This document shows, piece after piece, positions 1 to 64,000 of a stretch of DNA of 64,000 bases. Origin of the DNA: Schizochytrium sp. TIO01 (Eukaryota > Protista > Bigyra: Labyrinthulomycetes); contig SMSO01000014.1 of assembly GCA_004764695.1 (NCBI GenBank), positions 429,648 through 493,647 on the forward strand. The letters are read 5' to 3'. Within the stretch, counting starts at the first letter, position 1. The number at the start of each line of letters is the position of its first letter. Under the pieces are notes generated by a model. The model ran no database searches and had not been told where the DNA came from. It was given only the letters and a program-made list of their open reading frames with translations. A program made the position numbers and the translations under genes.

Positions 1-331
1 ATGATTTGCGCTCCCGCGCTGACCTTTGGACCACCCTCAGGCTTTTGTTAACCTTCATAACCTTTTGAATTTTCTCTTTGAGGTTATGTTTTGCGTACGG
101 TGCTTTTGACGTGCCTTCATTGCCAGCGTCTGTTTCAACATCTGCGTGATGTCTGCTATTCTTCGCTGAGCGTCGCTTTGACGCAAGTTTCTTGAACCAA
201 GCCGAGTTTTCTACAGAGACTCTCACTTCACGAAGCACGCCTACGACAAGGCACAACACCAGGAAACCAAGAAGGCCCAGCAAGGCTTTGCCAAGCCCGC
301 CGAGCACCACGTCCACGTACGAGACGCCCAT
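1..331 (-). CDS. Partial CDS running off the window edge; hypothetical protein with N-terminal transmembrane/signal anchor
   Basis: Not in the ORF track. Manual translation from ATG at 331 gives MGVSYVDVVLGGLGKALLGLLGFLVLCLVVGVLREVRVS..., open with no stop to position 1. Confidence 0.6.
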   Translation of the reverse strand, partial: MGVSYVDVVLGGLGKALLGLLGFLVLCLVVGVLREVRVSVENSAWFKKLASKRRSAKNSRHHADVETDAGNEGTSKAPYAKHNLKEKIQKVMKVNKSLRVVQRSARERKS

Positions 332-1974
332 CTCAGGGCCGTCTAAGCCCTAGCTTGCCGCCAATTTGATTTGCTTTTGCCAATTTGATCGCAGTTTTTG
401 TCCTGCTCTTTTGTTATCTATGATTTTGTTACTTATTTTTTACTAGGTCATAATCATTTACAATAGTTATTTGTTATACTAGTGAAATATCAATTTCTAT
501 TGCACTTAGAAGTCAGTGGATGTATTAGCCTGTGCACATAAGCCATTGCCATTGCTTTGCTTCTCAACAGTTGCAGGGCAATTCCTTCGCTGCCACAAGA
601 TCGCTTGACCAGACTGTCTCTCTCTTCGTCCTTCCATGTCCTTTTCAAGTCTCATTCTTTGCAACTCAAGTTCTTCCCCATATTGTGTGACATTGTCAAG
701 AGTAGGTATACCTAACATATATGTGCATACTTTAGTGTGCTTGTTGGGGATTGAAACGCCGCCTTCATTCGGACACGTTTTTGCAAGAAGCTGCTAGAAG
801 CTAGGGAAGAGGGTGCAGCTGAGCAAAATTTGACGTGGTAGTACTCTGTATTTTGTCTAGTCAAAGTGGTGTATAACCCTTTTGTTTGGTCTGGTAGGGG
901 GTTATCAGACTACCTGGCAGATTCGTTCAATTTTGACTTTCCTTTCTTTTTGTTTCTTGACAGGTGTGAAAGAACGTTCTTACAGCATTGCCAAATCGAA
1001 ATGCCGCAGAGTAATTATTGTTGTGCTGTCCTCGTCATCGATTTAAGAAAAAGATTATGGATTGACTGCAAAGAATGAATGACTAGACACTGCGTATGCT
1101 TTTCCTATTGTCATCAGAACTTAAATGGCGTGGGACAAAAACGTAAAGGAAAAGCTGGGAGTGGGGATTTCGAACAACGACATATTGCCAAGTTCCGTTT
1201 GGCTGTCGGAGTGTCGAAGTGAACCTGGATATAAGATGCTTTGGTTAATTTGGTATCCAACGTTTATATTCAAAATGTAAACGCTGTTCAGATGTGGGGC
1301 CGGAAAAATATTGTAGTTTTTAAAACAATCGCAAACTTACTGATTAAACACGGATCGCAATAGTTGATGCAAATTACGCATACACACAGTCTCCCGTACG
1401 ATAGATATCTCAAAGAGATTCTATGAGATATCACTGTAAATGCCTGCCACCATGTCTTCGTTTCATGAAAGTATAAAGTAAGAAGCTAGTAGTACCACGC
1501 TTATATTTAATTGACTTTTTTAAAGGGTCTAACTTAACGATCCGTTAAACCAGATTCCTAAAATGAGGCAGCAGTACACACCCAGCTGTTGAAGAAAGAA
1601 GGAAAAAGATGCTGTTGAAGTTCCTGTTAGAACACCGGTGGAGCTCGCAATATTACGCTAGACATATATGTAAATAAAAAATTTAAAAAATAGAACTTGT
1701 GTAATAACTAGAGACTGTTGGAGGCTGTCATGTATTTGTGATTTTCTTCATCAACCAAGGAGTAGCAAAGCAAAGCAAGCTTGTTAGCAATTGTTAAGAC
1801 GACAAACGAGAGCTACGTTGGCGAGGCATGCAACGTGGTTAAATAGGTCGCCCTTCAAAACCTCACACGACTCGGCCTTGCCATCACCTCAAGGTAACCC
1901 AATTTCGTAATCTTTCTTGATAACAGAGATTTAATTTCTGCAAGGTTCTTAAAGTGGTGGAGCCTAGCATTGTG

Positions 1975-3597
1975 ATGGCGGATCTCTCGGCTCCCCCCGG
2001 GCGAGGGAAGAACCCGACCAATAGGACAGATGATATTGATGGAGCACAACCGAGATCCAAGTTTGTGTACTCAAATCCAGATTGGAAAGAAGAAATTGAA
2101 GGCTCGCGACCACAGCCTTCTAAGCACCATAAATTTCTCAATAAGCCAGACTCTTTCCAGGTTCGCGACATTGAAGGCGCGAAAGCGAAAAAGAGTCATT
2201 TTCGAACTACGCGTTGCGTAAATCCACTACATCCTGAATATGAACTTCCATCTAGCGAACCTATTGTCTATGAAGAGCCGCGTTTTATTCGGGATTCCTT
2301 TGACGTTTCTGACATCGAAGGCACAAAGACCAGAGTTGCGCGAGAATATGAAACCAGAAATAGCTATGATGTGTCAGACATTGAGGGCACTTCGGCATCT
2401 TGGGCACCTTGGCATAAAATAATGATCCAAAAAGTGCGTGCAAAATACGGGTCAAACAAGATTGATCCCTTACATGTGCGGGACATTACTGAGCAAGGTT
2501 TCAAGTCTCGTCGCAGCGTTGATCCACAAAGGCCTGTATACTTTATTCATGGGAACGAAATTAGAGACTGTGCGCGAGGCACAGCCCCTAGAAAATTGTT
2601 TAAACAATCTGACAACCCGTTCTTCTCATTGCACACGAAAGATATTCACGGTGCCGATGGGGGCTCTGCGAGTGTGTTTCGGAGACTTCGCGTGCATGAG
2701 CGTACTATATTCCGTGATACAAACAAGGTTTCGGATATTTCTGGTGCTACCACGGGTACCTTGCGTCGTGGTCTTCGGTCCAAACGGCAAACGGATCCAC
2801 TGCAACCTAATTATCGGTTCCTTCATGGGGCACACACGCCAACGCCCCCAGAGGACTATGATGATGGTTCTTCTGCTCAAAGTTTTTCATCTTCGCGATC
2901 ACTTAAGAAAAGCACGAGTAAACTATCCATGTCTCATGCAAGCAGTATGAATGCACCGAATGCCGACCTACGAAGCGAAGACGACACTGGTGGTAGTCGC
3001 TCCGCTTATGCAACTCTTTCAAGCCAGAGATCTTCATTTGGACTTCATGATAACGATGATCGTAAAAAAGTCAACTTTTCCCAGCCAGGTTCTGTACCAC
3101 ATGGCAAACAGGCTTCGTACCAAGAAACACATACGTCTCACAATAATAATGGAAATAACAATGAACATGAGCAGCAGGAAGAAAGAAAGGGAGACAGTCC
3201 AACATTTTCTTATCGTAGTTTTCAGTCTACAAATGGGCACGAAAATAATTGCTATGACCAGGACGGACACCAAACTCCCCCAAGCAATGCATCAACTTCT
3301 TCTTCTCGGCCAAAATCTGCAAAGCATTCTCAGAAGGATATCTCAGGTCGAGGTTCCAAAGGGTCATCAAGACGATCTTCTGCACGGGGCAGCGAGAATC
3401 CTTTGTCGGCTCGATCAGCTCCTAGTTCAAGACAGAACAGCTCCAAACCACCACCCATTCCTTTGCACAAAATAAAGAAGCAGAGAAATTCTATCTCGCG
3501 AAAATCGAGCGCTTCATTGCAGTCCCGTCATCAACTTGGGCGACAGGCTGATATCGATTCAGTGCGAGACCTTCCTGAATTTGACGAAGACATATAA
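1975..3597 (+). CDS. Uncharacterised repeat protein (DIxGA/T and N/DPLxPxY repeats) with Ser-rich disordered tail; possibly cilium/cytoskeleton-associated
   Basis: 547-codon ORF (track start GTG 1954, first ATG 1975). Repeats DIDGAQP, EIEGSRP, DIEGAKA, DIEGTKT, DIEGTSA, DIHGADG, DISGATT and NPLHPEY, DPQRPVY, DPLQPNY. A possible short upstream intron (GT 1894..AG 1944) makes the 5' end uncertain. Confidence 0.75.
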   Translation: MADLSAPPGRGKNPTNRTDDIDGAQPRSKFVYSNPDWKEEIEGSRPQPSKHHKFLNKPDSFQVRDIEGAKAKKSHFRTTRCVNPLHPEYELPSSEPIVYEEPRFIRDSFDVSDIEGTKTRVAREYETRNSYDVSDIEGTSASWAPWHKIMIQKVRAKYGSNKIDPLHVRDITEQGFKSRRSVDPQRPVYFIHGNEIRDCARGTAPRKLFKQSDNPFFSLHTKDIHGADGGSASVFRRLRVHERTIFRDTNKVSDISGATTGTLRRGLRSKRQTDPLQPNYRFLHGAHTPTPPEDYDDGSSAQSFSSSRSLKKSTSKLSMSHASSMNAPNADLRSEDDTGGSRSAYATLSSQRSSFGLHDNDDRKKVNFSQPGSVPHGKQASYQETHTSHNNNGNNNEHEQQEERKGDSPTFSYRSFQSTNGHENNCYDQDGHQTPPSNASTSSSRPKSAKHSQKDISGRGSKGSSRRSSARGSENPLSARSAPSSRQNSSKPPPIPLHKIKKQRNSISRKSSASLQSRHQLGRQADIDSVRDLPEFDEDI

Positions 3598-3853
3598 AAT
3601 TGAATTTTCACCTTCCCTCCTTTGTTTGTTAAGAGAAAACAATATTCTATCTTTAGTTCCAAAGCACGAGCATTCTGTATGCTTTGCAACAGTTCATGAG
3701 GTCTGGCCCGTAGAGCAAAAGCAATCCTGAGGTTCACTTTGACTCCAGCATATTACTTCAGGATAAGCGCAAGAAAACAACTGCATAATATTTCTGTCAT
3801 GAGACACTACAATGCTATATCTTAGTGTTTGATTATTGTGTACATACATAATT

Positions 3854-6800
3854 TCAAAATTGTTCTATCTCATCTGAGGAGGCGGGCAAAGAGGCAGAGC
3901 GGGCACGAGCACGACGCCTGTAACGCTTGACCTCTGAGAATATTGTCAAAAGGATGGCCGAGGAAAGACTGAAGCTAAAATACACTTTGAGCGAAAACTT
4001 GGCGAAAAGGGGTTGATCAAATAGCTTGTGGAAGTCAGTCGAATTCCAGTAACCAAAGACCCACCAGCGAATGATCACAAGAGTGAGAAAAAATATCACA
4101 AGTGTACTACAACACCCACTCAAGTTCTCGTCGCGATAACTGAAATAGTTTAACATAAAGTTGCGACTGGCCGCATTTTCTTTGGCTGCGTTGCTAGGAA
4201 TTGAATCCCATACTGTGAATGCTTCCATAAAATACCGAGCAGGTGACATTGAGCACTGCATCTGGATAAAACGTTTGGCATCGTACTCGTCAAGGAGCAA
4301 TGAATCAAGGTCGATTTGACGTTTGTTCGGTGTGTACATGGCAAATACGTGTGTCCACAGTAAATAACCAATCACTAAAACACAGCTTGATTGAAAGTGG
4401 TGTCCACTTAGCACGCACAAAAGTGCTGCTGCCGCCCAACTTGCAATGTGACCAACAAGCACGAGGTAGGTCATTTCAATATGCCGCCGCAAACGGAACA
4501 GTCTAAAGTCGCCTGTTCGAATGAGGAGCGTGATATGAAACATTAAAGCAAAAATATTTGCTGTGAAGAAAGCTTTGAAGACATTGAAAGCCACCATGGC
4601 GTTGTGGTGCGCGCCAAGAACCATACCGGCTTGAGCGGCACGCTTTATAGGAGGCACGTTATCCTGAAAAACAGCCGAGAACGCAGCTAAGGCAGCAACA
4701 CCTACAGACACGAAAAATGCTGCTAGAGCTCGCGCATCCCACGAACCGCTGTATGACCGCACCCACGCGCACACCATGGCCGTAATTAGTGTACTCATAA
4801 CCTCAATAACAAACCCCTGACGTACGGCTGTGCGAGCCAAAACATCAACCCAAAGATATGCCTGCCGGACGAGGCCCGGTTTAGGAACCCGTGGATAGTT
4901 ATGTAAGATGTACTCGCGCTTGCAAATTCGCTTCCTCACAGCACCAAATTGCTCACAGTCTTCTTGACTCGTAACCTGCATTGCTGGGGAAGATCTTCCG
5001 TAAAAAGCAGTCGACTCGTCACTTTCCACCAAAGAACGCCAAATCATTGGCAAAGTAGGTCTATCACCACACCGAGTTTCATCCTTACCCTTTCCCTCCG
5101 TACTCATATAGTCAAAACTAACAGAATAGTCGTGCCAGCTCTTGTTGCTTGCATCTAGCTTAAAGCGATCTGCGACCATATCTGCATATGGGCACATATT
5201 GGGAGGATAAGGCACACTTCCAGCGAGGACATCTAGTAAATATTCCGGAGTTGTCATTCTTGTTTCCTCCGCACGCGGTGCTACATCGAATCCCATCACC
5301 GAAAAGGCACGCACGACATCTTTGCGAGGTCCAACATATACTGCCTGCCCTTGCTGCAAAAGAACAAGGTTATCCAGCAGCTCAAAGACACGGGTGGAGG
5401 GAACATGCAGAACGATGACGATGGAAACGCCCTTTTTGTCAACAATCTTTCGTAAACGGCGGGCTAGCTTAAATGCAGCAGCTCCATCCAGGCCACTCGT
5501 GGGTTCGTCCATGACAAGAACACTGGGATTTGTAATTAGTTCTAGACCAATGCTCACACGTTTCTTCTCTCCTCCGCTCAAGCCACGATTCACAAGCCCG
5601 CCAATCCGTTCATGCCGGATGTGATGTAAATCGAGCAGCGACAAGGTTTCCTCAAGTGCTTCCTTGCGTTGAGCTTCAGTATAATACCATGGAAGGCGCC
5701 AGGATGCACTATGAAGAAGGCTTTCTTCCACAGTGAGTTCTTCCATGAGAGCATCCTTTTGTGGAACATAACCTACACGGTCGAGGATAACATTCAGAGA
5801 TTGCCGTTCACCGTTCAGATACACATCACCTAAGGCTCGATCACAGAGTCGATCACCACGCCCTAAAAGTTGATAGGCTAACGTCGATTTGCCTGCCCCT
5901 GACGGGCCCAGAACGCCTGTAATTTGTCCTGCGGGAAGGTGTCCAGTGATATTGTGCAGAATTGGATAGAGGTGGTCTGACACTTGGCATCCTACTCGGT
6001 CAAACGAAATCTCAATAGGAAGCACAATGTTATCTTCGTACATGGCTGTATGAATATCCTGCGTTGGGTCGCGAGGCCCAAAGAGGAATTCGTCTTCAGT
6101 TACGGTACAAATAAAACAGGCCAACGCTGTTCCCATAACGAGCGCCAGAACAACGTGGGGTCGTGGGAAGATCCCAACATGGCCTTTAGGCCCAAAAAAC
6201 TCCTGCATTACAGAAAGACGTGCATTCTTCTCTGTGGATCTGTTTCGAACGGAGTTCACCATAGAGTTACGCACATAAGATACTGGGAAAATAAGAAAAT
6301 CCACAAAGAGGACGAGCAGAAACCATAAGAGCAGAACTACCAATCGTAAAATACAAGCGACCACGCGGTAGCCCAAGTGATAAATATACAAAGTCCATGA
6401 GCGCGATATATCTTCTCCGTTCGCACCGTTGTGAAGCGGATCTGTGCACTCGTCCTGTGATCTGTCCATATCATCATCACTCTCGTATATTTCATCGTCC
6501 CCCCAGTCATCGTCTACCACACTGCTGATATCATCTTTTGCATTTCGTGATTCGGGTTGAATAGGAGGGGCCTGGGCAGAATGCCCCGCACGAAGAGCCT
6601 CTAGCTGGGCCAATAGTTCTGCGCGCTCTCGTTCAAGCTGTTCGCGGATGGCAATTTCTTCTGCCGATGGTTCTTCATCATCGTCTAAATCATCGTCCCA
6701 TTCATCTTCCTCATCAATTTCGTCTTGGTGTCCGTCTTTGTCAAAGTCCCCTTCTGCGTCACTTTCATCAGAGTGGTTCTCGCTTTCACCAGCAGAGTCT

Positions 6801-6895
6801 ACAAAATAGGCGCCTTCCTCGCCATCCTCATCTGCAGAATCTCTAGAGCTACCTCGCCTCACGTCGCGAAGATCATCTCGTGAGTACGAGGACAT
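3854..6895 (-). CDS. ABCG (White-family) half transporter with long acidic N-terminal extension and extra N-terminal TM segments
   Basis: Walker A GPSGAGKS, Q-loop YVPQKD, signature LSGGEKKRVSIG, Walker B VLVMDEPTSGLD, H-loop, C-terminal multi-TM domain (NBD-TMD order). Confidence 0.92.
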   Translation of the reverse strand: MSSYSRDDLRDVRRGSSRDSADEDGEEGAYFVDSAGESENHSDESDAEGDFDKDGHQDEIDEEDEWDDDLDDDEEPSAEEIAIREQLERERAELLAQLEALRAGHSAQAPPIQPESRNAKDDISSVVDDDWGDDEIYESDDDMDRSQDECTDPLHNGANGEDISRSWTLYIYHLGYRVVACILRLVVLLLWFLLVLFVDFLIFPVSYVRNSMVNSVRNRSTEKNARLSVMQEFFGPKGHVGIFPRPHVVLALVMGTALACFICTVTEDEFLFGPRDPTQDIHTAMYEDNIVLPIEISFDRVGCQVSDHLYPILHNITGHLPAGQITGVLGPSGAGKSTLAYQLLGRGDRLCDRALGDVYLNGERQSLNVILDRVGYVPQKDALMEELTVEESLLHSASWRLPWYYTEAQRKEALEETLSLLDLHHIRHERIGGLVNRGLSGGEKKRVSIGLELITNPSVLVMDEPTSGLDGAAAFKLARRLRKIVDKKGVSIVIVLHVPSTRVFELLDNLVLLQQGQAVYVGPRKDVVRAFSVMGFDVAPRAEETRMTTPEYLLDVLAGSVPYPPNMCPYADMVADRFKLDASNKSWHDYSVSFDYMSTEGKGKDETRCGDRPTLPMIWRSLVESDESTAFYGRSSPAMQVTSQEDCEQFGAVRKRICKREYILHNYPRVPKPGLVRQAYLWVDVLARTAVRQGFVIEVMSTLITAMVCAWVRSYSGSWDARALAAFFVSVGVAALAAFSAVFQDNVPPIKRAAQAGMVLGAHHNAMVAFNVFKAFFTANIFALMFHITLLIRTGDFRLFRLRRHIEMTYLVLVGHIASWAAAALLCVLSGHHFQSSCVLVIGYLLWTHVFAMYTPNKRQIDLDSLLLDEYDAKRFIQMQCSMSPARYFMEAFTVWDSIPSNAAKENAASRNFMLNYFSYRDENLSGCCSTLVIFFLTLVIIRWWVFGYWNSTDFHKLFDQPLFAKFSLKVYFSFSLSSAILLTIFSEVKRYRRRARARSASLPASSDEIEQF

Positions 6896-8683
6896 CTTGA
6901 GGTACCTCGAGCTCTGTTTCCTCGGTCTCCAGCCTAGTGGATGCGAAGTTTAGAATGAATAAGATTGCCAAGGTGCCGTGCGAAATATGATGGATGATGA
7001 TAGGCCCATCTTGTTGGCGATTATTCTTCATCTATACACATATATGTATATGTATATGTATATATAAATTTTCTTAAAAATATATATAGTACAGGGCTAG
7101 GAATAGCATATGCACTACTAGTACGTAGGGGGGACACCTTGCCCACTGCTATTATTGTAACATTTTCTGAAACAATAGCGAGCATTGCCATCCATGATAA
7201 ACATGTAGAAGACAACGATATAAATTCGGCACGCTTGCTGGACATCGCATTAGCTTTAAACTGGGATGCTTTGGCTTACAATCTTGCCTTTAAGCTTCAC
7301 TTGACCGGTGGAAGGCTTGCATGTAGTGAACCGTTCTAACTTATCAGTCAACAATTTATTGAACAAATCAAAGTTATTCCCAGACCTAATATCTGAGGAG
7401 TGAGCTTATCCTGCAAAGCGTGCTCTTGCATCCCTGAAATCAGAATCCTACTCTGGCCAGAAGTAATTTCGCATGTCTAATCCGAAGCTGTTCTTTAGCC
7501 GTTTATATGTAAACCAAAGTCCGGGCTATCTGGGCATCTTGAGCTTAAACCGGGTGGCCCGTCCGTATTTGCTCGCTTTATATAAGACCATGGCTTGATT
7601 GGAAACGCCATGGTGCCAGAACAAAAATACTGTTATGCTATGGGAGTCATCTGTCTCGGACCTCTAGGTGAGTCAATTGGTCATCAATCCCACGCAGAGT
7701 GGCCAAACCTCACTTCCCTTTTCTGAGCTTCTCTATCTCTTCCTGGGAGGTCCAAATACAACCTTTCCTCCATCTGACTTGGAACAATCCTTTAAATGTC
7801 TACTCCTAATCCCACATTTCGAGAGCTCAAGCAGAGCTTGGTCTCGTTTTTGAGGAATCCAATTCACAAAGCCTGTAAAAGCTTGACATGTAATACTATG
7901 CCGTACCCACCCTCTAGGAGCTAAGATGCCACCCTTAGCTTTCTGCCTAAATAGCCTCTACCCACCTCGTGCCAAGTCCTACTTGCTTCGTTACAGGAAA
8001 AAACCGTTCCCATTTCGCGAGATTATCTCGCAGGTTCTCTCTTTAGCTGCGCGGGGTGGCATATAAACTACAGCAGCATGCCACCAAGCTCGCTATTTCT
8101 GGCTTCTAGCAGGCTTATGAGCAGTCTTGAGCTTTGCTGGCGCACGCTATTTTTATCTCAAGCCAATAGTATATCAAAGCCCTTTCCTTTCTGCTCTTCA
8201 CTCTACGAGTATCACTGAAAAAAAAAATAAAATAAAAAAATATATATATCGGTGCATAATAGTACATTATGAACTACTTCAAAGTAACTCTTTTCTTTTA
8301 TGTTTATAATAATGGATCCTCTTATTATCCTTATGCATAAGTGGCGTCTAGCCACCTTTTCTTGATTTTTTATTAAAAGTCCTTCTTTTCAATTACCAAT
8401 ATTATGGGTTCTGGGAAACCATTTCACAGACTTTAAACGTCAACTCAAGGTTTGTTTATCATCGATAAATCCAAGGACTTTCTCGAGCGTGACTCTGGCA
8501 GAGCGAATACAACAGAGACAAGGATCTCTCTCGTGCTCCCAGCACTGCCTTCGACAAAGCTAGCTACCTGGCAGGTACCCTTCAAGGGAAACAAGGGACC
8601 TTCTACACTCTTCATTCTTATTAATTCCAGGTTGCTAATCAATACTATTAATTGGTGTCTATTCATAGATATATTCATTGAAT

Positions 8684-8807
8684 TAAAGTAAACTAAAGTA
8701 AACTAAAGTAAACTAAAGTAAACTAAAGTAAACTAAAGTAAACTAAAGTAAACTAAAGTAAACTAAAGTAAACTAAAGTAAACTAAAGCAAACTAAAGCA
8801 AACTAAA
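8684..8807. repeat. 10-bp tandem repeat (AACTAAAGTA)n, about 12 copies
   Basis: Directly visible; the last units vary to AACTAAAGCA. Confidence 0.97.
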
Positions 8808-9780
8808 TAGTACATATTGCTTCTATTACTACTACCAACATTCATACACTATCGCCAGCAGCCACTCCTACTACCCTTCTACCCTTTACCATACCCCTCC
8901 CTCAGCTGCTAAGCCGCTACCTGTCCCGTCATCACATCCAACGTCCGATGCAATCCGCCACAAGCTCTCTCCCCCTATCCCAAAATCCGCCAGACCATTT
9001 CGCTCCAGCTCCGCCGTCGCCCAACATGCGCCTCTGAGCTCTTAGAAGCGGCACCTCACGAGTCCTCGGCCCCTTCTGAGCCTCCCTCGCGCCGCTTTCG
9101 CCTCTTCCGAGCCTTTCTCCTACGCCGCCTGGGCCCGCTTTCCTCGGCTCCACGCCTTTCCCCGCGTTCCCACGGCTTACCGGCACCAACCCGTTGCCGT
9201 GACCGCGGGGCACCTGGGTGACGGTGACTTGGGGGGCCCCGGGGCCACCCGTCCTGCGAGCGAGGCAGCTCCGTTGCCAGCAAAACCGCAACTCAACGCG
9301 AGCCGTGCCGTAGAAAGAGGTCGGTGCGCACTCCGAGACTGCGGGGCCGGAAGGGGTGCAGCCGAGAGAAGGAAATCCCGCAGCTACCGCAGCGGACCCT
9401 TCCTGGGAGGGGACGGGTGGTAGACGTCAGTCGCGCGAGGTGTCCAGGCTGTAGAGGGCGCAGCCTAACCCCCTAGGGGTCACGTGTGGAGTATCCGTAA
9501 GGTAGGAAGAGGGAACCGCCTCCGTGCGCCGTGACAAAAAGGGGTCAGGGTGGAATTTGGAGGTAGAGGCAGGGGAGCTGAGAGGGGAATTCTGAGAGGC
9601 TGTGGGAAAGAGGCGCGCGAAAAGAAAGCGAAGTGAGGAGATAGAAGAGGCCGCCTGAAGAGGACTCCGACATCTACGTGGAAAGGACGCCGAGATTGGT
9701 CTCGCTTTGTAGGAGGTCCTTGGGAACTCTGGCCAGGCAGGCGCTGACAAAGGCAAAACCAAGTTGGAGAAGCCTTGTGG
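8684..9780 (-). mobile_element. Possible 5'-truncated non-LTR retroelement remnant: GC-rich body ending in a tandem-repeat tail
   Basis: Abruptly GC-rich block (~8930-9780) with only broken reading frames. On the minus strand it is followed by a purine-rich segment and a (TTTACTTTAG)n tail. No RT or endonuclease motif recognised. Confidence 0.3.
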
Positions 9781-10458
9781 AGCTAGCTGTTCGATTGAAG
9801 CTTGAGGGAATTAATTGCACTCACCTCAAGCGGACTGGCAGCGGATAACCTGCCAGAGAGGAGAAACTGAAGAAGTCGACGAAGCTGTGAAATTTTGCTC
9901 AGGGTTCCTCGCTCTTGATTTCGTAAAGGAACATATACTTCACTTTGACGTGCCAAAGGGTTAACGCTGTTCTTGGTCTCTGCGCTAAAGCTGCTGCCGA
10001 GGGTGCGAAACTTTCTGGTTTTCTTTTGGCTTGTTGCGCTTTGGTTGATTGATTCATTGATTGATTATTTGTTCGTTCGTTGTATTATCACCGTTGCTGG
10101 GTTTGGACCTGCTTCGTTGTCTGAAATTGACTTTGTAGTTGCTGCTGCTACTGTTGCTTCTGTTGGAGAAGCGGGTCACAGCGGGATTTGTGAAACTACA
10201 ATTCGACTAGGCTCAGGAAAGGACTTTTAAATTTTGAACGTGCATAGGTAACCGCGATGCGGGTGTACTGGTGAAGGAAGAATTGAAGCAGCGATACCAA
10301 TCTTTATTTCTTCTGGAGGTGCATTCTGAAACGAAGCGCCAGAGCGAACGTAATCAGGAATACAATATATATCACAAAGAGAGAGCGCGAGAGAAAGAAA
10401 ACAACATTGCTGTTTTAGCAGAGAAACACTTTTTTTAAAGCACATACCACAAGTTAAG

Positions 10459-13422
10459 ATGGGACGCGTGGGCAAAAACATCACTGCAGACGATCAAGAC
10501 GGAGAGGATAACGTGAGCGCCTCCGCTCTTAAGAAACCAGCCGTCCAATCAGATGACGACAGCATCTTTGATGAGGACGAAATGACTACAAGTAAACTTC
10601 AGAGCGAACGCCGTTCCAAAACACGCAACGACCCGCGCCGGGGCCGTCAGTTGTCGAATGAAGACAACGACGAAGACGAAGACGATGATTCCACTTCGCA
10701 TAACAACAACAGCATCAGCAACTCTAGACGCACAAACAGATCAGGCGACGCCGATGACGACGACGAAGAAGACAATGACGATAACAATACCACCATGCGA
10801 CGAAGATCCAACCGTGCTCGCAGAAATCGCGTAGACCTTTCCGAGGTGTTTACCGAAGAGGAAAAGGTTGTAGACAGCGACGCTGATGACGAAGATGCAA
10901 ACAATGACAACGCAGACTCCGGGTCCGACGAATCTGCATTCCGCAAGACTCGTAAGACTCGACGCGGTCGTCGTCGCCACGGAAGTTCTTCTGACGATGC
11001 CGCTGATGGAGCTGCTGAGCGCGAAGAAGAAGAGGACGACGAGGGTATGGATCTTGACGAAGACTATAATGAAGAAGAAGATGGGGAGCGCAACGGGAAC
11101 AAACGCCAAAGCAGCAGTCGAAGTGCAGAGCTCCGAACAAAATCGCGTGAGGATACTCTTGAAGAGTCTCGTCGCAAGGATGAAAAACGTTGGAAAGTGC
11201 GTGAAGACAAGGCTGCTGCAGCTGCAGCTGCCAGCACAGCACCGCGCCGAACAAGGCGATCCAAGTCTGCAGAAGATGCCGACGAGGACTTTTCTGCAGG
11301 TAATGGGTCCAGTGAAGAGTCTGAAGATTCTGGAGCTGAGCGTGCCGTCGCTGACGGCATCTCGGATGACCTGAAGTCCTCTGACTCAGCTTCGCACGGT
11401 AGCAGAAATGGCTCAGAGCAAAAGTCACGAGGCCGTCTTGGGCGTGTGAGAAGCTCTAGCGTTGCTAGCAATGATGATAGCCGCTCCGCAAATAGTCCTG
11501 CTGGAAATAGCACAACTTCTGGAAGTAGACCCGAGCCCCGTAAGCGCGGTCGCCCAGCAATGTCTGCTTCGGACTTCGCTCGCCAGGCCCTCAAACGTGC
11601 TCGTCCCGATCCGAAAGACCTGAAACGTCGTGTAGCTCTGGGTCAAAACCGCAAAAGCGCAACAAATGTTATTAGACCGATTCCTACCAGTAGCTCGAAT
11701 ATTCTGTTGCGTCCAAGCGCGTCTGTGGGCAGCTCACTTACTGCGTCGTCTTCAGCCTTGGATACCCGACGTCGCTCAAATAGTGGATCAGAAGGCCCGC
11801 CTTTGCAGCGTACCACGCCACAAAAGGTTACGGACATGGCGCCGAGTGAACTCGCTGCTATGAAAGCCAAGCTGAAAGATAAGGGCATCAACACACGTGG
11901 CGCCACAGGTGCTGTACGTGCGAGACCTGACTCTCTTTTCAAGTCAATCGGGTCTCGTAGCAGCACTAATGTTTCGCCGACACCTATATCTGATAATAAC
12001 GCAGACGAGCAACGTAGGAAACGCGAAGCTGTGTTGGCTGCAATGCGTAAACAGGCACCCGGTGTAGTAGATACCTCTTCAGGGTCTACTGGGTCAGGCT
12101 CAAAGAGTGGCTCGCCAGTCTTTGGGGCAAACGCTTCCGTACCTGGCGGCGCAGTTGGTCTTAAAGCGACAACACCAGTTGCAGACCCGATCAGCCGTGC
12201 AAAGTCTCCTTTGGGTAATGTTGCCAGTCCAGTTAACGCAATTGACTCAGTATCAAGCGCGAAAAAGCAGAAGCGACCGAAGCTTCGTAAACCGATGAAA
12301 AAGGCCGGTGGCGTCGATCTTTCTCCCCCCACTGATACCAGAACAAGCTGGAATGCTAGTGAGGTGATTAAAGGGTTTCTGTACGTTGGGGCTGGTTGGG
12401 ATCAGAATCAACGCTGTCTAGTAAACCGTAAAAACGATGACATGGAGTTAAAAGCAAGCCGTATGGCTTGGTGCCGTGATCATAATATGTGTTATGCTCT
12501 AAACATGGCAGGAAGTCCGCATCAACGTGAACTGCGTGGGATCGGCTACGTGCTTCCCGAGACCAAGTCGGTGCGTATTGACGTGAACGATCTTGACATT
12601 TGGGATGAACAGTCAATGCGCAAAGGCTTCGAACGCGGCGCTGATTTTATTGAAGAAGCCTGGAAGGCTCATGTGTTAGCAAAAGAGCGTTGTCAACAGG
12701 CTTCAAATTCTCAAATGCGAATTGTTCCTCCCACTATTTTTGTGCATTGCGTGGCCGGTGTGAATCGGTCTCCAATGAGTGTGGTGTGGTGGCTTTGCAA
12801 GTATCACGGTCTGCGCATTCGCGATGCATGGGAGCTTGTACGTAAGCGACGCGACCAAGGTGCACATTGGACTGACGTAACTTTGGGTGGCCCTCCGCCT
12901 CCAGAAGGCTATGTCCCCTCTGAAGAAGATCTCAAGCGTGCATCGACACGGAAGTTTCAGCATCGTTACGATGTCACTTCCAAGAAGATGGTACTCGATT
13001 TTGTTCCTTTGGAGCCCCCCCCTGAGGATGACAACAAGCCATGCGGGTCAGACCTTGATGGCTCCAAGGAAGCTGTAAATAAGACAGCCGCCGAAACAGC
13101 ATCATCTTCGTCCTCTTCTTCATCGATCAAGGATGAAGCCACTGTGAAGACTGAAAACTCCAAGACTCCCGCGACAAGTGCAGAAGCGGCTGAGCAACAG
13201 CAAGCTGCGCTACAATCCGATGGCCCAAATCCTGGCAGCAAAACGGTGGTTAAATCAGGAGAGAAGCAACAGCAAGCTGACGCTGTGCGTTACCCCAAAG
13301 CCTTGTGGTATATCAACGCTGAGAAGATTCTTTCCCCAAACTTCAAGCGTGGTTTAGAAAACGAGCGCATTCTTGCTCCCTACCCCTCATCAACGGTTCC
13401 TCCTCCTGCTGCAAGCTCTTAA
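10459..13422 (+). CDS. Dual-specificity protein phosphatase-domain protein with ~630-aa disordered N-terminus
   Basis: DSP start (ASEVIKGFLYVGA), acid-loop D (DVND), catalytic P-loop IFVHCVAGVNRS, and AWELVRKRR; acidic/Ser/Arg-rich N-terminal region. Confidence 0.88.
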   Translation: MGRVGKNITADDQDGEDNVSASALKKPAVQSDDDSIFDEDEMTTSKLQSERRSKTRNDPRRGRQLSNEDNDEDEDDDSTSHNNNSISNSRRTNRSGDADDDDEEDNDDNNTTMRRRSNRARRNRVDLSEVFTEEEKVVDSDADDEDANNDNADSGSDESAFRKTRKTRRGRRRHGSSSDDAADGAAEREEEEDDEGMDLDEDYNEEEDGERNGNKRQSSSRSAELRTKSREDTLEESRRKDEKRWKVREDKAAAAAAASTAPRRTRRSKSAEDADEDFSAGNGSSEESEDSGAERAVADGISDDLKSSDSASHGSRNGSEQKSRGRLGRVRSSSVASNDDSRSANSPAGNSTTSGSRPEPRKRGRPAMSASDFARQALKRARPDPKDLKRRVALGQNRKSATNVIRPIPTSSSNILLRPSASVGSSLTASSSALDTRRRSNSGSEGPPLQRTTPQKVTDMAPSELAAMKAKLKDKGINTRGATGAVRARPDSLFKSIGSRSSTNVSPTPISDNNADEQRRKREAVLAAMRKQAPGVVDTSSGSTGSGSKSGSPVFGANASVPGGAVGLKATTPVADPISRAKSPLGNVASPVNAIDSVSSAKKQKRPKLRKPMKKAGGVDLSPPTDTRTSWNASEVIKGFLYVGAGWDQNQRCLVNRKNDDMELKASRMAWCRDHNMCYALNMAGSPHQRELRGIGYVLPETKSVRIDVNDLDIWDEQSMRKGFERGADFIEEAWKAHVLAKERCQQASNSQMRIVPPTIFVHCVAGVNRSPMSVVWWLCKYHGLRIRDAWELVRKRRDQGAHWTDVTLGGPPPPEGYVPSEEDLKRASTRKFQHRYDVTSKKMVLDFVPLEPPPEDDNKPCGSDLDGSKEAVNKTAAETASSSSSSSSIKDEATVKTENSKTPATSAEAAEQQQAALQSDGPNPGSKTVVKSGEKQQQADAVRYPKALWYINAEKILSPNFKRGLENERILAPYPSSTVPPPAASS

Positions 13423-13910
13423 ATGACATTCTCGGTTCTGCGTAGAACCATAGTATCATCTGTGCTGGACGTGCCATGGGCTTTCCTTGTGTTATTATAT
13501 TAACGCCTATACCACCATCTGTAGACATGTCACCAAACGCTTCTGCGAGTCCAGGCATCAGACACTGATCTTCTTACCACAATCATGTAGTAGGTTCTTC
13601 AAAGTTTCAACAACAATTAAGGAAAATTCCAACGCTTATCACACATATCCTCATATCTTTTATTTTACAACACGCTTTTTCTATTGAATATGTACTTTCC
13701 GCAGAACGCATCTCAAAATTCATTATATGCTCTAAGCTAGGAATTTATGTTTCATCTGTCTGGATGTCCAAGAAGGGTTTTGAAAAATGGAATAAATAAC
13801 AACAATTGTGGGCAGTTACTGGAGTCTGACGTGAATAGTAAATGTCTTGTTGATCGTACACAGCATTAGAAATATGATAGAGTTTTAATAATCGTGAAAA
13901 CAAGTATATG

Positions 13911-14729
13911 TTAAATAGTTTCAGCTTGCAACCAATCCATTGCACTCCACAGTCGCTTCCGCAATAACCGAGCTGAATCATAGTCTTTGGTACCCTGTGG
14001 AAGAGCACAGACGAAGTGCACAGCGACATGGTTTTCAAAAGCTCCTCCAAAGTGAGCCAGAAGTTCCTTTTCAACCTCACTAGGTGTCCATAAATCTGTA
14101 CCTTCATTGTCAATACCCTGGCCATCGTTAATTTTGTTATTTCCAAGGACGAGAAGTGGCAGGTGTAAAGCATCTGGGTTGGCTTTGTAAAACTGATAAA
14201 GCACATCAAACGCAGGTTCCAATGATTGCACCTGCACATTTATTACAAATACAACCGCGTGGACATTTTGCAAATATGCCCCCCAGTAACGTTGAATCTT
14301 TGGGGCGCCACCGAGATCCCAGACTCGGAAACATGTAGTTCGATGCCGTACGTCTGATATTGAGAAGCCTCTGGTGGAATCTATTGAAGGAAGGCTCTCT
14401 GCGAAAGGATTTTCGAGACCACCTTCAGTGCTCAAGGATTTAAGTCTGCCTAACAAAAGACTTTTACCAACATCGGAGGCACCAATCCAAAGCAGGCCTC
14501 GTGCTTGAGTTGGGGCCTCAGAAGTGAACCCACTCAGGTCTTCATTAGCACACTGACTGGCAGAACTTAATTGACTTCGTCCATCTGCTTTTCCTGCACC
14601 AACAAGTGTAGCTTCTAGCCAATGAAAGATACTATAGCACATCATATAGCAAGCAATCTTGAACGCAAGAACTCGATCATACTCTCCATCTTTGTATTTC
14701 CTGGAAGTCTTGCTTTGTTGTCCACCCAT
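13911..14729 (-). CDS. Arf/Arl-family small GTPase (divergent, N-terminally extended)
   Basis: ATG 14729 MGGQQS (myristoylation-like); G1 GASDVGKS, G2 STRGF, G3 WDLGG, YWGAY, G4-like NNKIND, G5 CAL. Confidence 0.85.
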   Translation of the reverse strand: MGGQQSKTSRKYKDGEYDRVLAFKIACYMMCYSIFHWLEATLVGAGKADGRSQLSSASQCANEDLSGFTSEAPTQARGLLWIGASDVGKSLLLGRLKSLSTEGGLENPFAESLPSIDSTRGFSISDVRHRTTCFRVWDLGGAPKIQRYWGAYLQNVHAVVFVINVQVQSLEPAFDVLYQFYKANPDALHLPLLVLGNNKINDGQGIDNEGTDLWTPSEVEKELLAHFGGAFENHVAVHFVCALPQGTKDYDSARLLRKRLWSAMDWLQAETI

Positions 14730-15574
14730 CTTAGCTTGCACACGGCTATCTTCTAGCCTCGCACACAGGATAATCTCCCCAGGATCCGAAGATCATGTAC
14801 GTTTGTGAGTTTTGCTGGCGTCACATCAAAATGGGTTGAACCTGACATTAACTATATTTAATCACTTATTCAATAAACCTTTTTCTCCCCTTTTTTCCTT
14901 TAAAATTCTTTCTTTATATACAAACCTATACTTTCAACGGTTAGGTGTGCAACCTGTATTTCTCCCCTAGGCCTACATAGACTTTTAATTAATTACATTC
15001 CTATACAAAATGGTTACTCATTGAGCTATCCATGGATTCGTCGAAAATCTCTCACCATTTTGTTTCGATAAAGGACTATATCCTCAACTCAATCAAAGTG
15101 GGTTTTGTATTAGATCCCTAACTTAAATATCCATGTCATTTTTTCGTTGCTGCAGCTTTTCTGTTTATTTATTATTATGAATTGAAATTTAGATTCAATT
15201 AAAAAGAAGCTTTCGAATTTTATTATATTACCTACAACCCTTAAGGTTCATCTAAGTCATATACGTAGTGCACAGGATGAATGTTTGAGCAATTAAGCAA
15301 GCGTGGTCTTGTTGCAGCTAATGAAAGAGCTTGCGCATCCACCCCTCACTAATTATATTATTACTGAATCTCATGTATTGAACCATTCGTTACGCGCCCA
15401 AGAAAAAAATGTTGGGGAAACTATAACGATAGATAAACGATAGCTCTTGTTTTTTTCATTATCCCATTTTTTATTTTACAAAACCCGTGAACATTGCAAC
15501 TTAGAGATGCTTTATCCCCCTGCTGATATGCTTGGCTTAGTCGATGAGGAAATGAGACTACAAACAATGTTTAG

Positions 15575-15850
15575 CTACCGTATCACACCAAGCCGAAGAA
15601 GAAGAAGAAGAAGAAGCACCACACTCCCACCGCAAAGAAGGAGATGGCCCACATTGCCGACAAGCTTAATCTCATGACAATTACCGACATGAAGCGCGCC
15701 AATAAAACAGAGCTGTACAAGGTGATGGACGAGCGCGCGCGCAACAAGGACAAGCACCTCGATATGATTGCTCATCTGAAGAAACTACAGAAAGAGGCAA
15801 AGCGTTTGGACGCCCTCAAGAAGCAGATGAAGGCACAACTTAAGATGTAA
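15575..15850 (+). CDS. Small very basic protein or fragment (virus-like orphan)
   Basis: ORF 15644-15850. The frame is open upstream to 15575 (LPYHTKPKKKKKKHHTPTAKKE) without ATG; Lys-rich helical C-terminus. Confidence 0.45.
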   Translation, partial: LPYHTKPKKKKKKKHHTPTAKKEMAHIADKLNLMTITDMKRANKTELYKVMDERARNKDKHLDMIAHLKKLQKEAKRLDALKKQMKAQLKM

Positions 15851-15925
15851 GAATATTCATTAATTTGATTGACGCACTAACTACAAAGAACTATTTCACA
15901 CTCACTCATACCTATCAATTCTCAA

Positions 15926-16625
15926 TTAATTCATCATTCCAAAACCCTTTGTCATAATCCAAGAGCGCTCTTTCGAAGAATATTGCCTGTGCACCCTAAA
16001 GATCAATGTGCGATCGATCATTCATCCCCCGCAGAATCCACAGGCAGGGGTTCGCCGTCTGCGGCAGTCAGACGAACGCAGAGCGCACGAATGGTTTTCG
16101 GATTCCGCTGGCCACTTTGCGTCGAAGGGTGAGGAGAAAGAGAGGAAACCACGCACGCAGAGCTTGTTGGAACAGCCACGATGTGGCCAAAAAGCTGGTT
16201 GGTGGCCGCGTCCGCTCCGGCAATGATTACCTCCGACTTGAGCTCGCCCAGGTCTAGGCCTACTACACCGCCCACGGCGTCGCAAGGAATGTGCGCGTGG
16301 ACCAGAGAGAGAGAGCCCTGTGATGTTCGTTATGAGCGAGGGCAAGGAAACCATGCATTCAGTCAAAGGCACGGGGCCAACGAGACTTGTCACGATTGGC
16401 GCTGCACACTACGATTGTTTGGTAGTAATCGTTTATCTGGGAATTGGTTCCAGATGTCCCAGATTGCAAAAGGTCAAATTTTTGCTGGTGATACCTTGCA
16501 TCATAAAGCTTCCGCGAGGCATTCAGATTGACTCCTAACTCAGGACTAATCGTGTCATGAGCTCTGCTCTCTCTATCTAATTGATCAAGTCTGTTCTGGA
16601 TATTGTTTCGCAATGAGTTAGACAT
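15926..16625 (-). pseudogene. Single-jelly-roll penton/minor-capsid-like protein, frameshifted
   Basis: Joining three track ORFs gives ATG16625...TIVVCSANRDKSRWP / (shift ~16365-16376) LTECMVSLPSLITNITGLS / (shift in (CT)6 at 16304-16315) LVHAHIP...VVGLDLGEL...LFGHI...NPKTIRALCVRLTAADGEPL...GDE* then TLIFRVH in another frame. This follows the motif order I recall for giant-virus penton-type proteins (IDSRDRD-YP-LP-KNV-L-SAEIP ... YLxIDEL ... FAKI ... L-KL-I-F-DG). Confidence 0.68.
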
Positions 16626-16803
16626 CAACTACTTTTTATTTGATACTATTATATCAAGTAGCCTTAGATTTTTATTGGATGCTTAAAAACTCTTACCACC
16701 CGAATCGCGAAAATTCGAGGCAGCGCAGGAACAAGCAAAACAGCAATCCCAGAGCGGTGCTTCACCGGACCGACAGACACAAACACAGGGAAACAGAAGG
16801 CCT

Positions 16804-17271
16804 ATGAAGCGAAGTCGCACCGTGCTCGCTCTTTTAGAATTGTTTGGCCTTGGTAGCATTGGAGCGGACCGCTTTTATATGGGTTCTTACAAACTTGGTG
16901 CACTCAAAATAGCACTGCTTATTCTAGGAATTCTTGCGGGCGTCTTTCTCCTTGGACCCCTTGCATTAGGATTTTTCGTTGCTTATTTTATCTTCGTCAC
17001 CTGGGACTCATTTATCAAGGGCCTGACACCAATCGAGTTTTGGTTACATGCCAAGCCATCTCGCATCAATTTGATAGACACATCATGTAAAACAAGTGTG
17101 ACGGGTGATCAACAGCGACGTCTCGTGAAGACTTTTGAGAGAATTGTTGTGAACGACGCTGGCTCAGGTTCACGTATTGTACAAAATATGACCAACGGTC
17201 AGGTTGTTAGTTTCCAGTATGGTGAAGATGGTCTCGATGGGACGTATATGAGAACATTTGATGAATTATAG
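16804..17271 (+). CDS. Chimeric ORF: TM2 domain fused to an RNA polymerase largest-subunit (Rpb1/beta') bridge-helix fragment
   Basis: Residues ~1-68 are TM2-like (ALLELFGLGSIGADRFYMG). From ~17008: SFIKGLTPIEFWLHAKPSRINLIDTSCKTSVTGDQQRRLVKTFE...VVSFQYGEDGLD, versus Rpb1 consensus [40 protein letters not shown]...QFxYGEDG. Confidence 0.85.
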   Translation: MKRSRTVLALLELFGLGSIGADRFYMGSYKLGALKIALLILGILAGVFLLGPLALGFFVAYFIFVTWDSFIKGLTPIEFWLHAKPSRINLIDTSCKTSVTGDQQRRLVKTFERIVVNDAGSGSRIVQNMTNGQVVSFQYGEDGLDGTYMRTFDEL

Positions 17272-17497
17272 AAACCTAGATGACATCAAAACGGCTCTAT
17301 TGATTTACCTGGGAGGGTATATCTTCCACAATTTGGGCTTGCGAGAAAAACTATCATGGGCTCTTATATCGTATATTTGGAAACGCCAGTATCATGCATT
17401 GAAATAAACCAAGACGCTTGGCATATCTTTTGAAATTGTAAACCCTGATAGTGAGTGTAGTGATGACGACCTATTAGAAAGATATATTGTCTTCTAA
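17261..17497 (+). pseudogene. Small orphan hydrophobic protein with one internal TAA
   Basis: Manual translation: MNYRNLDDIKTALLIYLGGYIFHNLGLREKLSWALISYIWKRQYHALK*(17405)TKTLGISFEIVNPDSECSDDDLLERYIVF*. It fills the gap between neighbouring virus-like ORFs. Confidence 0.4.
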
Positions 17498-17535
17498 CTT
17501 TTACTTTAAAAAGAAAATAAGTCAACACACCATTC

Positions 17536-18003
17536 ATGAGTTTGGAAGACATTATTGATCGATTGGATACAAAACTGCTCGTCCGTTATGTAACTTATGA
17601 TGACCCCCTTGCCTACCATAATGTGTATAGTCTTGTAAGGAAAAAACTTCGAAGAAATAACCAGTTTCATAGAGACCCGAATTATTATTATATTTTCTTG
17701 CATTTTGTAACTGACTTTTTAAGAGCATGTCCCCAGTATGAAGGTTTATTTCAGAATATTTTGATTGATTTCATACGACTTACTTCTCGTCAGAAAGATC
17801 ATTCTCATTATAATCACACTCGGGATATGGCATATTACGTACGGTTTCCAGAGCTGTTTTTCCCGTCTATCAAATATAGCAAGTGTGCGGAAAGAATATT
17901 GATCTTACAAAATATGGTTATGCAGAATAATGCCACTGATAAGCTTCATCATGAAGTCTGGTCTACATTTCTAGTAACTAAACCTCTATACGAATATTGT
18001 TAG
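17536..18003 (+). CDS. Hypothetical protein (virus-like orphan, 155 aa)
   Basis: Intact AT-rich intronless ORF preceded by an A-rich spacer; 30 bp from the next ORF. Confidence 0.6.
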   Translation: MSLEDIIDRLDTKLLVRYVTYDDPLAYHNVYSLVRKKLRRNNQFHRDPNYYYIFLHFVTDFLRACPQYEGLFQNILIDFIRLTSRQKDHSHYNHTRDMAYYVRFPELFFPSIKYSKCAERILILQNMVMQNNATDKLHHEVWSTFLVTKPLYEYC

Positions 18004-18033
18004 ATGGACAGTATTGCATAATGATACAAAAGT

Positions 18034-18723
18034 ATGGGTTTCGATAGTCGAATGGATTTGGAGTTTGGCAACCTCAAGTTTAGTCGAGGTGTTGAAAAGT
18101 TACGCAAGGTTCTAAATGCGCACTATCGGAACATTAAAAGGTTTTCTATATTTTTTGTATGTGTCCTACTGAGCGTATCGATCAAGTTGGCTTCAATGAA
18201 TGTGAACTATGTTGCAAGTACAGTTGATTCTATGGGAGAGGCTATTACTCTTTCTGAACCAACTTACACCCCATTCCATTTGACAACTGAACTAGTCGCC
18301 ACACCCGTCGAGGGTACACAGCAATTTCCCATCAAACCAAGTGCGATGAATCAGAAGATACAAACACTCAATCTAGTTGCTGCGATCTCAAGTGTAGAGA
18401 CCTTTTTGGAAAACACAGGCTCTAGGTGCATTCATCTTAAATACTTTGGTGTACCTTATGATCTTATTGTGTTCAAGCATAACCATGCACTTGATGAAGC
18501 AAGTACGTCACCGTATGACATCATTGTTAATCCCGAAGTTCGCGAAGTTTCTGCAACTTTGCATAGGCGTCAAGTAGAAAATATTTATGGAGAAATGGAA
18601 TATATCAAGCTACCGAGTTACCTAATCATGGATTATAAGGACGCTGACTTGGAGAGTCAATATGGTAAAAAGTTCACTGACGAACTAGGTTATTGCATTT
18701 GGTATTATCTTCGTAAAACTTGA
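18034..18723 (+). CDS. Membrane-anchored inactive peptide-deformylase-fold protein
   Basis: TM (FSIFFVCVLLSVSI), then PDF-like order: CIHLKYFGVPYDLIVF (~GLAAPQIGV.RIIVI), IIVNPEV (~LINPEI), LPSYLIMDYKDAD (~RP..I.V.Y.D.DG), ELGYCIWYYL (~LARCIQHEIDHL). EGCLS and HExxH are absent. Confidence 0.62.
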   Translation: MGFDSRMDLEFGNLKFSRGVEKLRKVLNAHYRNIKRFSIFFVCVLLSVSIKLASMNVNYVASTVDSMGEAITLSEPTYTPFHLTTELVATPVEGTQQFPIKPSAMNQKIQTLNLVAAISSVETFLENTGSRCIHLKYFGVPYDLIVFKHNHALDEASTSPYDIIVNPEVREVSATLHRRQVENIYGEMEYIKLPSYLIMDYKDADLESQYGKKFTDELGYCIWYYLRKT

Positions 18724-18731
18724 AAGAAAAC

Positions 18732-20942
18732 TTAATCGATTTGAAATAGAGAATGAAGTTCAGCCATCTCTACCGCATAAGGGTCAGTGGTGTTGTATTG
18801 TGAAACGATATACATATTATCTTGTTGTGATCGCTTGACTGCACCCGTCGCACCTCCACTAATTTGGCGTTCTTTTGCCTCTTTATATGGAATGGGTGCG
18901 AATGAAGCAGAACCAAAATCGATCAGAAAAACCTTGACGGACTCCGAATCATTTGTTTGATTTTCAAGGAGAGCAAAGTTTGCAAGACGAATATCACCAT
19001 GCAAAACACCCAACTTATGTACAGCCTTTAGGCTCTTGACACAAGCAGCCAGCAGTCCAGGAAGACTCAGTGTTCTACTATCAAGTTTATCTAGACTTGT
19101 ACCACACTTGGCAGTTGCAATCATGACCCGAGAGAGGGTGAACTCACCCCCAAAGATCATAAAGGGTACGTGGATACCTTGAAGTTCTCGCAAAGGTCCA
19201 GTGTACATACTAATCTCAGTAGAAAATGATTCTTCCGCGAACTCGCGATATTTCTTGCGAATAGTGGACCTCCTGAACTTAACAAAAAGGTCCAAACCAT
19301 CCTCCCACTTTACACTTGATGTAATTGCAATCTCTGACGAGGATATAAGGGTCCAAGATGGATCCCATGGGAAGGGAAGCATCATGTCCTGCACCGAGAG
19401 AGGAAGCTGGCGAGATAGATTGTTCCGAGCTTGGTTCACTTCGGAGTCTCCATCTGAGACATCGTTGGCTTCAAATATTGCAGACAGAATTGTTTCTCGA
19501 GCTGCTTGGTTACATGCACCTCCTTCACTGCACCATGTGTCTCTAATGAACATGTAAGTTCTTGATCTTATAGAGAGGGGTATCCTTGTGGTCCCTCTTC
19601 TAATATAGGAACCAAGAGCTTCAAGAAGAAAAGCGTAGAGAACAGACATTGTTGACATTGGTCCAGATGTGTGTGCTTGAAATGCATCGCTTACATAGAG
19701 CTTAGCATTTTCATCGAGTTTGCAGAAATAAGTAAATTCGAAGGTGGTCAAAATGCCAAATTCGTTATTCGTGGCAATCATGTATCCGACGAGCTGAGCT
19801 ACAGAATTGATCAATCCACTATCTCCTGCCGGTAGTTGTATGTCAACGGAGCGCTCCTCAACAGGTTCATGTAGTAGTAGATCCGTTTCTATCCGTAATG
19901 GTGGGTCCTGATTTCCGTTAATGACTTCTAAAGGAGCATTACCTATACCGTAATACGACTGAAAGAAATCAGGCGGCCCGAAAGGAAGTTGAGTACCATT
20001 TCCATCAGACCTTTGATTGTTTGAGAGAATTCTCAAAGGGGCCTTGACTTCAACTGGACAAAAGCAGCATTGGTTGGTATTATTGATATTGTTGAAAAGA
20101 CAAGCAATATCAACCGATGTACCGATAGCAGTACCAAATTGCATATACCATGACAAATTGTCAACATCCAGATTTCGGTTCGACAACCGTATGATCGTCA
20201 TAGCGGTTTCGATAGCAAGCGAAAAATGACGACTTACGTGTTCCTTCATGAGACCTAACTCAAAATCTTGTAGTGGTAAGCCACATTGGGTCGATAAAAT
20301 AGTGATGTTTCTTGCAGCAAGCTCTTGAATCTTTTCTGCAACACGGACTTCATTATTGAAGTTTCTCCATCTAAGAACTTGAGATGGCCTGATGTTCCCC
20401 ACAAATCTACCTACTCTTGACCCCGTGGGATATACATTCCGTACATAGTTTTGGGTAAGAGGTCTTGCGAGGGCAACTTCTGCACGTGGAAATGCTCTAG
20501 ACTCAGCCGTATCCGCACGAGCCCTCTCTCTAGCTCTTTCCGCAGCCTCAGTGTCTGCACGAGCCCTTTCAGTGTCTGCACGAGCCCTCTCTCTAGCTCC
20601 TTCCGCAGCCTCTTGTAGTGTCTCAAGTGATATTACTGCAGATTGAAACGATTCATTCTCTCCATCATCATTTAACATTAAATCCAGGTTTGCGATAGCA
20701 TTATTAATAACTTCGTGATCTCCCAGCTGAGCAAGTACCTGGTACCGTCTAGGGCGTCTTATCCTACCCACCTGCCTCGCCTCATCGTTTGTCACAGGAT
20801 TGCCCTCTGCAAGTCTTCGGATTATAGTGACTATAGCATCAATTGATATAGATAAGTGTGGTGTGCGAGACCTTGTAGGGTTGGGCCCATCCTGCCTAGC
20901 TGTGCGGCCGCGCGTATCTCTGCTGCTGCTGCTGCTGCTCAT
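18732..20942 (-). CDS. Crinkler/CR-type effector: PD-(D/E)xK restriction-endonuclease-fold domain + C-terminal protein kinase
   Basis: SVDIA...PVEVKAP...VAQLVGYM...FGILTTFEFTYF (REase with QxxxY motif). Kinase: LFVK, E..MY, LQG..VP, HKLGVLHGDIRLANF, VFLIDFG. N-terminal helical region plus ARERARADTE coiled-coil repeats. Confidence 0.85.
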   Translation of the reverse strand: MSSSSSSRDTRGRTARQDGPNPTRSRTPHLSISIDAIVTIIRRLAEGNPVTNDEARQVGRIRRPRRYQVLAQLGDHEVINNAIANLDLMLNDDGENESFQSAVISLETLQEAAEGARERARADTERARADTEAAERARERARADTAESRAFPRAEVALARPLTQNYVRNVYPTGSRVGRFVGNIRPSQVLRWRNFNNEVRVAEKIQELAARNITILSTQCGLPLQDFELGLMKEHVSRHFSLAIETAMTIIRLSNRNLDVDNLSWYMQFGTAIGTSVDIACLFNNINNTNQCCFCPVEVKAPLRILSNNQRSDGNGTQLPFGPPDFFQSYYGIGNAPLEVINGNQDPPLRIETDLLLHEPVEERSVDIQLPAGDSGLINSVAQLVGYMIATNNEFGILTTFEFTYFCKLDENAKLYVSDAFQAHTSGPMSTMSVLYAFLLEALGSYIRRGTTRIPLSIRSRTYMFIRDTWCSEGGACNQAARETILSAIFEANDVSDGDSEVNQARNNLSRQLPLSVQDMMLPFPWDPSWTLISSSEIAITSSVKWEDGLDLFVKFRRSTIRKKYREFAEESFSTEISMYTGPLRELQGIHVPFMIFGGEFTLSRVMIATAKCGTSLDKLDSRTLSLPGLLAACVKSLKAVHKLGVLHGDIRLANFALLENQTNDSESVKVFLIDFGSASFAPIPYKEAKERQISGGATGAVKRSQQDNMYIVSQYNTTDPYAVEMAELHSLFQID

Positions 20943-21036
20943 CGTTGCTGATTTGCTTGCATTTGTTTGTCCATCACTCTTTTGCAGAACCCCGCCGCTC
21001 TCTTAAGTAACCCTTATGAATTCTTACTGTGCGTGA

Positions 21037-21501
21037 AAGAAAGAAATAGTCTTTAAATTGAAAAGTCGAAATTGACCTCGAGTTCCGCGGTAAGAAATCG
21101 AGGAAGAGCAAGAGCAAGAGCTTCCCACGCCAGCGGCAGCACCAACAGCGGCAGCGCCAGCAGCACCAGCACCAGCACCAGCAACAGGTAGAAGGAGCGG
21201 GAAAGTCCGGCTCGCTTCGTCGTAACCCCACGCGTAAGCGCAGGCCCTCTACCAGCCCGATCCTGATACTAAATTTGATGATGACCACAGCGGCGACAGT
21301 GATGATGAAGAGGACGTCGACTCTGATGAGGATCCCTCAACTTCAGACGAAGAGGAAGAATCAGAAGAAGATTATTACGACTCTGATGACCTCGCATTTA
21401 TTGCCAACAGCGATGAAGAAGACGAAGAAGCTTCTGATGAATCATGCACAGAAAGTGAATATGATGGTGACGGTCGGTCGTGGTTGCCTCTAATCATATA
21501 G
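21037..21501 (+). pseudogene. Broken acidic virus-like protein
   Basis: Across frames: EEEQEQELPTPAAAPTAAAPAAPAPAPA / LRRNPTRKRRP / LYQPDPDTKFDDDHSGDSDDEED...YDSDDLAFIANSDEEDEE. Resembles the RSGR..KP..YQP...DD...L.DFIVDD acidic proteins I recall from algal giant viruses. Contains stops and shifts. Confidence 0.5.
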
Positions 21502-21955
21502 CTGGGTCTTGCATTTTGCAGTCCAAATTCGCCGCGCGAAATGAAGTTTCTGAAGAAGCTCTTGTTTCCACGCATAGGTGTACCGTCAACATCATCCCCA
21601 GATCAATGATGCCTTGTGGTGTGATTGGGCACCTGTCTCATATACCTTTGCCTAAAGAGGCTTTGTTCCCCTCACTCGATCACATAGAACACACATTGCG
21701 TAGCACCTAGTTGGCTATGCCATCTAATGGTAATAGAGGAGTAGCTATGAACAGATAGTACTAGAGCTAGGTAGGAGTTTGACAGCACGTGCACAGACTG
21801 CCCAAAAGTCGAGTCGGACGAGCTCCTGGGCGCATGTGCGCTTCTGCGTCACTTGTGCACTGCACCGTCACTTTAGCTGACTTCGCCAGAGCGTTTCGTA
21901 AGTAGAGCGTGACGTAGACAGCTTTAAGCAAGACCAACGAGCCCAGGTTAAGATT

Positions 21956-24900
21956 ATGGGGGATTGCGACGACGATGGTTTGCTATGGGCAGCGTACGCT
22001 GGTCAACTAGGGCAGGTTCGTTAAATCATATCAAGGAGACCCGAACTGGTGAATCAAACAGACGATTATGGTACTACAGCGTTGATCCTATGCGCCGAAC
22101 AAGGGCATCTTCAAATTGCAGAATATCTACTTTGACACAATGCAGATCCAAACCACAAAGACCAAGGAGGGAAGACCGCCCTGCTAAAGGCGTCTAAACA
22201 TGATCATTTAAAGCTGGCGAAGTTGCTTTTAGAGCACCATGCAGATCCAAACCAAGAATACCAATACAATAACTCTGCCTTGATCAAAGCAGTGGGAAAT
22301 GGCAATACCGAATTGATCAAATTGCTCTTGCAGCGTCCAACGGCCAACTACAGCCACGACGAAAGAGATGACGCTTTGAGAAGTGCGTCTTCTCAAAACA
22401 ACCTTGAGCTGGTGAAGTTGATTTTGAAGTGCCATCCAAACTCAAGCGATGAGGCTCGTGGAGTCTCCTTGATATCGGCATCTAGGATCGGCAATCTTCA
22501 ATTAGCCACTGTGCTTCTTGAGCACCACGCTAACCTAAACAATTATGGCATGCATGGACATTCCGCCTTGATCGAAGCATCCAAAGCTGGCAACCTTCAA
22601 TTAGTGAAGCTACTCTTACAACGCGGCGCAGATGTAAACCAGCATTGTTCTTATGGACGTTCTGCCTTGATCGAAGCGTCTGAAGCTGGCAACGTTCAGT
22701 TAGTGAAGCTGCTCCTGCAACGCGGCGCAGATGTAAACCAGCATTGTAATTATGGACATTCTGCCTTGTTCAAAGCGTCTCGTTGCAGCAGACTCGAGGT
22801 AGCAAGAGTTCTTCTGGAGCACTCCGCAAATCCAAACTGTCGTGATACAAACGGGAGATCTGCCATTATAGAGCTATCTAGATACCGAGAAGTAAACCTG
22901 AAGTTAATAGAGTTACTTCTGCAGCACAATGCAGACCCAAACTATTTGGATGAAGACGGATACTCTGCTTTGATATGGGCGACCCAACGTAGCAACCTCA
23001 GTTTGGCAAAACTGCTATTGAAGTATCATGCAGATCCAAACAAGGGAGTTTACATGTATCCCTTGCACATCAGTTGTGAGAGTGATGACCTTCAAATGGT
23101 AAGTCTTCTCTTGGAGAATCGTGCAGATCCAAATCTCAAATCTGGTGATGAAAGGACTGCTTTAATGATGCTGCGTGGATGGAGTAATTGTCTTGAAATC
23201 GCGAAATTACTTCTCGAGAACCATGCAGATCCAAACTACGAAGATAAATACGGAGAGACGGCCTTATTTGCAGCAATGCGTTCTTGCAGGCCCGAAGTGG
23301 CAGACTTGCTCTTAAAGAACTATCCAAACATGAATCACCAATCCCATCGCGGAGTGACGGCCTTGATGGTTGCGTGTGAAGAAAGTAACCATGGCGCTAT
23401 AACGGTTTTACTTGAAAATGGAGCTGATCCAAATATATGCACTAAGTTCACTTCTCCTCTGAGGGCACTTCTGAGATGCTCCTACTATAACACTTTCCTA
23501 TTGGTAAAGAGCCTTGTCGAATATGGCGCAGATATTAATTGGAGGAATCAAGATGGAGAGAGTTTGCTGATGTTGATAAGCACTGGGGAAACTGACCTAG
23601 TACACTTTCTACTCGAGAATGGTGCAGACCCAAGTGATCATGCTACCCTATTGAAAAACGCCTGCCAAGAAAATAACCTTGAATTGGTGAAAACCCTACT
23701 CTGGAGCTACTCAGTAGACCCAAACGAAACTAAAAAAGATGGGGAAAGATTTTATTCTGCTCTATATTATGCATGCGAACGCAGAAACCCCGAAATAGTA
23801 GAACTCCTACTAAAGCAAGGGGCAAATCCCCAATTAATATCTCGGCGACAGGAAACCCTCTTGATGTTTGCGTGTCGAAGAGGATATGTTGACATAGTAA
23901 AATTGCTTCTCGAGTATGGTGCAGATCCAAATGTTCTAGACATGGACGGAGCGAGTGTATTGATGTACTCTGCATCACTTCAGGACTCTACATTAATGAG
24001 TCTTTTACTTAAGTATGGTGGCAACCCTACGTTGCGTGACAAAAAGAAGAGGTCTGTTTTGATGCACTATCTATATTGGACTAATCCAAAGATACTTGAA
24101 CTCCTCCTCGAGCATGGCGCTGACCCAAACGAACACTGCGGAGACTCGAACATATCTAGTTCTGGGCCAATTCTGAATATGCTATGTAAACAGCGTTACT
24201 ATGAGTGGGCGGAACGTCAATTAAGGGTACAAGCGTGAGCATCCATTGGACCGAGGGCAAGATGGGAAGCCAATCCTCATGAACGAATACCAGCACTCTC
24301 ATTTAGAATCACTCAAAATTCTTCTTAGACACGGAGCAAACCCAAACTCACGTGATGAAGGTAGAGAGACGGTTCTCAACACTGCGTGTAAGCAATGCCC
24401 TACCGAGTGGGTAAGGGTATTACTGGAAAATGGCGCAGACCCAAATCATAGAAATCAGTTTGGTTGCATAGCCCTAATGACTGTATATTGCAGAGGCTTC
24501 TTCAATTCTAGACAAGAATTTGTTTGTCAGGAAGGCCATCTTGAGTTAGCTGCATTACTTCTCGAGCACGGCGCATGTGTCAGAATTAGTGACAACCGCC
24601 ATAAAACTGCGCTAGATTATGCCAGGAATGCTGGAGTTCCGGAGTTACTGGAGTTTTTCTCGAATGGTGATGTTTCCAAGTATCTTCAGGAGGAGCTCGA
24701 ACTCCCTCAAAGTGTTGTGGTACAATTTTATCTAAATAAAATTGTTACTTTTGAGGACTGCTGCCTTGTCACTGAAGATAAGCTTGTCAAGATGGGCATA
24801 GTTCGAGGTTTTGATCGAAGGAAGTTTCTGAAGAGGTTTTACAAGGAGCCTCCGGCAGCAAAGCTTCCACGGGTATATGAGTTCGATCGCCCGCCGTGTT

Positions 24901-25374
24901 TCAACTACACGATCTCGACGATCTCTGCGCTGCTATGATGCCTTCTTAACGCATGAGTGGGGTTCAGACGGTCTTCCCACTCACAGCATTGTCTCTGTAT
25001 TAAACACAAAGCTGGTAGAGGCAGGTCTTACGACCTGGTTTGATGGTGAGCGCGTTTCTGGTAACATTGCGCAACAGGTAAGTGAAGGCGTGCAAAAGTC
25101 CAAGAAAATCATTGTGTGTGTCACACGCCGGTACATGGAAAAACTCCAGAGCAATAATGCGGACTGGTGCAAAGATGAATTCTTGGCGGCAACTCGTGTG
25201 CACAATGGCGTTGAAAACATGATCCCCCTAGTGCTGGAGCCAGAGATGCTAATAGCTAATTCCTGGAGAGGCCCACTACAACTACACCTTGGTGGGCATC
25301 TCTATATTGACTTTTCAACAGAGGAACATCGCGAGGCAAATTTTCAAGAGCTGTTAAATCGAATAAGGTCATGA
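21956..25374 (+). pseudogene. Ankyrin-repeat - SAM - TIR protein (~1,140 codons if repaired), disrupted in this assembly
   Basis: ATG 21956 is in frame with ORF 22223 but has TAA 22022 and TGA 22133 inside clear ankyrin repeats. More than 20 ANK repeats; +1 shift near 24223-24227; SAM at ~24666-24839 (DVSKYLQEELEL...EDKLVKMGIVRGFDRRKFLK); +1 shift probably at 24871-24873; TIR (YDAFLTHEWG, WFD, SKKIIVCVTRRY, WCKDEF, IPLVLE, LYIDFS). Confidence 0.85.
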
Positions 25375-26687
25375 TTTTTAGTTTAGTTTTACTTGAAACA
25401 TTCTGCGCATATATATAACGTTTCAACCTGCCAGTAGTAGTGGCCACTAGGGGGGTGTGGGGGGGGGTATGTACATCAATACAATTTCAGTTGTGAGAAA
25501 AACGAAGTAGCTGTTACTTGAACCGAGAATAATAGGATAAGCAACTGATACGTGCCTATGATTATAGGGGAACACTACTGTAAAGTGTAAAGGGAAGACA
25601 TATGATGCAATTCAAGTATTCGCACCAGTAAAGTTAATTGTTAATTTATTCAAATCATTTGAGTTGAATTGAATGCAAGAACTGTTGCAATATTATTGTC
25701 TTAATCCACTATCGGAGCAAAACCCTCTACCAAGTAGGACATTAATTTACTTGCAAACCAGGTATTCTTAAGCGCTGATCTCAAATGCACCCATATTGCA
25801 CACCATATACCACACCATGCATTTCACTCTAACGAAATCTCTCTTTCCACAATGCCATCGTTACTCAATAAAGATTCCCAACAGTGAACGATCCTTGAGG
25901 TTGTCAAATTAAGCTCTGCGTGAGTAACGCGAGGTGCCTGTCCAAACCTGTGCGGCTGCAACCTTCGTTTGCACTTTCATAGATGTCTCACCTTGGTTAA
26001 TATACAAGCCATTCCTTGCTTTGGTCCCTCTTTCCTTTGCTCTAGATTGCCTCTCACATCGCCCATACCACACTTTGCACAGAGGTCTTTCACTCCCCTC
26101 TAATTAGTACGAAAGCGGTCTAGCTACCTGATAGGAGCTGCTAGTAGCTCTTAAACTTGGAAGGAGGTCTCTGTTCAAGTTCTCTCTTTCCCCAAAAGTA
26201 CAGTACTTACCAAGATATGTGAAGCAGCCATCAACGCTTTCATGCAATGCAAACAGCTTTCATGTAGCCATTCTGATTAAAAATGCCTGTGTTTTATGCT
26301 TCTGCACGCACCACGATTCGGTTTGCTTCGAAAGCAGTTGCTTTGCTAGACCGTGTGGGCTCGCTGGCACTCTTAGCGACTGCTAGCGCGGGGCTAGCCA
26401 TGTTTACTTGTGCTTTGAGGTTAAAGAGTAGAGGACTTGGAAGAAAAGTTCTACATGATTAGGAGGGTAAAAGGAAATGAGAGAAATGAATTCATTGATG
26501 AGATGGGATGAATAAGAATAAGAAGCTTGAAGCGAAGAGAAAACGAATCGAGAATCACGATATGAATCACGATCTGTGGAAACTGAAGAGGCAATAGGTA
26601 AATCGTTTGCCGAAGGCTGGCGGGTTGGCAGCAGTTTGAGGCTTGCTGAAGACTGTGGTCGGCTGACGAGGTTTTGCTGCAGCCAAG

Positions 26688-28487
26688 ATGATGGAGGCCT
26701 CGTCGCGGGAGGACGTGACGGTGTCGCTCGTGAGTCGGGGATCGTCTTCGTCAGCCTCGTCTTCGACATCGTCAGCGTCGGTACCAGCTTCGAATGGAAG
26801 TGGGCCGTCGGAGAAAAACCGAGATCAAGCAAACAGTCGAGGCAGCTATCAAGGTACCCGTAAAGACGACGAAGATGAGGATGAAGAAACTGGCAGCATC
26901 AAGAATTTTCGCCAAAACAATGATTCTATCTCGTGTGGTATACCATGTTTTCCAGTGAACAATAACTTGTACGTCACAGTTCTACTGTGCTTAATCAACA
27001 TTTTTCTCTTTGCTGACCAGAATCTTCTAGCACCAGAGCTCAGCACGATCGCATCAGACTTTGGCTTCAACGAAGTGGAGAGAGACCGATACCTAGGTGG
27101 CAATGTTGCACTAGTCTTTTTTCTTGTTGGAGGTGTTACGTCCATTGTTGTGGGATATCTAAGTGACAGCGTCAACCGCATCTATACCCTTGTGGCCATC
27201 GTCCTTATTGGTGAGACAGGGTGTCTAGTCACTTACTGGGTCACTTCATATGAGCAGCTTCTTGTCGCGCGTGCTGTGACAGGAATTAGTGTCGGCGGTA
27301 CTGTACCTCTATGCTATTCCCTATTTGGAGATTTGTGGCCTACAAGAAAGCGCGGCACTGTGGTGGCAGTGGCAGGTGTTGCAATGGGTTTTGGTGTTGG
27401 ATTTGGCCAGATCATTGCCGGTATCACTGGCCCATTGCTAGGTTGGCGCACGCCATTTTTAATCATTGCAATCCCTGCATATGTGCTTGCACTAATTCTC
27501 ATCATGACTACGCGGGACCCTCGGAGAGGCACTAAAGAAGAAGTCCTTACCCAACTGGTATCAGCCAATGACATCATTTACTCTGAGCGGATCACTTGCT
27601 CCAAGCTCAAGGTGTTGCTCTCATGCAAGACTGTGGTTCTCATCCTTCTCCAAGGCCTTCCAGGCTCGCTTCCATGGGGCGTTATGATTGTGTACTTCAA
27701 TGATTTTCTTAGTTCAGAGTATGATATTTCTGTGGAACTTTCCACAGTTATTGTGCTTCTATACGGAGTTGGTATTGTTATGGGCCAGCTCTTGGCCGGA
27801 TGGCTCACTGATCGGTGGTTTGTTCATCGTAAGAAAGCCATTACATTGGGTATGGGTAGTGCTACAATTTTAGGTGGCGTGCCGGTGCTCTTCATGCTTT
27901 ATGGCGCAGGCTGGCTGCCAGTTTGGGCATTTTTTATTCTTACAATACCAGCTGGTTTCCTCGCAGGAATTCCAGGCTCAGTTCTGCGGACTTTAATGCT
28001 TAATGTTACTGTGCCAGAGGTCCGTGGCTCCGCTTTTGCAATTTTGAACCTGGTAGACGACCTTGGACGCGGTCTTGGCCCCTTTTTTGTATCCTTCATA
28101 ATCGAAGCTATGCCAGATCGAAGGCGCGATGCCTTGGCAATCTCAGTGTCTGGTTGGCTTATATGCGGATTAATGCTAGGTGCAACCGTATTTACACTCG
28201 ATAGTGATGTGCGTTCTGTTGATAAGCGTATTCTTCATAACTACCTGAAAAGGCACCCTGGAGAGAGCACTGAGTATCTTGTTCAGGAATATCTTTTAGA
28301 GCATAATAGTACTGACCGCGAAGAGGCACTCCGAGAAATAGCATCAGCACGTGGTCATTTGCCTGACGATGAGCTCTACGAGGCCATCAGTGCTGAAGAT
28401 CGCGAAATTGAGCCATCGCGTAGGGGTCGAGGCGAGCGAGACGTTCGAGTGGACCCCGCGTCTGATGTAGAATTGACTTTAAGATAA
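26688..28487 (+). CDS. Major facilitator superfamily transporter (Spinster-like)
   Basis: INIFLFADQNLL, GYLSDSVNR motif A, RAVTGISVGG, GDLWPTRKRG, second-half GWLTDR; about 12 TM segments. Confidence 0.9.
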   Translation: MMEASSREDVTVSLVSRGSSSSASSSTSSASVPASNGSGPSEKNRDQANSRGSYQGTRKDDEDEDEETGSIKNFRQNNDSISCGIPCFPVNNNLYVTVLLCLINIFLFADQNLLAPELSTIASDFGFNEVERDRYLGGNVALVFFLVGGVTSIVVGYLSDSVNRIYTLVAIVLIGETGCLVTYWVTSYEQLLVARAVTGISVGGTVPLCYSLFGDLWPTRKRGTVVAVAGVAMGFGVGFGQIIAGITGPLLGWRTPFLIIAIPAYVLALILIMTTRDPRRGTKEEVLTQLVSANDIIYSERITCSKLKVLLSCKTVVLILLQGLPGSLPWGVMIVYFNDFLSSEYDISVELSTVIVLLYGVGIVMGQLLAGWLTDRWFVHRKKAITLGMGSATILGGVPVLFMLYGAGWLPVWAFFILTIPAGFLAGIPGSVLRTLMLNVTVPEVRGSAFAILNLVDDLGRGLGPFFVSFIIEAMPDRRRDALAISVSGWLICGLMLGATVFTLDSDVRSVDKRILHNYLKRHPGESTEYLVQEYLLEHNSTDREEALREIASARGHLPDDELYEAISAEDREIEPSRRGRGERDVRVDPASDVELTLR

Positions 28488-28589
28488 AGCACTACTCTAG
28501 CTTAACAAGCTTTGATAATATTCGAAGTGACCGTGAATCTCTACAAATTCGCAGTATCAAAAAAAATCAAATACCAAAGAATCCTTTTT

Positions 28590-28949
28590 TCATTTCCGTG
28601 CATGATACTTGTGCAAACAATCGCCAAGTGCGTATGATGCCCATCGACACCTTTTGGGAATCTTTTGCCTGGTTTCGCCTTGCTCATTTTCATCCGTGCA
28701 GAATTGCTCTACGATGTCAGAACATGGCTTGGGCCCTCCATAAAAAGCGAGGTATTCGCTGCCACAAAGGTGCTCCGCAAGGCATCTTTTTTCGTTGAGT
28801 TTGAGCCGAGTACAGAGATCACTTTGCTGACCATAGTTGTTTAAACAGGCCTCGCGCTTCTCAACAGCTTCTTTGCACGCGCCTTTCTCAACTTGGCGTC
28901 GCTCGTACGAGCGATAAATGCCTTTGAGCCACTCCATGGCTTCTGCCAT
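28590..28949 (-). CDS. Small Cys-rich twin-CX9C (CHCH-like) protein, probably mitochondrial intermembrane space
   Basis: CKEAVEKREAC, CTRLKLNEKRC and CRWASYALGDC are all CX9C; further Cys lie in between. Confidence 0.7.
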   Translation of the reverse strand: MAEAMEWLKGIYRSYERRQVEKGACKEAVEKREACLNNYGQQSDLCTRLKLNEKRCLAEHLCGSEYLAFYGGPKPCSDIVEQFCTDENEQGETRQKIPKRCRWASYALGDCLHKYHARK

Positions 28950-29952
28950 CTTGTTTTATTCAAGTGTGTTGATCAATCCTTGTTCAGACTCCCTTTGCTC
29001 TGCGCACCGATCGTGTATCCCCCCAGAACAGGTTCTGTGCGCAGGGGCGAGGCATACAAAAGTCTCTCAAATTGGTTTTGCCTTGATTGAGCAGAAGTGA
29101 CGTCTTTAGCAAGTGGATGTCTGCCAGTGGCAGATTTCCAGGAATAAAAAGAAAAGGCCAAAATGTTTTGATTATTCTACAGATTCTCTCTCTATCAAAA
29201 TTTGGTCAGGAAGCCATCATCAAGTCACTTGACCAATCATGAAAAGACATCAGTTCGGCTGTAAGATGAGCCAGTGAACTTACTTCAAGTCATTTTGGAT
29301 GTGGGGAGGCCAAGAAGAACAAAACCATCGTCATCGCGGTAGAACAGATAATGAAATTAGACGAATAAATTTGTACAAGTTATATCTTCAAATCCACAGG
29401 CAGATTAGTACAAAGAAAGGCTTGTTCGACATGCAGTCTTCATTCGTTTGCTTCCTGTTTAGAAGATGAGTAGGACTCTAAGCTCACTAATCCCAGAAGA
29501 AGTACGTTTATTTTATATATTTTTTTATTTATTTTTAAAGAAAGCAAAACTAGCATACCAAAATGAGACTTATCGAAATGAGACTTTAAGTGCTCAAAAC
29601 GAAATACAGAGGGCATGAGCACAATGCGACAAAAGAGAAATTATGAGTAAGTAACTTTATATCCACACTCACTTCCTTCGAGCAATGAAAAAGGGGAAAT
29701 GACGAATAAACAGAATGCGTGTTTGCTCAATTCGAGAGTAATAGCGGAGAGTCTATCATCATGACATTATTGACATCAGAACCATCACTATTGCTCATGT
29801 AAAGACAGAAAATGTAGTTGGCACAACTTGTTTAAGTTGCTGCCATCGATAGTGATGCATATTTATAAGGAAAAAGGTCACGATGGTTTGGTGATATGGT
29901 GTGATGTTGTCGTTGCATATTTAAGTAAATCAGTATTATCCTGGAAAGGATA

Positions 29953-31605
29953 TCATGATGAAGATGTAGGTGCTGCAGAGGGTGCCCGTGGTGCGCCTGC
30001 TGGGGCAATTTCAATGGTAGATCCATTGGACGCCGCTGTGACCACAGTGGCCTCGTTGTTTACAACTGAAGAAACAAGTTCGTGAGTCTGTTTCATTTTA
30101 GGCTTGGTATAGGTATAGCCAAGGAACTTGCTATCCCGGCGTGTTTGGCCTAGTCGGCTGCCCCGACCAATTCGTCCTTCATGTGCGCCAGGTAAGGGTT
30201 CATCAGGAAAGTTGTCAAAGAGACATGTGATCTCCTGAATAAGACAATCAAATTCTGGTGACTGGTGGTCGAGACGCTGCAGCTTGCCAAAAATTGTGTC
30301 AACATCGGTAGAGAATCTTGGGACATGAGGAGCTTGGAACTTGCGGATGTTAGCGAAGTCAACCGGAGCGAGCCAGGGGTGGCTCTTGATTTCTGCTGCG
30401 CCGTTCATACCGAGGCGATGTTCAGGATCACAGATAAGCTTTTTTACAAAATCCACGCATTCCAAACTCAAGCGCTGGAGGCTTTCCCGAGGAAACACTA
30501 ATGACTTGCGCCAGTGAATAATTTTACGGCAAGTGTCCATAGGAGTATCTGCATAAAAGGGTGGATAACCACACAGGCATTCAAATAGAATAACACCCAG
30601 ACTCCACCAATCGCAGCCCATGCCATAACCAGACTGAGAGAGAACTTCAGGCGCGATGTAATCTGGAGTACCTACTGTAGAGTATGCAAGTTTACGATCA
30701 CGACGATAGTTCATTGCACGCTGTGCAGCAGCTGCATCAGCGGGCGCACTCGCGTTCAAGGTCGCGGTTTGAGATGCCCGTGCTGTAGTTCCACGTCCAG
30801 ACCCAGGTCGTCCATTGTTCATCGAGCGTTGCATGCCTGGAAGCGGCTCCGATTCAACTTTTTTGCACAGACCTAGATCAGTAAGTTTAAGATGACCGCG
30901 CCAGTCCAGCAAGAGGTTGTCGGGTTTCAAGTCGCGATGAATATAACCTAAAGAATGCACAGCCTCAATAGCCAACACGGCCTCAGCGGCATAGAACCGA
31001 GTCGCCTCCTCTGAGAGAATGTCTTCCTTCATAAGCAATGCCATAAGATCACCACCAGGAAGAAATTCCATAACTAAATAGAGATTATGCTCGTCTTGAA
31101 AAGAATAGTGAAGCTCCACGAGCCACTGGGCCGAGTCGCTAGGTCCAGCGTGGGCAAGAATATTCCTTTCCGCCCGCACGTGAGAGACTTGGTTCTTGAG
31201 AACCATGGCCTGTTTAATCATGGTTTTCATAGCATATACCTCGCCTGTGTCCCGCTTCTTTACAAGACGCACCTGTCCGAATGCACCCTTACCGATAATA
31301 CGGAGTGGTACAAAGTCATCTGTAGTCATGCGCTTCCGCATAGACCTTGCTTTTTTCATCTCTTCACGCATTAGCTTATCACGGAGCTCACGTTTCTTGT
31401 CCTCATCAAGTCCCAAGCGAGCCATTTCACGTTCCAGAACCTCCATGCGCAGTCTACGCTCGGCGCGGTCACGTTCAATCTCGCGATACCTTTGCTCGAG
31501 GAACTCTTTGGTAGCAGCCGCTCGCTCCGTAGCCGCAGCCGTCACAGTCGGGCCAGCCTTTTTCACATTGGCTGCACTTGAGCGACTCGATGTGTATGCC
31601 ATCAT
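29953..31605 (-). CDS. NDR/LATS-family (STK38/Cbk1-like) AGC serine/threonine kinase
   Basis: N-terminal MOB-binding segment, [26 protein letters not shown], insert between subdomains VII and [19 protein letters not shown], hydrophobic motif FLGYTY. Confidence 0.95.
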
Positions 31606-33528
31606 CGTGCTCAGAATGATTAATTAACCACGATTCCTTTGTTGTACGCCGCACTTCAATCACAGCAGATTTGATCCCACGTTCACAAAAAAAAGCAACG
31701 CCAGAAAGGTAGACCTTGAATTCTGCAGTGTGATCACCTAGAACCAGGGGAGAGAAAGTCGAGTGCAAGATCGATACGAAAGATGCACAACGAGGATTGA
31801 CGAATTAGTCTAGCGCAATGTAATGTAAAATCCGCGGAGCTCCGGTCAGCAAGTGAATATATGTACGTATACACCTCTCACCACAGCGGCTGAGAGCTGA
31901 CAAGGTATAGCTAGCTATTCGTGATTCTATATGACGATACCCCCAAAGCAGCAGCAAAGCCTAGGGAGGTCTAGAGCGTCTTTGCAGAGCGATTTTGCAG
32001 TGAAACCAATGCAAAGGAGGTTAACCCGGGCCAGGTTGGTCTGCCTGGTAACAACAAGCTTTGGCAGATCGCCACGCAGAACCTTCCTGCTTTCACGGTC
32101 CTTTCCCAGAACGGAGGATTTGCCTGCAAGAGATGTCCACTCCAGCCTTGAAACGCAGCGGCCGAGCTTGCGTCGCTGTGGTGCTAAGGCGGGCGGGCGG
32201 GCGGGGGGGCGTGAAGGCGGGCGTCTTCGCTTTGCTCTCTTCTTCTTCTTCTTCTTCTTCTTCTGCTTCTCTCTATTTTTATTATTTATTTATTTTATAA
32301 CTTGAATGTACTATTTTATTCTCAATTTACTTTTACTTTAATCTATGGTATAGGACCTATTTCTTTATTCTATTCCTTTAAAATATATATTTTCAAGTTG
32401 TAAAATCAGAATATTGAAGTACCTATCACCTTTTGTAAGTGTAGGAGTGCCTAAGTACTCTCAAGGGTGGGTATGGAGGCAGTAAGAGTAGTACAAATAG
32501 AAGTCATTCAACAAAAAGGTTTCCACTCTGATGACGTGAAGAACATTTCCTCGCTATACCGTGTCCCTTACTTCTCACCTCGCTGTCGATACTCACACAA
32601 CTCAGACTCCATGAGTATAGCAATGCAAAGGCAGGCCCAGTTCAAGGTACCCACGGAGCAGTTTTCCCCAAGGCAAATAAACTTTGGTTTTTCTAGTTTA
32701 GGCCGCCCGAAAGAAGAAGAAGAAGAAGAAGAAGTAAAAACTATTGTTCTCTCTTCTTTTTTCTTCAAAATAAATATAAATCAAAATTGAATTTGCCTAT
32801 CTGTCCTTTTAACTTAATTGAAACAGAACTCAGAAACCTTGAAGTCCTCTGCCAACCCAAATGCGTCATTGCAGGTGAGTGATCTTGACCTTGAGGCAGG
32901 CTCTTGGAGACAAATAAATATAGGCCATACGGTTTACTCAGCCCTCTTTAATAGCGACGGCGCTCTATTTTGACTCTGTCCTCACTCCATCTTCGAGGTG
33001 GCTAGTCTGCCTTTATTCACCCCTCCTTTGCCCTCGTGTGGAGCACCCCAGAATCGTTCCTAATAGTTTTTTCTCTAGCACTTCTAGCGGCCCATGTTTT
33101 GCTTGTATCTGTTTATTCACTGTAATGTATGCAAATTCAATTTTCTAAAACAATTTTTTTGCAGCTATAAACTAAACAAAGGACAGTCATTCGAGCACTC
33201 ACTCACCCAGCAGGAAACTCCATCCAGCGTGTCGAAACCAGGCTGACTCTGCAGGGCTTGAGAAACGGGCCTCTGCAAAGACCCACAACTGGCACCTTCG
33301 ACCTCAAATAGAGCTCCTTCGATTCAATTGAGCTTTTCTCGCGAAGGAACTTGAGCTTTGCAGGAACGATTGCCTGTCTCTAACTTTTTACGATGACCTC
33401 TCATCATTTTATCTATCAATCGATCTATTTCGCCCACTAGCTAATACTAGTCTATGTATGTGTACCTCGATTCTTTTCTCTACTAGTAGAAAATAGCGAC
33501 GTATGATAAAAACTCCGCCTCCTCTTTG

Positions 33529-33601
33529 TTCATTTATTCATTCATTCATTCATTCATTTATTTATTTACTTATTTGCTTATTTATTTATTTATTTGCTTA
33601 T
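33529..33601. repeat. (TTCA)n/(TTTA)n compound microsatellite
   Basis: Directly visible. Confidence 0.85.
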
Positions 33602-34077
33602 TTTCAGTTTTAAACAAATCAAAACTAAACCAAACTAACAAAGCTTGAGAAAAGCAAGATGATGTGCACTTGAGAAACACTCGGAATGCGGAAGTCTTCC
33701 TTCCTCTTCTCGAGGCCCCCATCTTCATCAAACCTTGGGAGCTGCGACGCAATAAGCTCCTCCCTCCTGGGCCCAAGATTGGTCAAAGCCGAGAAGAGAT
33801 GCCACCCCGCCTTCCGTCTGTCGGCCTGGCTACTTTTGAGCAGCCCTTACGCACATTGATTGATGCTCCCTCGTTTGTCAATTCTGCCCAAAATAACAAT
33901 AGCCAGGCCAGTGCTACCCCTCCATAGCTGACTCCTACCCATCTGGCAGAATGGAATCGAATCAGTAAGTACCTACCTAGTCGGTACTAGTAAGTAAAGG
34001 TGAGTAAGTGTCGCAGAGGCACTCACTTCCCAGTACTCGTAATTGAACGAAGTGAATCCTCGCGTTGAAACTTGAAC

Positions 34078-34131
34078 ACACAAACAACAAACAAACAAGC
34101 AAACAAACAAACAAACAAACAAACAAACAAA
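34078..34131. repeat. (ACAA)n microsatellite
   Basis: Directly visible. Confidence 0.9.
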
Positions 34132-36569
34132 TACACATACACATACATGCACATCCTTCAAGTTATACACCGATCGAAGCATTTGGCGGCGATAAATCAA
34201 TTAATCGTGAGCTTTGAAAGTGATTGGAGATGGAAAGTGATCGAACTGGTGATGAAAAGATGGGGAATTTGGTTTTTTGAGGACTTCTTCCACATAGTTC
34301 CCATCCCAAAAGTCGGCCAACCAGCCCCGCTTGCGCTGCTCTTAAAGCCGTGCCCCATGCGAGACTTCGCTGCGTATTCTGCAGAGACCTCTGTTATATT
34401 TCGCAGCACCACCATCGCAGCAGGATGGCCGGCCTTCGCTGTGGTCAACTCCTTCACAGCAACCTATTACATCATAACGAAATACGACGATTTTTCTATT
34501 GTTTTATAAAAGAATACTACCCTAGTGGTAGGTAGATATCATATATACCTACCTACCTATCTGCATAGTACTGAATAGCTAAGTTAAATATCGCATTGTT
34601 CTTTTCTTTTAAATAAAAGAATATTAATATTTATCTATTCAAACTCTTTAATTAAAATAATGAAAAACATAGAAATGAGATGTACAATTACCTAACTAAT
34701 AATAGGACCGAATGGACGTGTTTGTTCTTTTCTAAAGCTTTTTGTTTCGATGATCGATCTTTCAAAGATGAATTTAGTACCGTACGAAACTCAATTAAGC
34801 ACTGTGCACAGCGTGTCTTATCTAGACTAGAGTCGGTTTACTTTGATTTCTACATTGCTTGGTTTCCTGTGATACTATCGATTACTACCAAATCGCAAAC
34901 CAGAAGACACTCCCTTCAATTAGTGAGTGGAAAGAAAATATATACAGTATCTCTTCTTTTGAGCTCACCGTCTCTCGTACGCTCTCTTCGAGCGTGGCGT
35001 GGGAGATCTTGAGATCTGCATAGGCCCAACCCACTTGGTCTTGCAGCGAGCCCATCCTATATGGTCTCCTTTCCACCGACCAGTCGAAAGTACTGCTTGC
35101 TCCGCGCTGGTGTGATTTCCCTTTTAAATAGGTGCGTCTCCTTTTTTCAATCAATTAATCGCTGATTACTTGAAGGGTACAACTAGGTAGGTACGCAGTG
35201 AAAACTTTGCAGTGGTATATTACTTAGTCTGGCCTCAAACTGCTCAGATTGGTCAATATGGCAGCAACGCCAAGTTGCCGTAAAGCTAAAGAATACGTGA
35301 GTAAGGACAAGGATTGATAGAACATTTGTATTCACTTCAACTGTGAGGTACATTAAATATAATCATTTAACAAATTATGCAGTTTTTTATTGTTGTTTTT
35401 TAGTGTTTTTTTAGATTGACTTTGAAAAGGTAGAGTAGATCTAGTCTGAAGAAAAGCTAGAACGAAGCTGCAAAATATGACCGTAAACCCGCCTAATGCC
35501 TCAGCCAGTTTCCTCTCAACGGAGGACTTCGTGACATTCAACAATGAGCCCGACATGTTGTTTCAAAGAAGTGTAAACCCTTCAGTATTAGGAAAAGTCT
35601 TAGCATATTATCTCCTCTATCTTTCCCACGATCGTCTATGACAGCTTAGCAAGATTCTGCCAACAGCATCTGGCGTTCTTGGAATTTCAAAAGTTCAATC
35701 TCAATACATATTACTTGAAGAGTACCTGAATTTCATGACACCATTAATTGAGTATTGGAGGTATGAAACGCGAGACCTTGTTAATAATGATGATGAGATG
35801 GAACGACCCTCTCAGTTTTTGTGTTGAAATATAAATTTCCACATTAAATACTGAGAGTCCCACTTGTACTATGGACCCGCTAGCCTTGGCTAACAAATAT
35901 GTTTATGAACTCGCTAGGAAGGACAACTTGAAAACTTGCCTTTGGCTAAATTTGGATGTGAAGTAATCTTGAGCATAGTTTCGCTTGTCAAATCAAAACA
36001 GATTAATTATCCGTCTGACCAAACCATGGATGCTTCCACAACGAGTCGGGACTCATATACAATGTAATACATAGCATAGCCATTAAGCTCGTGCTGCCTT
36101 TTTATTTTGCATTTTGCTTTCTTCGCTTCGAAATTATATTCTAAGTAGGAGGTATTTTGTAAGACCTCATCTTCATAATAAATAAATCAATCCGAAAAGA
36201 GTCTGAGCAAGCGCTTGACAGCTGGGGCAATGAACAAATCAATATTATTCAAATTCAAACTAGCCTAAATAATAAATACAAAAATAAATCAGCAATATGG
36301 GCTATTCATCATGCTTCGTCGAAAGAAAAAACTACCTAGTTTGGCGATTGTGTCCTGTAGAAGCCAAGACTTGCAACCAGCACAATAAAACTTTCACGAA
36401 AGATGTAGAAAACAATACAACTTTGCAGCAGGAGAAATTTATTAACAACAACAACAAAAAAAAACAGAAGAGAACCAAAAAAAAAGCAAATTCATGAGTA
36501 CAATATTGGAGTAAGAGTAGTAGTGGCACATAGATAAGGACAGAAACATCGTGAAGGCATTTAAGGCGT

Positions 36570-38555
36570 TTAGGAGATATCCACTTTGCCGTTCCGAAGC
36601 ATACGCTTCTTCTTCTTCTTGCCGTCCACACGCGGATTGTAGTCTTCCTCCATAAACTTTTTGCCCACCGCAATGTGCTTGACACGGGGCTTCTGCTTTT
36701 TGCTGTGTTTTTTAATAATCAGTTTCAAATGAAGTCATGTTAGTTATACCATGCGCTTAATATCTCAATATACCCCCCTCCCTTTTTCCAGCCATTACAC
36801 GAGTTTGGTTTTCCGCAATAAACTTTAAACAAGATTTTGTCCGCCTGGGAACCCCTTCAGGTGTCCTCTAACCACTGAAGAAATAATCTCTCTTGACAGT
36901 CTTCGTTTTGAGGGAGCTAGACATTCAGGCTTTGAAAAAGAACAACAATAAAACATCACACCAGCAGAGGTATCGATTTGAATGAACCTTCCTGTTCTCT
37001 CATGTTCTTCCCTTTAATTTTGAGCTGTCAGCAATTCACTTCGTTTCATAGGATAAATCAAACGAAAGATGGTGTTTTGTGATTGATTCTCGTCACCCAG
37101 ATCAAAATTAAAAGAGAACACAAAAGCAAATTAGACTCTTCCAATCGAAGAAGAACACTCCAGTGTTTATGTATATTTGCGTACTCTCCTCTGCATGTGT
37201 GATGTCATACACGTATGACATACACAGATAGCCTAGTAGTTATGTTCCTAGTTGCTCATGCAGAACACTCGCTCTCATCTCTTTCCTTAAATGTTAATCT
37301 CCACAAGGTAAGACGATATCCCATAACCTAAAATTACCAGATAAACTGGTGGCGGTTGTTGAGAAATTTGGAAAAGCGTCCTCATGATCAAGAGATAACC
37401 CCACCTCCACACACTAAACAAAATCAATAAAACGTACGCAAGACGGCGAGAAGACTCGCCAATATCCATCATGTTGCGCTGGTGCATGCTCTGGTAACGT
37501 TCAAAAACCAGATCGCTGTGAGGCTTCATCTCACGCAATGTTCCCTTCAAGTCAGAGGGAAGCACCGCTTCTACTCGCGGAACATACTTGTGAACACGGC
37601 CGTTAATCTTGGGTGCCGGTTCCTCAAGAGCCTTCTCCGCAAGCAGTTTTTCTTTATCTGCGATCCGTTGTTTTTCCTGCTCCTCAAGCTCGTCAACGTT
37701 TGCGACTACTTCGTGGAGACGATCGAAAGTTTCTTTAAGATTGAGTTTGGCAATCTTTGCGTATCGAAGAGCCTCGTTTTCCTTAAACCTCTTCAGGCGG
37801 TTGCGCTCCCTGCGAGTGACGCGGTCGCCATCCTCGCGTTTGCTCTTCTTAGTTGTGCGCTCCCTCTTGGAGCCAACCTCGCCATCTTTTGTTTCCTCCT
37901 CTTCGTCGCTGCTGGACTCGTCATCGCTCTCGCTAGCCTCTAGCTGACCAAATGACAGTCCAAGTTTCCTCGCGTTTACGCGGCGCTCCATGCTTTCTTC
38001 AAAGCCCGCTGGTTTTGTGTAATTGTTAAGAGATTCTTCGTATGCAATAGCGTCGTCGACGCTCTTGCTCAGGCCTGCCTTGTACGCTTCCAGTTCAGGG
38101 TTGTAGGAGGCAGCATCCGAGATGACGCGGACCTTGGGCACAAGGCTAGACTTGGTGCTGCGTCCACGCATTGCCTGACGAGCCTTGCGTCCAATCTTGA
38201 CATCTTCTTCATCATCAGCCCAAAGGTCGGCAACGCTAGACGTCTGTTTCTTCGCAGAGGGTTTCTGCGAGCTTGAGGAGGACTTGGAAATGCGGTTAAG
38301 CAGCACCTCGTCAGTCTTGGAGACCTTCGGGTTAGCTTTGAGCTCAGCCTCGCGGCGCTCCTCTTCTTCACGGCGACGGCGAGCCTGAGTCTTACGATCG
38401 CCAACAGCAGCGGACTTCTCCTCAAAGTAAAGAAGCTCGTCAGGCTTTCCGACAGGTCCTGCAAAGGACGTGCGGAGCTCCGCGTCAAGAGCCTTGCCGG
38501 AATACTTGCTCTTGCGTTTGCGCGCGTGCGCCTTACCAATCTTGGGGCGACCCAT
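36570..38555 (-). CDS. NOP53: Ribosome biogenesis protein NOP53/GLTSCR2; two exons (38555-37438, 36702-36570), 416 aa
   Basis: DELLYFEEK, DLW, ASYNP, LPSDLKGTLREMKP, FERYQSMHQRNMMD motifs. GTACGT donor at 37437 and CAG acceptor ending 36703 join in frame to give the expected basic tail LAKKQKPRVKHIAVGKK...KKKKRMLRNGKVDIS*. Confidence 0.88.
37025..37100 (-). ncRNA. Intronic box C/D snoRNA, predicted guide for LSU rRNA 2'-O-methyl-A (yeast Am807 equivalent; snR39/snR59-like)
   Basis: C box GUGACGA (37096-37090), D box CUGA (37031-37028), terminal stem CUG/CAG extended by UAAUUUUGA/UCAAAAUUA. The 12-nt guide CACCAUCUUUCG (37074-37063) is complementary to conserved LSU CGAAAGAUGGUG and lies 1 nt upstream of D' UUGA. 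Confidence 0.8.
37289..37410 (-). ncRNA. Candidate intronic H/ACA-like snoRNA
   Basis: Two plausible hairpins (GUGG..CCAC; UAAUUUU..GAGAUUA), ACA 3 nt from the end, 122 nt. The hinge AGUUUA is not a canonical H box and I found no target. Confidence 0.35.
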
Positions 38556-39712
38556 GGCGGCTTGTCAAGATCAAGATCTGAAAGCCAATGAATCAGACCA
38601 GCCCGTCAGCGGCCAATCGCAGCGGCAGCTGCCGTTGCTTCCGCGCTCGAGGCTGAAGCGGCGGACTGGGTCCGCGAGGCGTCCGCTGCCGGTCTCTGGC
38701 AGCGTCGCGATGCAGAACTGCCTCAGACAGCGACCGCGTCCAACCAAAACGGATGGACCCAGCGGAATAGGAATTGAATGAGAGAGTGCTTTCAATAATA
38801 CATAATACAAATTCAAATTCTCTGCGGACCACCAAATTCAAATTCTGCGAATTCCCCATTCCATATGCTATGCTCAATATGGCGCCGAGAAGGAAAAACT
38901 TTTCACTCACAGCCAGGATAGTGCTCAATAGCTATAACTGTAGGAGCCAAGAATTGTTACTTCCAGACTTAGAATTCTGAAAACCGAGACATCGAAGCAA
39001 AAGAACTCGAGTTTATTGGTGCAGGCTGATACATCAGCAGCTAAAACGCAGCCCTGAAGCCACCCGAGAGCTATCCTAATGGTTTAGCCATTCAGAGAAG
39101 CCTTCGCAGAGTCGATGGCAATGGCTTGAGGTCGGTGATTCCCAAAAGTTTTCAAGAACTGCCTAGTGTGCTTGCTTACTCTAGAGTAGTACCTCTGTAG
39201 CAAGAAAGACCGATCTCTCTCCGCCAGTCACTTATTGATAGGAGAAGTATTTGCCGATTTCGTCTCTAGGACAATGGTCTAATTATCTACTCTGGCCTAT
39301 AGTGTGCTGTAGCCGCGGCTAGGGAAATTGCGGAAACCTCGAAAGAGCTCAGCAACCGTGGCTGGCTATGCGAGAAAAGGCTGCAAAAGCAGCAGAGGAT
39401 GTAGCTTCCTGCACGAAACCTTTGCTTCCTGCGCAGAGACCTTTCTGATTGAGCGCCACCCATCTTCAAAGGGTATGACTGGTCTGGAGATTTATCGCTG
39501 TTTTAGCAGTAAATTTAATACACGGGGTCTGATGCATGGAAGACATGGTGCGCAACCCATTTTGGGGTTGCACGGGGTCCAGAAATAGAGAGCAAGGCTG
39601 GGAGTAAATATCTTCATGTGGAATCGAAGCTAGACATCGTGGAGAAGGAAATGGGAAATAAACAAATGCTTTTGGGGCGAGAAGATTGACGCTTCGGCTG
39701 AAAAGGAGGATA

Positions 39713-40789
39713 ATGGCGGAGGTGAAGCTAGCTTCGAGACCTGGCAAAGACAGCCCTGTGACCCCAGAGCAGTTTAAGGTTGAACTTGCATACGTGGAAG
39801 ATGAGGGTAGAGAACCTCAAGAACTTGAAGATGGAGAACTTGTGTTGGAGCTGCTCGTCGTAAGCGTGGACCCTTACATGCGATGTAGATTTAACGAAAG
39901 CACTGGAGCAGACTATATGGGTCCGTTTCAAATTGGAGAACCAATATGCTCTGGAGGAGCTGCATTGGTCAAAGAATCTAAGCATCATTCCTACGTCAAA
40001 GGCGACGTGTTGATCTCTCAAATGCACATGCCTTGGAAGATGATCAACAGAGTTAAACCTGAAGATATTCCTGGTATTACCAAGCTTCCTGCAGAAGCTG
40101 ACCCGATGCTGTCTGTTGGTCCGTTGGGTATGCCAGGACTTTCTGCGTGGTTTGGTGTGAAGCAGAGTAAACCAAAATCGGGAGAAGTATGCGTTCTGTC
40201 CAGTTGTGCGGGAGGCGTTGGCTCCGTAGCAGGCCAGCTGTTTCGCCATGCTGGCCTGCGAGTGATTGGCATTTGTGGTAGTAAGGAAAAAGCAGCATGG
40301 AGTGAAGAGTTGGGTATTGCGGATGTTGCGCTTTGCTATCGCGACGATGACTTTGATGAGCAGCTGAAGGCAGCTTGCGAGAACAATGTTGATCTGTACT
40401 TTGACAATGTTGGAGGCATCGTTAGCGAAAAGGTGATTATGCAGCTAAAGCAAGGAGCACGAGTGATTGTTTGTGGACAGATCTCAAGTTACAATCAAGA
40501 TACAACCCGTGAAGATTACGAATACCCTGATCCATTGCCAGAGCCGATTGCAAAGCATCTCGAGTCTATCAAAGGTACGCGTGAACGTTTCTTTGTTGGC
40601 TGGTATACCGACGAAAATGACAATGCGCTTCAGGAAATGAACCGCTTGCATTTGAATGGCGAGCTTCAAGCACCGGTGGAATGGGTATATGGTTTAGAGC
40701 ATGCTGGGGATGCGTTTTGCGAAATGATGCAGGGCAAGTTTAAAGGCAAAGTCCTCGTTGATTGCCGTCCAACACAGAAGGAGACCTAG
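39713..40789 (+). CDS. NADP-dependent alkenal/prostaglandin reductase (PTGR/CurA-like MDR oxidoreductase)
   Basis: SVDPYMRCR, GMPGLSAWFG, SSCAGGVGSVAGQ, VDLYFDNVGG, VCGQISSYN, GKVLV; first ATG at 39713. Confidence 0.92.
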   Translation: MAEVKLASRPGKDSPVTPEQFKVELAYVEDEGREPQELEDGELVLELLVVSVDPYMRCRFNESTGADYMGPFQIGEPICSGGAALVKESKHHSYVKGDVLISQMHMPWKMINRVKPEDIPGITKLPAEADPMLSVGPLGMPGLSAWFGVKQSKPKSGEVCVLSSCAGGVGSVAGQLFRHAGLRVIGICGSKEKAAWSEELGIADVALCYRDDDFDEQLKAACENNVDLYFDNVGGIVSEKVIMQLKQGARVIVCGQISSYNQDTTREDYEYPDPLPEPIAKHLESIKGTRERFFVGWYTDENDNALQEMNRLHLNGELQAPVEWVYGLEHAGDAFCEMMQGKFKGKVLVDCRPTQKET

Positions 40790-40974
40790 ATATGTGGTAC
40801 GAAATTTTATGGTTGAAGTTTTACTTGTTAAAATAATGTCATGATCTATGAATAAACACACACAAAAAAGAAGTTGCATAATTCTATTAGAAACTCCCCA
40901 ATTCGAGAACTTCTTCTGTTTTCTGAACCTATCATGATCTTGCAGACTTCCCTCGTTCACAACAATTTTCTACC

Positions 40975-42183
40975 TTAAGCCTCGTTATCACCAGCACCTG
41001 ATGGCGGGGTAGCTACATCATTGTTGCCCTCGGTTTGGTCAGGTGCAGACAAGACCTTTTCGCCCTGTTCTTTCTTAATAGATACCTCTTCAGTTTGAAT
41101 AGGGGCAGCAGGAGGCTGTTGAGCTGCGTTATCACCTTGTTTGCGAAGTTCCACCTTTTCAGTATCATCTTTGTGAAACTTGTGAACTACGATCGCTCTC
41201 TCCGTTTCGTGCGGGCGGAATTCAAGACGAAAGCTGTCGATATCAACAACAAAGTTACTTCTAAATAAATGGGACTTGAGGTTTGATGCCGCAATTTCCT
41301 CGCCTTCATTTGCCCTTTTACCCTTCTTCTCACCGGCTTGGAAATTGCCACGGCCGTGAATCACACCTCTCGGGTCAAGAGCAATGATTTGCCGCAGGCA
41401 AACTAGCATTTTATCGAACTCATTCGGCTTAAACCACTCTGACTTTCCACTTTCGCAAACTTCTCGCAAACTTTCGAGCACCTCCGGGTCAAATGTGACA
41501 TCCACCAAGTCAAATTTCGGATTCACAACCCATGGCGGGCACGTACCCTCGCCCTCAACAGGTGTATCGACATGTGGCACATAAGGCTTGATATCTAGAA
41601 TCGGCGTGCCATCCACAAGATCGATGCCGCGCAAGTGGACAAGGCCACGTTTCTCATCTACAGAATGCAACTGTGCTAAAGAAAGTCCAATCGGGTTCGG
41701 ACGATGAGGTGTGCGAGTCGCAAAAAGTCCCACACGTAGTCCGCCTGCCTGTGGAGGTTTCACAAAAGAAGGGAACTGGTTGGGCTTCTTGGCCTGTTCC
41801 TCTACAGATTTAGCCGGATTTCCACGGTTCATTTTGTGCATATTTGTATTTTCGTGGAAGACAAAAACAATCCACACATGGCTAAACCCACGGAGTCCTG
41901 TGAGAGATTTTGGTGCCACAACTCGGTCGTCCATTTCTATAACACCACGGCTTTCGGTAGCCAACGACCCTTGCCTGGGAGTGCCAAACCGTGTCTTGAA
42001 CATGCTTCGCATATGGCCCACAGCTCTGAATCGACCAGTTCCATCGGTTTCCTGCAAGAAACGCTCGCGAAGAGCTCTTTCACTGCGGGTACGACCGGCA
42101 GTTTCTACTTCGAGCTTCACTCGAAGCTCTTCAACCTCACGGCGGAGCGCCAAGAGCTCTTCAGCGCGATCCGACTCCGTCAT
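40975..42183 (-). CDS. TRMO: tRNA (adenine(37)-N6)-methyltransferase TrmO/TsaA
   Basis: FGTPRQG, GFSHVWIVFVFH, GLFATRTPHRPNPIGLS, GIDLVDGTPILDIKPY, LDPR; first ATG at 42183. Confidence 0.93.
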   Translation of the reverse strand: MTESDRAEELLALRREVEELRVKLEVETAGRTRSERALRERFLQETDGTGRFRAVGHMRSMFKTRFGTPRQGSLATESRGVIEMDDRVVAPKSLTGLRGFSHVWIVFVFHENTNMHKMNRGNPAKSVEEQAKKPNQFPSFVKPPQAGGLRVGLFATRTPHRPNPIGLSLAQLHSVDEKRGLVHLRGIDLVDGTPILDIKPYVPHVDTPVEGEGTCPPWVVNPKFDLVDVTFDPEVLESLREVCESGKSEWFKPNEFDKMLVCLRQIIALDPRGVIHGRGNFQAGEKKGKRANEGEEIAASNLKSHLFRSNFVVDIDSFRLEFRPHETERAIVVHKFHKDDTEKVELRKQGDNAAQQPPAAPIQTEEVSIKKEQGEKVLSAPDQTEGNNDVATPPSGAGDNEA

Positions 42184-42633
42184 TGTATAGGCTAACAACG
42201 TACGAACAAACTTCGTAGCAGAGAGATTGGCTCTGCGATACCCCTTGTGCGGGAAAGGCCCTCAAACCGTATAGAACTGAGGAACTACTGGACAAATTTT
42301 GCTATCTCGTTTGCAGAGGAATCGAAAGGGATGTAAAATATGATAAAGACTGGTCATTGTGATTGGTTATTATAACTAAGTGGTCTTAGGTGTTTATACC
42401 ACTAGTTAGGCATTATGGTCTTTCAAGACCATCATGAACAAAATGGTAAAGGCCTTTTGCAAATCCAGAATAAACATAGTTTAAACCGCGATAGCTAGCT
42501 TTCAGACGAGAAGAAAACTTCAGCATTCACATATATAATCTGGGAGGACAATCAAATCAAACTCTAAAAAACCATTCATTGCAAATAAATTGAAAGTGAC
42601 GGATATTGATCATATTGGAAAAACACGCTCCAT

Positions 42634-42752
42634 TTTGTAAAGATATAAAGGTCTAAAAACAAAATCTACAAAGTTTACCCGTTTTGATAGCACTTTGTAA
42701 AGATATAAAGGTCTGAAAATAAAATCTACAAAGTTTACTGTGTTGATAGCAC
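42634..42752. repeat. Imperfect ~60-bp tandem duplication (2 copies)
   Basis: TTTGTAAAGATATAAAGGTCT...AAAATCTACAAAGTTTAC...TTGATAGCAC occurs at 42634 and 42694. Confidence 0.92.
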
Positions 42753-42763
42753 TATACATATTG

Positions 42764-45700
42764 CTAAGATGAGGCTCGATGGTATGCCTCAATAGGCAGT
42801 GCCTGGGCACGAATCAAGTCAGCATTTCGCATCAAAAACGGTACTAATTTTGCAAGAGGCTGTACCTGGCCGCCAAATGGGTCAGGGTAAACCGTGCATG
42901 CAGTCAGAGGACTCTGTTCGCTTCGACGACGTTGTGAAGCCACAGATGTATCAACCATGCACTGCGCCATATCATCCATATGGATCAACAAAGAGTGTAA
43001 GAGTCTACATAGCTCATCGTACACGCGTTGTGCGAGAGGAACACTAGCTTGTTTAGGGTCGCCAGGTGGGCGCACAAGACGCGAAACGCCTGAAAGTGAG
43101 AAACTTAAAGACTTTGACCGAAAATCTGGCGACATACGTCTGCGAGTAGCTGTCGATGCAGTTCTGGAGGTGGTTTCAAATCCATCTTCAGATGTTGTAA
43201 AGACGGACTCGTTACCATCACCAGCAACATCTAGTCGTTGACCTCCTGTGGAGCTTGCTATGAACGAAGCCGTGTCGGCTGACTGCCCTCCGTGGCTTTG
43301 CGAACTATCTTGCTGACCAGCTCGTTGGATTCCGGAAACTCCAGTAGAACCTAAGGAAGGCCCCAAAAACCTCGTAGGCCCAATAAACTCGCCCGTGCTT
43401 GCTAAATGTGGCATCGGCACGCAGCGAGAAAGCATCCGCATGTCACGATATGCAAGAGTATCTGCGAAAGCAATGCATTGGTCGCATGCTGACGCCATCG
43501 CCCAACCTACCGCAATCGTACTTTTTGCAACTGCATTAACTAACGTGGGGCTTACAGCAACCTGACCAGCAGCTGAGAAGAATAAATTCGTGCAACCTGT
43601 TGACTCATCTAAGATTCGATCAAGACCAGCTCCAGCATCAAATGCTGGGTGGGCTTGGGCCGCCCGACTTGTCAACTTTAACAGAGACAAGTGAGCATAG
43701 CGAAGTGCTTCGAGAAGTTCTTGCAATAGACTCGTAAATGGCACCATGGCTGTATGAATTGGGCGTGTAAGCTGACTAACTAACAACCGATCTCGCTTGA
43801 CGTCTTCGAGATTAACCTTGTTGAGCGAATCTAAGATTGAATTACTTAAATCATCCAGACTTCGAATAGTAGCCTTCCAATGGCTCACCAGCACAGCAGA
43901 GTCACGGCTCTCTAGCTCTAAAGAGTTCCACAGATGAGACCTTCTCTCTTTGAGCTGAATCCAGCGAGTTGCCCGAAGTAGCTCACGGTCACGGGTTACA
44001 GCAAACACAATAGCGTCTGCACGAAGCTCGTCGTCGGAAACCTGCCTACCTTCATGCACAGATTCTGTCAGAGTCTTTTGCCAAGCTTCCACCAGTAAAA
44101 TCTTCCAAAGGCATAGCTGCCTCACGAATTGCTAAGGCCAAAGCTACAATGGCAATTTGTACGGCACGATCACGTAGATGCATATCATCATCACTATCTA
44201 GTTCAGCAATTAGCACATCCCAAATTCTTATGGTGCACATTGCAGAAAAGGGTACTTGATCGACAAACAAAGAACGAAGCCATGTTCTCACAATCGGCCG
44301 ACTTGCTTCTAACAATGAGCTAGATAATGCAGGGCACATCTCCCTAACAATATCAAGAACAATTTGTGTGTCCACTTGAAGTGCCGCACTTCCAGAGATA
44401 CGAACAGGGCGGTCCATAGCCCGCTTTTGATCATCTCTCCCATGATCATTTGCGCCATCTGAATCGTCTGACTTATCAGCACTATTTTGTTTCTGCGCAT
44501 TATCTTGCTCAGGTAAAAAAATCCCCGCCTTCGACGAATTGTTCGTCAAAAATTGTGCCACAGAGGCCATTGAATCGGCTGCACTATGATATGCTCTAAA
44601 TGGACCTAGCAGAAGAACACGTAGCACCGTCAAAATTGTGTCATGGTTTTGTTGCGCTCCATATTGCATAGTGTCGATTAAAAAATCCGAAATTCGAACA
44701 AGCTCGACAGTAAGTGCGAGATTTGAAGACTCCGACGAAATAATTTCTAAAATATCACGAACTAGCTCAGAGTTTTCTAAAGATAAGTCTGAACCACAAA
44801 GCTTACGCAGAGCCAAGGATAACCAATCAGAAGTTTTGTAACAAGACATCAATGGTACAGCAAAACCTGGAGTTCTTGCACGTGGAAGTGCCTGACAGGC
44901 CCCCGGGTGTGTCTTGAGCCAACGCTGTGACGCACGTTGGCAGATCCCTTTCCAAATATTGGGGCGCAATTGTTTAGTGAGCCCAGCACGGGCTAGCTCC
45001 ACAAGTGATGGGCAAGGAAGGAGGTCTCTAGCAAGAACCATTCGCTCGAGACAAAGGCGCGACTCTTCAGCATGGCGCAAAGATATCATCTTGCGCGAGA
45101 ATTCTTCGAACTGTCCAGACACCGAGCGACGCTGTATGTTTGATACTCGTGCACTTCGCGATGTACTTTGAAGCAGTCGCAGCCATTCACGGTAGCGAGC
45201 ACCATGCGAAGCAGCACTTTCATTAGAGTCAAGGCGCTCGATAGCTAATAGATATCCCTTCTTCTCAGCAAGAGATGGGTGCATGATTCGAATCGCTAAG
45301 ATGTCATTGTAAGATCTGCTACTATCATGAGTTTTTGCAAGTGCTTCAAGCCAAGTACGCTCCTCGGGGCAGTTAACCGCGGGAGGCTCTTTTACTGGAA
45401 TGATAGAGCATCCGTTTTCGCCTAACCATAGCTCTCGCCGAAGGTTGTCAAGCGATGCATCTTTAAAAACCATCACACGCCCTGTCGAAAGAAGAAGCAC
45501 GTATCTGCGATTATAGTTAATTGTACCAGGCGACACAACCCATCCCGCTGCAATGACAGTTCCACGTGTCAGACATCGCTCGACACAGGTAAAAAACTTA
45601 TGAATATCTGCATTACAGTCGTCGCCTAGAGCAAGTCTCCATGACGGACGTCCTGGAGGGCCACAGAAGAAAAGCTTTACACTTCCTTGATGATAATAGG

Positions 45701-46433
45701 CATGGCGAGCAGAGCATAGACGCACATGATGATCAAGAACGGGGTCTGTGCGAAGTCTTCCAAAAACAAAAAAGCCTGCCACATCGTCCAAATTGAGAAA
45801 CCCACGTGGAGCTTCACCAACTTCCCTTGCCACCTCCCAATCTTTGGTGTCTTTATTTGTATCAGTTGTTTCTGCCCGCGACCTTACAAACTGACTACCA
45901 TTGAATTCTTCGTCTATGTAAGATCCATCATTACCATTGCTTGAAGTGCTATCATGCTCCATCATTCGGTGTTGTTGTCCTTCTCTGTTTTTGTTTTTGC
46001 TGTTGAGAAACGTATTTGATAATTCTGAATTCCGATCGCTATTTCCTTTCCCCAAATTGTTACTTCCGTCGTCGTTATTGGAACTCCCAGTGGTCCCCAA
46101 GTTGCCGCTTGAAGCCGCATTGCGATTCATAGATTTGGCGCTCGAAGAGTTTTCCGAAGTCGCTCTGGACCCAAGTTCTGTATCGTTGGATGTACGAAAT
46201 TGTGTTTGATTGCCGCTTGACTGGCGAGTTGCAGTTCCGCCCGAAGCAGCGTCAACAAAGCTGCTCACGACGGAAACTGCAGCAGCGGCTGCAGCAGCGG
46301 CAGCCATTGCAGCTTCTTCACCAGCGCCAGTCTCGAGGTACTCGAGTTTGTTGTCTCGCACACGGAAGCATCTCTTGCGCCATTTGCTTGACTCCTCGCT
46401 GGCTTTGAGCAACCAGCCCGTCCAAAAGATCAT
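42764..46433 (-). CDS. PH-domain protein with degenerate TBC/Rab-GAP-like region; one gene split by a +1 frameshift near 44052-44125
   Basis: N-terminal split PH (GWLLK..KWRKRCFRV), second PH (RRYVLL...EWLRLL), TBC-like GL...LRPNIW and WLRSLF...RIWDVL. The overlapping ORFs join as ...GGSLAKTLTESVHEG if one A of an A4 run is removed. Confidence 0.7.
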
Positions 46434-47258
46434 TGCCGCTGGCCAAACGAAGATTGAAGCCCGCGATCAAGCTTGATCTTGCTCGCAAAGGCGGCTGAGT
46501 TTGAGCTTTACTACGGTGGTATTTCCATTCACGATTTTTTTTTGACATAGAAATTTAATTAAAAAGTATCTTTTCCCATTTTATATGAAAGATCTATTTC
46601 GTGAAACAAATTAGGAAATTAATTATTACCTGCTAAATCTGCCATGGGCCTTATATCAGAACCATTGTTGATGAGATAACTGATGAATGTGAAAAAAGGA
46701 TGAATCTAGTCAGAAAGGTGAAAGCATGAGATCAATTTTGTGATGTTGAGAAAGGCATAGTAGGATAGGAAATCCAATGATTAGAACTGAAACTCACTCA
46801 AGAGCACAATGCATGCAAAGCATGAAGTAGTATTTGGAATGTGGAGAATTTTGTACACATTCAGATCTTGTCTTGTGGTATTTATTGTTCTTTACAGACT
46901 TCCTTGCTTGTACTTTACCTTGAGGGATTTCAAAACAGAGACTAGATCATCATGTACCACGGGGAGAGAATCAAGCACTTTTGAGTTAGTGCATTGGATT
47001 CAGACTATTGATTATAAAGACAATGAAGATTGTATTAGGTATTTAAACAAACAAAAAAAAAGAACCTGATTGAGAACTCTCGAAGGGTACAAAGGTTTTA
47101 CAAGGTGTTCCTCTCAAATGGAGTGAATATAGAGCTATTGAGAGAGTGTTCCAAAACACCAAAAATGTGGCGATTAAGTTTTCCTTTCCAAGGCAATGCA
47201 AATTGGAAAATGAAATCTGTAAGTTCATCTGTAAGGGGATAAGCATAAAGAAAACAAA

Positions 47259-50037
47259 TTACGCTTTGTTCTCCGGGCGATTCCACTGCACTTCCTGGGT
47301 CTCCATGTTTTCATAGTAGAGTTTGCCGGTTCGACGATCGCGATGTTCGATCCACTCCGAGTTGAACAAACGGGAACCCTTCGGCAGAGGGTAGCCTGCA
47401 CTATCTAACTGAGGACCGGGATCGCTCTTAACATCTTTAAGGAGCTGTGTGATTTCCCCAATCTTCTCAATTATTCTGCGATCTTGCTTATTTGAAGGAG
47501 CAGCACTTAGGTCTGGTGGTGGTGGCGGTGGCGGTTGTGTGAGTTCACCAATTACGCCAGAGGTCGTCTCTACGCTGCGTGTTGCAGTAGAAGCTCCTGC
47601 GCTTGTCTCAACAGCAGATGGGTCAAATTCACCGAGTGCTGCAGTAAAATGACCTCCACATGCCGCGACTGTGTAGCGGTAGCCATTAACACGTCTTGTG
47701 CTCATTGGCTTTCGTACAGAAATGAAATAGCCTGATGCAAGAGCACCACGCTCGTCATTACCCCACATCAATAATCGACCATCTTGACAAAGTCCAGCAG
47801 CATGCGTTGAGCTACAGGATACTTGGACTACATTCTCACCCTCAAGCGACTCGAGCAGTCGTGGGTCTACAATGTCTTCCTGCACACCATCAAATCCAAG
47901 AGGAGAGGCTGCTGTGCCCATTGTGTAGACAGACGTATCAATGCATTCTCCATCATCATACTTTGGAGCAGTCATTGAACTGAGAACCGTGTTCCGCCCA
48001 TGCATGTCTCCAACTACTATGATGGCCATATCGTTAGAAGCAGCGATATCAAGAATTGGGCGATCATGATCATCAAACTGATGCATACGAACAGGTACGA
48101 GAGATCCTGGCTCGGGGCCAATGCGGCCCCACATGAACATCTTCATCCCATTCTCTGTCACAGCAAGAGAGAACTTGTTGCCAGCGGCTACACGATCAAT
48201 CTTGTGCCCTTCCAAGCTATCTACAAGAGTTGGGACGTAGCGATTGTCCTGATCGCCTAGTCCAAGACGTCCATGGCGGCCTTTGCCCATCGTGTAAACA
48301 CTGTCACCTTGAGCAACAACGATAGTGTGGACAATACCACACGAAAGCGTCTTGACAGGCACACCATTTGCTGTACCAATATATTCCACTAAAGCAGGTT
48401 CCCGAGACTCTTTACGCGATAAACCAAGGCCCCAACTCTCCAGATGGGCCTTCACCCCACATGTAAAGATCTCCAGCGCTGCTCACAGCTCCAGCGTGCT
48501 CTTCGCCTATACTCACGCAAACAATGTTCACCTTGCGAAGAGCAGTCACCAGAAACGGGCGATTGCTGGAAGATTTGGTCTGAATTCCAAGCGGACCAGA
48601 GCCCCAAGTAAACAGCTGTCCATCTTTCTCAGAAATAGAAGCCACACAAGACTCACCGGCAACGAGAACCCTTGATTCAGTTTTCTTTTTCAAAGTTTGC
48701 ACATGATGGGGATTGGAAGTGAGAGTATCAACAAGGCCGGATCCAATACCTAATTGAAACAAAGAGTTGTCACCCCACGTATACACACGGCGCTCGTGAG
48801 AAAGGTTTGCAGATTTTTGACTTGTAGACCTCATACTCAAGCGCTGCCAGAGACCTCCCTGCACAGATGAATCAGATCTAGCGAGATTTGTTCCTGCACT
48901 AAACTTTTTACTCAAGTGCCCTCCTCGGAGCGAATTGATTGAAGCCGACATCGGCTTAGCATTGACGTCATCTTCCTCATCACTTGAAACAATAGTCATA
49001 TCCTCATCAACACCGAAGTAGTCTTCATCATCATCTTCCTCAAGGATGCCAATATCTTCATCATCCCCACCAACAACAGATCCGTTTGTCTTGAAGCCCA
49101 GTGGTGCTCCAAGCATATCCATTTGGCTCGCAGAAAGAGAGCGAAGTTCTTTAACAGAACTCTGAAATTTACGAGCGTCGTTCATGGTGAACCCAACTTG
49201 GCGAAAGAGTACCTTCATGTCATCCTCGCTCATGCGTTTAATCTTGTCGAAATCTTTAATGCCTGAATCGAGTACCACACCAGTCGCATACTTTTCAAGA
49301 GCGTGTTCGTGTAACCAAACACCGACCTTGACAGCGCCTTCATCCTGGAATATCCCTGCTTTACGAAGCGCTGTCACATGCAAAGACCACATCCACGCAG
49401 CGCGCTCAGTAGGTGTTGGTGCTGAGAGCTGCAATGTGTGACGATATGCTGCAGGTCCAGTCTCGACAATAAATGCGTTGTTCTTCCCCCAGCCCACTGT
49501 TGCGCTAGTATGGCGAATGACGGCATCCGCAGTAATCTCAAACATGCCTTTCGGCCGCTCTGTAGGGCTCGAAGGTTTGTTCTCGTAATACGCAAGCCGG
49601 CCATTGCGAAGTACGAAGAAACGATTTTTCCAATTGCGCTGACTAGACACAGCTCTTTTGGTGAGCCAACCACGTCTGCTTTCTGATTTGCGCTCCTTGC
49701 GAGCATATCTCGCTTCATCGATGGCCTTACGAAGAGACTTTTCCCAGTGTTTCTCGTTTTCTGCAGACTCTGCACGAAGAACCAGCACGTGGGGTCTCGC
49801 CACAAGCTCGAAAGTAAAGGATTTCGAGGATCTTGACGCCCTAACTACCGAGAAAGCAGACAACTCCACTACACCAAGAGGTCTTCTGGCAAGGCCATTT
49901 TCTATGGTCGGCTTGTCTTCGTAGTATGTTAAAAGTCCATCGCTGAGGACAAAGTACCTGCGCCTCCACGATTTGACGCGCTTCCCACAGAGCTTCTGCA
50001 GAAAGCCTTCCACGTTCGTCAGCATCATTGACGCCAT
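47259..50037 (-). CDS. PH-PH-SAM-RCC1 repeats-WW multidomain protein; split by a +1 frameshift at 48430-48433
   Basis: Two PH domains (GFLQK..WRRRYFVL; GWLTK..WKNRFFVL), SAM (VGVWLHEHALEKY...), RCC1 repeats (YTWGDNSLFQLG, GRHGRLGLGD), poly-Pro, WW (WIEHRDRRTGKLYYEN..TQEVQWNRP). Removing one G restores GELGLG. Confidence 0.85.
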
Positions 50038-52197
50038 TTTACGAACCCAGAGCAGATCAGATAGACTCTGCTCCAAACACCCCTGCCCAGTCGTGAGCAG
50101 GTACCCAAGAGCAATTGCTGCTTGCAATGGTCCACAAGCTTTGGCGTCTATGCATCAATTCTCTCCATTTTATTTTGAAGAAAACATATACATATATTTT
50201 TTCTTTTACAATAAGAAACAACTCCCTATATGGATAAATATACTTGCAATTATTTTATTTTTATTTTATTTTATTTTGAAATAAATACATACATATAACA
50301 TATCAAGGTTAACATTTTCATGTAATTTTTGTTTTCACTTTCTTTTTTCTTTTGAAAAAAAGTAGTCGTAGTTTTTTGTTGTTTTTTTCATTTTTACTCT
50401 CCATCCAAGTTCATTGAGATCCCCAAGCTCTGGCGCCAAGAAACCACGTGAACCCATCGCTGGCTGATCCAGCTGCTGGAAGCTGTTTGTAACATGAGCT
50501 TTCTGCCCAGTGAGACCAGCTAAGTGCAAGGAGCAGTAGAAAGAAGAAGTTGCAGATCATCACGATCGACACGTCGTGTACGTCGAGCATTTTTATTTTT
50601 ATTTCCTAATTTCTCCTTTAGCTGTGCAGTCATAACTTATATCCCTTTCATTTTCTTCGTTCTCAGGACGTAGGAAATACCATTACGTGGACTTACGAAC
50701 TTGACAAAAGTTGCTTTGTTTCGTAACAACATAAAAAGAGCTTGTTTGATTCAGTATTTGTTCGCTCATTTTATTGCTTTTGCCTCGGCTCGAAGCTCTG
50801 ACGACGGCTGGCATGGGTGAAGAAATACCAATCCGCCCAGGAGTTCTTGAATGGCTCAATTTGAAGCAAGAACCTCAAGGTCATTTTCAAAGCCATCCAT
50901 CCCTTCGCCAAAGTCGCAGAGATTCTTTCCTTTTGTTTTATTTTATTATATTCATTTACTTTACAATTTTTTTTAAAAGAACCTCATGGTAGTTGCCCAT
51001 AACGCGGCAGGTGTGTACTGTGCTCAGACGTGTATAAGGCCCCTTGGGATAATATGCATTGCGAGTTAGCGTGTATCAGGCGGGGGGTACTCAGCAAGTA
51101 CTGGGAAATGGACTCGTGCAAAGAAAGCCCAAAAGAGGAAGATAGATGGACGCACGTGCGAAGAAGAAGAATCAAAATGGAAAAGAAAAAGGGCGTGAAT
51201 CAAGACCACCATGAACGCTGCAGCAGCGGGGACTGCATTGCAACACGCAAGACACAAGTGGTTCAAGAGGACATCCCGCACGCACAGGAAGAAGCTGCTC
51301 GCATACTAAAGACCATCATCTGACGCTCTCGCACGTCTTACCACCAGTTCAAGGTGAAACTTTTGAAAGGAAATATCATTGCTCCTTCAATATTTACTAT
51401 TCTATCAGATACTAGTAGCTAATTACTATTATGAAAGCACACTGGAGATGGCGCGCGTGCAGCTCCCATACTGCCATGTGCGTCGTTGGCTTCAGGCATT
51501 TATCTTTTATAAGGACTGATGACAGGGAAAGGTCACTACGCGTAGCAGCTGACAATAATCCTGGCGGTGCCAACCTACCTATGTAGGTAGTAAGTAGGTA
51601 TCAAATGGTTCGTCAGTGCAGCCTGGGGTGCTTGAGCGAACAACGGAGCTCGAAGTTAACATAAATGTGACCTTTCAGAACTGTGTCCCGTGTGTCGAGT
51701 CCGTCTTCCCCCCGTTGGGGTTAGTAGTTGAATTGTGACTCTGGAATACCTTTGGGCGCCCTAAAACCGCGCAGATAGCAAACTTCATCATGGTGAAACA
51801 ATCTATTGGCTAAAGTTGTTTTAATATATAATTATGAATAAAAAGCACGGAGGTTTACTTTTCTGTGGCCCTCAGCCGTGCTTCTGCAATACTTAGTATT
51901 AAACCATTAAAAATCGAACCCAGGAATTTTGTTTAACTTGAGTGTCTTTGCCTTTAAAAAATGGCTAAAATCTTTTGGATGAATACTTATATTGCGCAGA
52001 AACAATCAACATCGAAAGCCACCACCGCCACCGCAGAGAGGGGTATCCCTATTCGTAGAGTTTAAGATCACGGGCATTCATCTTGTCAAGCCCGAATTAC
52101 ATAATATTGCATTACCACTGTAGAGCTTTAGACATAGATAAGGACACAACGAATTATTTGTTTATATTTTTCCGTATATCAGAATTTGAACAAGATC

Positions 52198-54939
52198 TTA
52201 TGGATAGGTGAAGGCACTTGTCACGCGCGCAGATTGAAAAGTCCAATCAAGAATCTCATGAGCCTGCCAGAAACCATCCCCAGTTGCAGCGGTGAAACCA
52301 ACCCAGGCTCGACCACTTTGCAGCTCCATTATAGCATCAAGATTCACCATCGTCACGAGCACTGGTCGATGCAAATCATCTATATAAACCTTTAAGGACC
52401 CTACAGCAAAGCTCCATGCAACATCCGTGGTCATCAAGTTTGCAACTTGAGCAGACGCTACAAAACTTGGGTTAACCAAATCTTGTTCGTCAAAGCGCGG
52501 CGAGTACTCTATTTTCACTCGATGCGATCCCTGTGTTAAATCGGTAACCTTCACTGATGAGGCAAGCTCCAGGTTATGACCTGCTGTTACGGATGACTCC
52601 TTCTCTGTAGCAAATACAGCAATGTGATTCTCGTAAGGATCACGCATCTCAGGATTGTGAAATGTGTCAAATTCGACGGCGATTGCATTAGTCATGCCAG
52701 CAAACCCCATTCCCATACCGCTTTCACCAAGTGCGTTCTCCCCATCAGTTTGGATAACAAATGCAAGGCCATCTGCCCCGCGGCTTCGACAATGAGTTGA
52801 CTCATCGTCCATAATCGTACAGGTGAGAGAAGGATTACTTATACGGAAAGTAAACTCTGTCACAAAGCCTTCGCGAACATTCATTTGCCGAGGGTACCAT
52901 GCAGCCCCAGAAGTACGCGGTCGAGATGGAGTTAAACGCAATGCTGGGCCACACGAAGGTAATGGTTTATTACCTACCCCATCACTTGTTGCTGTGGCCG
53001 CAAGATCCTCTGGCCGAGGAGGGCCGACGTAGAGTGCATCAAGGTCATCTTGATCATTGCTGGGCTCCTCCCGATCTGAAACAAAGTTTACATAATCAGG
53101 ATCAATGCCAACAGTCGAGGAGCTTGAGACACATATGATTTCACAAGTTCCGTTCAGAGAATAATCACAGCACGCAGTTGATGCATTGCAATTTTCAAGC
53201 TGCGCGTTGCCAACAAGACGCAACCCGTAATGGCCCTCGCCTCCAGAATTTCTCGATGGACCAACCATCGTACGATTGTCAGATGGCCCGTCATCCAGAG
53301 TAAGGCCTGCTGAAAACTTGCTAAACGCTACATCTTCAGCAAGAGTAGTTACAATCTCCGTCAAATTAGATGCAAGGCTCTCGACAAATCCAGTCACTAA
53401 GCCTCTTCGCCCATATAAATCTACCTCATCCCAAGTCGAGTTGCGGACATCTTCAACAAGGGCTTTTAGAGCAAAACGATAATTTCGTGAAGGTTCTAAG
53501 TTTACAACAGAAGTTGAAGTCACATTTCCAACGACGTCTTGACGAAGAATAATATATCGGTCTTCTCGATCGCTAGGCAAACGCCCAGGAACATTGTCTT
53601 TGTAATATGGGTCCCAAGGTTCAATGTATACTACAACCATATAACCTGTCACAGTCGCTGCGTCCCAATAATTCTCTGGAGCATTCCAATACAGATCAAC
53701 AGCCCGTGCACCTAAGTTGGCAATCCCTGGCGCTAATAATGGTTGTGGAGCTGGTACCACATACGAGAGATAATGTTTTATATCTGAGAGAGTTCGGTAG
53801 TCTGGTTGCCAAACTTGCACAGGGACACGGTCAATGTACTCTGTCTTATTAGTGGAAGGTAATGAGCACTCTAGTACGCGCTCGTCTTCGACCATAACTA
53901 CATTTGAACAAATTTGGCCATCGATCGTGACGGTATTCCACTCGGGATTGTTGATCCCATTGTCCTCAAGTGCGTCCACCACACTTGAATACAATGTTTC
54001 ATAGTTGCCAAAATTCTTTCCCGTTATTCGAATTCGTGTCTCTGTTGCTGAAGCTCGAGGGCAGTTGAATGTTGTTGCATATCTATATTTCTCATCTGCG
54101 GTCCCAAATGTTGAACGATACAAAAGGTGCCCGTCTGCATTGCTTGGGATCGCCTCAATCGCTACTGAGTTTGTGCCATTTGCATGGCCTCCCCGAAAAA
54201 CGTACTCGCTATCGCTGGCACGACGTGCAATTTGGGATGACGCAAAAGGTACGGGTTTCTCATCGAAATACTTATTCAAGCAGCCCTCTACTTTTTCGAT
54301 TGTCGGAGCTGTCACAATCCTGATCCAATCAATGGTAAAGGTTGAATAAGTTTCGTCAAATGTAGTTTCATCATCAACCTGGATCGGGAAAAGCCTGAAT
54401 TGGATGACAACTCCCTGGATCTTTTCATGAATTCTTGCCTTAATGATGTGATATCTGCCATCTGGGTAAACCTCTTCGTCAAACTTGACACTAACAATGC
54501 GAGCAAGACCACGACCAAAGGCCCTCGGCAATGCCTGAAAATCCTCGCTATAGCTAATGGGGTCCATGAGCCGTACGTCAACCCTTGCTCCTCGAGGTAC
54601 CTGACCATCATGTTTGATACGCATGAGTACTGTGTGCTTGTCATCCGCGTCCAGCTTGAAAATTGGCGAATCAAACCTAGGTAGTCGGTCCGAGCGAGGA
54701 ACTCTACCACGCAGTTCGCCTCCTTCAACATAAACTTGAGCTCCGATTTCTTCCCACGTTGATTGTGCCCAGCCGTCGAGATCATTCGTGAAGTCCCACG
54801 AAGCTACCACGTGATCTGGCAAACTTTGCTCTGAGTGTGCCTCCGAAGCAGGCCACGCAATCATTAACTGCATCAAAAGCACCAGCAAGCTAAGTCTGGC
54901 CTTACTTGAATTCCCCACACGCCTTGGTCTAAAATTCAT
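52198..54939 (-). CDS. Secreted multidomain lectin: CBM-like beta-sandwich, IPT/TIG, fibronectin III, legume (L-type) lectin
   Basis: Signal-like LSLLVLLMQLMIAWPASEA after ATG 54939 (frame open to 55194); ITGKNFG; FN3 W...TGY...NLEPSRNYRF; lectin LRLTP..GAAWY, GADGLAFVIQ, AVEFDT, AWVGFTAATG. Confidence 0.85.
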   Translation of the reverse strand: MNFRPRRVGNSSKARLSLLVLLMQLMIAWPASEAHSEQSLPDHVVASWDFTNDLDGWAQSTWEEIGAQVYVEGGELRGRVPRSDRLPRFDSPIFKLDADDKHTVLMRIKHDGQVPRGARVDVRLMDPISYSEDFQALPRAFGRGLARIVSVKFDEEVYPDGRYHIIKARIHEKIQGVVIQFRLFPIQVDDETTFDETYSTFTIDWIRIVTAPTIEKVEGCLNKYFDEKPVPFASSQIARRASDSEYVFRGGHANGTNSVAIEAIPSNADGHLLYRSTFGTADEKYRYATTFNCPRASATETRIRITGKNFGNYETLYSSVVDALEDNGINNPEWNTVTIDGQICSNVVMVEDERVLECSLPSTNKTEYIDRVPVQVWQPDYRTLSDIKHYLSYVVPAPQPLLAPGIANLGARAVDLYWNAPENYWDAATVTGYMVVVYIEPWDPYYKDNVPGRLPSDREDRYIILRQDVVGNVTSTSVVNLEPSRNYRFALKALVEDVRNSTWDEVDLYGRRGLVTGFVESLASNLTEIVTTLAEDVAFSKFSAGLTLDDGPSDNRTMVGPSRNSGGEGHYGLRLVGNAQLENCNASTACCDYSLNGTCEIICVSSSSTVGIDPDYVNFVSDREEPSNDQDDLDALYVGPPRPEDLAATATSDGVGNKPLPSCGPALRLTPSRPRTSGAAWYPRQMNVREGFVTEFTFRISNPSLTCTIMDDESTHCRSRGADGLAFVIQTDGENALGESGMGMGFAGMTNAIAVEFDTFHNPEMRDPYENHIAVFATEKESSVTAGHNLELASSVKVTDLTQGSHRVKIEYSPRFDEQDLVNPSFVASAQVANLMTTDVAWSFAVGSLKVYIDDLHRPVLVTMVNLDAIMELQSGRAWVGFTAATGDGFWQAHEILDWTFQSARVTSAFTYP

Positions 54940-55533
54940 TCCTATTTTAAGTCCAAGTGCTTGGTTCTTGTGCTTTGCTCTGTATTCCGGGGCTACCGCG
55001 AAGATCAAGTTGATCCACTCCAACAACCCCTGTGCCCACCGAGACTTGACACCAGCACATTGTGTTGCCGCAAGCGTATAGAACATCATTGGTACCCTCA
55101 TAGCAGTCCTGGCACTGCTCCTAAGCGCCAAGAGCTCGCAGATCGAGGTCCGCGGCGCCGCGTTGAGGTCCCAGTTTTGAGTTGTTTGCTCCAACGTCTT
55201 TTCTCCTGCTCGAAGACTTTCTTTATTTTTTTTTAATATTTATTATTTATAATACTAAGTAATACTCATGATCGTTTATAACCTACTTTGAAGTATTACT
55301 AAAATATTTATTTGCTTCTTATAACTCATTTAAGGCCAACATTGACAAGTTAAGAATACTTCCTACAAAGCAACAAATACAAAATTCTGGTGAATATTAA
55401 AAGGGAATACAAACTGGGGTGGCACAAATTAAGGACTCGAATACGTCAAACGGTCGCAAGGTGAAGACAAGAACTTGCGATCAAATCGTGTTTAGAGGCG
55501 GCCAGGTTCGGCCTGGAGGTCACTAAAAGGGTC

Positions 55534-57855
55534 ATGGACGCCATGGATGGCGGTGCTGTGCCAAGTTTGAGCGAGCTGTGTGCTCGGGCAATGCTGGAGA
55601 GCCCGGGCTTGTCGGTGGAAACAAAGCTTGCGGTGCTGGACAGGCTGAAGAACCTGAGCAAAGCGCGAAGCGATGCTTTAGAACGTGAAGTTGAAGAATG
55701 GGCACATTCCAGGATTAGATCAAAGGCATTAAAAGCTGCTCCGAAAAGAAGGCATCGCGAGCAGAAGTCGTCATCAGCCAAATCCGTAGGAGAAAGAAAC
55801 CTCGTCGATGGCAACAAAGATGCTGTAAACCTTGACCAAAATTTCACAACTAGAAGTGAAGCTAGATGGGGTGCGAAATTAGACAATCGCCAGGAATCTA
55901 AGAGCTCGCCAAATGAAGGCAATCAAAATGTTCAAAGTGCCAGACCTGAAAGAAGTAACTCAAAGGCCGCGAAAATCACACGAAAATCTCGAGGAACGCG
56001 CCCGGAAAGCGATAGGGACGAGACAGAACGTGAGAAGAAATTGCAGGATGCAGAACATGTTGATGAAGACGATGCAAGAGAAGTATTAGCACAAGCAGAT
56101 GCCCAAGCAGATCGCGAGGAAGCTTTAAAGTATAAGCTTGCCTCGGAAGCGGCAAAGCGCCGTAGGAAAGCACTTCAGGAGGTTTTTGAATGGAAACAGC
56201 GGTACACCAAGCTCGCGCACCAAGTTCAAGTGATTGACCGTGAACGCCAAGCTATTCTTCGTATGGCACGTAGCGAACTAGAAGACGAAGCAGCAGAATT
56301 GGCAAAATATGAAGTAGATCGAGAACGAAAAACGCACGAGATGGCAAGGGATATATCTAATCAACTGGATAAGGCCCGGTGGGCGGTTGGACGTATGGCT
56401 TCTACAGTTGCGGAGATGGGATCCGGAGATGCATATTTACAAGCTGTGGAGCAACAAATGGACCAAGCAGAATCACTTATATCTGGATTTAAAGTGTCTC
56501 AGCGCGAGGCCTTTGATAAACTCGTGGAAAAAGAGGCTGTTCTGACACAGGAAATTGAACATTTGGCGTCACGATTTGAGCTTGAGCAAGACCAGGACCG
56601 TGCATCAAAGAGGCTTGCTGCACAAGAGAAAAGGAAGATAACCCCAAGAGGGGACTCCAGCGTTCCGGAAAGCCGAAGTCCGCTGTCCGCAGCTTTAAGG
56701 AGTCCCCATGGACCCAAGTTAAAAAGTCGAATTGATGCAATCGATTTAGAGATTGCTGATCGAGGCGGGTCAACTGGACATTGGGACAGTCGAGACCACA
56801 CTGAATTTCTTCGTTTTGTTTCTCGTCTAAAAGTACCGGAGGCAAGTTTGGTTCAGTTCTCTCAGCACAAGGACGGGGCTAACAGCAAGGTGCAAGACAA
56901 AGGCAGTTCGAATATTACTGACAAAAGCATTAGTAGACTTATTGATAAGGCTGGACTAGAGCTCCCTGGTAAAGACGAAACAGCTGTACGAGAGCATGTG
57001 TACTGGTATGGCCACTACCTTCGCTTACTTGCAGAGAAAAAGCGTGTTGTGCGCGAGTGGAAAGCATCGAAAGGCGCGGGAAGGCTAGGTTTGGTCAACA
57101 AGGAGCAGACCAACCCAAATGCAAACAATCCAAAATCTGCCTGTCAAGGCTCTCCTCACTCTAAGACGCCAGAAGAAGTCATCGTTGAGCGGAAAGAACG
57201 TGAACGTTTGCAACGTCGAGAACGCGAAGACAAGCGTCGCGCTGTAGAGGAGTGGAAAGCAGCGCGGCGAGCGGAGAAACGAAAGGAGATTGCAGCCAAG
57301 GAAGCTGAAGAACGTGCTCTTCGAGAGCAGCGCGCAAATGAAATCCAACGACGCAGGGATGAGAAGGAACAGATTGCAATTTTTAAACTACAACGCGAGG
57401 CTGAAAGGGATCGTCAGAAGAGACTCCAAGAGTCTGCGGAACAAGACGCCCGTCAGCACGAACTGCAATTGGCAAGCCTAAGTCTAAAAGAGCGTCAAGC
57501 CCGTGACTTAGCTATTGCAACACAGCGTCGAATGATTAATAAACACAAGCGCGAGTCGGAGAATCTCGACCGTGCCTCACAAATTCAATCTCTCAAAGTG
57601 AAACCTGCAGTCCGTCCAGGCTTTGAGCAAAAGCTCAAGACGCATAGTGCTCTAACCGAAACAACAGCAGCATACAATTTAAAGAAACTTACGCCAGAAG
57701 AGCTTGGGGAGCTGCAAGAGAGGCGAGCAAGTACAAGAGCTCATGACATGGCTGTTCCAAGTTCTGCTGCAGCTGCCTTAGGTGGGCGGAGCTATGCAAT
57801 TGGTGTTAAGAATCTTGTCGGTGGGCGAGCATCTGCATCATGGCGAGCATCTTAG
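55534..57855 (+). CDS. CCDC112-like coiled-coil protein
   Basis: GGSTGHWDSRDHTEFLR...LPGKD..VREHVYWY..YL.L...KK.VV.EWK pattern and long charged coiled coils. Confidence 0.72.
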   Translation: MDAMDGGAVPSLSELCARAMLESPGLSVETKLAVLDRLKNLSKARSDALEREVEEWAHSRIRSKALKAAPKRRHREQKSSSAKSVGERNLVDGNKDAVNLDQNFTTRSEARWGAKLDNRQESKSSPNEGNQNVQSARPERSNSKAAKITRKSRGTRPESDRDETEREKKLQDAEHVDEDDAREVLAQADAQADREEALKYKLASEAAKRRRKALQEVFEWKQRYTKLAHQVQVIDRERQAILRMARSELEDEAAELAKYEVDRERKTHEMARDISNQLDKARWAVGRMASTVAEMGSGDAYLQAVEQQMDQAESLISGFKVSQREAFDKLVEKEAVLTQEIEHLASRFELEQDQDRASKRLAAQEKRKITPRGDSSVPESRSPLSAALRSPHGPKLKSRIDAIDLEIADRGGSTGHWDSRDHTEFLRFVSRLKVPEASLVQFSQHKDGANSKVQDKGSSNITDKSISRLIDKAGLELPGKDETAVREHVYWYGHYLRLLAEKKRVVREWKASKGAGRLGLVNKEQTNPNANNPKSACQGSPHSKTPEEVIVERKERERLQRREREDKRRAVEEWKAARRAEKRKEIAAKEAEERALREQRANEIQRRRDEKEQIAIFKLQREAERDRQKRLQESAEQDARQHELQLASLSLKERQARDLAIATQRRMINKHKRESENLDRASQIQSLKVKPAVRPGFEQKLKTHSALTETTAAYNLKKLTPEELGELQERRASTRAHDMAVPSSAAAALGGRSYAIGVKNLVGGRASASWRAS

Positions 57856-58597
57856 AAACTCTTTGATGCTTGATATTCTAGAGGTATAGAGATCTAGTTC
57901 TTCGTCTTGGTTTCTGTTATGAAGGGGCTGGCTATCTATCATTACAAACCGCATTCTTACAAGTGAACAGGTGTCTAACCTCGTCGTCTTAGCTATTACT
58001 GTACTATATTTATTATTATTTTTCTCTCTCTTTTCCTGGGTTCAATGATCTTTCGTAAACAAGCAAAGTTTATGGACTTCAGTGCATGTCGTTCTTTCCA
58101 CCTCAACGCCTATTATTATGGTGCTACTGTTAGACTTACTTTCAAAATCTTTCATAATTTCCAACAGTAAAGGAGGGTTTCTGTTCTTATAGTCGCAACG
58201 CTCTCCTCCGCCTTCTTTCTTTAGCACCACTGTTTTGTTGATGCAGCCCTGTCTTTTGATCCGTAATAAAAAAATAAATAAAAATAGAACGTGTTGCATG
58301 ATTTCTATAAAGAGAGGTCCGTTACGAAGCTCAGTGTTGAAAATGTGTGTACTGATCATTCAAGAGTGACTAGCTGAGAGCGGAGAGGTTCTCTATTTCT
58401 TAGTATACCGAATCCGCAAAATAGGACGAGGAAGTATAGGATAGTCTTGGGCAGCTCTGCCAACTGTAAAATTATTACTGTGTGGTAGAATACATTCTAG
58501 TAGCCGCTTGCTTCAGCAGGTTTTAAAAATAAGTATCTGATAGGTGGCCAGCAAAGATCAATTGACGTTGGAAGCTTTCGCGTAAGAGGCAGCCGTG

Positions 58598-61500
58598 ATG
58601 CTATCGGATGAGCAAGCTTGCGAGCATCGTGGGCCTGAGCCTTCTGACAGAGTGAGGTCGAAAGGGAAGCTACCTTTCTATTGTGACACAGAAACTGCAC
58701 AACATGTTGAAGTAGCTACTAGCTCGAAATATCACTATGAAATTGAGCAAGAACAGAGTTCGCAAAGACATTTGCAGGGAGCCAAGAGCAGCGCTTGGTA
58801 TCTTCAAGAGAGAGAGGGAGATTGTGCGTCAGTCTTACCTCTAAAGGAGCGTGAGATTCTTCTTGCAGAAACTCGAAAATTAGCTGAGGAGAAATCCGCT
58901 GCCCAAATGCGAGTAGCTCAACTTGAAAACGAGCTGATGATTCGCAATTTGCGTGTCGAATCTCTCGAAAAAGACAATGACCATGCCCTTAACGCATTAG
59001 AAACATGCCGTGAGGATGTTCGAAGGTGCAAGGTGGATCTTGATACATTCTTAAAAAAAACAAAGAAGGAGATGACAAAGGCCAGTCGTGAAACAGTTAG
59101 CGGACGAGAGCTGCCATGGGAATCTAATGGGCCTTTTATCAGAACGATTGCTGATAAGATAACTGTTGAACGTGAGAAACGGATGAATCTAGCTAGGAAG
59201 GTGAAAGTATGGGAGCAATTCTGTGATGTTGAGAGAGGCATAGAGCAAGTTGAGCTGCAAGCAGACGAGGCTCACGCGTCTGTACTTCACGGTCAAGAAG
59301 TTATTCTTTCAAAGGTTGCTCAACTCTTAGCTGACGAGACCCAAAAAGCACGACAGCAACTTCAAGAAGCACAGGCAAGCTTGTGGTATTTAACTATTGA
59401 ACGACGCGCTGACCAAGCAAGATCTCAGCACAGCATCATGGCTCATGATGACTCATTGCAGAGAAAACTTGTTACAATACAGGGTATAGCTGCATCCGAA
59501 GCAGCAGCGCTAAAGAAACGAATGCAAGAATATACCGATACACTTGCCATAGCGCGCCAGGAGATGGAAAAGTCATTCAAAAGGAGGCTTGAAAAGGCAA
59601 AAGAGAACTTTGAAAACGAACTGAGGCGGAAAGATGCTGAAAAAAAAATTCAAGAGAACATGTTAAACACGCAAAGGATTAATGCAGAGGCCCAGATGGC
59701 ACAGAAACATGAATCCAACATCCGTGAGATCCAAGCAAAGTATGAAATACAGTTGAAAACTTTGCGGGAGGAACTTGAAATATCACATAAGCAATCCGTG
59801 CAGGGTATTCAAGAACAGCATCAGGCAGATATGGAGGAGTTAGGTATTCTCTTTGAGGAGCGAAAAGAGCAGGCACGTCTGGATTTCCATGGACAAATCA
59901 TTAAATTAAAAGCCTCTCACGAGCGAGAACTTTCAGAAAAACTAGAAGAAAACTTCCATGAGCAAGCATCCAAGCACAAACAGGAAATCACTACCTTGCA
60001 GAATAAACATGAAGACTTAATTTCACAGATGCAAAAGCGTTACGAACAGCGGCTTGAGCAAGATCGACGGAAAGCTCGTCAGCGCGAGACTAATATCCGT
60101 GCTGAACTCAATTTGCAGCTTGATAAGAAAGTGAAATCACATGAGGATATCCTGAGAAGTATTAAAAGCGAACACTCAGCTGAAATGAAGTCTACCTTGA
60201 AAGGTCATGCACAAGAGCTCACAAACCTTCATCAGAAGTTTGCCACCTCACTTTCCAAACAGGCAAAGGAAATGGAAATTGCTGTTGGAGAGGCCAGATC
60301 ACAAGCGCTCTTAAATGCAGAATCCTCAAACCTTAAAGACAAACAGCGCATTGAGCATGACTTCGAGGAGAGGTTTACGAAGAATCAAGAAACGCATCAG
60401 AAGAACTTGAACTCAATTTTGCAAAGACATCAAGAGGACTTAAAAGGACTGAATGCTAAAATTGAGGAACTGAAGCATGAAAAACAAGATATTTTGGATA
60501 AACTCGCAGACGCAGATGTACGGCTCAATGCTGTACAACAAGAGTCCAGCTTTACCGCAACAAGAGCACAAGAGCGATACGAAAGCAAAATCATAGAGCT
60601 TGAAGAACAGGCTGCTCTGCGCACACATAGCGAGACGCTTCGAATGCAGAAGCTTCATCAAGAAGAGATCAGTCGCCTTTTAGTTGAACATGAACGCGAA
60701 AGTCAACAAGTTAAACTTGAAAGCGAAAGGCGTGTAAAATTGTTACAGCGAGAGATTGAGCTAAATGTGCAAACAGAATCTCTCAAGGAGCGTACGAGAC
60801 AAGAGCAACGAATTGATGAACTGCAGGAACAACTCCGTGCTTCGGAAGCCGCTCTCGAAGCACAGAAGAGACGCGCTGACGAACAATTTGAAAAAACACA
60901 AGATCAGATTGGGTCCCGCTTGGAGGAGGCTCAAGTAGCTTATGACGCCGCCCTGACTGAAAATCTCACCAATAGTTTTAAAGTTTTGACCGAGAGACTT
61001 CAACAGCCACCAGAAGCTGGGCTGGAAGCGAACCTGCACGAAACACTAGATTCCCCAACGACGATGCAATCAACACTTACTGCGTTCATTCGACGAATCG
61101 AAGTTCTCATACGGAATCAGCACAATGAATGGCACGAGCAAAAGCTAGTAGAGCAGACAAAGAATCTTGAGCAAGCCTTTGACAAAAAGGCTGCTGATTT
61201 AGAGATGGCAAACCACCAAACAGTAACTGATCTTCGAGACAAGGTGGCAAGACTGGAGTCAGAGCTTGACATTAGGGTTGAAGTTCAGCGTCAAGCCTTG
61301 CGTGAGGTCGAGACTAGACATTCTCAGCGCTTAAAAGAGTATGAGGCCGAAAGCGAAGTAAGGCAGCACAAAGCTGATCAAAAAGCTCAAGATTTGAAGC
61401 AGGAGCTTGCTACAGCTCAGGCACAGTTAATTAGTCTCCAAAGTGATTATGAGCAAAACTATGTCAAAAAGCAAGAGCAACAAGAAGAGCAACAGCGACT

Positions 61501-63349
61501 TCGGGATGTTCTTCGGAAAGCAACCGATGGTCAGGCCTTGGCTATATCTGAGTGGAAAAACAATAGTGAGAGACTTCAAGCTGCCTACAACGAGCTCTTG
61601 CATCGATCGGAGGTTAGTTCAAGGAAGCACTTTGATGAATATGCCGCATTGGAGAAACTCGTAGCTGAGATTCGTGTCCGGGAGAATAATCTTCATATTG
61701 AACTAGAAGAGTTGAAAAATAACTCGCAGGCTACCGAAAGTAAACTTTGCTTAGAACTTGAAGTAATACGAGCAGAGGCCCGATCCTACCAAGAGAAGCT
61801 TGAATTTGAGCTTGAGAAGTCAAGAGAAGAATCCCAGAATAGAGGAGAACAACATACGTTAGAGCTAGAAGCTCTGGCAGCTGAGTATCAAGCTAAAGAA
61901 AACGAGTATGTTGGAAAAATAGACAATATGATGATACAGATTACGTCTAAAGAGGATGCACTAGCTTTAGCGCTCGAATCTAATAAGGCTGAGCTCCAGA
62001 CACGAGAAAGCGAGCATATGCGCAAGCTAAATGACTTGAGGATGGAGTTCGAGGTTCGTGAAAAAGACCTCTGTACTGAAATTCAACAGGTCAAATCAGA
62101 ACTTGCGAATGCTCAGAAAGCTGCCAGCGAATCTTTGATAAGGCAAGCTGAGGAACTCACTGCCACATTCGAAAAGAATCTTCAGGCTGCCTTGGCAGAT
62201 GCTGTTGAACAACAATCTTCTAGCGAAGAAGTACTACGCGAAAATCATAACAAGGTGCTAGCTGAGTCTAAGAACCAGTTAGAACATAAAATCAAAACCC
62301 TTTCTACAGAGCTTTCAAAGGTACACGCTGAATACGAAGAGACAATTCAAAATGTCGATTCGACATATAAGAATCAAATATCGGAACTCAAAGAGTCCCT
62401 TGAGAAGACAACCCAGGCGCATCAGCAAGACCTAGAAGACCAAGCACAGAAGTTTAAGCAAGAAAAACAGCGTCAGACGGTAGCGCATGAAGCTGCCCTC
62501 AAGGCTTTTTGCATGTCACATGATGTCGAAAGGCGCTTAGAAATTGAAGAACTTTGTGAAAGCCATGACGCTACCATGGATGTTTTTCGGCAGCAACATG
62601 AACAAGAGCTGGACCGGCTTCATGGAGAACATGACCTGTTGAAATCGCGTCTCGGCCCTGAGCCTAATGAGGAAAATGAAAGATTCTCAACTGCACATCC
62701 GGAACAAGCAACACTGGGATATGAAGATTGCAATGGAGAGTCTCGCGAAGAGTTTAGCCATGAAAAAGATGAGATCGATCAGTACGAGAAACTTTCAGAA
62801 TTTGAACCAGGAGAAGCTCCACGCATGACCTCCAAGATGAGTAATAACGAGCAGGGCCATACTGGATATGCCATGGATCTCGAAGCCTACGATGATGATT
62901 ACATCTTCGAAAGTAAAAGCTCAGATGCTGTGAAGGAAGTCAAAGAAAGCGATGACTCAACGTTGACTAAACGTGAGATGAAACAAACTACGAAGAAAGG
63001 CAAACACCATTTCTTAAAAACTTCGCGTAGCAAACTGTCCAGCTTTGGTGCTGGACCTGCTAAGAAGACAGCACCTCTTTCAAGTGAAGAGAGACGAAGT
63101 TCTACGCATGCTAAAAACAAATGTCATCCCGAAGGAGAATGCCACCTTGATTCTGTGGATGATGCTGTCGAGACAGAGGAAAACAATGAATCGGATGAGG
63201 ATGAAGATATTGAAGAGGATGGATCAAATAACTCATCTAAGCCTATTAGAAGACGCCGGTATAGCTTACTTCTCCAAGCTGACCTTCGTCACCACTTAGC
63301 TGCTAAGCGTCAGTACGCATTTGATATGATCATGGGTCACCGAAAATGA
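58598..63349 (+). CDS. Very long coiled-coil protein (~1,580 aa), function unknown
   Basis: Uninterrupted ORF with heptad-rich E/K/Q/L composition and an acidic disordered tail. Confidence 0.85.
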   Translation: MLSDEQACEHRGPEPSDRVRSKGKLPFYCDTETAQHVEVATSSKYHYEIEQEQSSQRHLQGAKSSAWYLQEREGDCASVLPLKEREILLAETRKLAEEKSAAQMRVAQLENELMIRNLRVESLEKDNDHALNALETCREDVRRCKVDLDTFLKKTKKEMTKASRETVSGRELPWESNGPFIRTIADKITVEREKRMNLARKVKVWEQFCDVERGIEQVELQADEAHASVLHGQEVILSKVAQLLADETQKARQQLQEAQASLWYLTIERRADQARSQHSIMAHDDSLQRKLVTIQGIAASEAAALKKRMQEYTDTLAIARQEMEKSFKRRLEKAKENFENELRRKDAEKKIQENMLNTQRINAEAQMAQKHESNIREIQAKYEIQLKTLREELEISHKQSVQGIQEQHQADMEELGILFEERKEQARLDFHGQIIKLKASHERELSEKLEENFHEQASKHKQEITTLQNKHEDLISQMQKRYEQRLEQDRRKARQRETNIRAELNLQLDKKVKSHEDILRSIKSEHSAEMKSTLKGHAQELTNLHQKFATSLSKQAKEMEIAVGEARSQALLNAESSNLKDKQRIEHDFEERFTKNQETHQKNLNSILQRHQEDLKGLNAKIEELKHEKQDILDKLADADVRLNAVQQESSFTATRAQERYESKIIELEEQAALRTHSETLRMQKLHQEEISRLLVEHERESQQVKLESERRVKLLQREIELNVQTESLKERTRQEQRIDELQEQLRASEAALEAQKRRADEQFEKTQDQIGSRLEEAQVAYDAALTENLTNSFKVLTERLQQPPEAGLEANLHETLDSPTTMQSTLTAFIRRIEVLIRNQHNEWHEQKLVEQTKNLEQAFDKKAADLEMANHQTVTDLRDKVARLESELDIRVEVQRQALREVETRHSQRLKEYEAESEVRQHKADQKAQDLKQELATAQAQLISLQSDYEQNYVKKQEQQEEQQRLRDVLRKATDGQALAISEWKNNSERLQAAYNELLHRSEVSSRKHFDEYAALEKLVAEIRVRENNLHIELEELKNNSQATESKLCLELEVIRAEARSYQEKLEFELEKSREESQNRGEQHTLELEALAAEYQAKENEYVGKIDNMMIQITSKEDALALALESNKAELQTRESEHMRKLNDLRMEFEVREKDLCTEIQQVKSELANAQKAASESLIRQAEELTATFEKNLQAALADAVEQQSSSEEVLRENHNKVLAESKNQLEHKIKTLSTELSKVHAEYEETIQNVDSTYKNQISELKESLEKTTQAHQQDLEDQAQKFKQEKQRQTVAHEAALKAFCMSHDVERRLEIEELCESHDATMDVFRQQHEQELDRLHGEHDLLKSRLGPEPNEENERFSTAHPEQATLGYEDCNGESREEFSHEKDEIDQYEKLSEFEPGEAPRMTSKMSNNEQGHTGYAMDLEAYDDDYIFESKSSDAVKEVKESDDSTLTKREMKQTTKKGKHHFLKTSRSKLSSFGAGPAKKTAPLSSEERRSSTHAKNKCHPEGECHLDSVDDAVETEENNESDEDEDIEEDGSNNSSKPIRRRRYSLLLQADLRHHLAAKRQYAFDMIMGHRK

Positions 63350-63505
63350 AGTATTTCTCAAGAGCTAGTTATGGAAAGGAAAAGTAATTGAAAATTTGAT
63401 GTGAAACTAATTTAAAACCCAGGCCGATACACGAGACTATGTTTATGAAAATACTATTATTCTAAATTGTTGCTAAATGATTCTTATAACCGCTTTTTAT
63501 TAAAT

Positions 63506-64000
63506 CTAAGATGAGTGATGCATTGCCTTTCGATAGGCCCAAAGGCCAAGGGTACAATATAAAGCAACCCGGCCGATTTCTCGAAAACGGTTACGATGCT
63601 CGACGCCAACGATTGTGTACCATTCTCTGTTGATGGATGATTTGTCAGGATTGGGAACGATCAGTGGGCGACCAGCTGGATCTAATTTTCCATCAAGAGC
63701 CGACGGGATGACTTTATAGTCGAAACGAGAATGCTCAAATGGTCCAGTTGACCGCATATGCTCATACCGCTTCCATCCCATGATATCATGACCGGTTTCC
63801 TGGTCATCTGAGCAAATTTGATGGCATCCAGTCGATATATGCTTGCGAGGGTTGCCAAAAAGACTGATGCCAAATTGCAACACAAAATATGCTACAATGT
63901 ACCTAAAGAGAGGTTTGTCCGCAGCTGAACGGTTTACCACTGGGACATCAGGTAGGAGTGGCTTTTTTTCTAGCACGTTGGGGCCAAAAACTCCGCATGC
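63506..64000 (-). CDS. Partial CDS (5' end beyond the window), hypothetical membrane protein
   Basis: Frame open from 64000 to the stop at 63506; two hydrophobic segments. Confidence 0.6.
   Translation of the reverse strand, partial: ACGVFGPNVLEKKPLLPDVPVVNRSAADKPLFRYIVAYFVLQFGISLFGNPRKHISTGCHQICSDDQETGHDIMGWKRYEHMRSTGPFEHSRFDYKVIPSALDGKLDPAGRPLIVPNPDKSSINREWYTIVGVEHRNRFREIGRVALYCTLGLWAYRKAMHHSS

Follow-up and report, generated by a model that had tools for sequence, protein, structure and literature searches.

The window, which is the whole 64,000-nucleotide stretch of Schizochytrium sp. TIO01 DNA analysed here, is a segment of intron-poor eukaryotic chromosome in which 40 scanned ORFs include an ABC transporter, a phosphatase, an Arf GTPase, an ankyrin-TIR protein, an MFS protein, a kinase, Nop53, TrmO, and RCC1. 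The phosphatase agrees at 982 of 987 residues with a transcriptome protein of a marine protist; the taxon number in that protein's header, 87120, belongs to a fungus, and we read it as a digit swap for 87102, Aurantiochytrium limacinum. The host is accordingly likely to be A. limacinum or a close relative. Several of its host genes extend over overlapping frames. Ankyrin repeats, SAM, and TIR follow one another over three such frames at 22136–25374 (plus strand), in an ankyrin-SAM-TIR gene that is spliced or broken, and on the minus strand host Nop53 (37287–38605), PH/TBC (42764–46466), and PH-RCC1-WW (47259–50154) genes are likewise interrupted by introns or frameshifts. An open frame of 1,587 residues, strongly A-skewed and matching no Pfam family, occupies 58586–63349 (plus strand); one copy of a 117-base direct repeat (46644–46760 and 59127–59243, 86% identical, 12.5 kb apart) lies within this long ORF. 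The locus of interest is a penton-like pseudogene on the minus strand and its neighbours, which we describe by the following features (window positions):

15644..15850, plus strand: 68-residue ORF, tail to tail with the penton-like gene; GC3 0.71; no family
15926..16015, minus strand: tail piece of the penton-like pseudogene, in a different frame from the core
16018..16311, minus strand: core piece, 97 residues in a single frame, terminated by TGA at 16020–16018
16304..16315, minus strand: (CT)6 microsatellite, site of the second frame change
16316..16357, minus strand: piece 2, in the next frame after piece 1, with the LP..ITNI(TGL) motif
16359..16625, minus strand: piece 1, ATG at 16625, 88 codons, premature TGA at 16361–16359
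16804..17005, plus strand: 5′ part of a TM2-domain gene (PF05154), head to head with the penton-like gene
17006..17271, plus strand: 3′ end of a half-gene, the first of the two that encode a split RNA polymerase large subunit (PF04998), corresponding to AurliV-2 ORF 794
17536..18003, plus strand: intact ORF whose AurliV-2 orthologue, on comparison by eye, is ORF 795
18034..18723, plus strand: intact ORF, close orthologue of AurliV-2 ORF 948, with AurliV-1 ORF 35 more distant (by eye)
18732..20942, minus strand: kinase gene converging on the 18034 ORF, multi-copy in the runs compared

Piece 1 (GC 0.44) begins with an N-terminal extension of about 68 residues, followed by a first strand motif, VVCSANRD...WP, whose counterpart in the protein family described below is IDSRDRD...YP. 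In piece 2, LP..ITNI resembles the family's L...KN(V/I) stretch preceding strand D. The core piece (GC 0.60) contains the motifs HAHIP, LDLGEL, LFGHI, and IRALCVRL..ADGE and is predicted to form strands D to H, and the tail piece supplies the last predicted strand (TLIFRV) and the final stop, which ends at 15926. An earlier note, made from the letters of this DNA, had described the gene as three joined minus-strand ORFs. Six-frame translation bore out its motifs, their order, and their strand, together with the overall span of 15926..16625 and the TGA near the end, while the count is four pieces and three frame changes. The note's break in a short homopolymer was not upheld: the window has TTT, but at 16366 all four other runs (4/4) differ in the letter and show no indel. 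We also rejected an intron that would span the first two breaks, as splicing would delete a matching motif.

The stretch was found, whole or in part, in 20 of 24 listed sequencing runs (12 studies). Six of these 20 runs were mapped onto the window, and base-level differences at the gene were obtained from four. In run X3, a single contig of uniform depth extends from the host flank at 14600 through the gene to 16977; because it crosses from host DNA into the gene at single depth, the penton-like gene is integrated at the same chromosomal site in other strains. The premature stop at 16361 and the first frame change are present in all five alleles (the window and four runs). The CT tract, where the earlier note had correctly located a break, is one unit shorter, with five units, in two of the four other runs; three of the four have extra bases near the gene's 3′ end, and X3 alone among them has a further 10-base loss within the core. 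Nine of the 11 substitutions that distinguish the other runs from the window in the coding pieces are residue-changing. Because the contigs of four other runs share the early stop and carry lesions of their own, the penton-like locus is a polymorphic pseudogene rather than an assembly error, with the pattern of a gene without selection. What had been put forward as a hidden gene missed by ORF callers is a dead copy in the host chromosome, not a working gene, and it can no longer yield a capsid protein. None of the runs is listed as RNA; two that are guessed to be RNA cover the gene, one of them (X17) with a contig of 15910–16683 that leaves the left side uncovered. The penton region is also present in these genomes as a second copy, which has diverged and is shorter by about 370 bases between the points 16136–16181 and 16659–16700. 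Its joints occur in four of the six mapped runs (X1, X3, X15, and X17), X8 has a nearby end, and the copy runs into other sequence on either side.

To characterize the family to which the pseudogene was compared, we gathered candidate members with a motif, which returned 40 viral loci and at least 116 metagenome loci. All nine members tested match DUF5901 (PF19254), four of them above the curated cut-off. The family alignment has 46 rows, representing 27 distinct complete domains (120–300 residues) and three further proteins, with long members entered as two pieces flanking their insertion. An intact member was modelled with AlphaFold (pLDDT 86, pTM 0.84), and its best solved match in Foldseek was the PBCV-1 penton P1 (6NCL chain a6, E 7e-8; Z 15.1, rmsd 2.8, 146 aligned). 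P1v1 (8H2I; Z 13.6) came second, and after these two came an EhV-201 chain and then a Sputnik chain (Z 9.2) and the mavirus penton (Z 8.6). The BFVD matches of the same model are nucleocytovirus proteins, including H240R, and the family profile matches the P1 and P1v1 sequences with E values of 1e-13 and 3e-16. Passages of PMC6344570 describe P1 as an eight-stranded penton at the fivefold vertices of PBCV-1 that is known to form pentamers at capsid vertices, and a section of PMC9617893 describes P1v1 as a P1 variant with a large D-E insertion. By both sequence and fold, DUF5901-like proteins are clearly the P1/P1v1 penton family, a link that is possibly known already under other names; a literature search under the name DUF5901 found no paper. 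Two giant-virus members (L101:253-840 and L120:466-1053) are extended at the C terminus by about 60 residues that look helical.

When the four pieces are read through, with X at the breaks, the pseudogene aligns nearly without gaps and collinearly over about 125 positions of the family profile. Its end-to-end score, a measure that rewards collinearity, has a z of 9.25 and was equalled by none of 300 shuffles, nor by any of the 500 block shuffles at each of three block sizes (0/1500). The core alone, unjoined, scores end to end with a z of 7.4 (0/1000 shuffles) and ranks first of 176 window segments of at least 80 residues, in a test for which the model columns were chosen after the alignment had been seen and the family itself had been selected through a motif. 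The match is distant: on the end-to-end scale, true members, which are in the profile themselves, reach 100–214 versus 8 for the pseudogene. Local HMMER gave the read-through 5.3 bits, with one of 2,001 controls higher, and 4.3, 4.5, and 2.6 bits against three other profiles, scores that were reached by 4, 3, and at least 5 of the 2,001 controls. No separate piece came to the top of the HMMER window lists, single pieces gave hhalign probabilities below 1% against the family, and Pfam returned neither DUF5901 nor any other family for the pieces. A frameshift-aware comparison, as the earlier note had proposed, gave a mixed outcome: in a scan of both window strands (254 bins) that chose its own frameshifts, the locus ranked first at a penalty of -6 and second at -10, and fell outside the top six at -15. 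Folded alone from its single sequence, the core is predicted to be all-beta with six strands (pLDDT 44) and had no Foldseek match. Weak leads came from the ESM Atlas, namely a Nucleocytoviricota cluster (0.93) and a cluster (0.92) with V18-19, which we take to be the Sputnik penton, on 19% of its members, at a recognition of 2015 that is under the 2300 reliability mark.

Throughout the domain, the motifs of the pseudogene have the same order and spacing as those of PBCV-1 P1/P1v1 and the DUF5901-like proteins, and it shares the short D-E connection of P1. It differs from them in its very distant sequence, with SANRD...WP in place of DSRDRD...YP, in its roughly 68 extra N-terminal residues, in being broken, and in its position within a host chromosome, where no major capsid gene lies nearby. 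The earlier reading as a penton or minor-capsid jelly-roll protein is supported by this comparison, which identifies the matching family as that of P1/P1v1 by sequence and fold. We consider it highly probable that the pseudogene derives from a viral penton of some kind, and probable that this was a distant penton of the DUF5901-like/P1 family.

Searches for relatives of the core were largely blank. A word-indexed protein search, limited to longer proteins, found none. A phmmer search of 1.84 billion representatives gave three matches, none of them a true relative: one is the pseudogene's own piece from another assembly, and two are FG-GAP repeat proteins raised by summed repeat scores. Locus scans of viral and metagenome contigs returned no core relative, a locus scan with TM2 and a scan with a family member were both blank, and PDB sequences gave no match to the core. 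Five viral and 97 prokaryote-genome matches to the motif pattern were all judged to be chance. Among these searches there was no close intact relative of the pseudogene. These blanks carry little weight, because the 18034 ORF, which has orthologues in print, likewise escaped the word-indexed search.

The genes on either side of the pseudogene bear on its origin. The frame of the 68-residue ORF is open upstream through a lysine run (15561–15850, plus strand), and the nearest ATG is in another frame; this ORF is probably part of the insert and a second broken gene. On the other side, the TM2 piece is fused in frame to the polymerase piece, creating an open 155-residue chimeric ORF (16804–17271, plus strand). 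Other contigs contain longer forms of both parents, and because they depart from the window sequence in both directions at 17006 and 17008, with a different sequence past 17008, the fusion point lies at about 17006. The polymerase fragment includes the initial 66 positions of Rpb1 domain 5 and then ends, as do the first-half ORFs of AurliV-1 and AurliV-2. A short hydrophobic ORF at 17261–17500 (plus strand) overlaps the polymerase stop and is interrupted after 48 codons; it is possibly a third broken viral gene. The 18034 ORF agrees with AurliV-2 ORF 948 at about four residues in five over its full length, as estimated by eye. Language-model features suggest, as a lead, a membrane-anchored peptide-deformylase-like fold (0.82, all ten best named hits), and in the parts of the AurliV tables consulted (PMC12606086) its orthologues have no annotation. 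GC on this side is 0.35–0.43, compared with 0.60 in the penton core and a GC3 of 0.71 in the 68-residue ORF. Over 16656–19400, depth at 85% likeness is two- to eightfold that of the flank and loose ends are numerous, and because of this raised depth and these ends we conclude that several related mirusvirus and kinase scraps are present elsewhere in these genomes.

According to PMC12606086, AurliV-2 is an integrated Soporavirales mirusvirus of Aurantiochytrium limacinum. Its ORFs 794, 795, and 948 have the same order and strand as the genes at 17006–18723, and the gaps between the three are 255 and 31 bases in AurliV-2 and 264 and 30 bases in the window. In both, the RNA polymerase large subunit is split and a converging kinase comes next (ORF 95 in AurliV-2), although the kinases are only putative orthologues. 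AurliV-1 has ORF 35 behind its polymerase gene, and this protein is more distant from the 18034 ORF. Upstream of ORF 794, the same material places a DNA polymerase and two other ORFs, with no TM2 or penton. The window block differs from AurliV-2 in extending over only about 1.7 kb, in having its polymerase cut and fused to TM2, and in being diverged, hence not AurliV-2 itself. Judged by its sequence and gene order, 17006–18723 is a mirusvirus fragment of AurliV-2-like (Soporavirales) type. The penton-like gene had been called the strongest structural-gene evidence of viral origin; much clearer signs come from the neighbours at 17006–18723, which indicate a mirusvirus, a virus with another type of capsid. 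No HK97 capsid, portal, or terminase gene was recognised in the window by Pfam, and a 1.7-kb scrap need not include them.

The capsid of mirusviruses is of HK97 type, and literature from 2023 onward yielded no mirusvirus penton; the papers listed in further searches had nothing on this locus. An exact-word search for penton and TM2 over the first 400 letters of each cell in the tables for AurliV-1 and AurliV-2 found no such ORF, in a search that a distant orthologue would escape and that covered four of five HIP matches. Mirus_JellyRoll is likewise a jelly-roll protein in a mirusvirus setting. In PMC12768974 it is given in one row as 945 bases (about 315 residues), resembles a capsid protein of ssDNA viruses, and is scored absent from AurliV-1 and AurliV-2. 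On that row, its length and its structural neighbour, which is not a penton, set it apart from the pseudogene. Further sources cited here in part are PMC10132985, PMC10827195, and bioRxiv 2023.06.15.545109.

We lean, at somewhat better than even confidence, toward a penton gene that came from a nucleocytovirus, likely of the skiavirus type of thraustochytrids, and that is now dead and joined in the host chromosome to an AurliV-2-like mirusvirus piece. Two donors are favoured because GC and GC3 differ between the two sides, because AurliV-2 has no TM2 or penton upstream, and because skiaviruses are without RNAPL and co-occur with mirusviruses, whereas the N-terminal piece, at GC 0.44, counts against two donors in resembling the mirusvirus side; this lack of RNAPL and their co-occurrence with Soporavirales mirusviruses in thraustochytrids are described in parts of two reports (bioRxiv 10.64898/2026.07.28.741200 and 10.64898/2026.08.29.747986). 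A donor of skiavirus kind is likely by host range, because these are the known nucleocytoviruses of thraustochytrids, have no RNAPL, and occur beside Soporavirales. Skiavirales/Ariadnavirales (SmDNAV relatives) belong to the right host group and would need a penton for their capsid. The main texts of the two reports mention no penton, and their supplementary gene tables may name the family; the skiavirus hosts that the cited portions name do not include A. limacinum. By Pfam, neither a double-jelly-roll major capsid gene nor a packaging ATPase is present among the 40 window ORFs scanned, the donor genome itself lying outside the window.

Other explanations of the pieces themselves can be set against this one. 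If the motif match were due to chance, the pieces would be what is left of a gene for a different beta-rich protein. The low scores in HMMER and hhalign, the blank protein, locus, and pattern searches, and an Atlas recognition below its mark all fit such a view, but the collinear, near-gapless alignment that no shuffle equalled and the viral character of the neighbours argue against it, and we regard it as quite unlikely. A minor capsid gene left by a virophage or polinton-like virus that inserted here and lost its other genes would share the fold, given the Sputnik and mavirus matches to the family model, and would agree with the V18-19 cluster recognised by features. However, the 40 ORFs include neither an integrase nor a protein-primed polymerase, and neither a packaging ATPase nor a major capsid gene (although decay could have removed them), no inverted-repeat pair flanks the insert, and the motif layout is that of the P1-type family, without a large insertion; such an origin is very unlikely. 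That the gene is intact or recoded, its breaks being assembly errors or read through by the cell, is suggested by the position of two breaks in simple sequence and by runs X14 and X15, in which the frame changes are each +1 and the three sum to a full codon. The probability of this reading is close to negligible in view of an early stop kept in four of four independent runs, a CT length that varies and a 10-base loss in one strain, both incompatible with a recoded gene that still works, and substitutions that mostly change residues.

A different arrangement of the same genes would have the whole patch descend from one AurliV-2-like mirusvirus that had acquired a nucleocytovirus penton gene and TM2, with an internal deletion fusing TM2 to the polymerase. 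One insertion is simpler than two, and the penton gene is 380 bases from the mirusvirus block and packed densely, like viral genes; exchange of other genes among skiaviruses, Soporavirales, and their host is reported in 10.64898/2026.07.28.741200 and 10.64898/2026.08.29.747986. Against this, base composition differs between the penton side and the mirusvirus side, the searched part of the tables for AurliV-1 and AurliV-2 offers no penton or TM2 ORF by exact words, and mirusvirus capsids are HK97-type, with a jelly-roll protein of their own that is longer, ssDNA-capsid-like, and, in the excerpts cited above, scored absent from AurliV-1 and AurliV-2. A single mirusvirus is on these grounds unlikely. 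Were it correct, a Soporavirales mirusvirus (HK97, Duplodnaviria) would have carried a nucleocytovirus-type penton gene (Varidnaviria), and the patch would be the fossil of a hybrid genome, a proposal that we hold doubtful; capsid genes, not only replication genes, would then have crossed two realms in co-infected thraustochytrids.

Under the two-donor reading, the protein would have been present in five copies at each capsid vertex of the donor virus, as is PBCV-1 P1, to judge from its family. After insertion, function would have been lost, and decay would have proceeded by microsatellite slippage and small indels of the kind that the strain differences show. The TM2/RNA-polymerase fusion at about 17006 joins the penton side to the mirusvirus piece, and this join may have arisen by recombination of two separate viral scraps, whether within the host chromosome or inside a nucleus infected by both viruses.

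Decayed viral scraps are already known to be common in protist chromosomes, and mirusvirus pieces in Aurantiochytrium have been published. The patch is an ordinary viral fossil with one unusual pairing; what is new is a capsid gene of the giant-virus realm within the same 3-kb patch as a mirusvirus block. For the protein family, the comparison lets DUF5901-like proteins be read clearly as pentons of the P1/P1v1 kind. For the host lineage, the pseudogene is at the least a likely record of past nucleocytovirus infection and a probe for the skiavirus penton; at the most, it would record the transfer of a capsid gene between two realms.

Follow-up and report, generated by a model that had tools for sequence, protein, structure and literature searches.

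A gene that joins a long ankyrin array to a single SAM domain and a C-terminal TIR domain lies on the forward strand of the 64,000-nucleotide stretch of Schizochytrium sp. TIO01 DNA analysed here (the window). The gene (21956..25374, +) is intron-less and is broken four times in this assembly, and it forms an uninterrupted frame of 1,138 codons in intact alleles from other isolates. By analogy with better-studied proteins, we lean towards regarding its product as a host one-component immune or stress receptor, likely built as a cytosolic repeat-sensor, a SAM assembler and a TIR NADase switch.

Gene structure and allelic variation

The gene runs from an ATG at 21956 to a TGA stop at 25372-74 and is covered by four in-register reading-frame pieces on the + strand. 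The ankyrin-repeat array (21956..24660, +) makes up the N-terminal 900 residues, starting at residue 8, and is likely to act as the sensor or brake of the protein. A profile made from the gene's own repeats identifies 24 ankyrin repeats, with about 27 discernible by eye when the caps and one irregular repeat are included, and Pfam finds many ankyrin matches, in three of the gene's pieces, among them Ank_2 in the 700-aa ORF (E=1.4e-104). The array is followed by the SAM domain of 58 aa (24666..24839, +), a basic, Arg/Ser-rich linker that contains the second frameshift (24840..24930, +) and a TIR domain of the FLTHxW...WFD...CxxEF subfamily (TIR_2; 24931..25371, +), within which the glutamate of the catalytic position is encoded by a GAA codon at 25177..25179 (+) as part of WCKDE. 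The linker is likewise basic, with RRxS-like motifs, in the relatives P0001, P0017, P0019 and P0021, and such motifs are absent from P0003; they represent a possible phosphorylation or membrane-binding site. The NB-ARC or NACHT NTPase that is the hallmark of NLR/STAND proteins gave no Pfam match in the window ORFs, P0001 or P0003, and no LRR of the kind found in Toll-like receptor ectodomains was matched in the gene, where ankyrin repeats occupy residue 8 onward.

The four breaks are an in-frame TAA (22022..22024, +), an in-frame TGA (22133..22135, +) and two extra bases, at ~24223 and at 24852..24855 (+), each of which causes a +1 frameshift. All are private to the window. At least half of the window's words are shared by 20 of the 24 listed public runs; six runs were compared, and the breaks themselves were followed in X1, X4, X6 and X20. 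In all four of these both stops are sense codons, both extra bases are omitted and no joints occur across the gene, which shows that the pieces form a single gene. An earlier inspection of the letters, the sequence-only reading, had already merged three consecutive ORFs with an upstream in-frame segment, and had claimed more than 20 ankyrin repeats and a TIR that keeps its glutamate at the GAA codon; each of these points holds. Introns at the two frameshifts are ruled out by the lack of joints in the four runs, as are an alternative genetic code and programmed frameshifting by the plain sense codons of the other isolates.

The gene is carried in one contig by X4 and by X6, with 1,138 codons and no internal stop, although these contigs end 10 and 30 bases short of the gene end, respectively, and two of the 25 differing letters are missing from the difference table. 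X20 has none of the four breaks, X1 has a premature stop of its own at codon 126 that differs from the window's stops, and X10 has lost one 99-base repeat. X2 has no cover across 21238-29500, a region that includes the neighbouring MFS gene, and is hence uninformative on absence of the gene. The differences among alleles comprise 23 non-synonymous, 8 synonymous and 3 stop-related changes, 30 of the 34 falling within the ankyrin array. The non-synonymous share of 0.74 compares with 0.77 expected under neutrality (p=0.68), a neutral-level ratio at which decay and diversifying selection are inseparable. Three neighbouring proteins of the window are 99.7-100% identical to members of their clusters, which include MMETSP0958/0961 transcripts, a figure that comes from different isolates and so is not like for like with the allele comparison. 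The taxid in the headers of those transcripts, 87120, belongs to a fungus and is probably a slip for 87102, Aurantiochytrium limacinum, so that the host is a thraustochytrid and probably of this species.

Each of the four breaks duplicates the preceding base, which is a usual form of long-read error. In two further genes of the window, at 47259-50154 (-) and 42764-46466 (-), apparent +1 frameshifts at short runs interrupt the frame, the first gene being cut within the RCC1 propeller of a PH-RCC1-WW protein, and these splits suggest indel errors in the assembly. For the four breaks in the ANK-SAM-TIR gene, errors of assembly are the explanation to which we incline slightly, and a true null allele is given a little under an even chance. 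A broader proposal is that the family is functional and this copy is a dispensable, decaying paralogue, with the window holding a true pseudogene. This is rather unlikely, despite the fact that four of the six window-private differences are disabling, with two nonsense changes in four substitutions (p=0.012), that a comparable indel density is absent from the 3.6 kb downstream in X1, that the stop in X1 is independent, that the allele pattern is near-neutral and that the gene adjoins a multi-copy, unstable-looking element. Set against these observations are the open frames of X4 and X6 over all that they cover, the freedom of X20 from all four breaks, the repetition of the preceding base at each break, the +1-type splits in two other window genes and the restriction of changes in the SAM and TIR to only 3 of 34 substitutions.

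No run is annotated as RNA, and X4, X6 and X20 are treated as such by guess or from one spliced intron. A 248-base GT-AG intron of a neighbouring transcript (25963-26210, -) is spliced out in X4, which is therefore probably RNA, and the X4 contig that spans the ANK-SAM-TIR gene is a weak sign that the gene is transcribed. The spliced minus-strand transcript, located in the interval from the TIR gene to the MFS gene, has no long ORF and would converge on the 3' end of the former.

On its upstream side the gene abuts a multi-copy element (16600-21200) with approximately 2-5x the depth of its flanks in 4 of 4 runs, which contains low-GC ORFs and a kinase gene and has at its edge a Gln/Ala-rich and acidic low-complexity stretch (21130-21490). 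A 194-aa ORF (16687-17271, +) combines a TM2 domain with a 70-aa fragment of the RNA polymerase largest subunit (Rpb1 domain 5, E=7e-12). A 232-aa ORF (18025-18723, +) has no Pfam match and no homologue in the protein search, and an Atlas match to peptide deformylases (0.84) serves as a lead only. A 756-aa ORF (18732-21002, -) encodes coiled-coil repeats that are followed at the C terminus by a divergent kinase (Pkinase_fungal, E=7e-6), and is one that we take to resemble the Crinkler-type nuclease-kinase proteins. Viral origin of the element is a guess, and scans of viral contigs with two of its ORFs gave no matches. That the ANK-SAM-TIR gene is itself a viral gene brought in with the element seems extremely improbable: the nearby low-GC ORFs, the RNA polymerase fragment, the raised depth at ~16.6-21.2 kb and Atlas structure matches that include Nucleocytoviricota TIR clusters would fit such an origin, but the gene has single-copy depth and a host-like GC3 (0.44-0.48 vs 0.44-0.46), and its close relatives are found on long Hondaea contigs.

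The SAM and TIR domains

Taken alone, the window sequence scores below the Pfam cut-off for SAM_2 (E=0.0025, 18.4 bits against 20.5), a cut-off that is passed by the relatives P0021, P0058 and P0077. A profile of the segment built from eight family members matched 14 PDB entries at E up to 1, all of them SAM domains, with ARAP2 (2e-7), EphA1 (2.6e-4) and SAMD5 (7e-4) as the best and no SARM1 chain among the 14. An AlphaFold2 model of the Hondaea relative P0003 (22 rows; pLDDT 88.8, pTM 0.73) places five helices at residues 260-317, after the ankyrin stack and before a C-terminal domain of alternating strands and helices that resembles a TIR-type run. Fold searches with this model returned ankyrin folds throughout and so did not probe the SAM or the TIR, whilst a single-sequence fold of P0001 has a pLDDT <50 over SAM-TIR, and a complex prediction with four SAM-TIR copies of P0003 scored 0.00, with the alignment unused and the case outside calibration. 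Judged by the profile matches together with the predicted five-helix bundle of the relative, the segment is a real SAM domain. The SAM call of the sequence-only reading is thus upheld at the level of the family profile and the P0003 model, and falls short where the window is searched by itself. There is one SAM per ANK-SAM-TIR unit in the window and relatives alike.

The TIR domain is matched by Pfam with more certainty (TIR_2, E=2.4e-14), and its His, Asp and Glu align with H8, D33 and E74 of Cat1 (positions counted from the alignments), which are given as the pocket residues of that enzyme in the accessible portion of PMC12162218. The Glu is retained in 169 of 177 related TIR domains, and the three pocket residues are each conserved in 95-98% of them. 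When a 31-row TIR profile was compared with the PDB, Cat1 (2e-8), bacterial TIR NADases, C. elegans TIR-1 (3.8e-4) and Roq1 stood at the top of the 23 matches listed, among which there were no TLR or MyD88 entries and no human SARM1 TIR. Both the pocket residues and the nearest solved TIRs indicate that the window TIR is of the enzyme type.

The subfamily to which this TIR belongs is large: a threshold of E=0.001 takes in 1,962 cluster representatives and one of 1e-10 takes in 1,042. Its members are joined elsewhere to ankyrin, LRR, WD40, RCC1, FG-GAP, NHL, ricin-lectin, kinase, Roc-COR and patatin domains. Close relatives of the TIR in other architectures are a Hondaea kinase-Cys-rich-TIR protein (P0002), a Hondaea ANK-TIR-ANK-TIR protein (P0016), a TIR-ANK-Roc-COR protein (P0060) and a patatin-TIR protein (P0105). 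A metagenome scan with the TIR gave two distant loci only; at L002:330-3365 and L001:3-1832 a high-GC eukaryote gene encodes a TIR of the same subfamily preceded by numerous copies of a Trp-rich repeat domain that has no name.

It may be asked whether the protein is an enzyme at all. As a non-enzymatic scaffold, its ankyrins, SAM and TIR would bind partners only, in the manner of MyD88-type TIRs and ANKS-type scaffolds, and the Glu would be a structural leftover. The replacement of the Glu in P0021, P0062 and P0087 with the architecture kept is in keeping with this, as is a SAM that is closest to the scaffold SAMs of ARAP2, EphA1, SAMD5, Caskin and ANKS3. Moreover, few Glu-bearing protist TIRs were active in a recent screen: the available text reports activity for 4 of 29 such TIRs from unicellular eukaryotes when expressed alone in E. 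coli, most of the active ones without depletion of NAD+ (bioRxiv 10.64898/2026.04.20.719644). The retention of the Glu with the pocket His and Asp in nearly all related TIRs, and the fact that the nearest solved TIRs are enzymes, nonetheless make a scaffold an improbable interpretation, and the enzyme-type TIR is the one carried forward here.

The ANK-SAM-TIR family and its proposed function

The SAM described above precedes the TIR in 17 of 173 proteins (172 matches and the window read-through), with no SAM matches in shuffled controls. The 17 consist of 14 ANK-SAM-TIR proteins, one with a doubled ANK-SAM unit, one with ankyrins found by Pfam only and one fragment, and in the family proteins the SAM is conserved and comes immediately after the final ankyrin repeat. 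In most relatives within the TIR subfamily no SAM is detected, and 130 of the 173 show a TIR only with our own profiles; since the ankyrin profiles missed P0020 and P0031, whose ankyrins are found by Pfam, these architecture counts are lower bounds. The intact protist paralogues that had been proposed as an object of search were hence found, and the named members are three Hondaea paralogues, P0062/P0192, which is a paralogue backed by transcripts and belongs to the window's own species, and two proteins labelled Durusdinium trenchii, whose assembly presumably contains thraustochytrid contamination. The nearest named relatives of the TIR belong to the thraustochytrid Hondaea fermentalgiana. 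Family paralogues differ in repeat number. The Glu is kept in 13 of the 17 and replaced in P0021, P0087 and the same-species paralogue P0062, whilst P0063 is unalignable at this position; its loss in members that keep the architecture implies that catalysis is not required in all of them.

In a tree of 29 TIR domains (two truncated rows excluded), eight ANK-SAM-TIR rows fall in an 11-row clade with support of 99/96. A tree of 177 domains places all 17 in a 43-row group (SH-aLRT 93, not starred) with other architectures mixed in, and therefore does not establish a single origin of ANK-SAM-TIR. The green-algal P0036 (Dolichomastix cluster) has the same order of domains, although its SAM is a different one and its TIR does not fall within this clade, which hints that ANK-SAM-TIR has been assembled repeatedly.

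From the anatomy of the protein, the ankyrin array would bind a ligand and thereby set the receptor free or bring it into clusters, and the SAM domain would assist in its self-assembly. The assembled TIRs would cleave NAD+, acting as a proximity-gated NADase that leads to NAD+ depletion or a cADPR-type signal; proximity gating is proposed because the known TIR enzymes (SARM1, Cat1, AbTir and plant TNLs) form the active site between two TIRs. The ligand may reasonably be guessed to be a viral protein, as the host, read as A. limacinum, carries mirusviruses, which the available part of PMC12606086 describes as persistent in that species. The shuffling of the TIR among repeat types, the differences among alleles and the repeat loss in X10, as against the near-identical neighbours, would be consistent with receptor-like evolution. 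More speculatively, the thraustochytrid proteins could be SARM1 analogues that form an expanded, fast-turning family of catalytic and Glu-less partners, detect proteins of persistent mirus- and nucleocytoviruses and bring about death or arrest of the cell by SAM-driven assembly of the TIR NADase, a scenario that we hold to be possible and distinctly doubtful.

Immunity and cell-death receptors of unicellular eukaryotes are barely known, and the first report of TIR enzymes from protists dates from 2026, with no physiological role in the text available (bioRxiv 10.64898/2026.04.20.719644). If the receptor proposal is true, the gene would offer an innate-immune receptor from a unicellular stramenopile that could be tested directly, in a genus, Aurantiochytrium, that is genetically tractable. 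The host is cultured and transformable and has known persistent viruses, and there are natural intact and null alleles for comparison. If the TIR is inactive, the protein becomes merely another shuffled protist TIR architecture.

Comparison with known systems

The ARM domain of SARM1 is an NMN/NAD+ switch, which a protein with ankyrins in its place would lack. The window protein resembles SARM1 and TIR-1 in that a repeat domain is followed by a SAM and then, at the C terminus, by a TIR that carries the catalytic Glu, and TIR-1 is a weak match of the TIR profile. In contrast to the ARM-SAM-SAM-TIR architecture of SARM1 and TIR-1 (PMC7075850, accessible text), however, it has ankyrin repeats and no ARM, and it shares with its relatives one SAM in place of two in tandem, unlike the tandem SAM ring of SARM1. 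The SAM and, by its profile ranking, probably the TIR belong to other subfamilies, and ANK-SAM-TIR proteins occur as several paralogues in a genome, against a typical single copy for SARM1, as far as the same portion of PMC7075850 describes. On comparison of the sequences the window protein is not a SARM1 orthologue, its plan being SARM1-like without the ARM repeats and tandem SAMs. Descent from a true SARM1 with its ARM repeats swapped for ankyrins might be suggested by the SAM-TIR order, by an Atlas feature search that ranked SAM-TIR/SARM1-like clusters first (0.92, 0.91) and by the match to TIR-1. Such descent is very hard to reconcile with a single SAM whose profile found no SARM1 chain, with a TIR profile for which Cat1 and bacterial TIRs outrank TIR-1 and human SARM1 is not among the 23 matches listed, and with a TIR whose large subfamily has been combined with repeats of many kinds. 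The sequence-only reading had proposed assembly independent of SARM1, and it is borne out in that no sign of descent was seen: the repeat is another, the single SAM is of another class and the TIR is nearer to bacterial NADases by profile. A repeat-SAM-TIR protein built apart from SARM1 would mean that this design of switch arose more than once.

Ankyrin-TIR proteins are known from oomycetes, where the available part of Lapin et al. 2022 (PMC9153377) treats them as uncharacterised and groups them as 'TIR fused to a repeat or sensor domain', and from choanoflagellates, where the accessible text likewise leaves them uncharacterised (Richter et al. 2018, PMC6040629). Like the window protein, these are fusions of ankyrins and a TIR from unicellular eukaryotes, but a SAM between the two, present in the 17 family proteins, goes unmentioned in the available text of either paper, figures aside. 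Ankyrins are not mentioned in the accessible parts of PMC7075850 and PMC9806590, nor are TIRs in the main text of two studies of thraustochytrid viruses. No description of ANK-SAM-TIR was found in the literature, figures and supplements aside, where Tables S2-S4 of bioRxiv 10.64898/2026.04.20.719644 may list members of the subfamily. Hence ankyrin-TIR proteins in protists were known already, and what is new is the SAM between the ankyrin array and the TIR, undescribed in the literature found.

ANKS3, ANKS1A and Caskin share the ankyrin-SAM order, and their SAMs are among the PDB matches of the SAM profile (E 0.1-0.4), but these are animal scaffolds with neither a TIR nor an enzyme. The solved TIRs nearest to that of the window by profile are those of Cat1, AbTir, BtTir, TcpB and PdTir. 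The activity of Cat1 and the bacterial TIR NADases needs two TIRs together (PMC12162218, accessible portion). Cat1 differs in that it serves bacterial CRISPR immunity and depends on a CARF domain and cA4 for its assembly, and its similarity to the window TIR extends over ~100 residues (E=2e-8).
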